Assembly (NCBI GenBank): GCA_016180085.1
Contig: JACPBX010000003.1
Span: 32,001-96,000, forward strand
Origin: Candidatus Woesearchaeota archaeon
GTDB taxonomy: Archaea > Nanobdellota > Nanobdellia > Woesearchaeales > UBA10216
Length of the DNA: 64,000 nt
Direction of reading: 5' to 3'
The position numbers and the translations under genes were made by a program. This document shows, piece after piece, positions 1-64,000 of the stretch. Below the pieces are notes generated by a model that had not been told where the DNA came from, made no database searches, and was given only the letters and a program-made list of their open reading frames with translations. Position 1 is the first letter of the stretch, and every line of letters begins with the position of its first letter.

Positions 1-1698
1 ACCGGAAAAGGCGTTACCATAGCCATTATTGATACTGGCGTTGACTACACCCATCCCGACCTTGGAGGCTGTTTTGGCAGTGGCTGCAAGGTCGCAGGTG
101 GTTATGACTTTTTTAATGATGATCCCGATCCAATTGACGACCATGGCCACGGCACCCACGTTGCCGCAACTGCTGCCGGCAGCGGAATTCTGAAAGGAGT
201 TGCCCCTGATGCCACAGTTTACGCTTACAAGGTTCTCGGCGCTGGAGGAGGGGGAAACTGGGACGATGTAATAGCTGCCATTGAGCGCTCTGTTGACCCG
301 AATGAAGATGGCGACTTTTCCGACCACCTTGACGTTATAAGCATGAGCCTTGGTGGCTCTGGCAACCCTGACGACCCTCAGTCGCAGGCAGTTGACAATG
401 CAGTGAGCAACGGCGTTGTTGCAGTTATTGCTGCAGGAAACTCTGGCCCTGGGAGCGGCACTATTGGAAGCCCCGGAACCGCCAGAAAGGCAATAACCGT
501 TGGCGCTGTTGACAAGTGCGACAACATTGCAGGCTTCAGCTCCCGCGGGCCGGTTGTTTGGGAAGGCGGAACATTGCTTAAGCCAGACATAGTTGCTCCT
601 GGAGTTGACATCTGCGCAGCGCAGTGGGACAGCTGGCTGGCTGATTTGAAATGCGTTGATGACAGGCACATAGCCATCTCCGGCACTTCAATGGCAACCC
701 CACATGTCTCAGGCGCTGCAGCGCTTCTGCTCCAGGCCAACCCAGAATGGAGTCCTGAAGATGTCAAGTCAGCCATGATGCTTGGCGCTCACGACCTTGG
801 CCTCAGCCCGACAGACCAGGGAGCTGGCAGGCTTGACGTGCTCAGGTCGCTCAATCCGGCAATTTCCGTCTTGCCGAACAGCGTATCATTTGAGCTTTCT
901 GAAGGCACCTCATACTCTACAGACCTTGAAATCACAAACCTTCTTGATAAGGAAATGGCTGTGGAATTCAGTGCTGTTACCTTCGACTTGGATGGGAAGG
1001 TGTACGACTTCGCGAGTGTTGAGCCCGAAAGCCTTACCCTGGCTCCAAATGGCAAAGGCACAGTGCAGCTTTTAGTTGACGTCCAGCCCGACTCTGAAGG
1101 CTACTTCATCGGGAGGATATCAGTGCAGGTTCCCAGCCCTTCACGCCCTGATGAAGTGGATGTTCTTGTCGTGCCTTTTTCATTCTCGCGGACTTCCCAG
1201 ATGGTTGTTTCGGCTGTTGATTCCGGAGGCAGGCCCCTGCTTGCTGACTTCTATCTCCACAGCAACGACCTTGAGCAATTATCCCGTGCATCATTCGGGA
1301 TTGACTACGTAGGTGACAGCTATACATTCAAGCTGAAAAGTGGCAGTTATACGGTCCACGCTGTAAGCGTTTTCGAAAGCCCTGTCCAGTTTTTCCTTTC
1401 CAAGGCTGTTGCGCTGCCTGTTGGCTCAAAGCTAAGCATCCCGCTGAGCACTGCCGACGCAAGGCAGTTCAAGGTCCCGGCAGAATCCTTCAGCAAGGTT
1501 CCTCTCAGGCTTAACACGTGGGAAAAGGCTTTGCTGATATACAATGACAAATCACTGTGGTCAACCACTTACACGGCATTCTCCCCAAATATTCCTGACG
1601 GTAATAAGGTTGTTTACGTTTCAGACAGGCCTGAAAACGGCCTTAACACTGACGTGATAATAGACTACGAGGGCTATCCCACAAACATACCAAAATGA
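1..1698 (+). CDS. Subtilisin-like S8 serine protease (5'-partial; frame is open from base 1)
   Basis: Frame 1 from base 1 reads TGKGVTIAIIDTGVDYTHPDL (catalytic Asp) and DDHGHGTHVA (His); ORF track gives AAGNSG (oxyanion Asn) and SGTSMATPHVSG (Ser); Ig-like C-terminal extension. Confidence 0.95.
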   Translation, partial: TGKGVTIAIIDTGVDYTHPDLGGCFGSGCKVAGGYDFFNDDPDPIDDHGHGTHVAATAAGSGILKGVAPDATVYAYKVLGAGGGGNWDDVIAAIERSVDPNEDGDFSDHLDVISMSLGGSGNPDDPQSQAVDNAVSNGVVAVIAAGNSGPGSGTIGSPGTARKAITVGAVDKCDNIAGFSSRGPVVWEGGTLLKPDIVAPGVDICAAQWDSWLADLKCVDDRHIAISGTSMATPHVSGAAALLLQANPEWSPEDVKSAMMLGAHDLGLSPTDQGAGRLDVLRSLNPAISVLPNSVSFELSEGTSYSTDLEITNLLDKEMAVEFSAVTFDLDGKVYDFASVEPESLTLAPNGKGTVQLLVDVQPDSEGYFIGRISVQVPSPSRPDEVDVLVVPFSFSRTSQMVVSAVDSGGRPLLADFYLHSNDLEQLSRASFGIDYVGDSYTFKLKSGSYTVHAVSVFESPVQFFLSKAVALPVGSKLSIPLSTADARQFKVPAESFSKVPLRLNTWEKALLIYNDKSLWSTTYTAFSPNIPDGNKVVYVSDRPENGLNTDVIIDYEGYPTNIPK

Positions 1699-4600
1699 AA
1701 ATGAGAGCTGTTCATTGCTTGCCGAACAAAAAATTCTGCACCAGCAGAATTCTGGCTGCAGTGCTGCTGGCCGCTGTTGCTGTGCTGGTTTCAGGATGTT
1801 ACACTGATGACTACCTGTTGTCATCTGAGCATTACTTTTCCGGGTGGGTTTTGCATAACGTTGATGCCTCAACAAAGACAGACCTGAGCTACTCAAAAGC
1901 CGATGTTGCCGAGCTGAACTACTCATTTGGCTTCCCTTCATCTGTGCCTGCAGAGTCTTCCTCAGTGGACTGGTGGATAATGCCCCTTCACAAAAACCAG
2001 CTCTTTGCTTTCGTGATTGGCTTGAATAAGGTCTTTCCTGTCCCGCTTAATACCACCTATTACATTTTCGGCCAGAACGGCCCTGAGGATTTTTACGAAA
2101 CAAAGTGGTCTTTCAGCACGCAGCTTAGCCATAGTTATGCCCTGTCTGGCGCTGGAGAAATTGTTCCAATTGCTCCCGAAGCAACGCAGTTCTTTCCTTC
2201 AGATGACGCGTTTTTTGACGCATACAACCCTGTGGCTGGCGAGTCAAAGCCCGTGCTGCTCGGCTCACCCCCGTTCCTGCCCACAAGCGTTTCAGTTACC
2301 GATACAGGCAGCTCTGCCCACATAAACCTCTCAAGCCCCCTCATCAGTCTCGCCAGTGGCAATGGCTTTGTGAGCTATTACGCGGATGAATTTGCAGCTC
2401 CGACTTACAAGGTGCTTAAATCAGATGGCAAAATTTTCTGGGAGGGCGAGCTTACAGATGCCAGTACAGGCAAAATCAGCCACAAAGCGCTTGACGTTTC
2501 TGTTTCAAAGCCTGACACTTACAGTATTGTGCTTAAGATTCCTCTGCCTTACGAGGCATGGAACCTTACAGAGGTTACAGCATCATTCACTTACCCTTCC
2601 TCAGACATAAGCCCGCCTGTGCTTGAAAAGGTTGATGTTTTGCCAAGATTTACTCCAGGCAAGGACCTTCCGGTTTCTGTGCGGTTTTCTGATAATGTGC
2701 AAATCGCATCTGTTGAGGTTTACGCGAGAATATCTCCCGAGTCAGAATGGCAAAAGCTTTCGGTCACTGAAGAGTCAGGGCTTGCCAACGCCTTCTTCTC
2801 AGTTGCGGAAGGCGCTTCAAGGGTTGACCTTAAGCTTGCTGCAAAAGACCTGTCAGGCAACGGGGCTTCTTACATAATAAATTATGCATCGCTCCCTGCT
2901 GTTGAAACAAAGCTTGCGCTTGATGTCCCTTCAGAGCTGACAAGGCTCCAGAAGGTTCGCCTGTCCGGCACATGCTCCCACACGAATGGGCAGAATTGCA
3001 ATGAAGAGCTTATATTAATAAGGGTTGATGGCTCTGAAGCTGCAAGGACAATCGCCAGAGAAGGCAAATTCGAGCTTGACTTTACAATGCCTGAAAGCTC
3101 CTCGCCCGAATCGAAGCTATCTGCAGCCTTCCTGGGCACAGGAACGCTCTCCCAGGCATCTACAGATGTTTCAGTGGCTGTTCCCTCGCATGGCCGTGAT
3201 GTTGGAGTTGCTGATTTGTCAGTCAGGGACGCGCTGTTGGGTGAGCCTTTCAAGGTATCAGCCAGGGTTGTCAATGTTGGCGGGCAGGAAGAAAAGGATG
3301 TGGCTGTTGAGCTTACAGCCAACGGCGACCTGATTTCTTCCAAGACATTGGAGGCCCTTGCTGTTGCCGAAAGCAGGGATGTGTCGTTTGACTTCTTCCC
3401 TGAAGAAGGGTTCTACGATATTGCAATCTCAGCAACAGCAAAGGCAGATGAGAACAGCCTTAACAATGAGGTCAGTGAAGGTGTTGATGTAGAATATGCT
3501 GCTCCTGACGTTTCTGTTTATGCTGAGCCTGCCAAGACAGCTGTTTTCTCCAAAACAGCCGTAACCTTGCAAGTGACAAACTACGGCGAGGTAAAGGCTA
3601 CTGGCATTAAAGCGCAGCTTTATGACCTCTACAAGCCTGTCAGTACATTTATTGACTTGTCAGAGGAAAAGCCAGGTAAAGGCAGTGGAGGCGGAGGAGG
3701 CGGTAAAGAAGGCAAGAAAAAAGTTTCGGCTTCTTATAACGATACTGATTACGATATAGAGGCAGAGCGTGTCGGCCAAAGCATTGTGCTGACGGTTTCG
3801 GTGAAGGGCAAGCCGGAAACAGCTGAGGAGCTCACATTTACAAACAGCCTAAAGGTGCAAAAGCTTGCCAGTGGGGTTTACTTTTACATGGACTTTGCCT
3901 CACATTTTGGCGCTTTCTTTCGGATAGGCACGGCAACTGTTTCTGAGGTTTCTGTTGGTAACCTTAACAGCTTTGAGGAGAGGGCAGTGCCTGTTGACTG
4001 GGCGCCTGGCTCTATTGGCGAATACATCCTGGTTGCTTTTGTTTCCGCAGACTCTGACAGCTACACTGGCAACAATTACTATTCTGTGGATGGCAGGTCG
4101 CTGAAGGAAGGCGTCAACGTTGAAAGCTCCCTGAGCATAGACTTCAGCAAAAAATTCGTTACAGGCGTAAAGACAGCCATCCCTGCTGAGGTAGAGAACA
4201 TAGGAAGCGAGTCTGCAAAGAAGATTGTTGTTTCGCTTTACGAGGAAAAAGATGAGGATGGAAGCGAAGAGGAGAAGACGAAGGAGTCTAAGCCGGTTCC
4301 TGGAGCAATAAAAGCTACGCTTATAGGGACGCAAGCAATAGATGAGCTGGATGTTAAGAAATCAAGGAAGCTCATTTTTGACTGGGTGCCGAAGAAATCC
4401 GGCGTAAGGCGCCTGACCCTGATTGCAGAGGTCAAAGGCGATGTTGACGCCAGTGATAACGATGCCGTTGGCTTTGCCAGGGTTGTTCCGAAGGACAAGG
4501 CAGACCTTGATGCTTCGCTATTCCACCCGGATGATGAATTGCTGGCAGGGCAGGCAGTAAATGTTACAGGCAGCGCCTATAACGCAGGCATCAAGGCTGC

Positions 4601-7373
4601 CGAAAACACTGTTGCCTCGCTCTACGAAATCAAAGGTAGTTTAGATGATTTAGATGAAGATGATATCGCAAGCAGGGAACGGAAGCTTGTTGGCAGGAAG
4701 GAGCTTGGCTCTGTCAGACCAGAATCCTTTTTTGAGTTTGACTTTGACTGGACGCCATCTTCAGCAGGAGAATTTTCACTAGAGCTGGTGCTCGAGGCAT
4801 CTAACGAAGGCAATAATGAAGACAATACCGACATCGTGGAAGCTTTTGTGCAGAGGAAAGAGGTTGACGCCGAGGTTAGCAGCCTTGAGTTTCCCGACTT
4901 CATCATTTCCGAAGCCCAGAACCCGATATACGCCATTGTTACCAAAATCGGAAAGGAGGAGCCTGGGCCGTTTAACATCACGCTGAAGGCAAACGGCCTC
5001 GTCGTTTCAACAGTGTATGACTTCACCTTCAGCCAGTTTACAACGACACAGTATGTCCAACTTTGGTGGACTCCGGCTGCAGCCGGTAAATACGTTGTTG
5101 AGGCAGAGCTCAACCTCAGTGATTCTGACACTTCAAACAATGCAAAATCAAAGAAGGCGGATGTGACCGGCAAGAGGCAGGTGAACATTACCTTCCTTGC
5201 CCCAGATGGCACGCCTGCCGAGAGGCTGCTGGCAGTTGGAGATTTTGATGGCACTGTGACTGGGACAGTAGGCGTCACTTTGCCTGATGCTCCGGTTGAC
5301 GTCTGGATTGGCATGAAGGAAGAAGAAGGGAATTCTGTCGCTTCTGTCTATGAGAAGTCGTCCATTAGGGGGAATGTTACTGTAGTTACAGCCCGCTCAG
5401 CTACGCCTTCTGTCCAGAACGGCGTGCTTGTCTACGAGTTTTTCGCCAACAATATCTCGTGGAGCTACCAGTCTGTTTCAGAGTTCCTAAGCAGGAGGCT
5501 TTCAGACCTGACCATCCGCTACACCGAGCTCAAGGCGTTTGTGTGCGATGGCTTTGACTTTGCAGGCTCAAAATGCGGGAACTGGCAGGAAGTGCCTTCT
5601 GACATAATTGTTGACTCCGGCGTTTTGCTTGTGACAGCCTCAGCGAGCAGGGCAAACTCATTTGCGATTGGCGACAAGGACTACGACGATGACAACCAGC
5701 CAGACTGGGATGACAGCGATGCCGATAATGACGGCGTTGACGATGAAACAGACAGCTTTGTCTGCTTCAACGGCAGGCTCAAGTCGACAAAGCTGAATGT
5801 GAGCGTTGACGGAAGTTCGGATGCAAAGGATGTTGAAGGCAAGAAAACGGTGGATTTCAAGCAGGGTGAAAGGCAGATAGCAGAGTTCACGGCTGATTTC
5901 GACAAGGGCGTCCTTGACTGCAGGGATGTTACGGTTGAAAAGCAGCCTGAGTCAGCCAAATCAGGCTACGTTCTTATTTCAGGAATAGCTAATTCAGCTG
6001 AGCCCAAGAAGGTTTTTGTTGACAAGATCGCGAAGATAAGCAGGGTCTGCGTAAAAGATGCTGAGATAATCTCCATAGCTGAAGTAAGCCAGGGCTGCAC
6101 GGGAAGCAGCGAGTTCATTGTGCTATGCAACGGAGTGAAGCAGGGCAGCTATACCTGCACAGAAACAGAAAGCCAGTATGTAATCACAGGCGTTGTGCAC
6201 TCTGGAATAATAGAGCTTACAGATTGCCAGGAGTCGTGGTTATGCACTGACTGGAGCGCATGCGTTTCAGGGAAGCAAACACGCAGCTGCACTGACTCGC
6301 ACAACTGCGGCACACAGTCAAGCAAGCCTCTGGGCGAGCAGCCCTGTCAAACTAGTGGCGGAGGCGGTGGAGGTGGTGGAGGAGGAGGCGGTGCTTCGCG
6401 AAGGACGTTTGGGCTTGATGATCTGGAAAACTGGGTTGCAGGCAAGACAGAGCAGCTGCTGGTAAGGGAAAAGGACGTCATTACCTTTGACTTCGGCAGG
6501 CGCAATTACAGGCTGGTTGTGAGGGATATAGCGAGTGCCTTTGTAAGGATTGACATTTCATCAGAAACAAAGGACAGCACAATAGGCAAAAGCGAAACCA
6601 TGCTGTTTGACCTTAACAAGGATGGCACTGATGACCTTGCCCTGACATTCATAAGCCTTGATTTCAACAAGGCTGTTATCACGCTGCAAAGGCTTGAGCC
6701 AAAGCCAGTGGAAGCAGCCAAGCCAAAACCTGCGCAGCCTTCCACGCAGCCTACGCAGCAGTCAGAATCAGAACAGCCACCTCAACAGCAGGTAGTGCAG
6801 CCAGAAAAAGAGCCTGCACAACCACGCATTGGCCTCAGAAATGTGGGCAGGACTGCGTTCTTTGCCTTGATAGCTGGAGTGCTGGCCGTAATTCTACTGG
6901 CAGCAATCGCTTTCGTCTCAAACATGCTGGGCAGGCCGAGGCAGCCTAAACAACCTCGGCAGCCTTACCAGCTTCAGCAGCCGCACCACCCACCGTACCA
7001 ACCTCATCACCCCGCTTACTATCAGGCTCATCACGCAGCCGCAACCCACCCAACGGCTCACATTCCAACACACATCCCAGCCCATCCTGCGCAGCAGCCT
7101 GCACACCCACCAGTTCATCCTGCCCATGCTGCCGTCCATGCCGTCCAGCCCAGGGCACAGGCTGCACCAAGCCCGACAATTGCAGATGTTGAGGCGTTCA
7201 TTAACCGCTGTCTGGCGAGAAGGCTGTCTTCTGAGCAGATTGTAAGGCTCTTCGCCAATGCCGGCTGGAGCCCCAGGCTTATTGAGCACGTTATCAAGGT
7301 TAAGATTGCAGAACTCACCAGGGAAAGGCATAGGATTGAGCATTCGCTGCACATGCACGAAACCAGGAAGTAA
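1695..7373 (+). CDS. Giant (1892 aa) cell-surface protein with multiple CARDB/Ig-like domains, Ca-binding Asp-rich motif, Cys-rich module and C-terminal TM helix
   Basis: N-terminal hydrophobic segment ending LVSGC; recurring CARDB-like motifs (ARVVNVGG, AEVENIG, DSDTSNN, DENSLNN); DKDYDDDNQPDWDDSDADNDGVDD; CQESWLCTDWSAC; Gly linkers; TM FFALIAGVLAVILLAAIAFV; ATGA overlap with the protease stop. Confidence 0.85.
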   Translation: MKMRAVHCLPNKKFCTSRILAAVLLAAVAVLVSGCYTDDYLLSSEHYFSGWVLHNVDASTKTDLSYSKADVAELNYSFGFPSSVPAESSSVDWWIMPLHKNQLFAFVIGLNKVFPVPLNTTYYIFGQNGPEDFYETKWSFSTQLSHSYALSGAGEIVPIAPEATQFFPSDDAFFDAYNPVAGESKPVLLGSPPFLPTSVSVTDTGSSAHINLSSPLISLASGNGFVSYYADEFAAPTYKVLKSDGKIFWEGELTDASTGKISHKALDVSVSKPDTYSIVLKIPLPYEAWNLTEVTASFTYPSSDISPPVLEKVDVLPRFTPGKDLPVSVRFSDNVQIASVEVYARISPESEWQKLSVTEESGLANAFFSVAEGASRVDLKLAAKDLSGNGASYIINYASLPAVETKLALDVPSELTRLQKVRLSGTCSHTNGQNCNEELILIRVDGSEAARTIAREGKFELDFTMPESSSPESKLSAAFLGTGTLSQASTDVSVAVPSHGRDVGVADLSVRDALLGEPFKVSARVVNVGGQEEKDVAVELTANGDLISSKTLEALAVAESRDVSFDFFPEEGFYDIAISATAKADENSLNNEVSEGVDVEYAAPDVSVYAEPAKTAVFSKTAVTLQVTNYGEVKATGIKAQLYDLYKPVSTFIDLSEEKPGKGSGGGGGGKEGKKKVSASYNDTDYDIEAERVGQSIVLTVSVKGKPETAEELTFTNSLKVQKLASGVYFYMDFASHFGAFFRIGTATVSEVSVGNLNSFEERAVPVDWAPGSIGEYILVAFVSADSDSYTGNNYYSVDGRSLKEGVNVESSLSIDFSKKFVTGVKTAIPAEVENIGSESAKKIVVSLYEEKDEDGSEEEKTKESKPVPGAIKATLIGTQAIDELDVKKSRKLIFDWVPKKSGVRRLTLIAEVKGDVDASDNDAVGFARVVPKDKADLDASLFHPDDELLAGQAVNVTGSAYNAGIKAAENTVASLYEIKGSLDDLDEDDIASRERKLVGRKELGSVRPESFFEFDFDWTPSSAGEFSLELVLEASNEGNNEDNTDIVEAFVQRKEVDAEVSSLEFPDFIISEAQNPIYAIVTKIGKEEPGPFNITLKANGLVVSTVYDFTFSQFTTTQYVQLWWTPAAAGKYVVEAELNLSDSDTSNNAKSKKADVTGKRQVNITFLAPDGTPAERLLAVGDFDGTVTGTVGVTLPDAPVDVWIGMKEEEGNSVASVYEKSSIRGNVTVVTARSATPSVQNGVLVYEFFANNISWSYQSVSEFLSRRLSDLTIRYTELKAFVCDGFDFAGSKCGNWQEVPSDIIVDSGVLLVTASASRANSFAIGDKDYDDDNQPDWDDSDADNDGVDDETDSFVCFNGRLKSTKLNVSVDGSSDAKDVEGKKTVDFKQGERQIAEFTADFDKGVLDCRDVTVEKQPESAKSGYVLISGIANSAEPKKVFVDKIAKISRVCVKDAEIISIAEVSQGCTGSSEFIVLCNGVKQGSYTCTETESQYVITGVVHSGIIELTDCQESWLCTDWSACVSGKQTRSCTDSHNCGTQSSKPLGEQPCQTSGGGGGGGGGGGGASRRTFGLDDLENWVAGKTEQLLVREKDVITFDFGRRNYRLVVRDIASAFVRIDISSETKDSTIGKSETMLFDLNKDGTDDLALTFISLDFNKAVITLQRLEPKPVEAAKPKPAQPSTQPTQQSESEQPPQQQVVQPEKEPAQPRIGLRNVGRTAFFALIAGVLAVILLAAIAFVSNMLGRPRQPKQPRQPYQLQQPHHPPYQPHHPAYYQAHHAAATHPTAHIPTHIPAHPAQQPAHPPVHPAHAAVHAVQPRAQAAPSPTIADVEAFINRCLARRLSSEQIVRLFANAGWSPRLIEHVIKVKIAELTRERHRIEHSLHMHETRK

Positions 7374-7384
7374 AAGCTAAAATG

Positions 7385-7572
7385 TCAGAATTTTCCACTA
7401 GTCTTTGACTAGTGGCAGAACCTGTTATTCTGCCAAATTCCATTGAGGAAAATTCTGAGCACTAAGCAGCATCGGCAGCAGCCGATGCGCAGAGACAGCA
7501 AAGCTGTCTCTGAACCACCCATATAATCCCACCCGTCTCTGATGGGTGGTTCTTTAGAGCAAAAGCCTAAAG
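7385..7572. repeat. Cluster of tandem and nested inverted repeats in a convergent intergenic region
   Basis: tcagaattttcc/ggaaaattctga (7385-7396/7447-7458); ccactagtc-ttt-gactagtgg; ggcagaa/ttctgcc; gcatcggc/gccgatgc; cagagacagc-aaa-gctgtctctg; gaaccacccat/atgggtggttc. Confidence 0.85.
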
Positions 7573-7588
7573 CCAGGAAAATCAGAAA

Positions 7589-7936
7589 TCAGTAAACTGC
7601 CTTTTTGCCCCTGCTCTCCTGTAAGCACTTCTCAAAAACAGGGTTTTCAATCCACCCGCATCTGCCTTCAACACAGCCGCAGCTTGTCAGCTTCAGGCAG
7701 TCGTATTCTGCCCGGTACTCGCAAGTCGTTATCAACCCTTCAGCCTCAGCAGCTGTTGTGCACACCTGCCCCGAGCACCCTCCAACGCCGCAGTCAGAGT
7801 CAGTGCTGCATTCAGGCTGCAGTTGCGTGTCATTTCTGGTTTTATTTTCCTGTGGTTGCAAAGGTGTGCATGCTGCAATTATCAGGATTGCGGCCGTTAT
7901 AATGGTCATAATAAGAAAAGTAGGAGCATGCTTCAT
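7589..7936 (-). CDS. Small secreted or lipoprotein eight-cysteine-cluster domain protein
   Basis: Hydrophobic N-terminus ending IAAC; ECSTDSDCGVGGCSGQVC...TTCEYRAEYDCLKLTSCGCVEGRCGW; start placed at MKHAPT. Confidence 0.8.
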   Translation of the reverse strand: MKHAPTFLIMTIITAAILIIAACTPLQPQENKTRNDTQLQPECSTDSDCGVGGCSGQVCTTAAEAEGLITTCEYRAEYDCLKLTSCGCVEGRCGWIENPVFEKCLQESRGKKAVY

Positions 7937-8032
7937 ACTACCCGCGCTGTCTGCGCATTTTATAATCATTTCGGTTATGTCAGTAATTTCTGCTTTCAGC
8001 GAGATCGGAATACAATATTTTACTACTTCATA

Positions 8033-9472
8033 ATGGTTAAAATAGAAAGGTTTATATACTGCCCTGCATCATGGTCGTGCATGTTGCAGGACTTGAGTGG
8101 CATAGAACTCTTTGAACGCGCAGATAGTGAGAAGATCCTCGCAGCAGAAGAGGGAACTCCCGGCCAGTCGGACCATTTTCTTGCAGAGTATTATGTGAGA
8201 ACTGGTGAGATGAGATTTATCCTCACTGTAGAGAAAGGCGGTGAGCTCGAAAAGAAGGTGTGGACATATTATCTGCCTACAGGCAGCGGATATGCACCAG
8301 GCGGATCGCTTCAAGATGAAGACCTCACAATCATTCAGAGGGGCATAAGAGCCGTTGAGCAAGCACATCATACCCGTCTTTCAGCACCACCGCGAAAAGA
8401 TTTAGAAGGTGTTCTTCGGGATGTAACGCATCGCGAAACTGAAGACATTACAGACAGCACGCGCTTTTCGGCAGGGGACTGCATACTGGTGCAAAATAGT
8501 CCAGGAGAAATTATTGTCGCAAAAGTATCAAAAGCAGAGGTGGAAAACATTCCAGGCATTCCCGGAAAAATCTTGCGTCTCTACACAGAGGGCGATTCAT
8601 TGCTTGGCAGCGGGGTAGCCATCTCCAATGGGAAAGTAAGATATGATGAGTTTGGTCCAGACTGGTGGCCTTCCAAATTGAAGGTTGTTTTCGCTACTGG
8701 CTTCGAAGAGGGAAGGCAAGCAGAGGGAAAAAAAGTGTGGAAAATCTCAGAAGCCGAAGCGCGCATATTGGCAAAATACGTGAGCGCGATTAAAGACCCG
8801 ACACCTGCATCAAGCATGAACAGGAGCGAACTTGTCACATATGCTGCATTACAATCGTTGCAATACGAGCGTTGGGGTCTCGACGAAATAGAGTTTTTGA
8901 GTCGTGGGAATGAACAAAAAAAGAGACGGCTTTTGGAGCATAGGTACAAAGATGTCACAGCGGAAAATTATGGAAGAGCCATTGACACGCTCGTTGAAAG
9001 AGTTGGGGAAGGCACGTTTGTTAATGTTGCAAAAAAAATTTTTGAGGAACATCTCAGGGGTTTGCACACGAAGCTCCATCTTGAGTCCACTCCTTTCCAG
9101 CCTCACTCAGATATCGGGCCTCTGTCGGAAATGTACACAAAAGCGGCTCACGATGCAATCAGGGGGGTGCATCCTGTTCCGAGAACGATGGAAGAAAGTG
9201 GGTTTGTGGTAAATGTTAAGACGCTCTTTGGCGATCCTGACTTCTGGGCTGCACTGCGCACGCGTCATGCCGGTGCATTCAACGAGCTTGTGGACTACGT
9301 GGAGGGCCTCCCGCATGATTTTGAGCAGCGAAACTACGGTGCCAGAACACGCATCGATCCTGTCGCGCTTGTGCAGCAATATTTCCCAAATGCGCATGCA
9401 GAAATCACAGGGAGCAGGCCGGATTTCACATCCGCCACTCCAAAAGCGATCAGGGTCGTAGGGAAGAACTAG
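8033..9472 (+). CDS. Hypothetical protein (~479 aa)
   Basis: Long ORF; ATG at 8033 follows an AT-rich stretch, and the upstream part of the track ORF overlaps the divergent gene; no recognisable motif. Confidence 0.7.
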   Translation: MVKIERFIYCPASWSCMLQDLSGIELFERADSEKILAAEEGTPGQSDHFLAEYYVRTGEMRFILTVEKGGELEKKVWTYYLPTGSGYAPGGSLQDEDLTIIQRGIRAVEQAHHTRLSAPPRKDLEGVLRDVTHRETEDITDSTRFSAGDCILVQNSPGEIIVAKVSKAEVENIPGIPGKILRLYTEGDSLLGSGVAISNGKVRYDEFGPDWWPSKLKVVFATGFEEGRQAEGKKVWKISEAEARILAKYVSAIKDPTPASSMNRSELVTYAALQSLQYERWGLDEIEFLSRGNEQKKRRLLEHRYKDVTAENYGRAIDTLVERVGEGTFVNVAKKIFEEHLRGLHTKLHLESTPFQPHSDIGPLSEMYTKAAHDAIRGVHPVPRTMEESGFVVNVKTLFGDPDFWAALRTRHAGAFNELVDYVEGLPHDFEQRNYGARTRIDPVALVQQYFPNAHAEITGSRPDFTSATPKAIRVVGKN

Positions 9473-9518
9473 GGCCAGGCTTTGGCCTCATGTCGGGGTT
9501 GGCATTTTTGTGCTTTAA

Positions 9519-11720
9519 TTATTTCGCAAAATTCAGATTTACCTTGTTAATCTCATCCAAACCGTCAAGGCCGTTCATCTTTATCATCCTGTCTGAAAGG
9601 GTGTAAAGCACATCATCCATGTAGAGGCTTCTTTTCACGTCATATTCCGAGCGGAAGTAGTAGCCGCTCTTTAGCAAAGCTTCCCTTCCTTCCTCGCCGT
9701 CAAGGTGCGTTATCCTGCCCTTCAGCCCAAAGCCATTTTCGGTGTCAAGGCTGAACACGTAAGCCCCTTGCCACACATACTCGCCATAAGCGTAAGGCGG
9801 CACCTTGCCTTCAGCATATCTGCTTTCATCAATCTCAGCCAGCAGCACAGGAATTACCAGCAGGTTCTTTTGCCTGCTGAACAGGAATGCCTTGTGGTCC
9901 TGCAGCGCATAGGAGTCTGTTCCGCGGTCTCCAATGTTGTACTTCGCAACCTCCCTCGGATTTTCAGGGTCTGAAACATCAAACAGCGCCAGCTTTATGC
10001 CCTGGTACCATGCAAAGTCTCCGGTTTCAGCCTCTGCTGCTTCCTTTCCCAGGCCGATGACGTGGTTTTCGTCGTAAGGATGGAGGTAGTCTGAGTAGCC
10101 CGGTATCTTCAGCTTGCCCAGCACCCTGGGCGCAGTCGGCTCGCTCAAATCAATCACGAAGAGCGGGTCAACCTTCTTAAAAGTGACCATGTATGCCCTG
10201 TCTCCCATGAACCTCGCAGAGTAAATCTTCTCTCCCGGAGCCAGGTCCTCAACAGCCCCGACAACTTTAAGGCTTTTGTCAAGAACATATATGTGGTTTT
10301 GCGATCTTGCCCCTCCTTCAAACCGTGAAACCTGCCCTGTTGTTGTGGCTATCCTAAAATAGCTGTCGTGCTCATCCATTGAGAACTGGTTCAGCACATG
10401 GCCTGGAACACTGCCTTGGCCTTCATAGTCTATCCTGCCGCTGCTTATCGCTATCTTGTGCACTACTGTCTTTTCAGTTTCCTTCGCAAGCTTCTCCTCA
10501 AAAGCTACCATTCTTTGCTGAGCCTTTTCCTCAAGTTGCTTTGTTTCCTCCTTATTCAGGCTGCTGACGTACTTGTTTAGCGCTTCTCCAATCTGCCGAG
10601 TTTTCTCTCCGGCTTCAATGGCTGATTTCCTTATCTCGCCTATTCTGGCAGCGACAATTCCGGGAACTACCGGGACAACAACCTCGTCTATTATGTTGTC
10701 CATCGTGTAAAAGTCATTCCATTTCGTGTACGTGATGTAAATGTTGCCCAAAGATACGTACATGTTCTGCGCGCTTCCTGAAAGGAACGTCTTGCTTGTG
10801 TAGTCCTCAGCGTTGTTTTGGGTGTTTACCGAGATTATGTTCACGTAATTGTAGTTATAGTCAGGGCTGTCAAAGTAGTAGATGTCTGCTGCAGCCACTT
10901 CCCTGGCAGCTGCGTTGCCCTCGCTTATGATTGGAAGAGGAACCGGCTGAGGCTCGTAATAGTACACTTGTTGACTGGCAACTGCATAAACATAGTCGCC
11001 AATCATCCTGGCATCGTGATAGTTGCCGCTGACTGTCAGGTTTCTTGCAAGCACAGGGCTTTCCCTGTTGCTTATGTCGTAAACTTCCATGAGCATGAAT
11101 GTTCCAGAGTACCTTATTGGCCGCTTAACCACTGCAGGGCTTGCAATGCTCACGCCAACAGTGCCAATAGATGTCTCTTCTAGACCGTTGCCGTAGCTGT
11201 AGTCCTGCCCAAGCACAACCAGCCTGTCCTTGTTCACAAAAATCTCGGCAGGGTTTCCTTTCAGTGCAGTTTCAGAAACAACCCTTGCGTTTTCAGCAGG
11301 ATAAGCATCAACAATGACCAGCTTATTGCCGGCTATAGTGTAGATGTATTTGCCATCGTTCTTAACAATATCAGCTTCATCAACGCCTTCAACCTGTATG
11401 TTCGTTGCTGAGAAGTCATCAGACCTTACTGCCGCAGCAGCTGACGACTCAGCAACAGTGCTGGTTGCCATGGTAGTGGCAAATGCCTGCGTTTTTGCAA
11501 ATGAGCTTCCAAATCCCCCATTAAAGCCGCTGCTGTAACTAAGCTTTTCACGGCTCGCTTTTAGAAAATCAGTCAGCTCATCATAAGAATTAAACTTCTT
11601 CAGCCGATTCTGCCCTTCAGTGCCTGGCTGGCTGCCTGCGAACAGCAGCGCCCCGCCTATGAAGCCAACAAAGACCAATGCCAATGCCGCCAGTGCAAAA
11701 TTCTTGTTCATAACCATCAC
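9519..11720 (-). CDS. Secreted beta-propeller domain protein (Beta_propel/COG4880-like)
   Basis: N-terminal TM; motifs SATNIQVEGVDEADIVKNDGKYIY, NQFSMDE, IYSARFMGDRAYMVTFKKVDPLFVIDLS, LKIPGYSDYLHPYD. Confidence 0.92.
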   Translation of the reverse strand: MMVMNKNFALAALALVFVGFIGGALLFAGSQPGTEGQNRLKKFNSYDELTDFLKASREKLSYSSGFNGGFGSSFAKTQAFATTMATSTVAESSAAAAVRSDDFSATNIQVEGVDEADIVKNDGKYIYTIAGNKLVIVDAYPAENARVVSETALKGNPAEIFVNKDRLVVLGQDYSYGNGLEETSIGTVGVSIASPAVVKRPIRYSGTFMLMEVYDISNRESPVLARNLTVSGNYHDARMIGDYVYAVASQQVYYYEPQPVPLPIISEGNAAAREVAAADIYYFDSPDYNYNYVNIISVNTQNNAEDYTSKTFLSGSAQNMYVSLGNIYITYTKWNDFYTMDNIIDEVVVPVVPGIVAARIGEIRKSAIEAGEKTRQIGEALNKYVSSLNKEETKQLEEKAQQRMVAFEEKLAKETEKTVVHKIAISSGRIDYEGQGSVPGHVLNQFSMDEHDSYFRIATTTGQVSRFEGGARSQNHIYVLDKSLKVVGAVEDLAPGEKIYSARFMGDRAYMVTFKKVDPLFVIDLSEPTAPRVLGKLKIPGYSDYLHPYDENHVIGLGKEAAEAETGDFAWYQGIKLALFDVSDPENPREVAKYNIGDRGTDSYALQDHKAFLFSRQKNLLVIPVLLAEIDESRYAEGKVPPYAYGEYVWQGAYVFSLDTENGFGLKGRITHLDGEEGREALLKSGYYFRSEYDVKRSLYMDDVLYTLSDRMIKMNGLDGLDEINKVNLNFAK

Positions 11721-11816
11721 CTTCTCGTCTGAAAATCGTTTGATAAACTGCCGGTAAGACGCTCTTTTATTTATAACCCCAAGTAGGCTTCAATTTGGCT
11801 TGAAGTTATGGCATGG

Positions 11817-12497
11817 TCAGCTTTGCCTTGACCTTTCCCTGATTACATCGTAAATCAGGTACACAACTAGGGCAAACAAAGCCCCAACAGCAAACCACAA
11901 GGCTATGTTTGCGGGCTGCTGGACCGTTTGCACAACCACTTCCCTGATTACAGGAGATGCTGTTGCATTCGCAACCCCTTCCGCAGCCTCAGATGCAGCT
12001 TTTGCCGCTTGAGGAACAACTGCTTCAGCAGCCTTTTGCGCAATTTGCTGTGCAGAATATGATGCTGTAAAGCTTCTGCCTATCGCTCCTTGCTGCAGAA
12101 CGCTAAAAAGCTGTATGGCAATCCCTGTAGCAGCCACTACCCCAACAACCGGCAGAATCCTCTTGAGCTTATTAGCTAAGCTCTCAGTAGCAGTGGCTTT
12201 AGGCGCAATAATGATGTACTTGTTGGCGAGGCTGTAATGCAGCACCTCACGTCCTTTCGGTGAGTAGTGGAACTCCTCCGCCTTTACAATTCCGCTCTGC
12301 AGAAGCTGCTTAAGGTTGTAATGCACAGTCGAAAGGGGCATCCTCAGGTCCTTTGCTACCTCTGTTTCTGTCGCGTGCTTCTCCTTTACGGCCAGGTAAT
12401 CAAGGATTCTCCTGCATACGTCGTTGCTGACTATCTGCGCAAGCTGCTTCGCCCTGCTCTCTTCCAGCGAAACCAGCAAAAAATTCTTTGAGGCCAT
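11817..12497 (-). CDS. ArsR-family wHTH transcription regulator with two C-terminal TM helices
   Basis: RRILDYL...TETEVAKDLRMPLSTVHYNLKQLLQSGIV wHTH; hydrophobic ILPVVGVVAATGIAIQLF and IALWFAVGALFALVVYLIY. Confidence 0.88.
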   Translation of the reverse strand: MASKNFLLVSLEESRAKQLAQIVSNDVCRRILDYLAVKEKHATETEVAKDLRMPLSTVHYNLKQLLQSGIVKAEEFHYSPKGREVLHYSLANKYIIIAPKATATESLANKLKRILPVVGVVAATGIAIQLFSVLQQGAIGRSFTASYSAQQIAQKAAEAVVPQAAKAASEAAEGVANATASPVIREVVVQTVQQPANIALWFAVGALFALVVYLIYDVIRERSRQS

Positions 12498-12674
12498 GGC
12501 AGCCAAAGCATTAACAACGCCTATAAATATCCTTTCAAAGCTTCAAGCGCGATTGCAGTTATTAATTTATACTAGCCCGACTAACCAGTGTATGGAGGAA
12601 ATAAGGCTTTCCTCCCGGCAAGGCATGTCGCACTCACTTTTCAGCATAGTGCCTAAATTATTCGTGGAGCCAAA

Positions 12675-13232
12675 ATGAAAACCTCAAAAACAAGCCAAAA
12701 CCGCTTCATAACCCTTCTTCTGACAGGCACTCCAGGCACCGGAAAGACGTGGCTGGCTAAAAAACTCTCACTTTTACTGGATTATGCGTACTTTGATGTT
12801 GGCTTGTTCATGAAGAAGGCTCGCCTTTACAGCAGCTACGACAGGAAAAGGCGCACCTACGTTGTAGACGAGGCAAAACTGGCCAGTTCACTCATAAAAG
12901 TGAGGGAAAAGTCTCTGGAAGCCTTTAAAGCCTCTAAAACAGGCAAAAAGGGCATAATTTTCGACTCTCACATGTCTCACTGCCTGCCTTCCAAGTACTC
13001 TGATTTGTGCATTGTGACAAGCTGCGGCTTAAAAACCCTTCAGCAGCGGCTAAGAAGGAAGGGCTACAGCCAGGCAAAGGTAAGGGAAAACCTGGATGCT
13101 GAGATCTTCGATACGTGCCTTTCCGAGGCGCAGGAAAACGGCCATAAAGTCCTGAACTTTGACAGCACCGCAGCCAAAAATTCTGATGTAAAAGCTCTTG
13201 CAGGCCGCATAAAGAAACTAGTCCGGACTTAG
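12675..13232 (+). CDS. Archaeal Fap7/AK6-type adenylate kinase
   Basis: P-loop LTGTPGTGKT, IIFDSHMSH (hhh-D-S-H), LQQRLRRKGYSQAKVRENLDAEI. Confidence 0.9.
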   Translation: MKTSKTSQNRFITLLLTGTPGTGKTWLAKKLSLLLDYAYFDVGLFMKKARLYSSYDRKRRTYVVDEAKLASSLIKVREKSLEAFKASKTGKKGIIFDSHMSHCLPSKYSDLCIVTSCGLKTLQQRLRRKGYSQAKVRENLDAEIFDTCLSEAQENGHKVLNFDSTAAKNSDVKALAGRIKKLVRT

Positions 13233-13268
13233 TCCGGATTCAGTCCGGACTTAGTTCGTTAACGAACT
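13219..13268. repeat. Array 1: three 11-bp tandem units with palindromic core AGTCCGGACT, plus a 16-bp palindrome
   Basis: tagtccggact tagtccggatt cagtccggact, then agttcgttaacgaact (13253-13268). Confidence 0.9.
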
Positions 13269-13948
13269 TCCTCCAAACTGTTTTTTTCAGCCAAAATTAC
13301 CTTCTTCGAGCCCTTTTCGCTGTGCCTTATCATCCTTTTGTGCTTTAGCTCCCTAAAATAATCGTAGAATGCAGTCCTTCCGCACAGCGCCTTCTCTCCG
13401 ACGATGATTTCCTCAATTTCCCTTGTTGAGTGGGTTTCTTTTGCTGCAATTTCAAGGATTTGTTTCAGTATGTAATCTTTTCGCCTGCTCCTTATAGCCG
13501 TTACGACCTTGTTTTCAAAATAAGTCCGTTTTCGGTCCGGATTTAGTTCGGATTTAGTTCGGATTAAGTCCGGAAACGAACTTGTTTTTGCCTCTTTCAG
13601 CCCCGCTTTTAGCTCTTCCCTAAGGCCTTGTATTGCTGCTTTAAGCTCCGAAGCGTCTGCCTTTAGCCCTGCAATCAGGGTTTTGTGCTCTCCCAGCTCC
13701 CTTTGGGTCTTGGTGTGCCTTTGTTCGTTGAGCAGGTCCTTGTGCTTAAGGAATTTGACCCACGAGCTTAGCAGGGTAATGTCTTGCTTTACCTTTGAGA
13801 ACGCAGCTACGACCTTTCCTTCAATCACCGCAAAAGGGGATATAGAAAGCTCACCGGAAGGCCTTTCCTGCCAACCCACCTGCCGCTCCTCTCGTCTTTT
13901 CTCACTTCTTCTGCTTCTTGCGCCGAAAAGTAGGTCCAGAATTCCCAT
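13259..13948 (-). CDS. Coiled-coil protein with C-terminal winged-helix-like DNA-binding domain
   Basis: Start MGILDLLFG at 13948, 25 bp from a TATA box; heptads HKTLIAGLKADASELKAAIQGLREELK; C-terminus ILKQILEIAAKETHSTREIEEIIVGEKALCGRTAFYDYFRELKHKRMI. Confidence 0.8.
   Translation of the reverse strand: MGILDLLFGARSRRSEKRREERQVGWQERPSGELSISPFAVIEGKVVAAFSKVKQDITLLSSWVKFLKHKDLLNEQRHTKTQRELGEHKTLIAGLKADASELKAAIQGLREELKAGLKEAKTSSFPDLIRTKSELNPDRKRTYFENKVVTAIRSRRKDYILKQILEIAAKETHSTREIEEIIVGEKALCGRTAFYDYFRELKHKRMIRHSEKGSKKVILAEKNSLEEVR
13522..13582. repeat. Array 2: five degenerate 11-bp tandem units inside the wHTH gene
   Basis: aagtccgtttt cggtccggatt tagttcggatt tagttcggatt aagtccggaaa cgaact. 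Confidence 0.85.
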
Positions 13949-13972
13949 GGTTGAGGTTATACTGTAGGAAAC

Positions 13973-13984
13973 GTATTTAAATAC
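13973..13984 (-). promoter_or_regulatory. Archaeal TATA box for the coiled-coil/wHTH gene
   Basis: gtatttaaatac palindrome about 25 bp upstream of ATG 13948. Confidence 0.6.
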
Positions 13985-14129
13985 TTTGCCCACAGGAGAA
14001 AAAGTGAGCATTTTTGCTTCATTATGCTTCACTACAGCAACTGCCTGCCCTGTGTTGAGGCGATTGCAGTTGCCAAATACGTCAAAACAGGTCAAAATAG
14101 TTCGCATAAAAATCTAAAAGTGAGGGTTT

Positions 14130-15194
14130 ATGAGGAATCAGATTGCAGCAATAGAGCTTAGGGCGCTTGTGGGTGAGCTTAAGCAGCTTGAAGGCTCTTG
14201 GCTGGACCAGGTTTATGATTTGGAGGCAGCCGAAGCTAAGCCCGGCAAGGCGCTGGTGTTCCAGCTTAACAAAAGTGAGGGTAAAAGGTTTCTTGTCTGC
14301 CTGGCTCCTTCTTCGGTGTTCTTCTCGGTGAACAAGCCTGCGACCGCAGAGAAGCAGAGCGGCTTTTGCAGCACGCTGAGGCATCATCTGGGTAATGCCA
14401 GGTTGGTTTCAATCAGCCAGCCCGGCTCTGAGCGCATCCTTGAGCTTGTTTTCTCGTCGAGAAATCAGCAAAGGCAGCTTAGGCTTGTTATTGAACTTTT
14501 CAGCAAGGGCAACGTAATCCTGGCAGATGAGAAAGGCGTTATTCTGGGCTGTGCTGAGCACCAGGCGTGGAAGGACAGGACGGTAAAGCCGGGCTACACA
14601 TACTCTCTCCCTCCAGCCACTGCTGACTTTGCAGCTATGGCACAGGAGCAATTTGCCAAGGCAGTTTTGTCGTCGGGAAAAGACTCTGTGGTGAAGGCGC
14701 TGGCTGTCGACCTTGGCCTTTCCGGATTTTATGCTGAAGAGCTCTGTTTGGCAGCAGCTATTGCGAAAGACAAAAAGCCGCAGCAGCTGTCCCAGCAGGA
14801 CTTAAGCAGCCTTTATTCGGCATTGCAGCAATTGCTGTCCAGGAAGCAGCCAATAAACGCTGCCTTGGAGGCAAAAGCCGCAGCCCATATTGCTGAAACT
14901 TCCTTGTCGTCTAAAACTGCACCTTACTCAAGGCAGATGAAAGAGCTTGAGATTGCTGTTGAGCGGCAGAAAACAGCTGTTTCTGAGCTGGGTAAGGCTG
15001 CGCAGGAAGCCACCAAAGCAGCCGAGTTCATCTACGAGCACTACATGGAAATCAGGCAAATTCTTGACGACTACAACAGGCTACGCAAGACATTTACTCC
15101 TGAACAGCTTAGGGAGTATTTCAGCAGCAACAAGCTTATCAAATCCATCGACGAGAAAACAGGCCAGATTGCGCTTGAGATTGGCAACGATTAA
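14130..15194 (+). CDS. NFACT/Rqc2 (FbpA-like) family protein, short form
   Basis: IELRALVGELKQLEGSWLDQVY; FCSTLRHHLGNARLVSISQPGSERIL; LVIELFSKGNVILAD; HhH GLSGFYAEELC; coiled-coil C-terminus. Confidence 0.9.
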   Translation: MRNQIAAIELRALVGELKQLEGSWLDQVYDLEAAEAKPGKALVFQLNKSEGKRFLVCLAPSSVFFSVNKPATAEKQSGFCSTLRHHLGNARLVSISQPGSERILELVFSSRNQQRQLRLVIELFSKGNVILADEKGVILGCAEHQAWKDRTVKPGYTYSLPPATADFAAMAQEQFAKAVLSSGKDSVVKALAVDLGLSGFYAEELCLAAAIAKDKKPQQLSQQDLSSLYSALQQLLSRKQPINAALEAKAAAHIAETSLSSKTAPYSRQMKELEIAVERQKTAVSELGKAAQEATKAAEFIYEHYMEIRQILDDYNRLRKTFTPEQLREYFSSNKLIKSIDEKTGQIALEIGND

Positions 15195-15550
15195 GTTGTG
15201 GTCCCAGTGGGTGCGTTCTGCGCTTGGTATTGTGGAGAATTTTTTTCAATTTCGGCGATTCTGTCGGTCAGTTCTTCCACTTTGTGACTCGCCATAACCG
15301 CTTTTACTGTGTGGTATATGGCATATCCCAAAATTAAAGCCCCAGTGCTCATTTCAAAAGCCCGTGCCCAATAAGGATAGGATTCTCCGTTTGCTACTGT
15401 GTTAACAGCATTATTAACTGCATCATATACTAAATTCCCACCTAAAGCAAAACCAATAAAGCCTTTTATACGTCCATCAATGCTCCTCTCGTTCCAAGTT
15501 TCTTTTTGGGTTTCTAGCACCTGCAATTCAATGTTTTCGTCTTCCGTCAT
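15191..15550 (-). CDS. Hypothetical membrane protein (2 TM)
   Basis: Hydrophobic segments GFIGFALGGNLVY and GALILGYAIYHTV. Confidence 0.65.
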   Translation of the reverse strand: MTEDENIELQVLETQKETWNERSIDGRIKGFIGFALGGNLVYDAVNNAVNTVANGESYPYWARAFEMSTGALILGYAIYHTVKAVMASHKVEELTDRIAEIEKNSPQYQAQNAPTGTTT

Positions 15551-15620
15551 ATTACGTTAGTTTTCCAGTACTTTTATTTAAACTTTTCTATAATTTATTA
15601 CTTATTAGTAATTACGTATT

Positions 15621-16187
15621 TCAGTAGTAGAAGTCCTTAAAGGCTGCTTCTTTTGCCGTTTCTTTTCCTCCCTTCGCAGCTGTCGCCTTTGCCTGCATCT
15701 TCCCGAACAGCGAGATAAAGACGTCCTTCTCAACAGCTATTCCCGCTGCCGTCAGCGCATCCGCGAGATTGTAGCCGGAATAATCCGTAGCTGCATCGTA
15801 TTCCAGCAGCTTTTTTGCTGTGTAGCTGCAAAGAAAGCCATCGTTGAGGGCGATTACGATATTTTTGCCTTTGTCGTCGAGAAACTCAGTATTTTCTACT
15901 GCTGTTTTATGGCTGTTACTGTCGTTTATTCCGTGATTTCTCAGCTCCAGCCGAATCAGCTCTGCCGCTATCTCCCTGAAGCTGCTTTTGCCTATCCATT
16001 GCCGTAATGCCTGTTCGCCTGTAAGCCCCAGGAACGCCCCTAAAGCCTCACTTTTTGCCTTTTCAGGCCTTATTAGCCTGCCAAGGTATTTTGACACCTT
16101 CTGGCGAGGGCCTGAGCCTGTCCAGCTGTTTGCAACGAGGTAGGCATACTCCTTTCCGGAAATCCGCTTTATTCTTACGAAAACCAT
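15621..16187 (-). CDS. Hypothetical protein with basic N-terminal beta-hairpin (probable nucleic-acid binding)
   Basis: MVFVRIKRISGKEYAYLVANSWTGSGPRQKVSKYLG; no DDE motif evident. Confidence 0.75.
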   Translation of the reverse strand: MVFVRIKRISGKEYAYLVANSWTGSGPRQKVSKYLGRLIRPEKAKSEALGAFLGLTGEQALRQWIGKSSFREIAAELIRLELRNHGINDSNSHKTAVENTEFLDDKGKNIVIALNDGFLCSYTAKKLLEYDAATDYSGYNLADALTAAGIAVEKDVFISLFGKMQAKATAAKGGKETAKEAAFKDFYY

Positions 16188-16305
16188 TCCAATCAGCCAA
16201 TCCAATTTTAGGCACTAGGTGATATATTAAGCTTGTGGCGTGCCAACTGCAATTGCTGCAGATTTGGCCTTAAAATATCTAAAAGCCGTGTTTCCAGTCT
16301 AAGAA

Positions 16306-16758
16306 TTACCTGTGCGGCTCAGCCCTTTTCCTGTAATGGTTTCTGGGGGTTCTCTGGGCAGTCTTTGGCGCTGGCCGGGCGCGTGGAGTAGCGCCTTCTC
16401 GCGTTATGCCCCTGTGGAATGGTATCCTCATTTGCGTGGCAACGTAAATCATCTGCGGTTTTTGTTTTTGCCCCCATTCTTTGAGCGTTCTTGCTACACT
16501 ATCTTCGAGCGGCGACGGCTTTCCCCATCCCATTCCCGGTAAATGCCTCATTAATGCTGCGTTGTAATAAGCAGCGTAATCACTAAGAGCAACTGCCGCA
16601 CCCATTGCCGCCTTGTAGGTGCGGCCGCCTGATGGGTTGTAAACCATAAGGTCTGGGCGACTCGTGCTTAGTTTAAAAGTTTTACTGGAGCTTGGTGTTT
16701 TCCTGGCTGTAAAAGGGAAATAGAACTCTTCAGATTCTTGCCCACATAATCTTTTCAT
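16306..16758 (-). CDS. Hypothetical protein
   Basis: 150-aa ORF co-oriented with neighbours; start uncertain. Confidence 0.5.
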   Translation of the reverse strand: MKRLCGQESEEFYFPFTARKTPSSSKTFKLSTSRPDLMVYNPSGGRTYKAAMGAAVALSDYAAYYNAALMRHLPGMGWGKPSPLEDSVARTLKEWGQKQKPQMIYVATQMRIPFHRGITREGATPRARPAPKTAQRTPRNHYRKRAEPHR

Positions 16759-17692
16759 AGAACAATTTTCCTTTCTGCGTGGTGATGCTTAAAAAAGTTG
16801 GAAAGTACTTTTCACTTTCAGGCAGCAAGGCGAACTTGAACTTTGCAAGCCTCTGAGGCATGACCGGCTTCAGTCTGTGCATGGCATCCTCCACCTGCTG
16901 CTGACCTAAGTCTTTGGTTGTAACTGCGGGAATGCCGTATGAATCGGTTTTGTATGGAGCTTTGCGTTGGCTGCCAAGCTTGAATACTCCTATTGCGCGT
17001 TCTGTTTCTATCTTGAATCCTCCAAAGGCAAACTGCTGGCGTCTTTGCACCCTTACACAGGTGACTCCACTTCCGCTTTCTCCATTCTTTCCTGCCACAT
17101 ACAGGTCTGCCAGCACAGAGTCAGGAACAAGTAACTGCAAGCCAAGCTCCGGAAGCAGCCATGCGAAATGCTGCCTTATGTAGCTCGGCGCTATTATAGT
17201 TACGTCGAGTCCTTGCTCTTCCACAAGGCGCCCGAACCGCTGTCCGGATTTTCCTATGAGTTCTGTATCGTTGGTAATGAGGTAGCTTTTCCCAAACCTC
17301 TGTGCAACTATTCTTGCCTCCAATGCCAGCCGTTTGTCTGTTGGGCTGAGGTTAAGGTTGGATACCACTGGCGCATCAGGCTCTGAGAATTGCCTTGTAG
17401 GGAATGAGGTGCTGGTTTCCTCGATTATCTGTCCAAGTGACCGGGGAACCCACGGCACTTTCTCGCTTTCAGGAATTGTCGGTTCAGCTCGCCAGAAATT
17501 CTCGTATTCCGTAATAACAGGGCTTATCATGCGTATTCTTATTCCTTTGAGGTTAAGCCACCTTGCTGCCAGCATGCCATAAAGCCCCCTGGTCGCGAGC
17601 TGCAAGAGGAACCACGTATCGGCTATTGCCAGTGCAGAGGGGTCATCAATCCTGTCGTAGGCTTCCCTTATTTTGGCCCCAACGTTCACCAT
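16730..17692 (-). CDS. PIN-domain protein with unknown C-terminal domain (paralogue A)
   Basis: IADTWFLL ... ITEYE ... LSPTDKRL ... YLITNDTEL acidic tetrad; own TTTAAATA box at 17722-17729. Confidence 0.7.
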   Translation of the reverse strand: MVNVGAKIREAYDRIDDPSALAIADTWFLLQLATRGLYGMLAARWLNLKGIRIRMISPVITEYENFWRAEPTIPESEKVPWVPRSLGQIIEETSTSFPTRQFSEPDAPVVSNLNLSPTDKRLALEARIVAQRFGKSYLITNDTELIGKSGQRFGRLVEEQGLDVTIIAPSYIRQHFAWLLPELGLQLLVPDSVLADLYVAGKNGESGSGVTCVRVQRRQQFAFGGFKIETERAIGVFKLGSQRKAPYKTDSYGIPAVTTKDLGQQQVEDAMHRLKPVMPQRLAKFKFALLPESEKYFPTFLSITTQKGKLFYEKIMWARI

Positions 17693-17756
17693 AATCCTGT
17701 GGGACTGTTTGGTACTATTTATATTTAAAGCATATCGTGTGTAGACAGTATCTGTT

Positions 17757-18842
17757 TTACCTTATTCTTGCCCATTCGACGAACAGGTAAGCTTTCCTTA
17801 TTAAATCGCCCATTGTAAAAATAAGCCGTTCCTGTTGATAGGGCTTAGAGAAGTCAATGCCACTGCCTTTGACCATGCGTGCTAAGGCAGCAGGGTCAGA
17901 AGCGGCATCTTTTACTTTCCTCAGTTTTTTCATGTGCTCTCTAGTACCGATTGTTATTCTTTCTCTTTGAAGAATCTCAGTAAGCCCCCTGTGCCTGGCA
18001 GAGACAACAGCTATTTTTTCAGGGAAGCTGTCTAGCGTTGCAGCAAAGTTTCCAAATTCCAGGTTTACTGCTTTATAGTCCTGCTCTTTTCCTTCTGCTA
18101 AATCAAACAGCGCATTTGCCATTATTATTGGCACGTCATATCGCCTTTCTTCGCTTCGCATTTTGCCCCATTTGAATCTCAGCTCCATTGCAGTGTCGAA
18201 CCTGTAATACTTTCCGCCGTAGCTGAACGGTTCTTTTCTGCTAACTGCGAGGAATGGCATGCCATCCCCTTTTAGCTCTCCTGAGGCAAGCCTGGCAATG
18301 TCTGCTAGGACAGGTGCTCTTATGAGTAGCTCAAGGTCAAGCTCAGGCAGAAGGCCAGCTATGTTTCTTTCAACGCTGTCCGGAGTAATGCAGGTTATGC
18401 TATTTGCGAAAGGGCTAGTCCTTAGAACAGGCGGTATGTCATAGTCTGCCGTGGCAACATAAACTTTTGCTCGTGTTTCTGCTGCTCTTCCTACGGCAGC
18501 CTCAGCAACTTTCACATCAGTTCCGCTTAGCTGTTTTGGAGGGTTGCTCATAAATGCACGCGCAGCAAACCCGACTTGTGCCTTACCCATAGTTTCAAGG
18601 GGCGCTTGTGCTTTCGGGATGCCCTCCCTGTCAGGGCTGCCATATCTGTGAAGAGTTCTGTATTCCGCTTCAACTTGACTTGTGAAAACCAAACCGAGAT
18701 TTTTCTTGCTTGCCCACTCTGCCGCCAGCAATGCCCATAGCCGTCTTCCTAAAAGGTCAACTACGAACGAAGTGTCTACTATGATCCTTTCATTTCCTTC
18801 CAGTTTAAGCGCTTCTTTCAGGGCGTGCTCAAGAGTGTTCAT
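17757..18842 (-). CDS. PIN-domain protein with unknown C-terminal domain (paralogue B)
   Basis: IIVDTSFVV ... SQVEAE ... LSGTDVKV ... VATADYD acidic tetrad; own TTTAAATA box at 18865-18872. Confidence 0.8.
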   Translation of the reverse strand: MNTLEHALKEALKLEGNERIIVDTSFVVDLLGRRLWALLAAEWASKKNLGLVFTSQVEAEYRTLHRYGSPDREGIPKAQAPLETMGKAQVGFAARAFMSNPPKQLSGTDVKVAEAAVGRAAETRAKVYVATADYDIPPVLRTSPFANSITCITPDSVERNIAGLLPELDLELLIRAPVLADIARLASGELKGDGMPFLAVSRKEPFSYGGKYYRFDTAMELRFKWGKMRSEERRYDVPIIMANALFDLAEGKEQDYKAVNLEFGNFAATLDSFPEKIAVVSARHRGLTEILQRERITIGTREHMKKLRKVKDAASDPAALARMVKGSGIDFSKPYQQERLIFTMGDLIRKAYLFVEWARIR

Positions 18843-18890
18843 GCTTGAAGGAAAACGGTTTGGTTATTTAAAATGTCTCAGAAAAAGAAG

Positions 18891-19008
18891 TGTGAACAGC
18901 GATCCTGTTTTCCCGCACGACGTGCAGTACTGGTAGGAACGTGCGCCTGCTTAACTGTCCGAGTTCGAAATGGGATCGGGTGTACCCAGGCGGCCATGGC
19001 CGTTCACA
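18891..19008 (-). rRNA. rrf: 5S ribosomal RNA
   Basis: Minus strand GTGAACGGCCATGGC...ACACCCGATCCCATTTCGAACTCGGACAGTTAAGC...AGTACTG...GGGAAAACAGGATCGCTGTTCAC; terminal helix pairs; conserved CCCGATCCCATTTCGAAC core. Confidence 0.95.
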
Positions 19009-19029
19009 TGCCTGAGGATAAGGAGGAGG

Positions 19030-19037
19030 TTTATAAA
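19030..19037 (-). promoter_or_regulatory. TATA box of the 5S rRNA gene
   Basis: tttataaa about 22 bp upstream of the 5S 5' end. Confidence 0.6.
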
Positions 19038-19048
19038 GTTTGCTGTGA

Positions 19049-19285
19049 CTATTTGTAATGCGGCATATTCTTGTTCGGTGCCCCTTGCGCTGGTCGCTCA
19101 GCCCGTGTTTGGGGGTAGTAGCCTCTGCCGCTTCTGTATCCGCCAGTCTGTCCTGTTTGAACTTCTTGAACTGAAGTTATCACCGGAACAATCGGTGCAG
19201 GCATAAATCCGCTAGGCACCTGTGCGTCTTTGGTGAGTCTGATAAGAATTCCAACCAGGTCAGGCATAGGCATATGTTGCGGCAA
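19049..19285 (-). CDS. Small hypothetical protein
   Basis: 78-aa ORF filling the gap, with an AT-rich TATA-like stretch upstream; no motif. Confidence 0.4.
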   Translation of the reverse strand: MPQHMPMPDLVGILIRLTKDAQVPSGFMPAPIVPVITSVQEVQTGQTGGYRSGRGYYPQTRAERPAQGAPNKNMPHYK

Positions 19286-19314
19286 CTGCGCATTATTTAA
19301 AAATTTTTAGTTCT

Positions 19315-20433
19315 TCACGTTTGCGTTGTTCCGAAGCGCTCGTATGCCTGCCGTATTACCTGTTGCAGCGCTTGCTCCTGCCCTTCTTTTGTCCTTTGGC
19401 TTCTGAACATGCCGATTAAGTTATCCAGCCATAGTATGTCGCTTACTGCTTTTTCCATCATGTCTAAGCCTTTCCTTTCCAGTTGTCCTGGTTTTGTGAA
19501 CCTGAATATGCCCAGGCCACCAGGCTGTAACTGGGGATTGACCTCGTATGGCTGTTCAAACCTCCTCAGGAAAAGGTTTATGTCTTCTGGAGAACTCCTC
19601 AATTTCGCAGGTATGCCGTACCAGTCTTGCATGTGGGCAGCCTCTGTGCCGGCATGTCCGGTGCTGGCCTGCATTTCCGGTTGAGGCTGTTGTGGAGCTG
19701 TTGTGATTTGCTGTGCTTCCCGCTGCGCTTCTGTTGGCACGGCTTTCAGCCTGTCAATCAGCACCCTTACCTCTTCCCTGCTTGCCTTTCCTTCTTTCTG
19801 CAGCGAGATTGCGCCATCTATTTGCTGCAGCAGCTTGACAACATTGCGCCTCGCATTTTCATTTTGGTATAATGAGGCGTTTTTGAACAAAACCGCTGAG
19901 ACAACCCTTTTCCTTTCTTTCATGTATGTTGGCATGGCTATATCTTTAGTTGTTAGAGAGTAATCCCGTGTGGCAGCGGCAACCGCTTCTTCAAGGTCAG
20001 CAGGATTTCGGGCAGGAGTTGGCAAAAGTTCATACTGCACTATTTTCTTTTGCCCTATGTGGGCTCCCGTCACTCCTATGCTGAATTCTATAAGATGCTG
20101 GAGGCAGGGCTCCAGTGTTTCCCTGAATAGCTGGGCAATGCTTGGCGGAATCGCTGCCGGGTTCGGCAGTGTTGCTCCTTTCAGATTTTCTGCTTCCGGG
20201 CCATAGTACGTGTGCTGGCTGAAGCTTCCGCTTGAGTGCTCCAAATGGCAGACCTGGATTAGCTCTTCAGGCGTTCTTCCCCCAAGCATGGGCTTTAATA
20301 GAGCCCGGATTCTCTCTTCCTTGGCTTTGGCATTTTTCTCCCCTCTTGTTTCTTCCTCTATCTGCCTTATTTTTGCAGCAAGGTCTTCGTTAGGTGAGGG
20401 CTGCCTGCTGTTTTGCTCCTGTTGTTGCGCCAT
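19315..20433 (-). CDS. Hypothetical protein (Gln-rich, helical)
   Basis: 372-aa ORF; AT-rich promoter-like region upstream; no recognisable family. Confidence 0.75.
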   Translation of the reverse strand: MAQQQEQNSRQPSPNEDLAAKIRQIEEETRGEKNAKAKEERIRALLKPMLGGRTPEELIQVCHLEHSSGSFSQHTYYGPEAENLKGATLPNPAAIPPSIAQLFRETLEPCLQHLIEFSIGVTGAHIGQKKIVQYELLPTPARNPADLEEAVAAATRDYSLTTKDIAMPTYMKERKRVVSAVLFKNASLYQNENARRNVVKLLQQIDGAISLQKEGKASREEVRVLIDRLKAVPTEAQREAQQITTAPQQPQPEMQASTGHAGTEAAHMQDWYGIPAKLRSSPEDINLFLRRFEQPYEVNPQLQPGGLGIFRFTKPGQLERKGLDMMEKAVSDILWLDNLIGMFRSQRTKEGQEQALQQVIRQAYERFGTTQT

Positions 20434-20496
20434 CGCTGCCTTTTGGGCTGTCAGAATTTAAAAACCTTTCTATTTTAATAACTAGAAAGTAGTTAA

Positions 20497-21297
20497 TTAT
20501 TTGATGGCTTTGGCATCGGCAGCCGTGTGTATGTGCTGCTCCTTCTCAGCAGAGGTATGGCCGAAGAGAAGCCCCTGCTCTGCCAGCTTCGGGAACACAT
20601 CATACTCAAGGCTGCTGCCGCTTATGTTGAAAATCTCGGGGGTTGCAATAAAGATTGGCGAAAAAACAAGGTAAACGTCAGTCTTGCGAGGCTTTTGTAT
20701 GAACTCAAGTATGCGGTTGCCTTCCACTTTTACTGTTCCTTTCTCGCTCGGGTTTGGTGCTGTTGTCAGCATCAGCGTTGCGACCGCTGTTCCCTGCCTG
20801 AGGTGCTGGTTCCAGAGCTCCTGCACATTTACCCTGTCGAATATCACATGGCCATAGACAACTAGGAAGTTCGCATTGATCTTCCCCTTCAGCAGCCGCA
20901 GGGTGTCTGCGCTTCCGTTGCTTTCTTTTTCTTCTATGTAGCTGACCTTGACGTTTTGGCTGCTTCCGTCTTTAAGCACGTCAAAGACCATGGTCAGGAC
21001 ATTGTGCCTTGCTACGATAAATATGTCCCTGAAGCCGTTTTCCCTAAGCTTTTTTACCGCCTTCTCGATGACGGTTGCGTTTTTAATCCTGGCTGTAATC
21101 CTGTATTCTGTGCCGGAAATCTTCAGCCTCTCTTCAGGGCCTCCGGCAAGTATTGCCGCCTGCTTGTGTTCCCCCATTGCAGTCTTTGCCAGGAACTCGA
21201 TTGCCTGCGACCTGTTCCTTATGAATATGTTGTCCACGACCGAGTCTACGCCTTTGAGGATGCTGTCCTCTATCGTGATGCTTATCTTCCGTTTCAT
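20497..21297 (-). CDS. Ribbon-helix-helix (CopG/MetJ-like) domain fused to a degenerate sugar-nucleotidyltransferase fold
   Basis: MKRKISITIEDSILKGVDSVV...NRSQAIEFL (RHH) followed by AAILAGGPEERL, YIEEKESNGSADTL, FLVVYGHVIFD, EFIQKP. Confidence 0.85.
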   Translation of the reverse strand: MKRKISITIEDSILKGVDSVVDNIFIRNRSQAIEFLAKTAMGEHKQAAILAGGPEERLKISGTEYRITARIKNATVIEKAVKKLRENGFRDIFIVARHNVLTMVFDVLKDGSSQNVKVSYIEEKESNGSADTLRLLKGKINANFLVVYGHVIFDRVNVQELWNQHLRQGTAVATLMLTTAPNPSEKGTVKVEGNRILEFIQKPRKTDVYLVFSPIFIATPEIFNISGSSLEYDVFPKLAEQGLLFGHTSAEKEQHIHTAADAKAIK

Positions 21298-21321
21298 CCC
21301 TGGCCGCTTGTGGGACCATAG

Positions 21322-21369
21322 TATATAAATGTATCGGATAAGGTAGGATAATGGTAAGATATTTATATG
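21322..21369. promoter_or_regulatory. Divergent promoter pair (RHH-NTase / ugd) with intervening short direct repeats
   Basis: tatataaa at 21322-21329 (minus TATA) and tttatatg at 21362-21369 (plus TATA) flank ggataaggta-ggataatggta-agata. Confidence 0.6.
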
Positions 21370-21391
21370 GCTGGGTTGAATTGGCTTTCTT

Positions 21392-22693
21392 ATGAAAATT
21401 GCGGTTGTGGGATGCGGTTACGTCGGTTTAGTTACGGGCGCCTGCCTGGCTAATCTTGGCAACGACGTCATATGCGTTGACATTAACGATGAGAAGATCT
21501 CCAATTTGAGGAAAGGCATTATTCCGTTTTTTGAGCCTGGCATTCGCGACCTTGTTGAGATGAACCTTGCCCAGAAGAGGCTTATGTTTACTACTGATTC
21601 TGAGCTCGCCATAAAGAACTCTGACGTTATCTTCATTGCCGTCGGCACTCCTTCGGACAAGGACGGCAAGGCTGACCTTTCCGCAGTTTTTGGGGCTGCA
21701 GAGCACATTGCGCGCTACATGGACTCGTATAAGGTCGTTATCGTGAAGAGCACTGTTCCTGTTGGCACTGGCCATAACCTTAGGGAGTTTATCAGGCAGA
21801 AGCAGAAGAAGCCGGTAGAGTTTGATGTTGCGTCCAATCCTGAGTTCCTGAGAGAGGGTGAGGCTGTCAATGACTTTATGATTCCCGACAGGGTTGTGGT
21901 TGGCATTGACAATGGCAAGGCGAAGGAGGTTGTGCTTTCAATCTACAAGCCGATTGAAAGGACCGGCAAGCCCATACTTGTTACTGACGTGAAGAGCTCT
22001 GAGCTCATCAAATACGCCAGCAATGCAATGCTGGCAGCGAGGATTTCTTTCATGAACGAGCTCTCGCACCTTTGCGAGGCGGTTGGTGCTGATGTTAAGG
22101 TAATAGCAAAGGGCATCGGCCTTGACAGCAGGATTGGCCCAAGGTTTCTGCAGGCAGGCATCGGTTATGGCGGAAGCTGTTTTCCAAAGGATGTTCGCGC
22201 CTTGATTCACATGCTGAAGGAGTCAGGCTGCAGTTCAAGGCTTCTGGAGTCTGTTGACGCTGTTAATGAAACCCAAAAGCTTTCCATCATTCCGAAAATC
22301 AGGAAGCTCGTTCCTGACATGAAAGGCAAGAAAGTGACAGTCTGGGGCCTTTCGTTCAAGCCCAAGACCGATGACATGAGGGATGCCCCGTCTGTTGTCA
22401 TAATAAATGAGCTTCAGAAACTTGGAGCTGTTGTCTCGGCCTTTGACCCGGTTTCCGAGAGGAACGCCAGGTGCATTCTTGGGAATGTGCATTATGCAGA
22501 CACGCCCTTTGGCGCGCTTGAAGGCTCTCATTGCCTGGTAATAGTCACAGAGTGGGACCTGTTCAGGGAGCTTGACAAGAACAGGATGAAGCTGCTCATG
22601 GCCGAGCCTAACATCGTTGACGGCCGCAACATCTACGAGCCGGGGGAGATGCTAAGTTTGGGTTTCAACTACGTTGGTGTCGGGAGAGGCTGA
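21392..22693 (+). CDS. ugd: UDP-glucose 6-dehydrogenase
   Basis: GCGYVGL, IIPFFEPG, KSTVPVGT, SNPEFLREG, ELIKYASNAMLA, GYGGSCFPKD, GLSFKPKTDDMRDAP. Confidence 0.97.
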   Translation: MKIAVVGCGYVGLVTGACLANLGNDVICVDINDEKISNLRKGIIPFFEPGIRDLVEMNLAQKRLMFTTDSELAIKNSDVIFIAVGTPSDKDGKADLSAVFGAAEHIARYMDSYKVVIVKSTVPVGTGHNLREFIRQKQKKPVEFDVASNPEFLREGEAVNDFMIPDRVVVGIDNGKAKEVVLSIYKPIERTGKPILVTDVKSSELIKYASNAMLAARISFMNELSHLCEAVGADVKVIAKGIGLDSRIGPRFLQAGIGYGGSCFPKDVRALIHMLKESGCSSRLLESVDAVNETQKLSIIPKIRKLVPDMKGKKVTVWGLSFKPKTDDMRDAPSVVIINELQKLGAVVSAFDPVSERNARCILGNVHYADTPFGALEGSHCLVIVTEWDLFRELDKNRMKLLMAEPNIVDGRNIYEPGEMLSLGFNYVGVGRG

Positions 22694-22696
22694 CGC

Positions 22697-23440
22697 ATGA
22701 AAGCCATTATCACAGCTGCCGGCTACGCCTCAAGGCTTTGGCCGCTGACCAAGGATATTCCAAAGCCCCTTATAGAGGTCAAGGGCAAGCCTATAGTTGA
22801 GCACATCCTTAACAGGATTTCTGAGATTCCAGATGTCAACGAGGTTTTTATTGTCACGAATGCGAAGTTTTACCCGTTGTTTGAGGACTGGCTGCTGGAG
22901 GCGAGGGCGGCTGCCGGTGTGCCTGTGAAGCTGGTAAATGACGGCACAACTTCAAATGACGACCGCCTGGGCCAGGTTGGTGACATTCACCTGGTCATGG
23001 AACGTGAAAAAATCACCGATGGCCTTCTTGTTGTTGCCGGTGACAACCTGTTCAACTTCTCCCTTCTGCCTGCTTACAATGCTTTTTTGCGGCAGCAGGG
23101 CATCCTGAATCCGCTGTATGAGTCAAAGTCCTACAGGGCAGCTCGCGAGTCAGGAAGCGTTGTCATTGATGATGAAACTGGCGAGTTTCTTGAGTTTATG
23201 GAGAAGTCTCCAACCCCAAAGTCAACACTGATCTCTTTGGGGATTTATTTTTTCCCAAAGTCAAAGCTGCAGCTGATAAAAAAATATGTTGAGGAAAAGA
23301 ACAACCCTGATAAGATGGGCTTTTTCCTCATGTGGCTTATGCAGCATGAGAAGATCCTTGGACATGTTTACACCGAGAAATGGTTTGACATTGGCTGGAT
23401 TGAGGCTCTGGAGACTGCCAGAAAGGAATTTGAGCCCTGA
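22697..23440 (+). CDS. Sugar-phosphate nucleotidyltransferase
   Basis: AIITAAGYASRLWPLTKDIPKPL, VVAGDNLF, FMEKS, WFDIG. Confidence 0.92.
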   Translation: MKAIITAAGYASRLWPLTKDIPKPLIEVKGKPIVEHILNRISEIPDVNEVFIVTNAKFYPLFEDWLLEARAAAGVPVKLVNDGTTSNDDRLGQVGDIHLVMEREKITDGLLVVAGDNLFNFSLLPAYNAFLRQQGILNPLYESKSYRAARESGSVVIDDETGEFLEFMEKSPTPKSTLISLGIYFFPKSKLQLIKKYVEEKNNPDKMGFFLMWLMQHEKILGHVYTEKWFDIGWIEALETARKEFEP

Positions 23441-23463
23441 TTTAAAATAGCAAATAAACTAAA

Positions 23464-24396
23464 ATGAAAAAAACAGTTGTTGTTACCGGGGGAGCTGGCT
23501 TTATAGGCAGCCATTTGTGCAGGTTCCTTCTAAGCAAGGGCTTCAGGGTTGTCTGCGTTGACAATTTTCTCACAGGCAGCAGCGTCAACATAAGGGATTT
23601 GATGGGCAACAGCGATTTTGTTTTTATGAATCATGACGTGACAAAGCCGCTTGAAATCCCGGGGCATGTTCATTTTGTCCTTCATTTTGCAAGCGCAGCC
23701 TCTCCTGTTGATTACATGCGCTTTCCGATTCAGACGCTCAAGGTAGGGAGCCTTGGAACACATAACCTGCTTGGGCTTGCCAAGGCAAAAAAGGCTGTTT
23801 TTATGCTGGCTTCCACTTCAGAGGTTTACGGCGACCCCCTGGTTCATCCGCAGCCTGAAACTTATTGGGGCAATGTCAACCCTATTGGGCCTCGTGGCGT
23901 GTATGATGAGGCAAAGAGGTTTTCCGAGGCGTTGACAATGGCTTACCACCGCTTTCACAGGATGGACACGAAAATAGCCAGGATTTTCAACACTTACGGC
24001 CCTTGCATGAGAAAGGATGATGGCCGGGTTGTGCCAAACTTTGTCACGCAAGCGCTTTCTGGCAAGCCTCTTACTGTTCACGGCGATGGCTCCCAAACCC
24101 GCAGTTTTTGTTACATAACAGATATGGTTGAAGGAATTTACAGGCTGATGCTGTCAGGTGTTAATGACCCTGTCAACCTTGGGAACCCTGAGGAGTTCAC
24201 TGTTATGGATTTTGCAAAGAAAATACTGGAGCTTACAGGCAGCCGCGGCAAAATTGCATTCAAGCCTCTGCCGGTTGACGACCCCAAAACGAGGTGCCCT
24301 GGCATTTCAAAGGCAAGGAAGCTTCTTAAGTGGGAGCCAAAAGTAAGTGTTGGCGAAGGCCTGAAAAAGACGATTGAGTGGTTTAGGAAGAACTAA
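23464..24396 (+). CDS. UDP-glucuronate decarboxylase-like extended SDR
   Basis: [65 protein letters not shown]. Confidence 0.93.
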
Positions 24397-24667
24397 TGGA
24401 AAAAGAAGAATGCGGGTTCACAGAACCCGGTTAACTCAGCTCCACTCTCACTATGTGATGCAATAAGCTAACTTCTATTTAATCCTTTCGGTATGTTCTG
24501 CTTCACTGCGAATATTTCTTTCGGCAAAACCGAAAAACTTGCAAAATTTACCTAAATTTTTGAAAGACTTCCGAGAATTTTGAAAACAATTCGTAATAGT
24601 CCAGAAATTTTATGGAATTTAAGGGAATAAGCTTATGAATTTCTTAATCCTAGTCTGTTGCGGGACT

Positions 24668-26809
<2,142 letters not shown>

Positions 26810-26835
26810 ATAGCCCTTCTTTCTTTTCGCTGCTG

Positions 26836-27756
26836 ATGAAAGCGCTTATTACCGGTGTCAGCGGCTTTGTCGGCTCTCACCTTGTGAAACACCTCGTTGT
26901 GAATGGTTTTGTGGTTTTCGGGATTGACAGGGCAGGTTCTGTGATTGATGGCTGCGTTGTTGAGCCTTGTGATGTGACGGATTACGATGCTGTTTTTGCC
27001 GTTGTCAGTCGCGTAAAGCCGGATTTTATCTTTCACCTTGCTGGCCAGAGCTCTGTGTCGAGGAGCTGGAAAGAGCCTGAGCTTACAAGGAAGGTCAATG
27101 TTGGCGGGACCAAAAACTTTTTGGATGCGGTTGCGGCTGCGAACATCAGTCCTACGGTTCTTGTTGTTTCATCTGCTGAGGTCTACGGCATTGCAAAGAA
27201 ATTCCCTATCAATGAGTCTGAACCGCTGAAGCCGGTCAGCCCCTACGGCGAGTCCAGGGTTGAGCAGGAGAAGGTTGCGCTTGAGTATTTTCAGAAGGGA
27301 ATGCGGGTGATAATTGCGAGGAGCTTTAACCATACAGGTCCTGGCCAGCCTTCCGGGCTTGTGTGCTCAAGCTTTGCAAGGCAGCTTGCAGACATTGGGA
27401 AGGGGAGGCAGCCTGCTGTTGTAAGGGTTGGTGACCTTAAGGTGGTTAGGGATTTTACTGATGTGAGGGATGTTGTCAATGCTTATCTATTGCTGCTTCA
27501 GAAAGGCAGGCCTGGCGAGGTTTACAACGTCTGCAGCGGCAGGGCTTGCACGATTGGCGAGGTCCTTGACAGGCTTGTCAGGCTAAGCGGCCTGAAGGTC
27601 GCTTTTGAGCAGGAGGCTTCAAGGCTCAGGGAGCAGGCTGTGCCTGTTCTTCATGGCGATAACTCAAAGCTTGTCGCAGCAACAGGCTGGGAGCCAGTGA
27701 TAGGCCTTGATGAAACGCTTTCAGACCTTCTGAACTATTGGAGGAATGCAAGGTGA
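26836..27756 (+). CDS. rmd: GDP-4-keto-6-deoxy-D-mannose reductase-like SDR (Rmd type)
   Basis: ALITGVSGFVGSHL, FHLAGQSSV, SSAEVYG, ARSFNHTGPGQ, VVRDFTDVRDVVNAY; adjacent to gmd. Confidence 0.8.
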   Translation: MKALITGVSGFVGSHLVKHLVVNGFVVFGIDRAGSVIDGCVVEPCDVTDYDAVFAVVSRVKPDFIFHLAGQSSVSRSWKEPELTRKVNVGGTKNFLDAVAAANISPTVLVVSSAEVYGIAKKFPINESEPLKPVSPYGESRVEQEKVALEYFQKGMRVIIARSFNHTGPGQPSGLVCSSFARQLADIGKGRQPAVVRVGDLKVVRDFTDVRDVVNAYLLLLQKGRPGEVYNVCSGRACTIGEVLDRLVRLSGLKVAFEQEASRLREQAVPVLHGDNSKLVAATGWEPVIGLDETLSDLLNYWRNAR

Positions 27757-27761
27757 AGGCG

Positions 27762-29006
27762 ATGAGGGTGCTTGTTTTTGGCAGCAGCGCTTTTCCCCGC
27801 TGGAAGAACGATGCTATTCCTGGTTTTGTTTACAGCCTTTCAAAGCGGCTGTGCGGCAAGGGCATTGGTGTTTCTGTCCTTGTGCCCCACCATCCGGGCT
27901 CAAAAACACGTGAAACAGTTGATGGGATGAGAGTTTACCGTTTCCGTTATTTCTTTCCAAGCGGCCTTGAGCGCCTCTGCTACGGTGGCGGTATCCTGCC
28001 TAATATGAAAAAAAGCATCCTTGCAAGGCTGCAGCTTCCGTTTCTTGTGGCTTCGGAATTCCTCTCGTTGTGGAAGATTGCAAGGAAGGAAAAGCCTGGC
28101 CTGATTCATGCCCACTGGATTCTCCCGCAGGGCTTTGTTGCTGCCATAATCGGAAAACTCCTCAGAATCCCTGTTGTCGTAACAGCCCATGCCGGTGACG
28201 TTTTTCCCCTTCGCAGCCTTTTATTTAGCGTCCTGTCTAAATTTGCCATCGGCTCTGCAGCTGCTGTGACTGTTAACAGCAACTTTACCATGGCTGCTGT
28301 AGCAAAAATATCCAAGTCAAAGGAAATAAGCGTGATTCCAATGGGCGTTGACCTTAAGCTGTTCTCTTCAGCATCGGCTTCCGCAGCAGCTTCGGTAAGG
28401 AAAAGGTTTGGTATCAGCAGCAAGAATGGCAAAATGCTGCTGTTCGTTGGCAGGTTGGCTGAGAAGAAAGGTGTCACTTACCTGATAGCAGCAATGAGGA
28501 AAATTATCGGGAGCCATCCAGACTGCAAGCTTGTTATTGTTGGTGAAGGGCCTGAGAAGGGTGCATTAGTCCGGCAGTCACAGCAGTCTGGATTGTTTGG
28601 CAGCATCGTCTTTGCAGGCAGTGTCCCAAACGCAGCGCTTCCGTCATTTTACAGGGCAGCAGACGTTTTTGTGCTTCCATCAATCATCGACAGTAAGGGT
28701 GACACAGAAGGCCTGGGCGTTGTCCTTCTTGAGGCAATTGCTGCAGGAACTCCGGCAATAGCCAGCAACGTTGGCGGCATACCTGACATAGTCATCCACA
28801 ACAAAACCGGGTTGCTGGTTGAGCAGAAGAGCCCTGAGCAGCTGGCAGCAGCAGTAAAATTGCTGCTGGCAAGCCCGCAGCTCAGAAAAAAACTGGCTGC
28901 AACAGCAAAATCCCATGTTGCGAAGGACTTTTCGTGGGAAATGGTTTCTGGCAAGTTCTACTCCCTGTGCGAAGCGGTTATTTCAGGAAAGACCAAAACC
29001 TTTTAA
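27762..29006 (+). CDS. Glycosyltransferase family 4
   Basis: HAHWILPQG, LFVGRLAEKKG, DVFVLPS...EGLGVVLLEAIAAG. Confidence 0.93.
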   Translation: MRVLVFGSSAFPRWKNDAIPGFVYSLSKRLCGKGIGVSVLVPHHPGSKTRETVDGMRVYRFRYFFPSGLERLCYGGGILPNMKKSILARLQLPFLVASEFLSLWKIARKEKPGLIHAHWILPQGFVAAIIGKLLRIPVVVTAHAGDVFPLRSLLFSVLSKFAIGSAAAVTVNSNFTMAAVAKISKSKEISVIPMGVDLKLFSSASASAAASVRKRFGISSKNGKMLLFVGRLAEKKGVTYLIAAMRKIIGSHPDCKLVIVGEGPEKGALVRQSQQSGLFGSIVFAGSVPNAALPSFYRAADVFVLPSIIDSKGDTEGLGVVLLEAIAAGTPAIASNVGGIPDIVIHNKTGLLVEQKSPEQLAAAVKLLLASPQLRKKLAATAKSHVAKDFSWEMVSGKFYSLCEAVISGKTKTF

Positions 29007-29040
29007 TAAGTTGGCTTAATCTTCTGTGACTGAAACAAGA

Positions 29041-30009
29041 ATGAAAGTTTTGGTTACCGGGGGAGCCGGGTTCATCGGCAGCAATTTCATCAGGCACCTG
29101 CTTAATAGCCGCAGCGATGTTGAGGTTGTGAATTTTGACAAGCTGACTTATGCTGGCAACCTCAACAGCTTAAAAGATATTTCAAACAGCCGCAGCCTTG
29201 GCAGCCGCTACAGATTCGTCAGGGGAGATATTTGCGATGCTTCTGCTGTTGAGAAAGCAATGAGGGGCTGCGATGCTGTTGTTAACTTTGCTGCCGAGAG
29301 CCATGTTGATAGGTCGATAAGCGATGCCCAGCCGTTCATCCGCACAAACTACGTTGGCACTTATGTCCTTTTGGAAGTTGCCAGGAAGCTGGCAATCAGG
29401 CGCTTTATCCAGATTGGCACTGATGAGTCCTACGGCAGCCGCCTGAAGGGCTTTTTCACTGAGAAGGACAGGCTTTCCCCCTCCAGCCCTTACTCTGCCA
29501 GCAAGGCTGCTGCAGACGTGCTTGCGCTTTCTTATTTTACCACCCACAATCTGCCGGTTATAGTTGTGAGGAGCTCCAATAACTTCGGGCCTTTCCAGTA
29601 TCCTGAAAAGCTAATCCCGCTTTTCATCACCAATGCGCTCGAGAACAAGCCCCTGCCGGTTTACGGGGACGGCCTTTACAGGCGCGACTGGCTTTTTGTT
29701 GAGGACAACTGCGAGGCAATTGCCCTGGTTATGGGGAAGGGAAAGCCTGGTGAGATTTACAATATTGGCGGAGGCAATGAAAAGGCCAACCTTGATGTGA
29801 CTAATGCTGTTCTTGCGCTGCTGGGCAAGCCTAAGTCGCTCATAAGCCATGTTGCCGACAGGCCCGGCCATGACCGTAGGTATGCTGTTAACGCAGCAAA
29901 GATTAAAAAGCTTGGCTGGAAGCCCAAACACAGGTTTGGGGATGCGCTTAGGGCAACTGTTGAATGGTATAAGGATAATGAATGGTGGTGGGGGCCGTTA
30001 AGAAAATGA
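29041..30009 (+). CDS. rfbB: dTDP-glucose 4,6-dehydratase
   Basis: [68 protein letters not shown]. Confidence 0.96.
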   Translation: MKVLVTGGAGFIGSNFIRHLLNSRSDVEVVNFDKLTYAGNLNSLKDISNSRSLGSRYRFVRGDICDASAVEKAMRGCDAVVNFAAESHVDRSISDAQPFIRTNYVGTYVLLEVARKLAIRRFIQIGTDESYGSRLKGFFTEKDRLSPSSPYSASKAAADVLALSYFTTHNLPVIVVRSSNNFGPFQYPEKLIPLFITNALENKPLPVYGDGLYRRDWLFVEDNCEAIALVMGKGKPGEIYNIGGGNEKANLDVTNAVLALLGKPKSLISHVADRPGHDRRYAVNAAKIKKLGWKPKHRFGDALRATVEWYKDNEWWWGPLRK

Positions 30010-30734
30010 AAGGCGTGATTCTTGCAGGGGGTAAGGGAACGAGGATGATGCCTCTGACCAAGGTTACCAATAAGCACCTTTTGCCTATTTATAATGAACC
30101 CATGATTTATTACCCAATTAAGACATTGGCTGCTGCCGGGATTAAGGATATCCTGATAGTTGTTGGTGGTGAGAGCATGGGTGAATTTCTCAGGCTGCTT
30201 GGCAGCGGCAGGGAGTTTGGCGTTAACCTTACGTACAGGTGCCAGGAGGGTGCAGGCGGCATTCCTGCTGCACTTGCCCTTGCCAAGGAGTTTGCTGACA
30301 ACGACAGGGTAATGGTTGTTTTGGGCGATAATGTCATGGATGAGAGCTTGAAGGAGGAAGCCCATAAGTTTGAAAGCGGCAACAGTGGCTGCCATATCTT
30401 TCTGAAGGAAGTCCATGACCCTCAGCGCTATGGCGTTGTTGAGCTTGATGGCGGAAAGGTTGTTGCGATACATGAGAAGCCGGAAAAGCCTCCGACAAAC
30501 CTTTGCGTTACAGGCGTTTACATGTTTGACAGCGCTGTTTTTGGCATAATCCCGGACATGAAGCCTTCAAGGCGAGGCGAGCTGGAAATAGTTGATGTGC
30601 TTAACCACTATCTCAAGGAGGGCAGGCTTTCCTGGAGCAGGCTCAAGGGCTACTGGACTGACGCTGGAACGTTTGAGGCGTGGTTTGAGGCTAACGCCAT
30701 AGTTCGGGAAAATAGCATCAAGGGCGGGAAATAA
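30006..30734 (+). CDS. rfbA: Glucose-1-phosphate thymidylyltransferase (short form)
   Basis: LAGGKGTRMMPLT, KHLLPIY, VLGDN, PQRYGV, HEKP, PSRRGELEI, WTDAGT. Confidence 0.9.
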   Translation: MKGVILAGGKGTRMMPLTKVTNKHLLPIYNEPMIYYPIKTLAAAGIKDILIVVGGESMGEFLRLLGSGREFGVNLTYRCQEGAGGIPAALALAKEFADNDRVMVVLGDNVMDESLKEEAHKFESGNSGCHIFLKEVHDPQRYGVVELDGGKVVAIHEKPEKPPTNLCVTGVYMFDSAVFGIIPDMKPSRRGELEIVDVLNHYLKEGRLSWSRLKGYWTDAGTFEAWFEANAIVRENSIKGGK

Positions 30735-30742
30735 TAGGAATG

Positions 30743-32212
30743 TTAAGTCTTAATTTGCAGCTGCTGCGGCAGCAGGGACTTTAACTTTTTGATGTCTTCC
30801 TTTCTGATTTCCCTGAGCACTACGAGAATGCCAAGGTAAACGATCCCCAGCATTGCGTATTCAAGCGGCAGCAGGAATTTATTGCTGAGCTGGACCGGCT
30901 GCGCGATTGCGAAAACAGCGAGCGATGCAACTGTTATCTTTGCAAGGCTGTCGTAGTTGATGAATCTTCCAAGCTTTCTGTAAACGATTATTCCGAAGAC
31001 GAGAGCTTCGGCTGCTGCTATTGCTGCTATGCCTGCTGCTGCGCCGTTAAGCCCGTACTTGGGTATTAGGACGGTGTTGGCTGCAATGGCTGCTACAAGG
31101 GCAGAGGCTGACACGAAGACAGTTACTGACGGCTTTCCAAGCGCATTGATTATTGTTGTGAGCAGGTAGGCGAATGTAAGCGCCGCCATTCCCAGAGTTA
31201 GTATGGCTGCAGGCCCTGCTGCGGCAGCGTAGTCTGACTTGTAGAGCAGCATCACAAGCGGCTTTGCCGTAGCCATCATCACCAGGCTGGCTGGCAGCAT
31301 CAGGATGAAGACATACCTCATGGCTTCCTGCACAAAGGATTGCGCGCTTTTGACTGATGATTTCAGCTTTTCGGCAACAGCAGGCAGCATAATCATTCCA
31401 AGCGCAGTTAAGACAAAATAGTTTATCCTTGCAACTGTGCCTGCAGCAGCATAATAGCCTGTGAGCTGGCTGTTGCCGAGCATTGCCTGCACCTGGAGAA
31501 GGTCGGAGTTCATGAAGGCGATTATGAGCACTGAGAACATGGCTATCGGGACAGAGAAGCCGTATAGCTCTTTGGTGCTGTGAAAGCCGCTGCTGTTCTG
31601 GGCAATCCTTGCAGTGTAAGCCAGGTAGGCAAGCGCTATTGCAGATGACAGGGGCAGCGCAATTACGGCTCCTGTTACGGAGAAGAGGTAGGCAAGCAGG
31701 AAAGTCAGCACCAGCCTGCTTGCAGAGTAGAGTATGAGCTGCTTGGCTTGTTCAGGGAACCTGCCGAGGCCTGTCAGGTATCCGCCGTAGACTGCTGTAA
31801 TGCTGTACAAAACCACCAGCGGGGTTAGAATCCACAGAAGCTGCTGCAGCGAGTTGTCCTTTAATGCAATGGCAATCGGGGCTGCGAGGAAAAAGTATAT
31901 TGCGGCAATGGCCGTTCCCATTATGAGCTGGTTTTTAAGCATGGCCTTTGCGATTGCCTGTGCGTGGTCCTTCCTTTCTGCAGTGAATTTGGCAATTGCC
32001 TGTATTATTCCCGGCGTCAGTAGCACATTCAGCACCGAAGCAACAGCGTAAACGATTCCGAATCTTCCGTAAAGCTCGGGCCCCAGGAACCTTCCCATGC
32101 CAAGGTTTATCAGCGTTCCTGAGAGAAGCAGGATAACCTGCGATGAGAGAACGTATGCGGCATTCTTTGTTGTGGACATTTTTCCGTCTCGGCTTTTAGC
32201 TTTAGCTTTCAA
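30743..32212 (-). CDS. Oligosaccharide flippase (Wzx/MOP family)
   Basis: About 12-14 TM helices; GRFLGPELYGRFG; SQLTGYYAAA. Confidence 0.9.
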   Translation of the reverse strand: MKAKAKSRDGKMSTTKNAAYVLSSQVILLLSGTLINLGMGRFLGPELYGRFGIVYAVASVLNVLLTPGIIQAIAKFTAERKDHAQAIAKAMLKNQLIMGTAIAAIYFFLAAPIAIALKDNSLQQLLWILTPLVVLYSITAVYGGYLTGLGRFPEQAKQLILYSASRLVLTFLLAYLFSVTGAVIALPLSSAIALAYLAYTARIAQNSSGFHSTKELYGFSVPIAMFSVLIIAFMNSDLLQVQAMLGNSQLTGYYAAAGTVARINYFVLTALGMIMLPAVAEKLKSSVKSAQSFVQEAMRYVFILMLPASLVMMATAKPLVMLLYKSDYAAAAGPAAILTLGMAALTFAYLLTTIINALGKPSVTVFVSASALVAAIAANTVLIPKYGLNGAAAGIAAIAAAEALVFGIIVYRKLGRFINYDSLAKITVASLAVFAIAQPVQLSNKFLLPLEYAMLGIVYLGILVVLREIRKEDIKKLKSLLPQQLQIKT

Positions 32213-32215
32213 CCT

Positions 32216-34270
32216 TCAGCTTTTCGTAGCATTGATGTGTCTGCTTACTTCGTCAGTTATCTGTGCAAATGTCTTATTCGTAATTTCCAGCACGTAAACC
32301 GCAGTTGTCAGGTTTGGTGCGTTTACGTAGTTTTCGCCAGCCGTTACGTAGTTAAGTAGCCATCTTTGGCTTCCTAAGCTGGCTACCCAGTCGAACCTGC
32401 CTGTGGTTTGGTTGTTGCTGAGGTTTCGTACATAAACTTGTTGTTCTTTGTATTTTGTTGCTGTTGGTATTGAGCTGTTGATGCCAAGCTCTATTGCTGT
32501 GTCGCCTTCTGCTTCGTTAGCGTTTCCTCCGCCACCGGCAGCAAGCGTCCAGCTCAGTGTTGTAGAGTTCAGCACGAAATAAGTGTCTGGTCTGTTGACT
32601 CCTGTGAAGCTGCAATTGTATCCTATTCCCGTTATTGAAGTTGCCAGCGTGTTTTTGACGGGGTTTGTTCTGTTGCCTATCGTGACGTTCTGAGTGTTTT
32701 GGTGGTTGGCGTCGAACACTTGGCACGTCGGCACAGAAACGGAACTGTATCTTTGGTGGAAGTCCAAGCTGAGATTAACAAAGCCGACGCTTGCTGTACT
32801 GTTCAAAACCTTACTCTCAAGAGTAACGTTATTGTATTTCATCGGGCTTGTTGTGTTGCTTACTGAAAAGTTTGTGACGTTCCATCTCGTAGCAGCACCG
32901 CCTCGCTGGAACATGAAAATTGGCTTTCCGCTATCAAGATTAGACAGGTCATGAGCCACCCAGCCAGTATCTTCATTTCCGGCAGCAGTTCCATCTCCCA
33001 TTGTGCACTTCGCGTGTGTCTTGTTAAAGGTGAAAGTGAGGTTATACCACGTGCCAGTTGACCCGCTCCAAGTTGGATTTGCCTTTGCTGTGCCTGCGCC
33101 GTTGTCGTATTGGAGAAAGTAGAGGACGCCGTCGCCAGCGGCTCCTAAACACAACAAGCTGTCTCCGCTTGAACTGCTGTAAGGGTTGTTGTCTGTTGCT
33201 CCTATCGCGTCCCAGTTTATTCTTATTCCTACCCCCATCGTTACAGCCCCTTCCAGCTGCATCATGTGCGTGCTAATCATGGTTCCAACTTCGTTCTGCT
33301 GCACAGAAATGTTGTCAGCCCTGAAAGTTGAGCAGGAGAAAGTGTTTGTACCGTCGCAGGTTGCAGAGTAAGAGAAAGCGTACCCTTTATCGCCTGCTGG
33401 GGCGAATTTTATGGTAACTCCTGTTGTTCCGCTTGTTGTGGTATTCACCCACTGCGGGTTGGTAGCGTATTCCTGGTCGTCCCAGGTGTCCCAAATGGAA
33501 GCGTTCAGAGGAACAAACACTCCATTGACTACTCCGCCGGTAGTTCTTGACTGGTTTATGTCGTTTGCGTTGTTGAAGTCGTCCACTGCTGTTGTCGCGT
33601 CGATTATGGGGTCAATTTCTATCCTTGTGGTTTGTGTTGGGCTTAGCGTTGATGGATGCAGTATCGTATCGTATTTAATCATGCCGCCGTAGGTTTTGGC
33701 TTTCGGTTTAAACCTTACCTGCTCTCCTACGAAGAATTGTGCTGTGTAGTAGTAATCGCTGCCATTAACGCTTTTTGCTGCCGGGACGTTTACCCATTCC
33801 CTTACAGTTATGGCTGTTGTGCTGGTATTTACTGTTGTCTGATTGTAAAATGATGAGTTCTCAGGGTTGAAGAGCTGTTCTACAGAGATGTTGTATATTG
33901 TAACGGTTTTTTGCACAGCCCTCAGTACTTCCACTGCATTGATGTAGCCTTGGTCGTTCTTGAATCTTAGCGTGATGTTCAGTCCTTGGTCAAAAGCGGT
34001 GTAGTTTGCGTACTGATAAAGTACTGTTTCTCCTACTTTGGCTATTTCTGGTGTTATGTTAAGGCGTCCTACTCCGCCTACTTCGTGCCATATGCTGGTT
34101 CCGCTTTTGGTTCCTCCTATCTGGAGTTCTGCAGAGCTCACGCTACCGGCTTGGAGCAACAGTAGTGAAAGGGTCATTACAGCAATAATTAACAGAACTT
34201 TTAGTCCTAACAATTGCCTTACCGTATTTTCTGCCATTTCCCAAATCTTCTTCATTCCAAACCACCTCAT
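32216..34270 (-). CDS. Secreted Asn/Thr-rich surface protein
   Basis: Signal-like LKVLLIIAVMTLSLLLLQAGSVSSA; beta-rich sequence; many N-x-S/T sequons. Confidence 0.8.
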   Translation of the reverse strand: MRWFGMKKIWEMAENTVRQLLGLKVLLIIAVMTLSLLLLQAGSVSSAELQIGGTKSGTSIWHEVGGVGRLNITPEIAKVGETVLYQYANYTAFDQGLNITLRFKNDQGYINAVEVLRAVQKTVTIYNISVEQLFNPENSSFYNQTTVNTSTTAITVREWVNVPAAKSVNGSDYYYTAQFFVGEQVRFKPKAKTYGGMIKYDTILHPSTLSPTQTTRIEIDPIIDATTAVDDFNNANDINQSRTTGGVVNGVFVPLNASIWDTWDDQEYATNPQWVNTTTSGTTGVTIKFAPAGDKGYAFSYSATCDGTNTFSCSTFRADNISVQQNEVGTMISTHMMQLEGAVTMGVGIRINWDAIGATDNNPYSSSSGDSLLCLGAAGDGVLYFLQYDNGAGTAKANPTWSGSTGTWYNLTFTFNKTHAKCTMGDGTAAGNEDTGWVAHDLSNLDSGKPIFMFQRGGAATRWNVTNFSVSNTTSPMKYNNVTLESKVLNSTASVGFVNLSLDFHQRYSSVSVPTCQVFDANHQNTQNVTIGNRTNPVKNTLATSITGIGYNCSFTGVNRPDTYFVLNSTTLSWTLAAGGGGNANEAEGDTAIELGINSSIPTATKYKEQQVYVRNLSNNQTTGRFDWVASLGSQRWLLNYVTAGENYVNAPNLTTAVYVLEITNKTFAQITDEVSRHINATKS

Positions 34271-34294
34271 AAACGTTGAGTTTTTATATAATTT

Positions 34295-36616
34295 TTACGT
34301 GATTGTAACGTTCAAAGCCTCCAAGTCATTCCATAAGCTGTTGACAGCAGTGAAATTGGCAGCGAAAGTGCCAGTTGCTGTGTAGTTATAAGTCACAAAA
34401 ACTATGGCATTCTCCTGCGGTTGCAACGTGATTGGGCTGCTGCTGCTGACTATTCCGTTGCCGGTGTTCAGGCTCCAGCTCACATTTGTCATATCAACAG
34501 TCATGTAGTTCTTAACGTAAGCCTCAAAAGTCCTCAAAGAGCCGCTGCTGTTAAGAACGGAAAAGTTGCCCACGCCAAGATATTCGACCTCAACAGGAAT
34601 GCTGGAGGAGGCTGTAAGACCGCCGCCCTGTGCCGTAGCCGTAACCGAGTAGTCGCCTTGAGCTGAGTAGTTGTGCTGAACATACACTAACAAAGATTTG
34701 CTGGAGTTAAGGTTAGTATTTTGAACGTTGCTTACAACATTCCCATCACCAAAGTCAAGAGTCCAATTAACGCTGACGTTAGTGACATCATTGTTAGTAA
34801 TGGAAAACTCAAACACCTTTTCTGATAAGTTGGAATAAAGAATTTTTAAGCCGCTTACGGAAAGGGCGCCGGCTGAGCTGACAGACAACGTCTTAGTGGC
34901 TGTCACGCCTTCCGCAATTGCGGTAGCGTTAGCTGTAACGGTGTAGTCGCCTTCGGAACTGTAATTGTATTCGAAATGTACGCGTATTGTTTCATTTATG
35001 ACCAGACTTGCGTTCCGGGTGCTGTTTATAACGGTGCCATCCCCAAGATTGAGCCACCAAGTGACATTATTAACCACGGATGAACCATTATTCTCAATAA
35101 CAAATTCAAATACTTTGTGGGTTGCCAAGGAGTAAAGCTGAGATAAGCTGGCAATTTTGAGCGAAACTACAGGAGGCAGTGGTGGGGGTGTGTTGTCGAC
35201 AAAATTGTTCGACTCATTGCTCTCATCAACCAAATTATCTAAATCAACAATCGCTACAAATAAGGAATCATTTGTAGTGTTTGAAGCTGAAAAATTAAAG
35301 ACAGCTGATGCATTCGCTGCCAAATAAGCAAGTGCAGATGAATTTTCATAAGTCCTGTTGTCAAACACGTCCAGAACAATGTTAAAAGCTGGTGCCTCCC
35401 CCAGGTTTGTGATGTTGATTGTGATGTTTGTAAGGTTATCCCCTAAAAATGAAGCATTCAGTGAAACAGCCAAATCCGGCAATGGCGGTCTTTCAAAATC
35501 TGTGTAATAAGTAAAGTTTACCTCATGCGCGTCATACAAGATATCCTTGGTAACATTTTCAACAGACAACTTTGTGAAAGAAAGCTTGAACGCGCCATTG
35601 AAGTACGTTGAGTAGATAACTTTGCCTAGAACTTCGGTTGTCACTGTTTGCGTGCCTGTACTCAATGTGGAATTTTTTGCCACTGTAGTTACGTATTCGC
35701 CTGAGGAATCATAAAGGGCAGTCTCTAAACTGTAATTGCCTGCTTCTGTGATGTTCAATGTAAAGTTAAACTGCAGCGCCTCTGAAAGATTGTTTGAGTT
35801 ATTGTCAAAAGCTCCGCTTGCGATGCTCTTTATGTAAGAACTCTTGGCAAAATCGGCATAGTTATACGATGATGTATTGTAATTAACAGTGAGTAACTTC
35901 TCACCAATCTTTACTTCTCCTATGCTATAATTGCCAACGTAGTGAGTTGATTTAATCGTTTCATTGTCAAAATCAACATCAACTGTTTGCGATGGCGTTG
36001 TTAAAGTAACTTCCTTTGTGGAAGAAATACTCTTATTATTGTACTTCAAATAAACCGTAATGCTGGTGGTTTTATTTTCTGTGACGCTTAAGTTCAATGT
36101 AACTCTGAGAAGGCTATTGCTTACAGGAGCATCCGATATTGAAGTTACGTTGACTCCTTTCTCGTAACTCAGATAATTGTTTGTCTGGACCTTGTACTTT
36201 GTGAAAACCAGTCCATAATCTTGCCCTCGCACTTCAACTGAATAATTATATTGGTTAAGGTTCAATAGTCTGGTGTCAAAAAGCACTAGTGCACTCTGGC
36301 TGGTTGAATTAACAGTGGCATTTGTATAATTTTTCAGTAAACCTGTTTTCTCATTCAGACCCACTATGAATAGGTACGTCGAACTGTTCAAGGCATTAGT
36401 AGTCAAGTTGATTATTAGCGTATCGTTCAACCCATTACCGTTCTGGTCAGTCATATAATCGCTAAAAGTGGTTACGTTAATAACGCCCGTATCGAAATCA
36501 TAATCATAAGAATCAATAAGTTTGTCAACAGTCATATTTGCAGCTAACACGGCAGATGAGCCTGCAATTAATAAAATGAAATACACTAACAACTGCCCGA
36601 CCAGTTTGCTATTCAT
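34295..36616 (-). CDS. Secreted CARDB/PKD-repeat surface protein
   Basis: Start MNSKLVGQ after a G-rich RBS; signal peptide; CARDB PDLAV...ITNLG...VDLDNLVDESNESNN; PKD-like WWLNLGDG, WTLDFGDG, HNYSAQGDYSVTATA. Confidence 0.88.
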   Translation of the reverse strand: MNSKLVGQLLVYFILLIAGSSAVLAANMTVDKLIDSYDYDFDTGVINVTTFSDYMTDQNGNGLNDTLIINLTTNALNSSTYLFIVGLNEKTGLLKNYTNATVNSTSQSALVLFDTRLLNLNQYNYSVEVRGQDYGLVFTKYKVQTNNYLSYEKGVNVTSISDAPVSNSLLRVTLNLSVTENKTTSITVYLKYNNKSISSTKEVTLTTPSQTVDVDFDNETIKSTHYVGNYSIGEVKIGEKLLTVNYNTSSYNYADFAKSSYIKSIASGAFDNNSNNLSEALQFNFTLNITEAGNYSLETALYDSSGEYVTTVAKNSTLSTGTQTVTTEVLGKVIYSTYFNGAFKLSFTKLSVENVTKDILYDAHEVNFTYYTDFERPPLPDLAVSLNASFLGDNLTNITINITNLGEAPAFNIVLDVFDNRTYENSSALAYLAANASAVFNFSASNTTNDSLFVAIVDLDNLVDESNESNNFVDNTPPPLPPVVSLKIASLSQLYSLATHKVFEFVIENNGSSVVNNVTWWLNLGDGTVINSTRNASLVINETIRVHFEYNYSSEGDYTVTANATAIAEGVTATKTLSVSSAGALSVSGLKILYSNLSEKVFEFSITNNDVTNVSVNWTLDFGDGNVVSNVQNTNLNSSKSLLVYVQHNYSAQGDYSVTATAQGGGLTASSSIPVEVEYLGVGNFSVLNSSGSLRTFEAYVKNYMTVDMTNVSWSLNTGNGIVSSSSPITLQPQENAIVFVTYNYTATGTFAANFTAVNSLWNDLEALNVTIT

Positions 36617-37019
36617 TCTCCCCCCAACTAGTATAATCACCATAAGACGTATTGCTCAGCGTCTTCACAGGCTTGACCGCAACCTCAAAATTGTTATCAA
36701 ACAAAATCTTCCTGACAGCGTTGGCTAAAGAAATATTGTTGTTCCTAAGGTGAATTTTAGTTTCATTTCGGCTCATTAAATCCATCATGGAAATACCAAG
36801 AGTGTCAAAATCGTCTATGTAAACCGTGCGGGAAGCGCTATTTGTCCCCTTATCCAAAAATATGCTTCTGGCGCTGATTAAGCGCTTCACAGCAGCGATA
36901 TCGCCCTGGATTTGGTTGCCATACGCCAAAATTTCCGGCTTGTTAGGGAGATTGATATTACCTTCATAGCTTAAGTTAGAAAAAAGTGATGCATTTTTAA
37001 CAAACGCTCTTTTTCGCAT
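36609..37019 (-). pseudogene. Truncated third cassette: anchor repeat only, hydrolase domain missing
   Basis: KPEILAYGNQIQGDIAAVKRLISAR...VKPVKTLSNTSYG matches the copies in 37575-39128 and 39685-43137, then stops after DYTSWGENE; no signal peptide. Confidence 0.75.
36639..36941 (-). repeat. 303-bp anchor repeat, copy C
   Basis: Encodes KPEIL...SYG; same length as copies A and B. Confidence 0.9.
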
Positions 37020-37020
37020 G

Positions 37021-37590
37021 TTACGCTCCTCCGCTTAATCCAATTATTAACATAATCAAACCAGATATGCCGAATGTGATGTAGGCCAATATGAGAAGAA
37101 TGACTAAATAAGTCAAATAAAAGACCACTGACTTTATCAGACCTATTAAGGGCTCAGATTTGATGTTTTTGTACGTATAAAAAGTTAAAAAAATAGAAGA
37201 GACTATGTGGCTTAGTGCGAGGCCACTAATCAAAATAGTATCCCGCGCAGTTGCATTCTTTGAAAACAGAAATAATGGCAAGTTGATAAGTAACAATGTG
37301 ATTGCTGATGGAATATAAACAAAGAGCGTATTTTCTTTTGGAAAGCTGTGAAAAAGTTTCATTAAAAAATGCGAAAAGATTTTATTAATGAGGTAAACCT
37401 GCCCATAAAAGATGAGTGTGAGAAGTGATAAGTATACAACTATGGTTGTCTGGATTGAGGCCGCATATAGAAATGACCAGAAAACAAAAAATGCCAATGA
37501 TAACGCAAGTAAAAAATTAACAATTATTTGGAGTAATTTACTCTTTCCTAGTTTAGTTTTTGCCATCTTTTGCCTCATATTAAATTGCAA
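37021..37590 (-). CDS. AT-rich multi-pass membrane protein (immunity candidate 2)
   Basis: About 5 hydrophobic helices; start overlaps the stop of the orphan hydrolase. Confidence 0.75.
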   Translation of the reverse strand: MQFNMRQKMAKTKLGKSKLLQIIVNFLLALSLAFFVFWSFLYAASIQTTIVVYLSLLTLIFYGQVYLINKIFSHFLMKLFHSFPKENTLFVYIPSAITLLLINLPLFLFSKNATARDTILISGLALSHIVSSIFLTFYTYKNIKSEPLIGLIKSVVFYLTYLVILLILAYITFGISGLIMLIIGLSGGA

Positions 37591-39128
37591 TCATTTTTAC
37601 TGTTTGAAACGTAGTTTCCATTACTACTCAACTCTTTATTCTTTAAAAACCCTTTAATAATGGAAAGTACAGGTTCGTACTCCGGTAGAGTATTGACTAT
37701 TTTCTTTGGGCCAATATGCATTACATTGCTGAAACTCACATAGTATTTGTTGCTTGAATTTATGTTGCCGCATGCTTCAGAAATATCCGCATTTGCCACT
37801 ATTCCATCTGTGCCTTGGCCAAGTGGATGAGGTATAACTTTCAGTACCTTATCAAGTTTACCTTGAATGAACAGGGTATTATTCAAATTAACATTTTGCC
37901 CTACCTTTGGTTCATTTGGGTCATTTATCCAACTTTGAAACTCACTGTAAATTTCAATAGACATCTTGTCTGGTAAACTGCTGGCACCTTGACCAACGAG
38001 ATACCATAAAAGTTCTTTCGGCTTCGTGTAGGGGAAGTAGGAAGGGGGAGAAGCAGTCAATTTGTCAATGTTTTTGCCTAATTCCACCACTAAATTCGCC
38101 ATAGTAACATGCTGTTTGCCTTGGTCTTTCAAATCCTGGATAATACCGAAAGAATCTTCTGATTCTTTTAGTAACCATATTAGACTAGCTAACTTTGTGA
38201 AGTTTCCCGGGCACCCAATCCCCACAAAAGTATCAACAGGATAAGGTGATAGATTAGTATAAAGGTACTGCCCCGTATTATAATCAAAGTAGTAACCGCT
38301 GTTATTCTTGCCTGTCTGGTGTGCTTCCAGGCTTTCCAGAGCAGCTGAGCAACCCAAGCTGAAGCCTACATAGTCAAGCTTGTTTTTGCCGCTGTACTTC
38401 TGAATTCCCGCTATAGAAGCAGGCCAGTAAAAGTCCTTCAAATCAGCAAAGGTGTAGTTTGGGCAGTTGCTGCCGCAGCCATTAGTGGAGGTGTCGTCGG
38501 TGTAAGGTCCGCCAACCATCTCAATAAGCCAAGCGTCAAAACCCTCGCCGGTCAATTCCCTGGCGAAGTCTTGCCATGAGAACAAGTTGCTGTGAATGCC
38601 TCTTGACAATACCACTGGCTTGTCACTGATGCCTGTCGCATTTCTATAGTCTGAAGAAAAATCAGAATTAACGTTCTTCACTCTTAGAACTGTTGAGTTA
38701 CCATATGAAGTGTTGCTGAGAGTTTTCACAGGCTTGACGGCTACCTCAAAGTTATTGTCGTATAAGATTTTCCTCACAGCGTTAGCCAAAGAAATATTGT
38801 TATTCCTCATGTGCAGCTTAGTCTCATTCCTACTCATCAAGTCCATCACGGAAATACCTAACGAGTCGTAGTCATCAATAAAAACAGTATACGATTTGCT
38901 GTTAGTGCCCTTATCCAAAAAGATATTTCGAGCACTGATTAAACGCTTAACAGCTGCAATGTCCCCTTGAATTCCATTGCCGTAAGCCAAAATCTCAGGC
39001 TTCCTTGAGCAACTATCTGAAAAGGAAAAGTATAAACTAATAACGCTGCTTGTTTTCTTGCCTTTTCCAAATTTTCTGTGTAGTTTAGTCATTTTAAAAA
39101 CCATGAAGCAGTGTGCGAATAATTCCAA
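37575..39128 (-). CDS. Orphan alpha/beta-hydrolase cassette (variant of the 1150-aa protein C-terminus)
   Basis: Nucleophile elbow YVGFSLG, TDGIV, MHI; oxyanion region VVLSRGIHS; no signal peptide; homology begins abruptly at KPEIL. Confidence 0.85.
   Translation of the reverse strand: MELFAHCFMVFKMTKLHRKFGKGKKTSSVISLYFSFSDSCSRKPEILAYGNGIQGDIAAVKRLISARNIFLDKGTNSKSYTVFIDDYDSLGISVMDLMSRNETKLHMRNNNISLANAVRKILYDNNFEVAVKPVKTLSNTSYGNSTVLRVKNVNSDFSSDYRNATGISDKPVVLSRGIHSNLFSWQDFARELTGEGFDAWLIEMVGGPYTDDTSTNGCGSNCPNYTFADLKDFYWPASIAGIQKYSGKNKLDYVGFSLGCSAALESLEAHQTGKNNSGYYFDYNTGQYLYTNLSPYPVDTFVGIGCPGNFTKLASLIWLLKESEDSFGIIQDLKDQGKQHVTMANLVVELGKNIDKLTASPPSYFPYTKPKELLWYLVGQGASSLPDKMSIEIYSEFQSWINDPNEPKVGQNVNLNNTLFIQGKLDKVLKVIPHPLGQGTDGIVANADISEACGNINSSNKYYVSFSNVMHIGPKKIVNTLPEYEPVLSIIKGFLKNKELSSNGNYVSNSKNDCNLI
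38700..39002 (-). repeat. 303-bp anchor repeat, copy B
   Basis: Encodes KPEILAYGNGIQGDIAAVKRLISAR...TLSNTSYG. Confidence 0.9.
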
Positions 39129-39672
39129 AACTTAATACTATAGTAAACCCCGTTATCTTACTGATGAATATCAAAGAAAACCAGAAAACTGATTGTGGTA
39201 TTAATACGGATTTTAAAAATGAATTACGGATTTTGTGCTCCTTAAAGAAAAAGTATTGAGTTAAGGTTGTAACTGATATTATCAATGAAAGAAATAACAA
39301 TATTACTACTTCATTAAATAAGATTGGATCGATGGAATATCTTTGTTCAATAAATTTAATATAAATAGCCTTTGATTTGAAAAAAAGAGCTGTTACTAAA
39401 AATGCAAAGGACAAAGAGCTAAAGGATAAAACTTTAATAAAGATGTTTTTAAATTCTAAATTCTTTCTCATTAGTGAGTTTTTAATATAACCGAGCAAGG
39501 TCAAGAATATTAGGCCGGAATAAATAAAAGATAGGATAATGAGGACTTTTAAGCTAAAACCTCCCTCAAAATTAATGCCTGTGTCTGTGCTAAATAACAT
39601 TCTGAAACTAGTTAAATAAGAAGCAAAAAAACCAATTAATAATGCATTAATAGCAACCAAGGTCTTATTCAT
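39094..39672 (-). CDS. AT-rich multi-pass membrane protein (immunity candidate 1)
   Basis: About 5 hydrophobic helices; starts about 12 bp after the stop of the 1150-aa gene. Confidence 0.75.
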   Translation of the reverse strand: MNKTLVAINALLIGFFASYLTSFRMLFSTDTGINFEGGFSLKVLIILSFIYSGLIFLTLLGYIKNSLMRKNLEFKNIFIKVLSFSSLSFAFLVTALFFKSKAIYIKFIEQRYSIDPILFNEVVILLFLSLIISVTTLTQYFFFKEHKIRNSFLKSVLIPQSVFWFSLIFISKITGFTIVLSFGIIRTLLHGF

Positions 39673-39684
39673 GCTTAATCACCC

Positions 39685-42600
39685 TCAAATCATATTACAA
39701 TTATTTTTCCCGTTAGTCCCGAATAAACCATTTTCTGAAACTGTCTGACTCTTTAAAAACGATTTGATAAGGTTTTTAACCACCCGGTCATCAGGTAAAA
39801 CTGGCGGTATAAACGTGTGATATCTGTTATCGAAACTTGCGTACCACTTATTGCTTGAGTTTATGTTACTGCACGCTTCTGCTATGTCTGCGTTCGCTAC
39901 AATGCCATCAGTGTTTTGCCCTAATGGGTGTGGTGCTTTTAAATAAAAAGGATACTGCAGCGGGATCAAAATTGTGTCAAGTTTACCTTGGATAAGCAAA
40001 GTGTTATTCAAAACAACATTGTGTCCTAACTTTGGTTTGTTCGGGTCATTTATCCAACTAAGAAATTCCTCATAAACGTGTATTGACATTTTAGGGCCTA
40101 ATGAATCAGCGCCTTGCCCTGCCAAGTAAAGCAGCAGTTCTTTAGGTTTTGTGAAAGGGAAATACGAAGGGGGAGAAGCCGTTAATTTATCAACGTTTTT
40201 GCCTAACTCAACAACTAAATTTGCCATAGTAACGTGCTTTTTGCCTTGGTCCTTTAAATCTTGAATAATGCCAAAAGAGCTTTCAGACTCCTTTAAAAGC
40301 CAAGTCAAAGAGGCCAACTTGGTAAAGTTTCCCGGGCATCCTATCCCTACGAACGTGTCCACTGGATAAGGTGACAAATTTGTAAACTTGTACTGTCCTG
40401 TGTCGTAGTCAAAGTAGTATCCTGTATTGTTTTTGCCCGTCTGGTGCGCTTCCAAGCTCTCAAGAGCTGCTGAGCAGCCCAAGCTGAAGCCTACGTAGTC
40501 AATCTTGTTTTTGCCGCTGTATTTCTGAATTCCTGCTATTGATGCAGGCCAATAAAAGTCCCTTAAGTCATTAAATGTGTAATTAGGGCAGTTGCTGCCA
40601 CAGCCATCGGCACTGGTGTCATCAGTGTAAGGACCTCCAACCATCTCAATAAGCCACGCATCAAAACCCTCACCAGTAAGCTCACGAGCGAAGTCCTGCC
40701 ATGAAAAGAGATTACTATGAATACCCCTGCTTAAGACCACTGGCTTGTCACTGATGCCGGTTGCGTTCCGGTAGTTAGCAGAGAAATCGCTGTTAACATT
40801 TTTTACCCTCAGAATCGTTGAGTTGCCGTAAGATGTGCTGCTCAAAGTTTTCACTGGCTTTACGGCTACTTCAAAATTGTTGTCAAAAAGAATCTTCCTA
40901 ACGTCATTCGCGAGCGTGATATTATTATTCCTCATGTGCAGCTTAGTCTCATTCCTCGTCATTAAGTCCATTACTGATATTCCAAGAGTGTCATAATCAT
41001 CAACGTATACTGTGAAATATTTGCTATAAGCGCCTTTATTCAAAAAGATGTTCCTGGCATTAATAAGGCGCTTAACAGCGGCAACATCGCCCTGTATTTT
41101 ATTACCGTAGGCCAAAATCTCAGGTTTGCCGCTATAGCTATTGACAAAGTCAGGACCGCTCTTAACGACTCCTGCATAGTCTTTTTGCATGGACTTAGCA
41201 CTACCCAATATCGTACTGGTTATATTAAACGGCTCGGAATTTGACACTCTCGGATGGCCCACAATAATTACGACATCCGCGTCCGAACTGCTTGCCGGCT
41301 CAACAAAAGTGCTGATGTATTCCTTTATAAGCTCGTTCAGGATGGAGAAAGAGGGGTCCAGCCGGACATCAACGTATGCCTTGATTGGCTTTACAGCAGC
41401 CCTGAAAACGTAGTTGTTTGTCTCGTCATCCTCCTTAACTGCGTCGTTAGAGTCCACGTATATGTGCAGGAAATCAGTTGATGCTATACTGCTTAAAGTG
41501 AATGAGGCGTTTTTTTCAGAACCTGCAGTTAACGAAATAGTTGTTGATTTGCTTTCCTTTGTGACGCCTTCTTCGTCCAGTCTATAAACCGTAACTTGCA
41601 CATTAGACGTTACGCTGGAAGAATGAACTGTAACGTTCACCCCCTTACTTGTTATGTTAACACAAACATCACTCTGCGTAATGTAAAGATCATTTTTGGG
41701 GCTGCACTTGGTGCATTCGAAGTATAGAAAATCAACGTCTCCATTACTGTCTATTTGTGTTGTTTTGGCGTCACAAACAGTGCTGTTATCAGAACACTTT
41801 ACAGTAACGTTCTGGTCAGAGCTACATGTGACATTAAGGTTCAGTATCCTTTGGCCGAGGCTGTCAGTAGTGCCGTTATAGGTGGCATTCCAGTAAACGT
41901 TAAGGCCTGAAAGTGGAGCCCCGCTGCTGTCCTCGGTAAGCATTTCTATTGAGCCTGTGCAGTAGGTGGGTGGTCCTTTGCAGTAGCCGGAAGTACACAG
42001 GATGCCGCCATCATCATTCCAGCAGTCGCTGTCTTGGGAGCAAGGCTGGCCAACTGCTTTTTTGCATGGTAAAGCTGGAGTAGTGGGGTTCGTTGTGACA
42101 TTTTCATCATGGTCTGAGTCACAAACATAGCTTGGTCCTGCCTTTACAGCGCACGAAAGCATAGCATTGGTATAAAACACGCTATCCGTATATCCTCCAC
42201 CGCCGCAAGTCCTGTTGGTATACTTAAACTGCTGATAGTAATTGTTGCTGCCATCATTTACGCAAACGTGCTTCTCATCAGTCGCCCAGCCGCCGCAATT
42301 GCCAGAATAGCAATCTGCGTTTTGAGTGCAGATATGGTTTACCGTAGAGCCATCTTGGAGTGTGCACGGCACCGGGATACTTCCCGTTCTCGTAGTTACT
42401 TCCTGGTCGTCATGAGGTGTATGCGCGGTATTTGGGTCGCAAACAGTATTCTGTTTAAAATTCAGGCAGCTTAAGTCACTCTTAATGTTTTTCCAGTCAG
42501 TAGCACCTGAACCGTTTTTTCCCTCTAAATCGTAATTATCTGTGCCTGCCTTGTTGTTGTCAGCCTCCTCAGTAGCACTTGCATCACAATCATACTTTTG

Positions 42601-43137
42601 AGGATTAACAACCCAAAAGCTAACTTTAACCAACGAATCTGAATGCATATCACTTTCTGAATTGTCGCAATCGTAATAGACCGTTGCGTTCACGTCACTT
42701 TTCTGAATATTTGACGTATCAACTCCACTACAGCCGTCACATACTCTTTGCGGGACATCAACTCCTTCCTTGCAATTCGCTTCGATATCGCAACTGGCTT
42801 TATTGGCATCGTTCATGTTTTGGGGAATTGAGAAAGAATCACAATCATTTACCCCACAACTCGAACCACAGCCATTCGAATCGTAATAGCAGTTGTCGAA
42901 TGTTCCGTCATTGTTCCAGTCTAGGCAAACAAAGTCGGCAGAGGCACCAGCAATACCGTTCACTTCAAAGGCTATGTCATCATCAGTCCAAATAACACCA
43001 TCATCTAACCCTGCCCCATTCACAGCCCAATCATCATAATAGTCAATTATAGGTAAAGCCACTGCAAAAAGTGGCAATAGTAACATAAGCAAAGAAAAGT
43101 TCAAAATACTAAAGGCTGCCTTGTTCATTTCATTCAC
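39685..43137 (-). CDS. Secreted Cys-rich/CARDB protein with C-terminal alpha/beta-hydrolase (lipase-like) domain
   Basis: Signal FSILNFSLLMLLLPLFAVA; Cys-rich N-terminal half (CTQNADCYSGNC, CSQDSDC); CARDB signature IYVDSNDAVKEDDETNNY; YVGFSLG...TDGIV...YHT triad. Confidence 0.88.
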   Translation of the reverse strand: MNEMNKAAFSILNFSLLMLLLPLFAVALPIIDYYDDWAVNGAGLDDGVIWTDDDIAFEVNGIAGASADFVCLDWNNDGTFDNCYYDSNGCGSSCGVNDCDSFSIPQNMNDANKASCDIEANCKEGVDVPQRVCDGCSGVDTSNIQKSDVNATVYYDCDNSESDMHSDSLVKVSFWVVNPQKYDCDASATEEADNNKAGTDNYDLEGKNGSGATDWKNIKSDLSCLNFKQNTVCDPNTAHTPHDDQEVTTRTGSIPVPCTLQDGSTVNHICTQNADCYSGNCGGWATDEKHVCVNDGSNNYYQQFKYTNRTCGGGGYTDSVFYTNAMLSCAVKAGPSYVCDSDHDENVTTNPTTPALPCKKAVGQPCSQDSDCWNDDGGILCTSGYCKGPPTYCTGSIEMLTEDSSGAPLSGLNVYWNATYNGTTDSLGQRILNLNVTCSSDQNVTVKCSDNSTVCDAKTTQIDSNGDVDFLYFECTKCSPKNDLYITQSDVCVNITSKGVNVTVHSSSVTSNVQVTVYRLDEEGVTKESKSTTISLTAGSEKNASFTLSSIASTDFLHIYVDSNDAVKEDDETNNYVFRAAVKPIKAYVDVRLDPSFSILNELIKEYISTFVEPASSSDADVVIIVGHPRVSNSEPFNITSTILGSAKSMQKDYAGVVKSGPDFVNSYSGKPEILAYGNKIQGDVAAVKRLINARNIFLNKGAYSKYFTVYVDDYDTLGISVMDLMTRNETKLHMRNNNITLANDVRKILFDNNFEVAVKPVKTLSSTSYGNSTILRVKNVNSDFSANYRNATGISDKPVVLSRGIHSNLFSWQDFARELTGEGFDAWLIEMVGGPYTDDTSADGCGSNCPNYTFNDLRDFYWPASIAGIQKYSGKNKIDYVGFSLGCSAALESLEAHQTGKNNTGYYFDYDTGQYKFTNLSPYPVDTFVGIGCPGNFTKLASLTWLLKESESSFGIIQDLKDQGKKHVTMANLVVELGKNVDKLTASPPSYFPFTKPKELLLYLAGQGADSLGPKMSIHVYEEFLSWINDPNKPKLGHNVVLNNTLLIQGKLDTILIPLQYPFYLKAPHPLGQNTDGIVANADIAEACSNINSSNKWYASFDNRYHTFIPPVLPDDRVVKNLIKSFLKSQTVSENGLFGTNGKNNCNMI
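40825..41127 (-). repeat. 303-bp anchor repeat, copy A (within the full-length gene)
   Basis: Encodes KPEILAYGNKIQGDVAAVKRLINAR...TLSSTSYG. Confidence 0.9.
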
Positions 43138-43786
43138 TTGTGCGGTTAATGCTTTCTCTATGGACTTTCATCCTTTCCCACCGAGCAAACGTCCCTTTTT
43201 TGATGCACTCATTAGCTGAGCAGGAATCACATTCTTCAACCTGGCCGTAATCTGTGCCGTTACAATAAAGCCAATGCAGGTTTCCATCAACGCATTCGTA
43301 ATGGTCGGCAAGGCTGCATTCATGATCAGAGCCTACGTAGAATGTATCTATGTTGGAATTAATAACGCCATCTAAGTCTTTGAAATTTCCTCTATGCCTA
43401 GTAAGCCATCCAGAAACGTAACTCGTTCCACCAGAAGCAAGGTAAACATCCTCCCCATTTACCTTTAAATGGGTGCCTTGCTGAGTTACAGGTTCAATAA
43501 GCTCTACTGAAAGCTCATGTTTTTCAGGTCCCGTCAATTTTTCAAAAACCTGTGATGTTCTGTTCATTGACAGAAGAACACCGGTAACGTGTTTAACTCT
43601 CTCTTCATAAGCGATATGTGATAAGCTCTTTTCTCCCGTCGCTAACCTGTTCACGATTTCTTGGATTTCAGTAGCATTCGCAAAAACAAGATAGCTGAGA
43701 AAAGTCAAGCTAACTACAAGCGCAATCAAAAGAACAAATAATTGTTTTTTAACTTTAACCGCCCCATTTAAATATGGCTGCTTCAA
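43130..43786 (-). CDS. Secreted or membrane-anchored hypothetical protein with Cys-rich C-terminus
   Basis: TM LFVLLIALVVSLTFLSYLVFA; HECSLADHYECVDG...YC...EECDSCSANEC; stop overlaps the start of the 1150-aa gene. Confidence 0.7.
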   Translation of the reverse strand: MKQPYLNGAVKVKKQLFVLLIALVVSLTFLSYLVFANATEIQEIVNRLATGEKSLSHIAYEERVKHVTGVLLSMNRTSQVFEKLTGPEKHELSVELIEPVTQQGTHLKVNGEDVYLASGGTSYVSGWLTRHRGNFKDLDGVINSNIDTFYVGSDHECSLADHYECVDGNLHWLYCNGTDYGQVEECDSCSANECIKKGTFARWERMKVHRESINRTSE

Positions 43787-43924
43787 CAGCCAAATCCCAA
43801 CTTCAAGCTAACCGACAATGTTGACTATTTAAACCTTTGCGTGGCTTCCGGAAGTTTTCCGACGAGAAATGGAAGTTTTTCAAAGCATTTCCGTAGTTTT
43901 TTGGCTGCTGGTGATTCGTCTTAG

Positions 43925-45034
43925 CTACGGCTTAAAGCTGCGCACCGCAGCTGCAACAGCCTCAATCTCTTCGTTTGTGAGTTCAGGGAACATTGGGAGC
44001 GATAGCACCTCTGCGGCTGCTTTTTCCGCAACAGGGTATCTTTGGCTGTTGTATTCTGAGTAGGCCTTTTGCTTGTGTATGGGTATCGGATAGTGTATCA
44101 GCGTGTCTATTCCTTTTGCCTTCAAATGCTGCTGGAGCCTGTCCCTCTGTTTGCTCCTTATTACGTAAAGGTAATATGCGTGTTTTCCGTATTTGGCCTC
44201 CATTGGCATTATCACATCAGCCTTGGAAAGTGCGCTGTTGTATTCAGTTGCTATTTGCCTTTTTTTCTCCACCCACCTGTCAAGGTGCTTCAGCTTTACG
44301 AGCAGGATGGCTGCCTGCAGCTCGTCGAGCCTGCTGTTGAAGCCTTTGGTTATGTGCTCGTATTTCTTCTTCTCCCCGTAGTTCCTTAACAGGAAAGAGT
44401 TCTCGGCAATCTCGCCGTTGTTCGTGACTATAGCCCCGGCGTCTCCATATGCCCCAAGGTTTTTCGTCGGGTAGAAGCTGTAGCAGGCAACATCGCCAAG
44501 AACTTCCCTTTTGCCCTTGTATTCTGCGCCGTGGCTCTGGGCAGCGTCTTCCACAACTATTATGTTGCGTTTCTCGGCTATCTCCATTATGGGGCCCATA
44601 TCTGCGTATTGGCCATACATGTGCACCGGAATAACGGCTTTTGTTTTTGCAGTTATTGCTGCCTCTATTTTCTCAGGGTCTATGCAGTAAGTGTCTTCCC
44701 TGGCGTCCACAAATACCGGCTTTGCGCCGCAGTAGCTTGCTGCGAGGGCGGTTGCTATGAATGTGTGCGCAGGCACTATCACCTCATCACCTGGACCTAC
44801 GCCTGCTGCCCTGAGCGCTATGTGCAGTGCCTCTGTGCCTGAGCCCACGCTTATGCACTGTTTCGCTTTGGCATACTTTGCGAAGGCTTTTTCGAATTCC
44901 TCAACCTTCTCTCCTAGTATGAACCTGCCTTTTTCCAGCACTTCGCTTATTGCAGCGTCTATCTCGCGCTTTATGCTGTGGTATTGCCTTTTCAGGTCCA
45001 GAAACGGCACAAATACAGACTCATGTTTTCTCAT
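43925..45034 (-). CDS. DegT/DnrJ/EryC1/StrS sugar aminotransferase
   Basis: GSGTEALHIAL, PVHMYGQ, EDAAQSHGA, SFYPTKNLGAYGDAG, NSRLDELQAA. Confidence 0.96.
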   Translation of the reverse strand: MRKHESVFVPFLDLKRQYHSIKREIDAAISEVLEKGRFILGEKVEEFEKAFAKYAKAKQCISVGSGTEALHIALRAAGVGPGDEVIVPAHTFIATALAASYCGAKPVFVDAREDTYCIDPEKIEAAITAKTKAVIPVHMYGQYADMGPIMEIAEKRNIIVVEDAAQSHGAEYKGKREVLGDVACYSFYPTKNLGAYGDAGAIVTNNGEIAENSFLLRNYGEKKKYEHITKGFNSRLDELQAAILLVKLKHLDRWVEKKRQIATEYNSALSKADVIMPMEAKYGKHAYYLYVIRSKQRDRLQQHLKAKGIDTLIHYPIPIHKQKAYSEYNSQRYPVAEKAAAEVLSLPMFPELTNEEIEAVAAAVRSFKP

Positions 45035-45660
45035 TTGCTTTTGCCGTTTTTGTGTTTTTCGTACACCGGCTTTCCATATTCGTCTTTTAGGCCGTATATG
45101 CTGCAGACAGGCTTTGCCGGGTTTCCGAAGGCTACGGTCTCCTTTGGTATGTCTTTTGTGACCACGCTTCCGCTGCCAACAAGCGCCCTTTCGCCAATTG
45201 TCACGCCAGGCAAAATCGTCACGTTGGCCCCTATTTGCGCCCCTTTTTTTATCCTGGGTCCGTCCTTTCCGGCAATTTCAGGCGTGCTTAGCCTGCTGCC
45301 TGGGTATTTGTCGTTGGTTGTCACTGTGCCTGGCCCTATGAACACGCCATCCTCTATGGCTGTGCCCTGGGCTATGTAGCAGTTGCAGTGCACCTTTACG
45401 TTATCCCCGATTTTGCAGCCATAATCCACAACAGAGTTGTTCCACAGCCTGAAATTTTTTCCTATGGCGTTCTCTTCCCTTATTACAGAGTTGTGGCCTA
45501 TTATCAGCCCATCGCCTATCTTCACGCCCTCATACACGATGCTGCTGCTTAGAAATTTTGCGTTCTTCCCTATCCGGGCTGTTTTGTCTTTTACGCTTCT
45601 CAGGCTTTTTTCACCTATGGCTGCGTTGCTGCCGATTTTCCATGTAGGGTCAGTTTTCAT
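45031..45660 (-). CDS. Hexapeptide-repeat sugar N-acetyltransferase
   Basis: Left-handed beta-helix repeats; FIGPGTVTTNDKYP; IGANVTILPGVTIG; GSGSVVTKD. Confidence 0.92.
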   Translation of the reverse strand: MKTDPTWKIGSNAAIGEKSLRSVKDKTARIGKNAKFLSSSIVYEGVKIGDGLIIGHNSVIREENAIGKNFRLWNNSVVDYGCKIGDNVKVHCNCYIAQGTAIEDGVFIGPGTVTTNDKYPGSRLSTPEIAGKDGPRIKKGAQIGANVTILPGVTIGERALVGSGSVVTKDIPKETVAFGNPAKPVCSIYGLKDEYGKPVYEKHKNGKSK

Positions 45661-45676
45661 TTCCTTGCTACCAAGG

Positions 45677-46669
45677 CTACCAGTAATGGTGCCTGTTTTG
45701 CCTATAAAAAGTGATTGTTGCCTTTATGCCCTGTGCCAGGGCTGTTTTTGGCTTCCATTGCAGCAGCTTTTTTATTTTAGTGATGTCTGCAACAAAGTTT
45801 CCCGGCTCAAGTTGTTTTGTTTCGTTTGGGTATGGGATGAATTTGTAGCTTCCGCTTCCATTTGCTTTTATCACTTCCTTTGCAAGCTCGGCAAAGCTTG
45901 TGCCTTTTCCTGTTGCCACGTTGAGCACTTCGCCAGCCGATTTCCCGTTCTCGGCTGCTGCCATGGTTGCTATGAAAGCGTCGCAGCAGTCTTCAACGTA
46001 AAGGTAATCCCTCAGCGTTTTCCCGTCGCCCATGACTGTTATGGGCATGCCTTCCATGGCAAGCCTTATGAACCAGTTTACCACGCCGTACGGCTTCCGC
46101 ATCTGGTGCCTTGGGCCGTATGTGTTCGTTATCCTGAGGCAGCAGGTTTTTATGCCGTGAAGCCTGTTGTACATGAGCATCATCTGCTCTGCCGCCAGGC
46201 TTGTTATGGCGTACATCCCAAGCGGCTTTGTGGGGAATTCCTCTGTTACAGGAAGCCCTCCAGCAGCCCCGTACTGCGCCCTTGTGCCTGAGTAAATAAT
46301 CGTTGCTGTGTCGTTGTTTTTCCTGCATTCCTCGAGTAGCGTCAGTGTCCCGTTGCACCTTATGTCCAGGTCCTCAAAAGGCAGCTCCACGCTCCTGTGG
46401 TGGTCCACTTGCCCTGCAAGGTGGAAGATGACGTCCTTCCCTTTAACAGCCTCTGCAACTATTTTCTTATCCCTGACATCACCGGTTATGACCTTTATTT
46501 TATCCTTGACTTTCTGGATGTTGAATTCGTTGCCTCCCAAGCCGGGTATCAGCGCGTCAATTACTGTTACATCTGCGCCGAGCTTTGCCAGCTGCATTGC
46601 CAGGCTGCTTCCTATGAAGCCCAGGCCGCCTGTTATCAGGGCCTTTTTGCCTTTGAGGCTTTTTTGCAT
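45677..46669 (-). CDS. NAD-dependent epimerase/dehydratase
   Basis: GGLGFIGS, FHLAGQ, YAITS in place of YxxxK, RITNTYGPR, DYLYVED. Confidence 0.9.
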   Translation of the reverse strand: MQKSLKGKKALITGGLGFIGSSLAMQLAKLGADVTVIDALIPGLGGNEFNIQKVKDKIKVITGDVRDKKIVAEAVKGKDVIFHLAGQVDHHRSVELPFEDLDIRCNGTLTLLEECRKNNDTATIIYSGTRAQYGAAGGLPVTEEFPTKPLGMYAITSLAAEQMMLMYNRLHGIKTCCLRITNTYGPRHQMRKPYGVVNWFIRLAMEGMPITVMGDGKTLRDYLYVEDCCDAFIATMAAAENGKSAGEVLNVATGKGTSFAELAKEVIKANGSGSYKFIPYPNETKQLEPGNFVADITKIKKLLQWKPKTALAQGIKATITFYRQNRHHYW

Positions 46670-46672
46670 GCC

Positions 46673-47818
46673 CTATTGCACCCTTGCAGGATTTTTAAAC
46701 GTTGCCCTGATTGCAGTGTTCAGCTTTTTCCCAAGGCTTTGCCATGTGAAGTCTGCCAGCATTTTCCTGTAATTCACCTTTTCCATGCCCAACGCAGCTT
46801 CAATCTTTGTTGCCATGTCGCCAGCGTCATTCGGCCTGCAAATAAGCTGCTCATAGCCCTTCAGCACCTTGCGCATCTCTCCCACGTCTGTGCACACGAT
46901 TGGCTTGTCAAGCGCCATGTAGTCCATGAGCTTGTATGGCGTGTACATGACCCTTGTGAATTCGTTGTCTTCATAAGCAACAACCAGCACGTCTGAGGCG
47001 TTGAGGTAATATAGCAGCGCTTTGTATGGCACAGAGGCAACTGTGATTATCCTTCCGCCCGAGGCATCCGCGGCCCTTGAGTATTTGTTTTTCACTTCAT
47101 TCCCGATGAGCATCAGCATGGCATTTTTGTTTCTCTCCCTGACGGTGTTGAATGCCTTTATGAGCGTGTCTATTCCTGCGCCCCTTACCCCTCCGCTGTA
47201 TGTTATTATCTTGTCATTCAGTGGCAGGTCGGTTAGTTTCCTGCATTCTTCCTGAGGCAGCGGCTTGTACAGCTGCAGGTCTATCCCGTTTGGTATTGTA
47301 ACTACAGGCCCTCGCCCTTTCCTTGCCTTAAGCGCCGCATGCGCAAGGATATTGCTCGCGCACGTCACCATGCTGCTTTTCCTCATTACGTGGTTATTTA
47401 CAAGCCTGCTGGCAAGCTTCTGGATAATGCCTGTTTTCAGCAGCGGGAAATTGCCGAACTCGTATGTTTCGTAGTTGTCCCTCACGTCATAGACAACCGG
47501 CCTTTTTTTCGCTGCAGCAATTGCAACCAGCCCCAAAAGCGGGTGCGAGGTTGCAACTATAATCTCGTTTTCAGCCGCCATCCTTTTTGCGGCAGCAAGG
47601 AAATTTGTTATGCTCGCTATGGCGAAAGGGCATATCTCGACCTTCATTCCGTTGAGTTTCTTTGTAGCCTTTTCTTTCTTGGCTTGGTCGGCGCACAGGA
47701 TTGTTACCTGGTGGCCGAGCCTTTGCAGCTCTGACGCCAGCCTGACTTCCCTCCCGAAGTTCTCCTCTATCTGGTCCTTGCCGGAGGAGAACCTTTTCAT
47801 CACGACGAGTATTTTCAT
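46673..47818 (-). CDS. Glycosyltransferase family 4
   Basis: IPNGIDLQLY; PYKLMDYMALDKPIVCTDVG. Confidence 0.88.
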   Translation of the reverse strand: MKILVVMKRFSSGKDQIEENFGREVRLASELQRLGHQVTILCADQAKKEKATKKLNGMKVEICPFAIASITNFLAAAKRMAAENEIIVATSHPLLGLVAIAAAKKRPVVYDVRDNYETYEFGNFPLLKTGIIQKLASRLVNNHVMRKSSMVTCASNILAHAALKARKGRGPVVTIPNGIDLQLYKPLPQEECRKLTDLPLNDKIITYSGGVRGAGIDTLIKAFNTVRERNKNAMLMLIGNEVKNKYSRAADASGGRIITVASVPYKALLYYLNASDVLVVAYEDNEFTRVMYTPYKLMDYMALDKPIVCTDVGEMRKVLKGYEQLICRPNDAGDMATKIEAALGMEKVNYRKMLADFTWQSLGKKLNTAIRATFKNPARVQ

Positions 47819-47882
47819 ATTCTCACATTCTCATGTGGCGGTTGTGTGCCAGAATCGTATTTAAAGGTTTGGTAGAACGGGT

Positions 47883-48164
47883 CTAATGGTTCTTTTCTGC
47901 CTTCCCTGTTGTTTTGCCGTAATGGTACTTCATAAGTATCAGAGTGATATTTAACGCAATGCCTGCTATGTTTGCGGCTATTATGACTATATCTTTCTTG
48001 CTGATGCCGTAACTAAGCCAAAGGCTCATTCCCAAAGTAAGCGATGCGTTCATCAGGTATGATAAGTCCCCGAGGTGTTTTGTTTTGTAGCCCTTTATTA
48101 TCTGCGGCACAAAGCCGAATGTCGTTAGTATTCCGGCTGCAAACCCGACGATTTCCCAGTTCAT
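47883..48164 (-). CDS. SemiSWEET (PQ-loop) sugar transporter
   Basis: GILTTFGFVPQIIKGYKTK...DLS...LWLSYG...IIAAN; 3 TM, 93 aa. Confidence 0.92.
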   Translation of the reverse strand: MNWEIVGFAAGILTTFGFVPQIIKGYKTKHLGDLSYLMNASLTLGMSLWLSYGISKKDIVIIAANIAGIALNITLILMKYHYGKTTGKAEKNH

Positions 48165-49147
48165 TCTTCTTCCAGCTTTTTAATAAAATCTCTGTACCAC
48201 TGCACCGTTTCCTTCAACCCTTCGTCAAGCTTAAACCTTGGTTTCCATCCAAGCACTTTTCCGGCCTTTGTCCAGTCAAGGTATTGCTCCTGAAGCTCGT
48301 TTTTCGCCTCGTTGAGTATTTGTGGCTCCAGGTTTTTCCCGGCAGCAGCAATAATTTTTTTTACCAGTTCCAACACACTAACCGGCTGCTCAGTCCCGAA
48401 GTTGAATGCCTCGCCAGCCACTTCTTCCTTGTCAAGCTGCTCTGCAAGCGTAATGTAGGCGGCCACAACGTCAAGGACGTAAATGTAATCCCGTATTGGA
48501 GTGCCATCGCTGCGGATTATCGGGCTTTCATTGTTCAGCACGGCCTTTATCGTGCCGGGGATTATCCTGCTCCAGTTCAAATCCCCCCCGCCATAGATGT
48601 TGCCGCATCTTGTAACGGCAACCGGCAGGCCGTAAGTCTTTGCGTATGCCCTTGCAAGCATGTCTGTGCAGCTCTTCGACACTTCGTAAGGGGTTAATCC
48701 GTTCAGGCAGAAGTCTTCCATGTACGGCAGCTTTTCATGCTTCCCATATGCCTTGTCGCTTGACGCAACCACGGTTCTTTTTACGCCGAGCTGCCTGCAT
48801 GCCTCGAGCACGTTCCATGTTCCTTTTATGTTTGTCTCGAAAGTTTGCAGCGGGGATTTGTTTGCCACTCCAACTATAGCCTGGGCAGCCAGGTGGAAGC
48901 AAACCTCTGCGCCGGTCTCTTTCATCGCCTTCTCAACAGCATTGTAGTCCTCTATGGTTCCCTTGACCGTGTTAACCTGGTCAGCTACTCCAATGAACTC
49001 AAGGCTTGAGCCCTTGACTGGGTCACGGATTATGCATGTGACGTTTGCTTCCTTTTTCACGAGGTCGCTGACAAGCCAGCTTCCCACAAAGCCATTCCCG
49101 CCTGTTACGAACACGTTCCTGTCTTTCCAGTCAAAAGTCATTTTCAT
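48161..49147 (-). CDS. rfbG: CDP-glucose 4,6-dehydratase-like SDR
   Basis: VFVTGGNGFVGSWL, FHLAAQAIV, ETNIKGT, SSDKAY, PYEVSKSC, RCGNIYGGGD; adjacent to rfbF. Confidence 0.8.
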   Translation of the reverse strand: MKMTFDWKDRNVFVTGGNGFVGSWLVSDLVKKEANVTCIIRDPVKGSSLEFIGVADQVNTVKGTIEDYNAVEKAMKETGAEVCFHLAAQAIVGVANKSPLQTFETNIKGTWNVLEACRQLGVKRTVVASSDKAYGKHEKLPYMEDFCLNGLTPYEVSKSCTDMLARAYAKTYGLPVAVTRCGNIYGGGDLNWSRIIPGTIKAVLNNESPIIRSDGTPIRDYIYVLDVVAAYITLAEQLDKEEVAGEAFNFGTEQPVSVLELVKKIIAAAGKNLEPQILNEAKNELQEQYLDWTKAGKVLGWKPRFKLDEGLKETVQWYRDFIKKLEEE

Positions 49148-49154
49148 CTTGTTT

Positions 49155-49919
49155 TTATTTCCACACCTTCCACGGCGCCCCTTTTTCCCACAGCTCGTTG
49201 AAGCTCTGGTAATCCTTGAACGTGTCCATGCACTGCCAGAAGCCGTCAAACTGGTAAGCCGCTATTTCTTTTTTTGCAGCCAGTGTTTCAAACGGCTTCT
49301 GCTCGAGGATGTCATTCTCTCCAAGGCAGCTGAAAATCTCTTTCTTGAAAACAAAAAAACCGCCGTTTATCCAGTAGTCGAGCTTCGGCTTCTCCTTGAA
49401 GCTCGTTACCGAGCTGTCGTCAATTTCGACTATGCCGAACTGGGAGTATGGCCTAAGGCAGGTTATCGTGGCTATTTTTCCTTTCTTCTTATGGAATTCC
49501 AGAAGCTCCGGTATGTTTATGTCCGCCAAGCCATCGCCGTATGTTGCGAAGAAGTCCTCGCCTGCAGGTATGTATTTTTCTATTTTCTTAAGCCTGCCGC
49601 CTGTGTTTGTTTCAGTTCCCGTATCTGCGAATGTGATGTTCCAGTCCTCTTCGTCGCTTGCGTGGGTTACCCTTTTCTTCTCTTTCAGGTTCATTGTAAA
49701 GTCTGCTGCCTTCCACTCTTCTTCGATGAAGTATTTTTTTATCATGTCGCCCTTATAGCCGAGGCAGAGGATAAAGTCCTTATAGCCGTAATGAGCATAA
49801 GTCTTCATTATGTGCCACAGTATCGGCTTGTCACCGATTGGAGCCAGCGGCTTTGGTATCTCTTCAGGGTATTCCCTGAACCTTGTCCCCTTCCCTCCGC
49901 ACAATATGACGACTTTCAT
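49155..49919 (-). CDS. rfbF: Glucose-1-phosphate cytidylyltransferase
   Basis: ILCGGKGTR, PKPLAPIGDKPILWHIMK, CLGYKG, DTGTETNTGGRL, TYGDGLADI, INGGFFV, GFWQCMDT. Confidence 0.95.
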   Translation of the reverse strand: MKVVILCGGKGTRFREYPEEIPKPLAPIGDKPILWHIMKTYAHYGYKDFILCLGYKGDMIKKYFIEEEWKAADFTMNLKEKKRVTHASDEEDWNITFADTGTETNTGGRLKKIEKYIPAGEDFFATYGDGLADINIPELLEFHKKKGKIATITCLRPYSQFGIVEIDDSSVTSFKEKPKLDYWINGGFFVFKKEIFSCLGENDILEQKPFETLAAKKEIAAYQFDGFWQCMDTFKDYQSFNELWEKGAPWKVWK

Positions 49920-49931
49920 CTTTTTGATTTT

Positions 49932-50822
49932 TTATTTCTTAATCATGTCCGCTATGAAGCCGAACGTTACAATCTGGACTCCCACGCTCATGAGCAGCAC
50001 GCTCAGTATCAAGCTCGGTATGTGGCCAACGATGCCTGTTGTGAAGTAGAAGTAGAGCAGCCTCAGCCCCAGGGCAAAGCCAGCAGCAAAGACCAGCCCT
50101 CCAATCATGCCAAAAAACCTTATTGGTTCATAATCGCGGTAGATGCGCAGGATGTTTATCCACGCCCTTGCAGCGTATTCGAACGGGTTTCGTATGAGCC
50201 TGCTTTTCCCTTTTCTCTCTGAAAAATAAACGGGCACCTCAGCAATCCTGAATTTGTTCTTTACTGCCTTGATTACCTGCTCCTGCGTGTAGGTGTGGTT
50301 TGAGATTATGTCTATCTTTTCGGCAACTTCCCTGGTGAATGCCCTGAACCCTGTCTGGGCGTCTGATATCCTTGCCTTGGCTATCTGGGAAACCACTTTT
50401 GAGAACGCCTTGTTCCCGAGCTTTTTTATGAGCGGCATCTTTTCTATTGTGCCCTTGAACCTTGAGCCAAGCACGAAGTCGTTCCCTTCCTCGATTTTCT
50501 TCAGAAGCAATGGTATTTCCTCTGCCTTGTACTGGCCGTCAGCGTCAATGTGCACAATGGCTTCTGCCTCGGGCTTTAGCTTCAGGAACTGCTGTATCTC
50601 TGTCCTGAATGTTTCAGCAAGGCCGTAGTTTTTCGGGTGGGAGTAAACAACAGCGCCCTCGCCTTTTGCAGCCTCGGCTGTTTTGTCTGTTGAGCCATCG
50701 TCCACAACCAGCACCCTGTAGACGTAGCTGCGGTGCTTTCCTAGGACTTCCTTTATGTTCCTTATTACATGGGCTATTGTTGCCTCTTCATTGTATGCTG
50801 GTATGCTGACAACTACGTTCAT
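49932..50822 (-). CDS. Glycosyltransferase family 2 (DPM1-like, C-terminal TMs)
   Basis: IPAYNEE, VVDDGSTD, IDADGQY, SDAQTGFRA; two C-terminal TM helices. Confidence 0.93.
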   Translation of the reverse strand: MNVVVSIPAYNEEATIAHVIRNIKEVLGKHRSYVYRVLVVDDGSTDKTAEAAKGEGAVVYSHPKNYGLAETFRTEIQQFLKLKPEAEAIVHIDADGQYKAEEIPLLLKKIEEGNDFVLGSRFKGTIEKMPLIKKLGNKAFSKVVSQIAKARISDAQTGFRAFTREVAEKIDIISNHTYTQEQVIKAVKNKFRIAEVPVYFSERKGKSRLIRNPFEYAARAWINILRIYRDYEPIRFFGMIGGLVFAAGFALGLRLLYFYFTTGIVGHIPSLILSVLLMSVGVQIVTFGFIADMIKK

Positions 50823-50939
50823 TTGTTTTTTCCCCCTGCTTCCCCCTCGGTTTCCACTCCCGGCGGTCTTGATTTTGGCTTTAAATATGTTTCCATCCCT
50901 CAAAACTTTTTTATATGGGCTTTTTCCGTGTCTGCAATC

Positions 50940-51644
50940 ATGGTTTCGGTTTCGGTCATTGTCCCGCTTTATAACGAGGAGCGCCGTTCTACGGGCTTCC
51001 TTGCAAGCCTGCTGGCGTTTTGCAGGAAAGGGCTGAAGGATTATGAGATCATTCTTGTCAATGATGGCTCAGTGGACAATACGCTGGCTATTTTGAGCAA
51101 CTTGGCGAAGCTGGATAAGCGTGTCAGGGTCGTGAGCTATGTCCAGAACAGGGGCAAGGGCCATGCCGTGAGGGAGGGCGTTTTTGCCTCCAAAGGAGAA
51201 AAGGTTCTTTTCATTGATGCTGACGGCTCCATTGTGCCTGATGAAATCCCTGCGATGCTGAAGAACCTTGACGATTATGATGTTGTTGTCGGCACCAGGG
51301 CAAGCGCGCAGTCCAATGTTACCCAGCCTTTTCTGAGGAAGTTTATTGGCACCAGCTTCAACCGCTACGTCAACCTGCTTTACAGGATTAATGTCAGGGA
51401 CACACTGTGCGGCTTTAAGGGCTTCAGGAGGAATGCTGCTATGGCGTTGTTCAGGAACCTGATTTCTGAGCGCTGGGTGTTTGATGTTGAGCTTTTTTTC
51501 AGGATAAGGAAGATGAATCTGCGCCTCTGCCAGCAGCCAATTACCTGGGTGCACAAGGCCGGCAGCAGGTTCAAGGTTTACGACCCTGCCAAGATGGCCC
51601 TGGAGCTTCTCAAACTCAGGATTCAGCTCATGTTTTCTTCCTAG
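50940..51644 (+). CDS. Glycosyltransferase family 2 (dolichyl-phosphate glucosyltransferase-like)
   Basis: VPLYNEE, VNDGSVD, NRGKGHAV, FIDADGS, DTLCGFKGF, WVFDVEL. Confidence 0.93.
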   Translation: MVSVSVIVPLYNEERRSTGFLASLLAFCRKGLKDYEIILVNDGSVDNTLAILSNLAKLDKRVRVVSYVQNRGKGHAVREGVFASKGEKVLFIDADGSIVPDEIPAMLKNLDDYDVVVGTRASAQSNVTQPFLRKFIGTSFNRYVNLLYRINVRDTLCGFKGFRRNAAMALFRNLISERWVFDVELFFRIRKMNLRLCQQPITWVHKAGSRFKVYDPAKMALELLKLRIQLMFSS

Positions 51645-51723
51645 GCCGGCAGAGCATTCCTGACCGCAACCTTTATAAAATTCCGCAAGGTAGCTTTTTT
51701 TATGAATTGCGTGGCTGGTTTTT

Positions 51724-52377
51724 ATGGCTGAGATTGACCTTCTTGACCGCTATCCGAGGACTAAGCGCAATCCTGACGAGAGGGCAGCCTCCCTCACTGA
51801 TGAGGACAGGAGGGTTGCGAAGCAGTTCGGCAGCGAGTATTTTGACGGGCCCAGGAACAGGGGCTATGGCGGCTACAGGTACGATGGGAGGTGGGTTCCT
51901 GTTGTCAAGCGCTTTGCGGAGCACTACAACCTGACCGGCAGCAGCAGGGTGCTTGATGTTGGCTGTGCCAAGGGATTCATGCTTCACGACTTCAGGCAGG
52001 TTATTCCTGGCATCACGGTTGCAGGCATTGACATTTCGCAATACGCCATTGACAATTCCATGGAGGACGTCAGGCCTTTCCTAAAGGTTGGAAATGCAAA
52101 AGACCTCTCAATGTTTGGCGACAAGTCGTTTGACCTTGTCATCTCAATTAACACAATCCACAACCTGAAGCTTGAGGAGTGCAAGAAGGCTTTGAAAGAG
52201 ATTCAGCGTGTTGGAAAGCGTGCCTTCATTACCATGGATGCCTGGCGCACTCCCGAAGAGGAAGTCAGGATGAAGAAGTGGAACATTACAGCAGAGACTT
52301 TCATGCACGTTGACGACTGGAAGAGGCTTTTCAATGAAGTCGGGTATACTGGCGACTACTACTGGTTTATTCCTTAG
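51724..52377 (+). CDS. Class I SAM-dependent methyltransferase
   Basis: EYFDGPRNRGYGGYRYDGRW; VLDVGCAKGF; GIDISQYAI; FDLVISINTIH. Confidence 0.92.
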   Translation: MAEIDLLDRYPRTKRNPDERAASLTDEDRRVAKQFGSEYFDGPRNRGYGGYRYDGRWVPVVKRFAEHYNLTGSSRVLDVGCAKGFMLHDFRQVIPGITVAGIDISQYAIDNSMEDVRPFLKVGNAKDLSMFGDKSFDLVISINTIHNLKLEECKKALKEIQRVGKRAFITMDAWRTPEEEVRMKKWNITAETFMHVDDWKRLFNEVGYTGDYYWFIP

Positions 52378-53430
52378 ATGAGGTTAAGCAAGAAAATGAG
52401 AATCAGGGCAGCAGTTCTTTACGGGCAGCACAAGCCTATGGTGGTAGAGGAGCTTGAAACTCCGGAGCTTGGCAGGGGCCAGGTTCTGGTGAAGGTCCTT
52501 TACAGCGGAATCTGCCAGACCCAGCTTAACGAGCTTAAGGGCGTCAAGGGCCCTGACAGCTTCCTGCCCCACCTGCTTGGCCATGAGGCATCTGGCATCG
52601 TTCAGGACATTGGCGGGGGCGTTACCAAGGTTAAGCCTGGTGATTATGTGGTGCTTTCATGGATGAAAGGGTCAGGGCTTGAAGTTCCTTCTTCGCAATA
52701 CTCGCTTGGCGGGAAAAAGATAAATGCCGGAGCAGTCACGACTTTTCAAACGCATTCTGTTGTTTCAGAAAACCGCATCACAAAAATTCCTGAAAAAGTG
52801 CCTGCCGACGTTGCCGCCCTTCTGGGCTGTGCAGTTCCTACAGGTGCGGGGATGGTCAGGAACACTCTTAAGGCCCAGCCCGGCAGCACTCTTGCGGTCT
52901 TTGGCTTGGGAGGAGTGGGCCTCAGTGCAGTGCTTTATGCCGCTTCGGTTGGCTGCGGAAAGATTATTGGCATTGACATCAGGAAGCAAAAGCTCGGCCT
53001 GGCGATGAAGCTGGGCGCAACCCACGCAATAGACGGCTCCGAAGGCAATGTGCTTGAGAAGATTCGGGAACTCACGCAGGGGCAGGGCGTTGATTTTGCA
53101 ATAGAGTCCTCAGGCGTAAGGGAGGTCATGGAGCTTTCATTTGAGGCCATAAGGAATGGTGGCACTGCGGTCCTTGCAGGCAACATCAGGAAGGGAGAGA
53201 AAGTGGGCATTGACCCTTACGGCCTGATTTTTGGGAAGAAAATACTTGGGACGCATGGAGGAGAAACCCATACTGACGAGGACATCCCGTTCTATGCCGG
53301 GCAGTACCTTGCCGGGAAGCTTAAGCTCGAAAAGCTCATCACCCACGTTTTCACCCTTGACAAGGTCAATGACGCCTTTGCAGAGCTTGGCAAGGGAAAC
53401 GTCGGCAGGGCTTTGCTAAGGCTGCACTGA
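52378..53430 (+). CDS. Zinc-binding (MDR) dehydrogenase
   Basis: SGIC, LLGHEASG, LLGCAVPTG, VFGLGGVG. Confidence 0.93.
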   Translation: MRLSKKMRIRAAVLYGQHKPMVVEELETPELGRGQVLVKVLYSGICQTQLNELKGVKGPDSFLPHLLGHEASGIVQDIGGGVTKVKPGDYVVLSWMKGSGLEVPSSQYSLGGKKINAGAVTTFQTHSVVSENRITKIPEKVPADVAALLGCAVPTGAGMVRNTLKAQPGSTLAVFGLGGVGLSAVLYAASVGCGKIIGIDIRKQKLGLAMKLGATHAIDGSEGNVLEKIRELTQGQGVDFAIESSGVREVMELSFEAIRNGGTAVLAGNIRKGEKVGIDPYGLIFGKKILGTHGGETHTDEDIPFYAGQYLAGKLKLEKLITHVFTLDKVNDAFAELGKGNVGRALLRLH

Positions 53431-54069
53431 GAAGTCGCTGATGCTTATGCCTGTGAAGCTGTCAACGGTTTTGTCTGCGATTGAAATGTTCTGGTCTTTT
53501 GTGTGCTCTGTGAGCAGGGCTATGCACATCATGCCTGCATTTTTTGCTGCCAGGATGCCTGATTCAGAGTCTTCTATGACAGCGCACTCGCCCGGCTTCA
53601 GCCTGAGCCTTCCCGCAGTCTCGAGGTAAATGTCCGGCGCAGGCTTGGTTTTTGCCACGTCTGAGCCCGTGACCACTATTGCGAATGTTTTTTCCAGCTT
53701 TAGGAAGCTCAGGACATTCTGGACCTTTGTTTTTGAGCTGCTTGATGCAAGTGCAATCGCGTAATTGCTTGCCTTGAGTTTTGCCACGAGCTCGTGGAAG
53801 CCGGGATTTGGCTGAAGGTTGAGCTCCGCCATGGCGCTTTTCAGGTGCTCTTCGCGCTTTGCCACGAGTTCTTCAAGATTTGCTGTAATCCCGTGCTGCT
53901 TCAGGATTTCGTCGTAAATCTGCTTTCCGGGCTTGCCCGTGTGCCTCAGGTATTCCTCTTTGCCGATGTTCAGCCCAACGCTGCCCAGCACCTTTGAGTC
54001 GGCAACGAAGTTGAGCTGTGCAGTGTCTACAACCACTCCGTCCATGTCAAAGATTACAGCTTTTATCAT
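53416..54069 (-). CDS. HAD-family phosphatase (beta-PGM-like)
   Basis: IFDMDGVVVD, LASSS, KPAPDIY, VIEDSESG. Confidence 0.93.
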   Translation of the reverse strand: MIKAVIFDMDGVVVDTAQLNFVADSKVLGSVGLNIGKEEYLRHTGKPGKQIYDEILKQHGITANLEELVAKREEHLKSAMAELNLQPNPGFHELVAKLKASNYAIALASSSSKTKVQNVLSFLKLEKTFAIVVTGSDVAKTKPAPDIYLETAGRLRLKPGECAVIEDSESGILAAKNAGMMCIALLTEHTKDQNISIADKTVDSFTGISISDFSVQP

Positions 54070-54172
54070 GTTAATCCCCTCTTTCCTTTCCTCTCAGGTT
54101 TCTGCGGCAATAAAGGGCAATATATAGAGGACTTTGAATAACCGCTCATATTTAATTTTTGTTTAAAGTCCT

Positions 54173-54259
54173 CTCAGCGTATCGCTGAGGGATGTCAGCT
54201 CTAAGCTGACATTCTCTTAGACAACTTTGCTATACGACGGGGTTAATCAAAGTTGTCTA
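54173..54259. repeat. Three tandem hairpins in a divergent intergenic region
   Basis: ctcagcg-tat-cgctgag; atgtcagct-cta-agctgacat; tagacaactttg/caaagttgtcta. Confidence 0.85.
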
Positions 54260-54350
54260 TAAATCTTATTTTGCATGCTTGCAACCTGTTTCACTCCCTA
54301 ACTATCGAAAACTTTAAGTAAGGCTGCTCTGGATGCTTTTGCTATTCACT

Positions 54351-55454
54351 ATGGCAAACATGAAAAAACTCTTTATTCCCGGGCCGGTTCAGGTGGACAG
54401 GCGGGTTCTCGAGGAAATGGCCCGCCCTATGATGCATCACCGTTCTGCTGAATGCGTTGCTCTAATCAGGGAAATAAACGGGCTGCTGTCAGAGCTCCTT
54501 GGGACAAAGGACAGCATATTTCTCCTCACAAGCTCTGCTACCGGCGCCATGGAGGCCTGCATAAGGAGCTGCGTCATAAGCAGGGTGCTGTGCATTGCCA
54601 ACGGCGAGTTCGGAAGGCGATGGCATTCTGTGGCAGTTTCAAACGGTAAGGATGCCAGGCTGCTGGACTTTGGCGATGGCGCGCTGGTTGACTACGGCGC
54701 TGTGGCTGATGAGCTGAGGAAAGGCGATTTTGATGCTGTGACCTTCATAATTAATGAGACGTCAACAGGCATGGAGAACGACTCAAAGGCGCTGAAAGCA
54801 GCTGTCCAGGCTGCTTCAGGGGATGCCGCAAAGGACATTATAATATTGGCAGATGGAGTTTCTGCTGTCTTTGGGACAAAGGTTGACATGGCTGACTATG
54901 ATGCGCTGCTTTTTGCAACGCAGAAATCCCTTGCGCTGCCTCCGGGCATGTCCATAATAATTGCGAACAGCCGGGCAATTGGCCGTGCCAAGCTGGTCAA
55001 GGGCAGGGGCTACTACTTCGACTTCCTTCTCCTCAAGAAGAGGAGCGATGAGAACATGACAACAACAACGCCTGCCCTGCCGATTCTTTATGCCCTGAGG
55101 TACAGGCTGCAGGAGATTGGGAAGCAGGGGATTGGCAGCTACATTAACAGGCATAAAGCCATGGCCGAGCTTGTCCGCAGCAGAATCAGGGGCATGGGCT
55201 TCAGGCTTTTCGTGCCAAGCAGCTACTCAAATACTGTTACTGTCATTTCAAATAACCTTGGCGTTGATACTGAAGGGCTGATAAGGCTTCTTTCTGAAAA
55301 GGGCTATGTCATTGAAAACGGCTACGGCCCATTGAAGAACAAGACTTTCAGGATAAGCCACATGGGCGATATAACCCCTGCTGATACAGGGGAGCTGCTT
55401 GCCGAGATGGAGAAAATCGTGAAATCGCAGCTGTCAGCCAGCAGCTTGCCGTGA
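54351..55454 (+). CDS. Class V PLP aminotransferase (serine-pyruvate/AGT-like)
   Basis: LFIPGPV, HHRS, SSATGAMEA, NETSTG, DGVS, ATQKSLALPPG, FRISHMG. Confidence 0.92.
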   Translation: MANMKKLFIPGPVQVDRRVLEEMARPMMHHRSAECVALIREINGLLSELLGTKDSIFLLTSSATGAMEACIRSCVISRVLCIANGEFGRRWHSVAVSNGKDARLLDFGDGALVDYGAVADELRKGDFDAVTFIINETSTGMENDSKALKAAVQAASGDAAKDIIILADGVSAVFGTKVDMADYDALLFATQKSLALPPGMSIIIANSRAIGRAKLVKGRGYYFDFLLLKKRSDENMTTTTPALPILYALRYRLQEIGKQGIGSYINRHKAMAELVRSRIRGMGFRLFVPSSYSNTVTVISNNLGVDTEGLIRLLSEKGYVIENGYGPLKNKTFRISHMGDITPADTGELLAEMEKIVKSQLSASSLP

Positions 55455-56542
55455 ACGGGAATGATGGAAAAGTGGGAAAGGCCAGGGTTTTTGCACCGGC
55501 AACAACAGCCAATGTCGGCCCGGGCTTTGACATCTTTGGCGTTGCACTTGATGGCGTAGGCGATATTGTCGAAGCTGACTTGTCTGATTCTTTCAGTGGT
55601 GTAAGGCTGGCGGAGGTTGCTGTCGGTTCAGACAGCGAAAGCTTAAAGGACCTTCCAATGGATGAGGCAAATCTCGTTTTTCCCGTTGCAAAGGCAGTGT
55701 ATGATGCGGCTTGCAAAGCTGGCCGCAAAGACACCGGCGTTGAGGTAAGGCTGATTAAGAGGATGGGAATAGGCACAGGGCTCGGCAGCAGCGGCTCAAG
55801 CTCTGTTGCTGCTGCCGTTGCAGTTAATGAGGCTTTGGGCGGGGTTTTTGCCCGTGACAGCCCCGAGATGCTTGCTGCTGTCCTGGAAGGCGAATTTGTT
55901 GCCTGCGGCTCCAGGCACGCTGATAATGTTTTCCCTGGCCTTCTTGGCGGCTTTGTCTTCATCGAGGACCCAGCCTCATTCAGGTTCAGGAAGTTTGACG
56001 TTGGCAGAGACGTGTTTTTTGTAGTTGTTACGCCTGAAATTGTCGTCAGCACAAAGGAAGCAAGGGATGCATTAAGGGCTTCGCCATACAACATCGGTGA
56101 GCTTGTAAGCCTTTCCAGCTCAGTGGTTAGGCAATACCTTGACTCGGGCAGCCGCAGCTCAGGCAGTATTCCTGCTTCAGTTGTTGGCACTGGCTCGGCT
56201 GATGTTGTTTCAGCTTACCTGGAGGGAACGGTTGAGGTTCTAACAGGCCTGATTGGCAATGATGCTGAGCTGCTTGGCAGGGGCACGCTGAAAGATGGCA
56301 TTGTTACCCCAATAAGGGCAGGGCTTATTCCGGGCTATTACGATGTCAAGAAGGCCGCCCTTGAGGCTGGCGCAAAGGGGTTTTCAATTTCTGGCTCAGG
56401 CCCTTCTGTTTTTGCAGTGGCTTATGAGGAAGATGCTGAGGCTGTAAAGAAAGCCATGATTGGCAGGTTTGAGGGCCTGGGCAAAAGGGCGAGCGGCATC
56501 ATCTCAGCCGTAAACAACAAAGGCGCCTGCCCGGTTGAGTGA
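55451..56542 (+). CDS. thrB: Homoserine kinase-like GHMP kinase
   Basis: APATTANVGPGFD, GLGSSGSS, HADNVFP, SISGSGPSVFA; internal insertion of roughly 30-40 aa. Confidence 0.8.
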   Translation: MNGNDGKVGKARVFAPATTANVGPGFDIFGVALDGVGDIVEADLSDSFSGVRLAEVAVGSDSESLKDLPMDEANLVFPVAKAVYDAACKAGRKDTGVEVRLIKRMGIGTGLGSSGSSSVAAAVAVNEALGGVFARDSPEMLAAVLEGEFVACGSRHADNVFPGLLGGFVFIEDPASFRFRKFDVGRDVFFVVVTPEIVVSTKEARDALRASPYNIGELVSLSSSVVRQYLDSGSRSSGSIPASVVGTGSADVVSAYLEGTVEVLTGLIGNDAELLGRGTLKDGIVTPIRAGLIPGYYDVKKAALEAGAKGFSISGSGPSVFAVAYEEDAEAVKKAMIGRFEGLGKRASGIISAVNNKGACPVE

Positions 56543-56590
56543 TTTTATTTTGGAGAAATTATTTAAAGGAGCGTTTCAGGCAGCCTTTCC

Positions 56591-57838
56591 TTGTTGGAAG
56601 TGGAATGCATGATTGATGTTGGCAGGTTCAGGAACATACAATATGGGAAAAGGACAAGGTGCATGGCTTGCGGGGCAGCTGTTGGCAAGCCGCTGATAAG
56701 CCTGCCTGATTTTCCTTTGAGCGAGATTTACACGGACCGCCCTGTTAAGGAGAAAGCAGGATTTGTTGACCAGGAGTTCTGCCTTTGCAAAAGCTGCGGC
56801 CATGGCCAGCTGCTTAACATAATCCCGCCGGAGCTCCTTTACTTTGGCAGCAGCTACTTTTTCAGGACTTCGCAGAGCAGGACTGCTGTGCCAGCTGTTG
56901 ACTTCTTTCTCGACTTTGTCGAGGGCGTTCTTAAAAGCAGGGCTTACGATACCATTGCTGACATTGGCTGCAACGACTTGTACATGCTGAAGAAGCTTGA
57001 CGCTAAGGCAAAAAGGCTTTTGGGGATTGACCCTGTCCTCGCAGGAAGGGAGAAGGAGCTTTCTGAGGGGAAGACCGTTGTCATTGGGGACTTGTTTGAG
57101 AATGCTGTTGCCAATCACAACGTATCTTTCGATAAGGACCTTGTGCTTAGCAGCCACACCCTGGAGCACGTGAAGGACCCTAAGTGGCTTGTCAAGACTG
57201 TGCTTGACAGTTCAACAGATAACACGCTGTTCGGTTTCCAGTTCCCGGGTTTCGAGAGCCTGGTGAGGGATGCAAGGTTTGATCAGGTGTTCCACCAGCA
57301 CTATAACTATTTCACTTTGAAGTCAGTCGTCCGCATGCTTACGGACCTGGGCGCAGAGCTTGTTGCTTACAAGGTGAACCCTTACCACTGGGGTGCGCTG
57401 ATGATAGTGTTCAGGAAAAACCCCTCAGGCTCAACAGCCTGGCACAAGAGGTTTGAGCATGATGCTGTGCAGCTCACTGATGAGGCAGTCCTCTCGCAGT
57501 ACCGGGTTTTTCAGGATGCCATGAAGCTGGCAGGTGAGCGCCTTTCAGCGTGGAAGGGCAGCACGGTTTACGGCTACGGCGCAGCAAACATGCTTCCCGT
57601 CCTGAGCTACCACATGAAGAACGACCTTTCCTGCCTTCAGGCTGTATTGGATGATGATGAGCGCAAGCAGGGCATGCACTACATCAACCTTCCTGTTGCC
57701 ATAAAGTCCCCTTCTGTTGTTAAGGACTTCAAGGATGTTGTGCTGTTCCTTACAGCCATTGACAATTCCAGGATACTTGTGCCAAAGCTTATCTCGCTCG
57801 CACCAAAGAAAATTATCCTTCCCCTTAACATTGTGTAG
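56591..57838 (+). CDS. NDP-sugar C-methyltransferase-like protein (Zn-ribbon + SAM + C-terminal domain)
   Basis: RCMACG...FCLCKSCGHGQL; DIGCNDL; FDQVFHQHYNYF; YGYGAA; LDDDERKQG. Confidence 0.85.
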   Translation: MLEVECMIDVGRFRNIQYGKRTRCMACGAAVGKPLISLPDFPLSEIYTDRPVKEKAGFVDQEFCLCKSCGHGQLLNIIPPELLYFGSSYFFRTSQSRTAVPAVDFFLDFVEGVLKSRAYDTIADIGCNDLYMLKKLDAKAKRLLGIDPVLAGREKELSEGKTVVIGDLFENAVANHNVSFDKDLVLSSHTLEHVKDPKWLVKTVLDSSTDNTLFGFQFPGFESLVRDARFDQVFHQHYNYFTLKSVVRMLTDLGAELVAYKVNPYHWGALMIVFRKNPSGSTAWHKRFEHDAVQLTDEAVLSQYRVFQDAMKLAGERLSAWKGSTVYGYGAANMLPVLSYHMKNDLSCLQAVLDDDERKQGMHYINLPVAIKSPSVVKDFKDVVLFLTAIDNSRILVPKLISLAPKKIILPLNIV

Positions 57839-57976
57839 CCATTATGCAGCGCTATGTGATTCTCCTCCATAAAATTTCGGGCTATGACGGTAAGAGGGGG
57901 TAAAATTTATATACTCTCACGGATTCGGGACAGCTTCCGGAAAACAGCTGCGTGTTTGCAGCAGTCTTGAAGGGGG

Positions 57977-58771
57977 TTGTTTTTTATGGATTTTGGTCTG
58001 ACTGGCAAGAAAGCCTTGGTTACTGCAGCGAGCCGCGGCATTGGCGCGTCCATTGCAATAAACCTGGCAAAGGAAGGCGCGCTGGTTGCTATTACAGCGA
58101 GGAGCGAGCCTGACCTTAAGGAAGTCATTGCAAAGATGGGCGGCGAAGGTAAAGGCCATTACATGGTTGTTGCTGACCTGACTGCCGAGGACGGCCCGAA
58201 GAAAGTTTTTGACAAGGTTCTGAAGGATTTTGGCTCCCCTGACATTCTTGTCAACAACCTTGGCGATACGCTTGAGCTCCGAGACCCTTTTATCCCAATC
58301 AGTGACTGGAGAAAAATCATAAGGCTCAACCTTGAGGTCGCCATTGAGCTGAACAATCTTGTTATTCCGCATATGGAGCAGAGGAAATGGGGCAGGATAG
58401 TTAATGTTTTGTCAACAGCATCTTACGAGAACAACGGGCCTGTCCCTTACTGCACTGCCAAGGCTGCCTTCTCGGCTTATACGAGAAGCATGGCCAGGGT
58501 TTTGGCAAAGACAGGCATTGTTATGTCCGGCATTGTGCCTGGCGCTATTTTCACAGAGGGCGGTGCCTGGGACATTGCCATGAAGACAAGGCCTGAGCAC
58601 ATCCGCAAATACCTGGAGGAAAGGCTCCCCCTGGGCAGGTTTGGCGAGCCTGATGACATAGGTACCATGGCTGTTGTGCTGTGCTCAGAGCAGGCAAAGT
58701 TCTGCCAGGGCTCCATTTTCCCTGTTGATGGCGGCCAGAGCAGGCACTATTTTCGGGCTGCCACTGATTAA
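57977..58771 (+). CDS. Classical short-chain dehydrogenase/reductase
   Basis: TAASRGIG, DILVNN, PYCTAKAA, VPG, PLGRFGEPDD, VDGG. Confidence 0.93.
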   Translation: MFFMDFGLTGKKALVTAASRGIGASIAINLAKEGALVAITARSEPDLKEVIAKMGGEGKGHYMVVADLTAEDGPKKVFDKVLKDFGSPDILVNNLGDTLELRDPFIPISDWRKIIRLNLEVAIELNNLVIPHMEQRKWGRIVNVLSTASYENNGPVPYCTAKAAFSAYTRSMARVLAKTGIVMSGIVPGAIFTEGGAWDIAMKTRPEHIRKYLEERLPLGRFGEPDDIGTMAVVLCSEQAKFCQGSIFPVDGGQSRHYFRAATD

Positions 58772-58772
58772 A

Positions 58773-60572
58773 ATGAAGCTGTCTGACTATGTTGTGGAGT
58801 TTTTGGTTGAGCAGGGCATAAGGCACGTTTTTCTAGTTTCAGGAGGGGCGGTTGCGCACCTTGTTGATTCAGCAGCAAGAAACCCCAGAATGACTTACGT
58901 GTGCCCTGAGCATGAGCAGAACGCAGGCTCTGCTGCTGATGCCTATGCGAGGATAACGGGGAAGATGGGTGCCGTGTTCACGACGAGCGGGCCTGGCGCC
59001 ACCAACCTTGTGACGAGCGTTTGCAACTCATATTTTGACTCAATCCCTGTTATTTTCATCACAGGCCAGGTTGCGACATTCCGCATAAGGCCCAGCGAGA
59101 GGCTTCGCCAGAAGGGCTTTCAGGAAACCGATGTTATTTCCATATTTAAGTCAATCACCAAATACTCGATACAGCTCAGGAAAGCAGAGGACATCAAGTT
59201 CGTCCTTCAGGAAGCTGTCCATGCAGCCACGTCAGGGAGGATGGGTCCTGTCCTTGTTGATATTCCTGATGATTTGCAAAGGGTCGAGATTGACCCTGAA
59301 AAGCTTCGGGATTTTAAGCCTTTGGCTGCCCAGGCAGGTGCAGTAAACCCGGCAAATGACCTGTCAGCTGTTAAGGATGTCTTTGCAGCCATAAGGTCTG
59401 CGAAAAGGCCTGTGCTTATCCTCGGCGCGGGCATCAGGCTTTCAGGCACAGTTCCTGAAGCCCTGAAGTTTGCCGAGCATTTCCGCATTCCGTTCCTTTT
59501 GACGTGGGGCGCTATGGACATGGTTGAGCACGGCTATGAGCTTAACATGGGCGGTGTTGGCGTTTGCGGCCCAAGAGGAGGTAATTTTGCAGCCCAGACG
59601 TCAGACCTTGTTGTTGCGCTTGGCACAAGGCTTTCCCAGATGATTACAGGCGGCAAGCAAAACCTTTTCGCTCCCTATGCGAAAAAAATCATGGTTGACG
59701 TTGATGCTGAGGAGCTTAACAAGTTCTCGCCAAGCGATGTTGTCCTTGACGTGAAAATCAGCTGTGGCCTCAGGGATTTTTTTGCAGAATGCGAAAGGCT
59801 TTACAGCGGCACCGGCCCTGCCGAAAAGGGCAGGCTGAAGGAGTGGAGGCAGCAAATCAATGAGTGGAGAATGAAATACCCAATCTGTCCCGGGTCAAAC
59901 TACGGCAGGAAGGAAAGGGTTGATGCATACGTTTTTATCAGGGAGCTGTCAAAGGCAGCCAAGGAAGGTGATGTCATTTTCACCGATGCAGGCGGCAACC
60001 TGAGCCAGACCATGCAGGCCTTCGAAGTGAAAAAAGGCCAGCGCCTCATCTCAGCCTGGAACCACTCGCCCATGGGCTATGCGCTTCCTGCAGCCATTGG
60101 CGCTGCGTTTGCAATCGGCCAAGGCAGCGGCAAGGACATCCTGTGCATCATCGGCGATGGCGGCATTATGATGTGCCTTGAGGAGCTTGCGGTTATTGCC
60201 AAGCACAACCTTCCAATAAAAATTTTCGTTTTTAACAACCATGGCCATGCAATCCAGAAGCAGACCATCGATACCTGGCTTAACTCGCATTACGTGGCTG
60301 TTGACGAGTCTTCCGGCCTTGCTTTCGCTGATTTTGACAAAATCGGCCCGGCCTTCGGGCTTCCGGCTGTTGCCATAAGAAACCACGAAGAGCTTAAGGC
60401 AAAGCTTGGCAAGGTCCTTGGCGCCAAGGGCCCTGTGCTGTGCAATGTTGAGATTGCTGTAGACCAGAGGATTGTTCCGATGCTCAGGTTTGGCGCAGGC
60501 ATTGAGGACCTGGACCCAAAACTGCCTAAGGAAGAGGTTGAGGCAATCATGGCTGTTGGCAGGAAAAGGTAA
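58773..60572 (+). CDS. Thiamine-diphosphate-dependent enzyme (acetolactate synthase-like; YerE type possible)
   Basis: HEQNAGSAADAYAR, TSGPGATN, ITGQV, GPVLVDIP, GDGGIMM...VFNN ThDP motif. Confidence 0.92.
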   Translation: MKLSDYVVEFLVEQGIRHVFLVSGGAVAHLVDSAARNPRMTYVCPEHEQNAGSAADAYARITGKMGAVFTTSGPGATNLVTSVCNSYFDSIPVIFITGQVATFRIRPSERLRQKGFQETDVISIFKSITKYSIQLRKAEDIKFVLQEAVHAATSGRMGPVLVDIPDDLQRVEIDPEKLRDFKPLAAQAGAVNPANDLSAVKDVFAAIRSAKRPVLILGAGIRLSGTVPEALKFAEHFRIPFLLTWGAMDMVEHGYELNMGGVGVCGPRGGNFAAQTSDLVVALGTRLSQMITGGKQNLFAPYAKKIMVDVDAEELNKFSPSDVVLDVKISCGLRDFFAECERLYSGTGPAEKGRLKEWRQQINEWRMKYPICPGSNYGRKERVDAYVFIRELSKAAKEGDVIFTDAGGNLSQTMQAFEVKKGQRLISAWNHSPMGYALPAAIGAAFAIGQGSGKDILCIIGDGGIMMCLEELAVIAKHNLPIKIFVFNNHGHAIQKQTIDTWLNSHYVAVDESSGLAFADFDKIGPAFGLPAVAIRNHEELKAKLGKVLGAKGPVLCNVEIAVDQRIVPMLRFGAGIEDLDPKLPKEEVEAIMAVGRKR

Positions 60573-60577
60573 GAAAA

Positions 60578-61621
60578 ATGGGAAATGAAGACGTTATTTC
60601 AGCAGTGAAATCAAAGTATCCGCTTTCCAGGCTCAAGGAGATGCTTGAGGGCCTTGGAAGTGTTAAGGCGATGGTGGTGGGCGATACCATAATTGACGAG
60701 TATCACTTCACAATCCCGAAGGGCAGGGCCACGAAGGACCCTATTTTGTCCGTTGACTACATCAACCACGAGGTTTATGCCGGCGGCATTTTGGCAATTG
60801 CCAACCATGTCAGCAACTTTGTTGGCAGCGTTACGTGCGTAACGCTTCTGGGTAATAAGGACGACAGGAAGGGCTTTGTTGAAGGCTCGCTTAACAGGAA
60901 CGTTACCCTGAAATCCTTTATGAAGGAGAACTCACCTACAACTGTTAAAAAGCGCTATCTGAACTATCTTCGCAACGAAAAGCTGTTTAAGGTTGAGTAC
61001 ATTAACGACAGGCCCATATCTGAAAAGCTTGAGGCTGAACTGATAGCTTTCCTTAATGTTGAGCTGCCCAGGCACGACCTTGTCCTGGTCGGTGACTTTG
61101 GCCACGGCATGATAACCCCGGCAATTATTGAGGTATTGGAGAAAAAGGCGAAATACCTTTGTGTCAATGCGCAGAGCAACAGCTCAAACCTGGGCTTCAA
61201 CTTTGTGACAAGGTATCATTTGCCCGCTTTTGTGACAATGGACGTCCAGGAGCTCCAGTACGCTGTTGGCGACAGGTTCAGCCCCATGCCTGTCCTTATT
61301 CAGAAGCTGCACGAAAAGGCAGGCTTTAACAAGTTCCTCGTGACTATGGGCAAGGATGGCGCTGGCTTCTTCAGCAGCGGCAGGCTTTCTTTTTTCCCTG
61401 CCTTTGTGACAAGGCCTCAGGACACTGTCGGGGCTGGCGACGCTGTCTTTTCCATCGCATCCCTTTTCTCCTACAGCAGCCATGATGAGCTGATTCCCTT
61501 CATTGCCAACTGCGTGGGAGGGATTGCTGTTTCGTACATGGGCAACAAGGAGTTCATAACCAGGAACGCGCTTGTCAGCTTTGTTGAAGAAGTGTATAAT
61601 GGCAATACGAAGGTGCGGTGA
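60578..61621 (+). CDS. PfkB-family sugar kinase (HldE kinase-domain-like)
   Basis: VVGDTIIDEY, YAGG...ANH, DFGHG, VTMGKDG, DTVGAGDA. Confidence 0.9.
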   Translation: MGNEDVISAVKSKYPLSRLKEMLEGLGSVKAMVVGDTIIDEYHFTIPKGRATKDPILSVDYINHEVYAGGILAIANHVSNFVGSVTCVTLLGNKDDRKGFVEGSLNRNVTLKSFMKENSPTTVKKRYLNYLRNEKLFKVEYINDRPISEKLEAELIAFLNVELPRHDLVLVGDFGHGMITPAIIEVLEKKAKYLCVNAQSNSSNLGFNFVTRYHLPAFVTMDVQELQYAVGDRFSPMPVLIQKLHEKAGFNKFLVTMGKDGAGFFSSGRLSFFPAFVTRPQDTVGAGDAVFSIASLFSYSSHDELIPFIANCVGGIAVSYMGNKEFITRNALVSFVEEVYNGNTKVR

Positions 61622-61645
61622 TTATAGCGCTTATCGCTTACTTCG

Positions 61646-62794
61646 TCATCTTTCCATTACCTTGTCAAACTCGTTCTTCAGCTCTTCATAGCTTTTGTCT
61701 GTGACGTCGATGAATGCAGCATTGGCGTTCCGTGCCATGCCGGCGTCGTCTTCGCTGTTGCCGATAACGGCTGCCTTGTCAAACTCCTTTATGTTCTTGC
61801 CCAGCTGCTGTAAGGCCTGCAGCAGCATCTCGGGGCTCGGCTTCCTTTTTGTTTTCTTTTTTACAAAATCCGGGTTGAAATTAGCTTCTTTCTGTAAGGC
61901 GGCATAGTCCGCATCAGCGTCTGGGCAGTATTGCCAGTTGTTTATTATAACACCTTTTCTTCTCAATAATTCATGAATGTGCTTGTTTACAGCTTCAACT
62001 TTTTCCGCATCAAAATAGCCCCTGGCAACTCCCTGCTGATTTGAAATAACGACCCTGACAGTGTCGTACTTTGTCTGTATGTAGATGAGCAAGTCAACAA
62101 CTTCTTTCTTTAGCTTTATCTGATCTCTCCAGTTAGAGTCTTTGCCCAGAAAATTAACCTTCTCCACCAATGTGCCGTCCCTGTCAATCACCAGCAGCAC
62201 TTTTTCGCTCTTTGCATTTTCCTGTATGTGCCTGATGATGGCCGTTGTTGACATTTTCTGGTCTGTGGTATACTTTATTTCGCCGCCAACAGCCTTTATC
62301 GCTTCTCTCTCGGAAGTGATTCCTGGTGTTGTCTTTTCAGCAAAATCGGGCCCTTTTATGTAATAGGCAGGTTTTAGCATTTTAATCAGGTCGGTTGCTT
62401 TCTCAAAGTCGCTGACAATCACGTAGTCAACATACCGGATGCTTGCAACTGAATAAGCCCTTAATGCCTCTGAGAAGATTGGCCTGCCGCTGCCTTTCCT
62501 GGCTGCCACAAACCTGTCTGCGGTTACTGCAACAAAAAGGCAGTCGCAAAGCTTTTTTGCTGATTCCAGGTGCTTTATGTGACCTGGATGAAGAAGGTCA
62601 AAGCCGCCGTTGCAAAGCCCGGCTTTCCTTCCCTGCTTCCTCAGCTCCTCGCTTTTTTCCACAGCCTCGGCAAGGCTTATGACCTTGTCGGACCTGTAGT
62701 TTTTGGGTGAGTCTTCCTTTATCATCTGCAATGCAGCCCTATTTGCCGCCTCCGCCTCCTGCAAGCTTTTTAACCTTCCTGATAATTGCTTCAA
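61646..62794 (-). CDS. Fusion of HldE-like nucleotidyltransferase and GmhB-like HAD phosphatase
   Basis: NGGFDLLHPGH, KGSGRP, YIKGPD, STTAII; then VIDRDGTL, ISNQQGVARG, RKPSPEML, IGNSEDD. Confidence 0.88.
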   Translation of the reverse strand: MKQLSGRLKSLQEAEAANRAALQMIKEDSPKNYRSDKVISLAEAVEKSEELRKQGRKAGLCNGGFDLLHPGHIKHLESAKKLCDCLFVAVTADRFVAARKGSGRPIFSEALRAYSVASIRYVDYVIVSDFEKATDLIKMLKPAYYIKGPDFAEKTTPGITSEREAIKAVGGEIKYTTDQKMSTTAIIRHIQENAKSEKVLLVIDRDGTLVEKVNFLGKDSNWRDQIKLKKEVVDLLIYIQTKYDTVRVVISNQQGVARGYFDAEKVEAVNKHIHELLRRKGVIINNWQYCPDADADYAALQKEANFNPDFVKKKTKRKPSPEMLLQALQQLGKNIKEFDKAAVIGNSEDDAGMARNANAAFIDVTDKSYEELKNEFDKVMER

Positions 62795-63476
62795 GCCAGA
62801 CTTCGGCGAATAGTTTGGGTATGAAGGCCGTTACCCCTAATATGTTTTTCGCCCTGAACATCTTTGAGCTGGGCTTCGGCGCTATGTTGACTGGTATTTC
62901 CTCATAGCTGTGGCCCCGGCGGAGCAGCCTTACAAGTATTTCCGCCTGGAAGGCGTAGCTGTTGGTTGTTATCCTTGCCTGCCTTGCGAGGCTTGTTTCA
63001 TAGCACACCATCCCGAGATAATATTTCAGCCTCAGCCCGAAGAGCACGTTGAGTGTTGTTGTGAACATTGTTGATATCAGCCTTCTGTCTACTGGCCTTG
63101 TTTCCCTGTTGGCAACATATGCTACGATGATGTCTTTTTCGCCAACGTGCTGCAGGAATGCCTTCACTGATTCGGGTGGTATGCCGCCGCTGCCAGGCAG
63201 AATCATGATGTACTTTTTGGCTGCAGCTGTAAGCCCTGCGCGGTAGCTGTAGCCGACGTTCATGTTTTTCCTGTTGTGGATGACCCTTATCCTGTGGTTT
63301 TCCCTTGCAAGCCGGTCTGCCATCTCTGGCGTTTTGTCAGTGCTTCCGTCATCAAGGATTATTAGTTCGTAGTCGTTGAACACGCTGCCGACAGCTTCAA
63401 TGATGTTCCTGACCGCTGCTGAAAGGTTTCTTTCCTCGTTATATGCAGAGATTAGGATGGTTATTGACCTTTCCAT
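62739..63476 (-). CDS. Glycosyltransferase family 2
   Basis: SAYNEE, ILDDGSTD, AFQAEILVR. Confidence 0.9.
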   Translation of the reverse strand: MERSITILISAYNEERNLSAAVRNIIEAVGSVFNDYELIILDDGSTDKTPEMADRLARENHRIRVIHNRKNMNVGYSYRAGLTAAAKKYIMILPGSGGIPPESVKAFLQHVGEKDIIVAYVANRETRPVDRRLISTMFTTTLNVLFGLRLKYYLGMVCYETSLARQARITTNSYAFQAEILVRLLRRGHSYEEIPVNIAPKPSSKMFRAKNILGVTAFIPKLFAEVWLEAIIRKVKKLAGGGGGK

Positions 63477-63516
63477 GCTGTCATGCTCCCACATAGCTAT
63501 GTTATTAATTAAGCTG

Positions 63517-64000
63517 TTAGAATGGCCCCGTGAAGCTCGGGTCTGGCACGTCGGGCTTGGCAGGCAGCTTCTGCCTCTCTGACTCGGCTATGGCTTTCGC
63601 CTGCCCTTCCGGCACATTTGCCAGCTCGCACACCTCTTTTATTATGTCGATGTGCGATGGATAATAATGCTTGCTCAACGCATGGCTCGTTGGTGTCGGG
63701 ATGTCCGGCAGCGTCACCCTTTTTGGCGCTGCTTTCAGCCTGCCAAACAAGGATTTGTTTTCGCTGACCCTCGCTATGATATCGCCTGCAAGCCCGCCTG
63801 AGTAGTAGCCTGAGTCGATGACAAGGAGCTTGCCTGTTTTTTCAACGCTCTGCCTGATTGTTTCGAAGTCCAGAGGCTTTATCGTCCTTAAGTCTATGAT
63901 TTCAGGGCTTACTTTCCCGGCCAGTGCATTTGCCGCTTTCATAGCCTGAACAGTCATGTAAGAGCTTGTTACGATTGTCACGTCTTTTCCTTCCCTGAGC
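63517..64000 (-). CDS. Transketolase C-terminal / 2-oxoacid dehydrogenase E1 beta-like subunit (5'-partial)
   Basis: REGKDVTIV, EIIDLRTIKPLD, SVEKTGKLLVID, PKRVTLPDIPTP; frame stays open to the window end. Confidence 0.9.
   Translation of the reverse strand, partial: LREGKDVTIVTSSYMTVQAMKAANALAGKVSPEIIDLRTIKPLDFETIRQSVEKTGKLLVIDSGYYSGGLAGDIIARVSENKSLFGRLKAAPKRVTLPDIPTPTSHALSKHYYPSHIDIIKEVCELANVPEGQAKAIAESERQKLPAKPDVPDPSFTGPF

Follow-up and report, generated by a model that had tools for sequence, protein, structure and literature searches.

Conserved 11-bp direct-repeat arrays inside and behind a winged-helix gene of Woesearchaeota: candidate split iterons for the gene's own product

Introduction

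The closest described counterparts of the locus reported here come from plasmids, a phage and bacterial chromosomes. In the StbA/stbS system of R388, 9-bp repeats, five in each of two sets, are separated by 2-bp spacers and so recur on an 11-bp cycle, which places the bound proteins on one face of the DNA; the repeats are bound by StbA, a PadR-like helix-turn-helix protein, and segregation proceeds without an NTPase (bioRxiv 10.1101/2022.04.29.490116). In TubR/tubC, a winged-helix protein occupies split blocks of direct repeats (PMC6009700). The lambda replication origin carries its iterons within gene O, the domains of whose product are joined by a flexible linker (PMC6022878). Finally, in the RicO/ricS system of Staphylococcus aureus, a protein combining a DNA-binding domain with an amphipathic helix anchors the chromosome (bioRxiv 10.64898/2026.03.06.710092).

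Here we describe a woesearchaeal gene that contains one array of helically phased repeats, ends in a second, and encodes a protein with a predicted winged-helix domain. In the open-access literature we found no account of this protein family or of the arrays.

Results

Two phased arrays in and behind one gene

The window, by which we mean the whole 64-kb stretch of DNA analysed, holds two arrays of 11-bp period, at 13220-13268 and 13524-13582, both seen by direct reading and by Tandem Repeats Finder where a first-pass annotation of the sequence had placed them. The features of the locus are as follows.

12675..13232, + strand: AAA_18 'putative kinase' gene (PRK03839-like), from the open reading frame and a profile search
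13220..13268, - strand: downstream array, from direct reading, Tandem Repeats Finder and unit alignment
13259..13948, - strand: host gene, an open reading frame of 229 codons plus TAA stop, its start set by an alignment of 32 homologues
13289..13522, - strand: predicted winged helix-turn-helix domain, residues 143-220 (AlphaFold2)
13524..13582, - strand: internal array, from direct reading, Tandem Repeats Finder and unit alignment
13583..13837, - strand: predicted long helix, residues 38-122 (AlphaFold2, pLDDT about 89-97)
13922..13948, - strand: N-terminal peptide MGILDLLFG, codons 1-9, from the 32-homologue alignment
13974..13983, - strand: TATA-like box TATTTAAATA, from direct reading, its centre about 31 nt 5' of the ATG

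Read on the gene strand, the internal array presents five CGRAC cores at exact 11-bp spacing, in agreement with the five units first described between coiled coil and winged helix. Its head is an inverted repeat, AGTTCG-TTTC-CGGACT (13567-13582), followed by four CGRAC units at 11-bp steps, and it codes for linker residues 123-142 (SSFPDLIRTKSELNPDRKRT). The downstream array has four CGRAC cores in total, one in the head and three in units at 11-bp steps, and its head is the palindrome AGTTCG-TTAA-CGAACT (13253-13268), within which falls the TAA stop of the winged-helix gene (stop codon 13259-13261; start codon 13946-13948). Because the perfect palindrome AGTTCGTTAACGAACT at 13253-13268 and its 3-mismatch copy AGTCCGGAAACGAACT at 13567-13582 form these ends, both arrays terminate in CGAACT on the + strand, as had been noticed at the outset. 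The downstream array had also been credited with three copies of one core beside the palindrome; the palindrome and two exact copies of AGTCCGGACT are present, whereas the middle core reads AGTCCGGATT. This array fills the whole 26 bp separating the convergent stops and overlaps the end of the kinase-like gene, whose stop (13230-13232) lies inside it and whose final codons (LVRT, stop) are made of array units.

Tandem Repeats Finder reports intervals 13219-13255 (period 11, 3.4 copies, 84% matches, score 60) and 13538-13574 (period 11, 3.4 copies, 92% matches, score 60), the highest scores within the window. The motif RGTYCGGAYT has 8 matches in the window, every one within the two arrays; shuffled sequences contain a mean of 0.49, and 8 is reached in 0/100. 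All units are oriented alike, and a GC core alternates with TAAA-like spacers once per DNA turn. By direct reading of the window sequence, no AT-rich stretch adjoins either array. What relatives conserve is the unit TCCGRACY, a direct repeat that is asymmetric and not palindromic: in the unit alignment T occupies position -2 in 80% of units, and G stands at the position that a palindrome requires in only 22-40%. A true inverted repeat (GTYCG-N4-CGRAC) forms only the first element of each array, so that the original description of the arrays as palindromic suits the window's downstream array but not the unit that relatives conserve.

On host-gene numbering the internal block falls at about +376 and the downstream one at about +690, and CGRAC units are absent from the promoter region at every locus compared. 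The distance of about 31 nt between the TATA-like box and the ATG suggests a leaderless or near-leaderless transcript. The kinase-like gene is the convergent neighbour in nearly all loci and is given here only as context; the other neighbour encodes an N-terminal fragment of RqcH, and both look ribosome-related. Two genes away, an ArsR-type/HTH_20 gene (11817-12506) encodes hydrophobic C-terminal segments and keeps its synteny in most loci. No motor NTPase gene (ParA, ParM, TubZ) adjoins the host gene. The 83%-complete assembly of the window's genome gives no match to the ParA-type AAA_31 profile and a single above-cut-off match to the CbiA family, on another contig.

A relation of the arrays to cdc6 and GC skew had been proposed as a check. 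The orc1/cdc6 gene lies on a different contig from the locus in 5/5 genomes checked, and cumulative GC skew along the 147-kb contig shows no turn at the locus; the assemblies are fragmented, and this outcome is therefore uninformative rather than negative.

The predicted host protein

By sequence comparison, the host protein is a member of an unannotated family of Woesearchaeota and related DPANN archaea, in which 148 clusters (50% identity) match it at E<=1e-3; its gene is single-copy in the window's own genome. Searches of Pfam and NCBIfam return no family for it at E<=0.1 or 0.01, a spurious sub-cut-off match to DUF3698 aside, and a PDB sequence-profile search with the protein returns coiled-coil noise only. 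Its ESM Atlas neighbours score only 0.78-0.86 and serve as leads, not matches.

From its N terminus, the protein is predicted to have a hydrophobic/basic peptide and a helix of 85 residues, then a disordered linker that leads into a winged helix. The AlphaFold2 model, with an N-terminal helix, long helix, disordered linker and winged helix, thus bears out the architecture originally guessed from the letters. The protein does begin with MGILDLLFG: M1, G2 and F8 are invariant or almost so among the 32 homologues, and a basic stretch follows this hydrophobic peptide. The AlphaFold2 helix here is of low confidence, and the hydrophobic moment of the N terminus is 0.27 in the window's protein and 0.65-0.67 in those of loci L009 and L010. 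The peptide is a candidate membrane- or partner-binding element. Residues 38-122 are presumed, from the model, to form a coiled-coil dimerisation rod; a homodimer prediction with two copies gives a median score of 0.35 with the mark at 0.42, which speaks neither for nor against dimerisation. Residues 123-142 are modelled as non-helical, with pLDDT <50 at 123-136, and overlap exactly with the internal array.

The winged helix is predicted at pLDDT about 76-92 (80-92 in most blocks) and comprises helices 143-169, 175-184 and 191-203 and strands 207-212 and 215-220. Its third helix bears the motif LCGRTAFYDY, nearly invariant among homologues. The best VIA-align matches are the cullin WHB domain 8caf_E (Z 9.6) and the PadR-family protein Rv3488 (5zhc, Z 9.2), followed by further PadR-like chains and other kinds of winged helix (Z 8-8.7), MarR chains (Z 7.3-7.9) and SmtB (Z 7.5), but values of about 8-9 are common among winged helices and PadR is tied with cullin WHB. 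Foldseek, run with the full model, finds nothing at E<=1e-3 and returns generic winged helices only, including TubR 3m8f and RTP 1f4k.

Comparison with described systems

Like StbA/stbS, the locus has its direct repeats, about five to a block, in two blocks with an 11-bp cycle, and it has no adjacent motor ATPase, which StbA does not require; moreover, the DNA-binding domain of StbA is structurally closest to Rv3488, also among the best matches of our model. However, the position of stbS is 5' of stbA, at the promoter, with more stbDR operators scattered on the plasmid, whereas the woesearchaeal blocks belong to a chromosome and are confined to two places, one within the gene and one behind it. 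The two proteins have no detectable sequence relationship, and StbA lacks a long coiled coil and an N-terminal hydrophobic peptide. TubR/tubC (type III) and ParR/parC (type II) are split plasmid centromeres in which, likewise, short direct repeats recur about once per helical turn in blocks; small, dimeric proteins bind them cooperatively, and one of these, the winged helix TubR, appears among the generic Foldseek matches. Their sites, in contrast, are always 5' of the binder gene, on the promoter, and a TubZ or ParM motor gene adjoins them; the woesearchaeal locus has neither. The analogy to plasmid centromeres and iterons drawn at first therefore holds for the blocks of direct repeats at one helical turn and fails for promoter siting and the adjoining NTPase.

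As in gene O of lambda, iteron-like units lie inside the coding sequence of a protein with a DNA-binding domain, predicted in our case, and a flexible linker, here at codons 123-142, the linker itself, so that the same bases serve two codes; the cognate status of protein and site is putative here. The lambda iterons are 18-bp inverted repeats beside an AT-rich unwinding region, in a replication origin, in contrast to 8-bp direct units with no AT-rich region and a second block behind the gene. The Bacillus tethers Noc/NBS and RacA/ram, like RicO, combine a sequence-specific DNA domain with a short membrane-active peptide, a part that the N terminus of the host protein might play. These systems use many sites over a chromosomal region. 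The earlier analogies with Noc and RacA fall on this point, and a Noc-like many-site model is refuted, for there is one locus per genome in the window's genome and six relatives, and 23/25 family genomes have no more than one or two strict matches; nor does the host protein contain a ParB-type or other known domain in Pfam or NCBIfam. PadR, MarR and ArsR regulators, including AspA of the archaeal plasmid pNOB8, resemble residues 143-229 in predicted fold; they differ in that no Pfam-A or NCBIfam profile matches the host protein and in having no long N-terminal coiled coil.

Conservation and uniqueness among relatives

Genomes were searched with a strict pattern (head plus two units) and, as a control, with the reversed pattern. 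The strict pattern occurs in 23/25 genomes (11/12 genera) of the window's GTDB family, with one or two matches in each of the 23, and the control gives 0 matches; the arrays are thus kept at the DNA level in relatives, a check that the first-pass annotation had named. Exactly two same-strand matches are found in 16 family genomes, and in 15 of these 16 they share one contig, about 300-330 bp apart. Outside the family but within the order, the strict pattern is present in 1/149 sampled genomes (control 0/151). Across 22 loci, the two blocks are 260-298 bp apart and have 3-6 units per array at 11-12-bp spacing, with one 13-bp interval (L022). Close relatives agree in unit number, which across the family varies only between 3 and 6; neutral slippage minisatellites, raised earlier as an outcome that would speak against the proposed module, fit this behaviour poorly.

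In the window's 998-kb assembly, the two arrays are the sole clusters of at least three CGRAC cores (10-13-bp spacing) and contain the sole head repeats. Six further genomes (G001-G004, G007, G009) have their CGRAC clusters at the homologous locus, and G001 and G009 show two isolated, non-repeat-like matches away from it. The downstream array is retained in non-coding DNA, at variable offset from the stop and at protein identities of 33-43%, among relatives forming a clade whose proteins have diverged by >1 substitution per site. Within a genome, the two arrays are similar (unit variants r = 0.69 and 0.64), a sign of concerted evolution. In L009 the two have 27 identical bases, and in L004, where the open reading frame is longer by three codons, the downstream array matches the internal one at 38/39 bases and looks freshly converted. 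Invariance of the CGRAC core parallels that of the nearly invariant third helix, CGRTAFYDY.

Some members of the protein family vary this arrangement. L030, which encodes a 259-aa protein, lacks the internal array, but amid other neighbouring genes it has, about 430 bp 5' of the start, an array of four GTYCGRAC units, the sole such cluster found in its 1.6-Mb genome. Long-form relatives (350-400 aa) have an almost identical recognition helix, Q/P-rich sequence in place of the linker, and no arrays in or near the gene; of their genomes, G006 is free of arrays throughout and G008 has one isolated, non-repeat-like match. Within +-1.5 kb of these array-free genes we found no alternative repeat words. 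The arrays are therefore dispensable for the basic function of the family.

Taken at the level of sequence, these comparisons show that the arrays are tied to the host gene family and unique in each genome. Gene and arrays are co-inherited, once per genome, in keeping with the self-contained module first envisaged.

Two codes in the linker

Identity at synonymous codon positions reaches 0.86-0.93 at codons 121-140, compared with about 0.50-0.76 elsewhere, and the peak stands out even beside the best-conserved part of the protein, although residue identity over the array is only 0.54-0.72. The residue swaps E/G, D/N, L/P and S/Y are each single changes at degenerate positions of the DNA word; the change of S to Y (TCC to TAC) is found in both arrays of L013 and of L015. 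These patterns show selection acting on the arrays at the nucleic-acid level, as the first reading of an 11-bp period had claimed for DNA over peptide. Whatever the function of the locus, two codes clearly overlap in it: a DNA word sets the sequence of a disordered linker, and a linker dictated in this way matters for the reading of 'conserved linear motifs' and for dN/dS scans.

Discussion

The reading that we favour, at a probability of about 0.5, is that these are split iteron arrays bound by the winged-helix product of the gene that carries them. That this protein binds its own gene's arrays at all seems probable to us: the arrays occur at no other site in the genome and are therefore probably its docking sites, the candidate binder being identified by association only. 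Each array would be an iteron-type cis site for protein, in which one dimer-type inverted repeat leads 3-5 direct TCCGRACY units that recur with each turn of the DNA. Cooperative binding would coat one face of each block and could yield a split nucleoprotein complex over about 360 bp that brackets the DNA for the winged-helix domain. An array could settle within the gene because a disordered interdomain linker tolerates a peptide dictated by a DNA word.

Such a complex would probably serve as the chromosome's one handle, for autoregulation, or in both capacities, with a transcriptional roadblock on the gene itself as a likely side effect. A handle would be the likeliest role, as this is the sole such site per genome and the conserved hydrophobic/basic N-terminal peptide sits on a long coiled coil; even so, we advance only tentatively a handle or segregation role, in which a centromere-like or anchoring complex would link the locus to the membrane or a division structure. 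More doubtful still is the full form of the idea, a one-gene, motor-free archaeal chromosome anchor whose N-terminal peptide ties the locus to the membrane or division apparatus of a tiny DPANN cell.

Several features of the locus sit awkwardly with iteron arrays that serve as a handle. The array sites lie away from the promoter, unlike those of nearly all known centromere-binding and autoregulatory systems; an adjoining partner NTPase gene is absent among neighbours of ribosome-related appearance; the N-terminal peptide is short and, in the window's protein, weakly amphipathic; the long-form relatives do without arrays despite their recognition helix; there is neither linkage to orc1/cdc6 nor a GC-skew turn; and both array strands also fold well as RNA.

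The foremost alternative, which we hold to be unlikely, is pure autoregulation: the protein would have its main job elsewhere and the arrays would be operators at which RNA polymerase is blocked within and at the end of the gene, a roadblock feedback that would also shield the convergent kinase gene from read-through. The arrays do lie only inside and at the 3' end of their own transcription unit, and their like-oriented units would make a polar barrier. StbA, TubR and ParR double as autorepressors (10.1101/2022.04.29.490116, PMC6009700), and the array-free long-form relatives indicate that the family works without arrays in the gene. However, no locus has a unit at the promoter, the simplest position for feedback, and a block at the internal array would yield truncated transcripts without a stop. 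The L030 array, about 430 bp upstream, is outside the gene altogether, and two blocks of 4-6 phased sites far exceed what an operator needs.

It is improbable that a different factor binds the arrays, be it the ArsR/HTH_20 membrane-type protein, a recombinase, or a histone or nucleoid protein that takes its position from the 11-bp GC/AT alternation, with the host gene as a tolerant slot. The syntenic ArsR-type gene and its hydrophobic C-terminal segments fit such a view, alternation of GC core and TAAA-like spacer at each turn favours bending, and the long-form relatives retain the recognition helix where arrays are missing. Yet the L030 array again adjoins a family member in another gene context, the base-specific invariance of CGRAC goes beyond any requirement for bendability, and only synteny of the whole block connects the ArsR gene with the arrays.

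We assign a slightly smaller chance to an RNA element whose hairpins, formed by the mRNA or by a transcript that is antisense or reads through from the kinase gene, would control termination, 3'-end stability or translation. Each array folds better on either strand than shuffled sequence does (z -3.7 to -6.9), and through G-U pairing the internal array reaches -33.2 kcal/mol on its antisense strand. In 18/19 internal and 15/20 downstream arrays the antisense strand has the greater stability, and 65/72 pair positions of the head repeats are compatible with pairing on it. The mean z of the two strands is nearly equal, though (-3.2 vs -4.1; -4.65 vs -4.65), so the strand bias is largely compositional, and mismatch classes in the head repeats are near the expectation for independent degenerate half-sites. 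CGRAC phasing is kept in L013 and L015 although their internal arrays show no folding (z -0.4 and +0.9), the conserved unit is an asymmetric direct repeat, and 11-12-nt phasing has no obvious rationale in RNA.

Very improbable, finally, is that the arrays have no function of their own, the peptide RTKSE... being selected and the downstream copy being a duplication relic under gene conversion, or both being slippage-prone minisatellites: RTKS is invariant among the 32 homologues (RTKY/RTES only in three loci, L006, L013 and L015), the L004 downstream array is seemingly a fresh conversion of the internal one and an in-frame reading of the downstream array resembles the linker peptide (RTKSGLNPD), but that array has in-frame stops and variable offsets and is nonetheless kept in 11/12 genera, radical swaps fall exactly at degenerate DNA positions while synonymous sites are frozen, unit number is stable, and long-form relatives have Q/P-rich sequence where the linker would be.

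Two further ideas were rejected. As a cluster of restriction-modification or methylation sites (TCCGGA) the arrays make little sense, with CGAAC units that lack CCGG equally conserved and TCCGGA not unusual genome-wide, at 223 copies per Mb; recombinational excision of the winged-helix segment is set aside because the blocks are short, imperfect and stable across 11/12 genera.

To our knowledge, chromosome organisation and segregation in DPANN archaea are essentially unknown, and most known partition genes are missing from their genomes. At this locus, a 229-aa protein makes up a testable pair with two DNA blocks of 50-60 bp, conserved throughout the GTDB family and found once per genome, and as both parts can be synthesised, culture of the organism is unnecessary. 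Should the arrays prove to be no more than operators for autoregulation, the finding would be a curiosity of modest weight. If instead the anchor reading is true, the module would be a minimal centromere-plus-kinetochore in a DPANN lineage without recognisable ParA or SegA and, as a by-product, a natural case of linker residues dictated by the code of a DNA-binding site.

Results

Two repeat arrays lie within and behind a winged-helix gene (the host gene), as the first-pass annotation had described for a coiled-coil/winged-helix gene. Among tandem repeats in the window they rank highest, and the motif then proposed matches the window eight times against 0.49 expected by chance. Each array opens with an inverted repeat, GTYCG-N4-CGRAC (the head), followed by CGRAC-core direct repeats (the units, TCCGRACY).

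13259-13948, minus strand: host gene, 229 residues
13582 down to 13524, host gene's strand: internal array, head AGTTCG-TTTC-CGGACT, then four CGRAC cores at exact 11-bp spacing
13268 down to 13220, host gene's strand: downstream array, head AGTTCG-TTAA-CGAACT, then three units at 11-bp spacing
13974-13983: TATA-like TATTTAAATA, about 31 nt upstream of the host gene, from sequence reading

The TAA stop of the host gene comes from the TTAA of the downstream head, and the downstream array occupies the gap before a convergent kinase-like gene and covers that gene's last codons. In the 998-kb assembly (83% complete), the host gene is present once, and clusters of at least three CGRAC at 10-13 bp spacing and GTYCG-N4-CGRAC heads occur only at these two arrays. 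With a looser three-core pattern, the clusters in other relatives (genomes G001-G004, G007 and G009) sit at the homologous locus, the exceptions being two isolated, non-repeat-like matches, one each in G001 and G009.

The host protein has no matching model in Pfam or NCBIfam; its start is set by an invariant M1 and a nearly invariant G2 in an alignment of 32 homologues. An AlphaFold2 model built with a homologue alignment (mean pLDDT 77) predicts the following elements.

Residues 3-24: N-terminal helix, low confidence
Residues 38-122: single long helix, pLDDT 89-97
Residues 123-142: non-helical linker, pLDDT below 50 over 123-136
Residues 143-220: winged helix-turn-helix

The predicted disordered linker coincides exactly with the internal array (codons 123-142). 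Structural comparison pairs the predicted C-terminal domain with cullin WHB at Z 9.6 and with PadR-family Rv3488 at Z 9.2; further chains of PadR, MarR and ArsR type score Z 7.5-8.7. This is a generic outcome for a winged helix.

With 49 close matches and 148 clusters at 50% identity, the protein's family is sizeable; it is unannotated and comes from Woesearchaeota and DPANN archaea related to them. Among 24 homologous loci (species genomes; L007, L008, L016 and L021 are gene fragments), arrays occur in all except the two most distant, L023 and L024; both arrays are found wherever the locus covers them. The arrays share one type of head, behind which 3-6 units recur every 11-12 bp. The spacing between the two blocks is 260-298 bp, and the distance from stop to downstream block varies. 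A strict pattern (head plus two units) is present in 23 of 25 genomes and 11 of 12 genera of the window's GTDB family. Exactly two matches on one strand occur in 16 of these genomes, in 15 of them on one contig about 300-330 bp apart. In 151 genomes drawn evenly across the order, three carry the pattern: the window's own, one of its family and one outsider. The reversed-pattern control matches none of the 25 family genomes and none of the 151. The arrays are kept at the DNA level in relatives. A slippage minisatellite is rejected, since close relatives show a stable number of units.

In the protein tree, all both-array loci and L062 form one strongly supported clade (99/99), whose summed branch lengths exceed one change per site. 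Neutral DNA would be randomised at such divergence, so purifying selection acts on the downstream block, which is non-coding. The titles of eight records are doubtful: L003, L011, L013, L018, L044, L045 and L061 are entered as 'uncultured Methanosarcinales', and L062 as 'Candidatus Aminicenantes bacterium'. All bear the Woesearchaeota-type gene, with Woesearchaeota-type synteny too in L003, L011, L013 and L018, where the flank suffices. In the tree their proteins fall within Woesearchaeota sequences, so that a wrong organism label or misbinning of the contig is probable.

Comparison across loci indicates that the DNA word goes with the gene family despite changed layout, in L023, which has an internal block only, in L027, which retains the downstream block, and in L030. 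In L030, a 259-aa family member lacks the internal array, and a four-unit GTYCGRAC array (L030:896-940), the sole such cluster in its 1.6-Mb genome, is located upstream, some 430 bp from the gene, and is followed by a TATA-like ATTATAAATA. L030:1369-3631 holds two tandem family paralogues of 259 aa and 402 aa. Long-form relatives (350-400 aa) have the linker swapped for Q/P-rich sequence and carry no arrays.

The linker peptide is seemingly highly conserved, with RTKS invariant in the 32-sequence alignment; residue identity within the array is just 0.54-0.72. Codon identity among identical residues reaches 0.86-0.93 over codons 121-140, against 0.50-0.76 elsewhere, a range that takes in 0.63-0.76 for the best-conserved winged-helix segment. 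The residue changes observed are single-base changes at the unit's degenerate positions: E/G (GAA/GGA), D/N (GAC/AAC), L/P (CTx/CCx) and, in L013 and L015, S to Y (TCC to TAC), with the matching C-to-A change in both arrays of the same genome. This pattern points to an overlapping nucleic-acid constraint, and the comparative evidence strongly supports the earlier proposals of selection on the DNA rather than the peptide and of a self-contained protein-plus-site module. Variation is correlated between the two arrays of one genome (r about 0.64-0.69). In L004:3368-3740, 38 of 39 bases agree between the two arrays of the gene. The downstream head spacer there is TTTC, versus TTAA in the sister locus L005, a difference that abolishes the usual stop and adds three codons (FRT). 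This looks like recent gene conversion from internal to downstream array.

A position weight matrix of 166 units reads T(80%)-C(65-75%)-C-G-R-A-C-Y. Because the G that a palindrome requires is present in just 22-40% of units, the conserved element is an asymmetric direct repeat. The inverted repeat is confined to the head. A role at the RNA level is improbable. Folding is stronger than in shuffled sequence for every strand/array combination (z -3.7 to -6.9), and antisense strands are mostly the more stable, through G-U pairs; yet z-scores are similar on both strands, so the strand bias is largely compositional. Moreover, L013 and L015 retain CGRAC phasing in internal arrays that no longer fold at all, units lack self-complementarity family-wide, and head mismatch classes approximate expectation from independent half-site degeneracy.

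Across the family, a syntenic block comprises a divergent RqcH-N fragment, the host gene, a convergent AAA_18 putative kinase and an ArsR-type gene.

11817-12506, minus strand: ArsR/HTH_20-type winged-helix protein with hydrophobic C-terminal segments
14130-15194, plus strand: RqcH/NFACT gene, 354 aa
15621-16205, minus strand: 194-aa protein (MVFVRIKRISGKEYAYLV...), syntenic in most related loci, where it lies upstream of the RqcH-like gene

The ArsR/HTH_20-type protein, apparently a membrane-anchored DNA-binding protein, is kept two genes away from the arrays in most related loci. The RqcH/NFACT gene aligns to the archaeal RqcH model (645 positions) over positions 2-229, with no NFACT-R/C-terminal part detected in it. 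Nearly all related loci have a divergent neighbour that is just as short (about 355-385 aa), so the short form is a conserved trait of the lineage and no local truncation. Between the host gene and the RqcH-like gene, in a divergent intergenic region of 181 bp, TATTTAAATA forms a perfect palindrome and could in principle serve both directions. The 194-aa protein has no Pfam or NCBIfam match. The genome encodes two FtsZ genes and, at 83% completeness, yields no AAA_31 ParA-type match.

Discussion

Each of the two blocks consists of a dimer-type site with phased direct repeats behind it; a few hundred base pairs separate the blocks, and a small winged-helix gene adjoins them. Plasmid centromeres share this architecture. 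R388 stbS comprises ten 9-bp repeats in two sets of five, with an 11-bp cycle, bound by a PadR-like HTH protein in a system that works without a motor (10.1101/2022.04.29.490116), and tubC sites are split blocks bound by winged-helix TubR (PMC6009700). Lambda gene O offers a precedent for a protein's own iterons inside coding sequence: the origin iterons lie within the gene, and a flexible linker joins the two domains of O (PMC6022878).

By analogy, we hypothesize that the host protein is a putative dimer that binds its own arrays, with a candidate membrane contact, and that the locus functions in tethering or segregation; the bound locus would act as a handle. The GFLKRLFGG tail of E. coli MinD is a membrane-targeting peptide, and the host protein's conserved N-terminal hydrophobic/basic peptide resembles such peptides. 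Carried on the long coiled coil, it would supply a second contact, likened here to RicO, a DNA-membrane tether (10.64898/2026.03.06.710092).

Two rivals are serious. The arrays may be bound by another factor, one candidate being the conserved, apparently membrane-anchored ArsR-type neighbour. Alternatively, they may serve pure autoregulation by roadblock; since a DNA-binding protein specific for its own gene alone would gain nothing from regulation alone, the handle role is favoured. The Noc and RacA analogies first suggested fail, as each genome has a single locus instead of many and the protein lacks a ParB-type domain. No link to an origin is visible in these fragmented assemblies: in each of the five genomes checked, orc1/cdc6 is on a different contig from the locus, no GC-skew turn was found, and no AT-rich element adjoins the arrays.

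The locus looks like a fresh form of the iteron/centromere-binding-protein theme, chromosomal and archaeal, placed inside and behind the gene of its own putative binder.

Follow-up and report, generated by a model that had tools for sequence, protein, structure and literature searches.

The lipase effectors (Tle) of the T6SS pair with Tli immunity proteins, and the known immunity proteins for effectors of the lipase type are lipoproteins or soluble proteins, not polytopic ones. Lipase-like alpha/beta-hydrolases are also known as toxin domains in polymorphic toxin systems, for example Tox-ABhydrolase-1, and a published survey found classical polymorphic toxin systems to be rare in archaea (PMC3482391). 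Of the systems predicted in archaea, none had been characterised experimentally as of 2021, and the VARTIG loci of Thermococcales, which have no known function, were likened by their authors to polymorphic toxin systems (PMC8416519). In this paper, a locus from an archaeal genome of about 1 Mb is compared with these systems and with the Rhs, CDI and MafB loci. In our judgement, the chances are slightly better than even that it is a DPANN-specific, unannotated polymorphic effector locus with an exchangeable hydrolase tip and a membrane partner, in which the former would be the effector and the latter would provide immunity.

The locus lies on the minus strand of the window, which is the whole 64,000-nucleotide stretch of Candidatus Woesearchaeota archaeon that was analysed (GCA_016180085.1 JACPBX010000003.1:32001-96000). 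ORF calling between 36609 and 43786 recovered all six genes in the order and at the positions proposed by an earlier sequence-only reading. The first gene of the island, p218 (43130..43786), encodes an exported, Cys-rich protein of 218 aa with a single N-terminal hydrophobic segment and 6 Cys. Among the species-genome loci compared, a homologue in the same position is present only in the relative L016 (62% identity). The main gene (39685-43137; copy 1, W1) encodes an exported protein of 1150 aa with 39 Cys and a C-terminal Ser-Asp-His alpha/beta-hydrolase. Its head (aa 1-385, 41983..43137) consists of a signal-like N-terminus and a Cys-rich region and is the lineage-specific part. The body (aa 386-663, 41149..41982) contains two beta-sandwich domains, one of them CARDB-like, followed by an alpha/beta domain; its AF2 model (pLDDT 84.8) gave only Ig-like beta-sandwich matches in Foldseek. 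The conserved anchor (aa 664-785, 40783..41148) precedes the hydrolase and is common to all three copies in the array. The hydrolase itself can be divided into an N-half (aa 786-945, 40303..40782), which carries the nucleophile Ser885 (codon 40483-40485) in the motif GFSLG, and a variable tip (aa 946-1150, 39685..40302 including the stop codon), which contains the cap and the strands with Asp1077 (39907-39909) in TDGIV and His1107 (39817-39819) in YHT.

Profile searches detect this protein poorly. Pfam gave weak CARDB and Abhydrolase_1 matches, the latter at 16.8-19.2 bits and under the cut-off of 25.8 bits, the NCBIfam search returned only noise, and a sequence search against solved structures yielded a marginal gastric-lipase match and a chance match to maltose-binding protein. 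The AF2 model of the hydrolase (pLDDT 79.9) has acid or gastric lipases, esterases and PHA depolymerases as its best Foldseek matches, with a probability of 1.00 against lipases/esterases. In the family alignment, the G-x-S-x-G elbow, Asp and His follow each other in the canonical order, and the three catalytic columns (S222, D414 and H444, corresponding to Ser885, Asp1077 and His1107) are nearly invariant. As modelled, the domain is a capped alpha/beta-hydrolase with a fold nearest to acid lipases and esterases, and the lipase-type hydrolase with a Ser/Asp/His triad that had been proposed earlier holds for both fold and triad.

The main gene is followed by TM-A (39094..39672), which encodes a protein of 192 aa with 5 predicted TM segments, and then by copy 2 (37575..39128), a 517-aa ORF with a 5'-truncated anchor and a full hydrolase with an intact triad. 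Copy 2 has its own neighbour, TM-B (37021..37590; 189 aa, 5 predicted TM segments), and copy 3 (36609..37019) is an anchor-only ORF of 136 aa, the 3' end of which is cut where the next gene begins. The homology of the three copies starts at one common junction (41127, 39002 and 36941, respectively). In copy 2 it starts from aa 36 on; this copy lacks a signal peptide, and its start is likely the ATG at 39092, 2 nt past the TM-A stop. In copy 3, a GGAGG is located 8 nt ahead of the ATG, and the stop codon shares bases with the ATG of the gene that follows. Each truncated copy has a start codon of its own close behind the preceding gene, which suggests that they may be translated genes instead of silent spares. 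The description of these copies as orphan replacement modules is in agreement with the 5'-truncated copies found downstream, but their own start codons and the Shine-Dalgarno-like sequence of copy 3 indicate that they are perhaps expressed. The sequencing runs listed with the stretch are groundwater DNA metagenomes only, with no RNA run among them.

Copies 1 and 2 had been called nearly identical until the last ~150 aa. This is overstated, because they share 80% protein identity over 490 aa and 76.6% DNA identity over 1151 nt; the loss of identity at the C-terminal end is real. Identity amounts to 83% in the anchor (aa 664-785), 92% over aa 786-945, 83% over aa 946-1050 and 58% over aa 1051-1150, with only 44% over aa 1101-1150 when finer segments are used, and the last ~290 nt have no detectable DNA similarity. 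The dN between copies 2 and 1 is 0.06-0.13 and dS is saturated, and no recent gene conversion was seen among the copies of this genome, which share 71-79% DNA identity. Copies 1 and 2 are old paralogues. Since dS is saturated and most of the divergence may predate the truncation, dN/dS does not report on present selection on copy 2 or copy 3.

The region from 36 to 44 kb has a GC content of 36-43%, compared with ~49% in the flanks, and the membrane-protein genes are lower still (TM-A 27.8%, TM-B 33%). A misassembly of the array is unlikely: Logan contigs of groundwater runs, two of which may be the source sample, span 36891-38475 and 38889-40269 without differences, and L016, which was assembled independently, has the same layout. 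Three Logan joints between copies were also observed at a period of ~2.1 kb, one each, from 38248 to 40385 (X4, side 35), from 40963 back to 38839 (X5, side 95) and from 36713 to 38835 (X3, side 21); these are hints only, as Logan contigs are short, were placed at 90% likeness and possibly come from related strains.

The module, which forms the C-terminus of proteins of 1000-1900 aa, belongs to a family of 281 representative clusters. In species genomes, 55 module loci were found, mostly labelled Woesearchaeota, Nanoarchaeota or Pacearchaeota, which agrees with the DPANN origin suggested from the sequence. About ten small-genome MAGs among these loci are labelled 'uncultured Methanosarcinales', which is taken to be mislabelling. 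The body is kept upstream of the hydrolase module in most of the 55 loci, and the heads of other family members are S8 subtilase, FG-GAP or NosD/beta-helix domains. Seventeen of the 55 loci have 2-4 module matches each, and 5'-truncated downstream copies are a recurrent layout. The Ser-Asp-His triad is kept in all complete copies, both long (40/40) and short (27/27). The tips of all 67 have a single alpha/beta-hydrolase fold, and the diverse toxin folds expected from the analogy with polymorphic toxins were not encountered. In the nine same-genus genomes searched, which are 67-92% complete, the array was not found; together with the GC dip, this suggests that the array is accessory in character. 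A search of metagenome contigs with the W1 tip gave no match. In the literature on DPANN lipase or surface systems, not counting the polymorphic toxin survey for archaea by Makarova (mBio, 2019), no description of this hydrolase/membrane-protein family was found.

Multiple comparisons point to the exchange of tips between bodies. The main gene of L016 is syntenic with W1 and 73-92% identical to it over aa 1-785 (73-85% in the head, aa 1-385), after which identity drops to 48, 58, 62, 32, 24, 37 and 33% in successive segments; over the hydrolase N-half it falls to ~54%. Cassette content is thus not identical in all relatives, as L016 combines the same body with a different hydrolase type. The window type is present in L016 as a terminal truncated orphan at the array end (80-95% identical). 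In the protein P0002, the head is an unrelated S8 domain and the body matches that of W1 at 49-53% identity, but the tip is 83% identical (aa 946-1050). In many pairs, the hypervariable segment S4 is 13-47% identical while the upstream segments are 80-100% identical. The body tree places W1 as sister to L016 (99) and the tip tree as sister to L017 (99), and the AU test on the tip data rejects a grouping of W1 with L016 (p = 2.5e-6). Tip exchange between bodies is supported by these sequence comparisons. Across the six copies present in the window and L016, the anchor is 75-95% identical, and it forms a DNA repeat with a common left junction, which makes it a likely recombination substrate. Recombination breakpoints also fall inside the catalytic domain, and breakpoints within an enzyme domain are unusual for cassette systems.

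The pairing of each hydrolase with its own membrane-protein gene, first noticed in this array, extends to the whole family: a small ORF with at least 3 TM segments is the next gene after 50 of 65 module ORFs, compared with 8 of 200 control ORFs. Start/stop overlaps between module and partner genes are frequent, and the partners have 3-6 TM segments. No similarity was seen between TM-A and TM-B, and no relatives of either were found in the 55 loci, the species genomes, their own genome or 5.8 billion proteins; an ESM Atlas look-up of TM-A gave sub-threshold matches only. Singletons make up 29 of the 53 partners family-wide; one subfamily, which has single-copy loci, has a conserved partner that forms a cluster of 14. 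Among pairs with hydrolase N-halves at least 80% identical, the median partner identity is 37, 57 and 77% as tip identity rises, and by these values the partners track the variable C-terminal half of the hydrolase. Within one array, hydrolases that are 80-92% identical still have unrelated partners.

The array is embedded in a glycan locus, as had been proposed, with a Wzx-like flippase gene on one side and DegT, epimerase and glycosyltransferase genes on the other. It is followed by p782 (34295..36616), which encodes an exported PKD/CARDB protein with 53 N-x-S/T sequons, and p684 (32216..34270), which encodes another exported, sequon-rich protein; both are on the minus strand. The N-terminal half of p782 (aa 1-487) is found beside hydrolase arrays in 22 related loci, while same-genus genomes that lack the array have only the PKD C-half; the ESM Atlas gave sub-threshold matches only for the N-half. 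In L016, L017, L019, L024 and L031, comparable 3'-truncated end fragments adjoin a p782-like gene. The last ~100 aa of p684 reappear in several relatives in a gene ~3 kb upstream of the main gene.

The favoured reading draws on what the sequences show: a conserved and mosaic architecture, body and tip trees that disagree, a triad kept in all complete copies and partners that co-vary with their tips. In this architecture, a Sec-exported multidomain protein begins with a variable head, continues through a stalk of beta-sandwiches and the conserved anchor, and ends in a capped lipase/esterase-type hydrolase with a Ser-Asp-His triad. The hydrolase, above all its C-terminal half with the cap and the strands that carry Asp and His, forms an exchangeable cassette with the closely coupled gene behind it, which encodes a small polytopic membrane protein. 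More 5'-truncated cassettes follow downstream, up to the conserved glycoprotein gene that closes the array. Recombination in the anchor and at the boundary between the hydrolase halves would shift tips between bodies and lineages. The hydrolase may attack esters in a host or a competing cell, either in lipids or in acylated surface polymers, and immunity would come from the membrane protein guarding the producer's own membrane. In its fullest form, this describes a contact-acting polymorphic lipase effector system of DPANN archaea, in which Sec-exported adhesin or protease bodies carry half-domain tips that are swapped together with polytopic immunity proteins and help determine the hosts or rival symbionts that a strain can attack or tolerate; we hold this form tentatively, at somewhat under an even chance. 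Heads that are enzymes or adhesin-like modules are as compatible with a surface enzyme as with a weapon, and physical linkage alone could make tip and partner co-vary.

The same features can be read as a surface enzyme for host contact and nutrient scavenging, which frees lipids or strips acyl groups from the host while the partner tethers the enzyme or takes up the product, so that diversity follows host surfaces instead of warfare. The reduced DPANN genomes, the protease or adhesin-like heads, the position of the locus among surface-glycan genes with its constant linkage to sequon-rich exported proteins, and the conserved partner of single-copy subfamilies are all in line with this; a transporter or anchor would however be expected to be conserved, and the many singleton partners, the uniqueness of TM-A and TM-B, the unrelated partners of similar hydrolases within one array and the signal-less truncated copies, which have no obvious use as surface enzymes, make it an unlikely explanation, though one of some weight. 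Silent cassettes that recombine into an expressed gene are known from pilE/pilS and vlsE, and antigenic-type variation of a surface enzyme, evading viruses or host recognition with the membrane genes as passengers, would account for the common conserved junction of the 5'-truncated copies and for the mosaic tips across relatives. It does not explain why every copy is strictly paired with an intact membrane gene, there are just two spare copies, and frequent conversion would be poorly served by in-genome copies with only 71-79% DNA identity, so that we regard it as improbable. Plain tandem duplication and decay, in which the truncated copies have no cassette function and are scars of deletions that reach up to the next gene that is needed, finds a trace in the terminal fragments, which end at differing points yet always abut the p782-like start codon as such scars would, and in the lack of recent exchange inside this genome. 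Copy 2 nevertheless remains an intact ORF of 1.5 kb and retains its triad although dS is saturated, no complete short copy has lost the triad, body and tip phylogenies conflict and the same layout recurs in many lineages; decay alone is the least credible of these explanations.

The analysis defines a widespread, unannotated DPANN gene family in which a hydrolase half-domain with its membrane partner is clearly the exchangeable unit and the catalytic residues are conserved. It bears on the ways in which DPANN episymbionts engage hosts, exploit them or compete for them. If the effector reading is true, this would rank among the first effector-immunity systems native to archaea that are accessible to experiments, and it would provide a handle on episymbiont host range.

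With acid (gastric, lysosomal) lipases, microbial esterases and PHA depolymerases (PDB 6v7n, 1hlg, 1k8q, 4uhc and 8ynw), which are the best structural matches, the hydrolase shares the capped fold and the Ser-Asp-His triad, but identity is only 12-14% at TM-scores of 0.4-0.65, and here the module is fused to an anchor and a surface-protein body. Tox-ABhydrolase-1 (PMC3482391) and the T6SS Tle effectors are likewise GxSxG alpha/beta-hydrolases that act as C-terminal effectors and adjoin a cognate protective gene. A relation between them and the present hydrolase has no sequence support, and phage-baseplate or T6SS parts are absent here; a search for VgrG, PAAR and Hcp returned a single chance-level match to TssI (E = 0.07). 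The partners here have several TM segments, in contrast to Tli proteins, which are lipoproteins or soluble proteins of the periplasm. VARTIG of Thermococcales (Makarova et al. 2021, PMC8416519) resembles the locus in that it is archaeal, encodes a large exported protein in which recombination makes the C-terminal domain hypervariable, and has variable downstream genes. There, however, the variable tip is an Ig domain in an arCOG07710-type protein, whereas here a hydrolase half-domain varies and the Ig-like domains are conserved; the lineage and the downstream genes are also different, and VARTIG has no rule of hydrolase-membrane pairs.

The Rhs, CDI (CdiA-CT/CdiI) and MafB loci (Zhang et al. 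2012, PMC3482391) share these features of layout with the array: an exported protein of large size in which a conserved body precedes a variable enzyme at the C-terminus, a sharp loss of identity at the junction (here at aa 785 between W1 and L016), downstream cassettes of a 5'-truncated C-terminus and partner, mosaic evolution and low GC. The small gene directly downstream of the tip corresponds in position and co-variation, and by analogy it would protect the producer. The trafficking and processing parts or secretion apparatus that the analogy had led one to expect (Rhs/YD, FHA, VENN, PAAR, LXG, HINT or a releasing peptidase) were not found at the locus by Pfam and NCBIfam, or in the body by Foldseek. 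In contrast to those loci, the array belongs to a DPANN archaeon, has export of the Sec type only and uses one alpha/beta-hydrolase fold in place of many unrelated toxin folds, with breakpoints that cut into the catalytic domain itself. Its partner proteins are polytopic and membrane-embedded, each truncated copy has a start codon of its own, and a conserved glycoprotein gene closes the array.

The locus consists of eight tightly packed genes in one orientation, on the minus strand at 32.2-43.8 kb of the window. In minus-strand order, these are p218 (43130-43786), the main gene of 1150 aa (39685-43137), TM-A (39094-39672), copy 2 (37575-39128), TM-B (37021-37590), copy 3 (36609-37019), p782, which encodes a PKD/CARDB glycoprotein (34295-36616), and p684, which encodes an exported, sequon-rich protein (32216-34270). 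Five TM segments are predicted in each of TM-A and TM-B. An ORF check of the window recovered every element that the sequence-only reading had listed at this locus. A gene for a Wzx-like flippase flanks the block on one side and DegT, acetyltransferase, epimerase and glycosyltransferase genes on the other. The GC content drops from ~49% in the flanks to 36-43% in the block, with 27.8% in TM-A and 33% in TM-B. The source genome totals ~1.0 Mb over 45 contigs, with 83% completeness. Elsewhere, the window carries a 1892-aa ORF (1695-7373), a 5S rRNA gene (18891-19007, minus strand) and a tRNA-Leu(CAG) gene (24667-24758).

The main gene ends in a module formed by an anchor (aa 664-785) and a Ser-Asp-His alpha/beta-hydrolase. 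A scan covering all of 1.84 billion representative proteins gave module matches in 281 clusters (121 at E <= 1e-30), either at the C-terminus of 1000-1900-aa proteins or in short proteins starting near the anchor. The module defines a large family in DPANN, whose proteins vary in their heads: S8 subtilase, FG-GAP propeller, NosD/beta-helix or VWA, with a Cys-rich region instead in the window main gene. Carriers are mostly named Woesearchaeota, Nanoarchaeota or Pacearchaeota. Some small-genome MAGs with the family (L017, L037, L045, L058, L059, L061-L063, L068-L070) bear the label 'uncultured Methanosarcinales archaeon', one of them a complete 774-kb chromosome (OZ246410.1); these seem to be DPANN genomes assigned to the wrong taxon. 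Stalk, anchor and hydrolase make up the conserved unit. The stalk is modelled by AF2 as two beta-sandwich domains and one alpha/beta domain (pLDDT 84.8), and a structure search with it gave only Ig-like matches. The hydrolase is modelled as a capped alpha/beta-hydrolase (pLDDT 79.9, pTM 0.82), with lysosomal and gastric lipases, esterases and PHA depolymerases as nearest structural matches; Pfam gave only Abhydrolase_1, below threshold. Ser885, Asp1077 and His1107 occupy almost invariant columns when 24 family sequences are aligned, and the triad is kept in all complete copies (40 long, 27 short).

Module genes are paired with a small membrane-protein gene, and this two-gene rule holds across loci. 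Among 55 loci in species genomes, a small ORF with at least three TM segments lies directly after 50 of the 65 module ORFs whose downstream sequence could be read, against 8 of 200 other ORFs. The counts include kin and are not independent, which makes the p-value too strong, yet the rule itself is plain. The module stop and partner start often overlap. The 53 partners include 29 singletons as well as a 14-member and a 4-member cluster, both from single-copy subfamilies, and partners within one array are unrelated to each other. TM-A and TM-B share no similarity, and relatives of either were found neither in the species genomes nor in their own genome or among 5.8 billion proteins. In FG-GAP-headed single-copy loci (L041, L046-L048, L055-L057, L060, L066), the partner is conserved (80-90 aa, 3 TM segments, with a C-x-x-N-x-G-C motif), unlike those of the array-forming subfamily, which are hypervariable.

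Two to four module matches are present in 17 of the 55 loci. In the window, copy 1, the hydrolase end of the main gene, and copy 2 had been read as nearly identical, which is too strong: they share 80% of amino acids over 490 aa and 76.6% of DNA over 1151 nt, and DNA homology is gone across the final ~290 nt. Copy 3 retains just the first ~110 residues of the common region, and the left junction is the same for all three repeats. Between copies 1 and 2, dS is saturated and dN is 0.06-0.13 within conserved parts; the window copies are old paralogues whose reading frames have stayed open, and they did not arise by recent duplication. No trace of recent conversion among copies within this genome was seen in the dN/dS comparison. 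Misassembly of the array, a possibility raised by the sequence-only reading, is unlikely because Logan contigs bridge the unique/repeat junctions and the independently assembled relative L016 has the same layout. In four groundwater runs, contigs of 90-95% identity occur beside exact ones at window 34000-44200, and therefore close strains differing here coexist. Start codons of truncated copies are packed against the preceding gene. The ATG of copy 2 lies 2 nt past the TM-A stop; in copy 3, GGAGG precedes the ATG by 8 nt and the stop overlaps the start of p782. The truncated copies may be translated.

L016 (JACPIH010000002.1) is syntenic, running from the flippase through p684, p782, array, main gene and p218 to the epimerase. 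Island genes are 81-83% identical between the two, whereas the flanking glycan genes reach only 41-73%, and at L016:4976-5113 the DegT aminotransferase gene beside p218 is apparently reduced to a ~46-aa matching piece. The main genes are 73-92% identical over aa 1-785, and from aa 786 onward successive segments fall to 48, 58, 62, 32, 24, 37 and 33%. The terminal truncated orphan of L016 is of the window type (80-95% identical), and its first two copies match in the hydrolase N-half (90%) and diverge in the C-half (13-36%). The S8-headed homolog P0002 shows the reverse, with a body (aa 386-663 in the main gene) only 49-53% identical to that of the window main gene and a tip, the hydrolase C-half (aa 946-1150), 83% identical over aa 946-1050. 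Across all copies compared, many pairs with 80-100% identity through body, anchor and hydrolase N-half have only 13-47% in the C-half; the converse is also seen. The window main gene is sister to L016 in the body tree (support 99) and to L017 in the tip tree (99). In AU tests, the tip data rejected the body grouping (p = 2.5e-6) and the body data rejected the tip grouping (p = 4e-5, for a group named only after tree inspection). These mosaics and conflicting trees indicate that the exchangeable unit, which includes the cap and the Asp and His strands, often begins inside the catalytic domain.

A p782-like gene is located downstream in 22 loci, and a 3'-truncated fragment adjoins its start in L016, L017, L019, L024, L031 and the window. 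Such terminal fragments (window 36609-37019, L016:11564-12298, L017:7314-8504, L019:9892-10062 and L024:6127-6447) are intact ORFs that stop no more than a few bases from the start codon of the p782-like gene, although their cut points differ. Deletion scars, short proteins made of the anchor alone and homology arms are candidate explanations. Of p782, the first ~487 aa alone co-occur with hydrolase arrays; in same-genus genomes without the array (L072, L073), proteins match only the PKD C-half (77-81% identity). The system may include the N-half as a third component.

The cassette architecture and its exchange across evolutionary time are well supported. As to function, we infer with about even confidence that an exported ester or lipid hydrolase acts on another cell while the membrane protein shields the producer. 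The leading alternative is that the hydrolase serves host contact or scavenging and the partner docks it. Where hydrolase N-halves are at least 80% identical, median partner identity climbs with tip identity (37, 57, 77%). The partners look as cognate immunity proteins would; physical linkage to the tip would yield the same pattern.

No published description of this module family was found in a literature search. Toxin domains of the lipase-like alpha/beta-hydrolase type have been described, and polymorphic toxin systems are rare in archaea (PMC3482391). The locus departs from a classical toxin locus in that every tip has one fold, known trafficking or releasing domains were not found by Pfam, NCBIfam or structure search, the possibly translated truncated copies have their own start codons, and recent conversion is not seen in the genome of the window. 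By layout, the closest archaeal analogue is VARTIG (PMC8416519).
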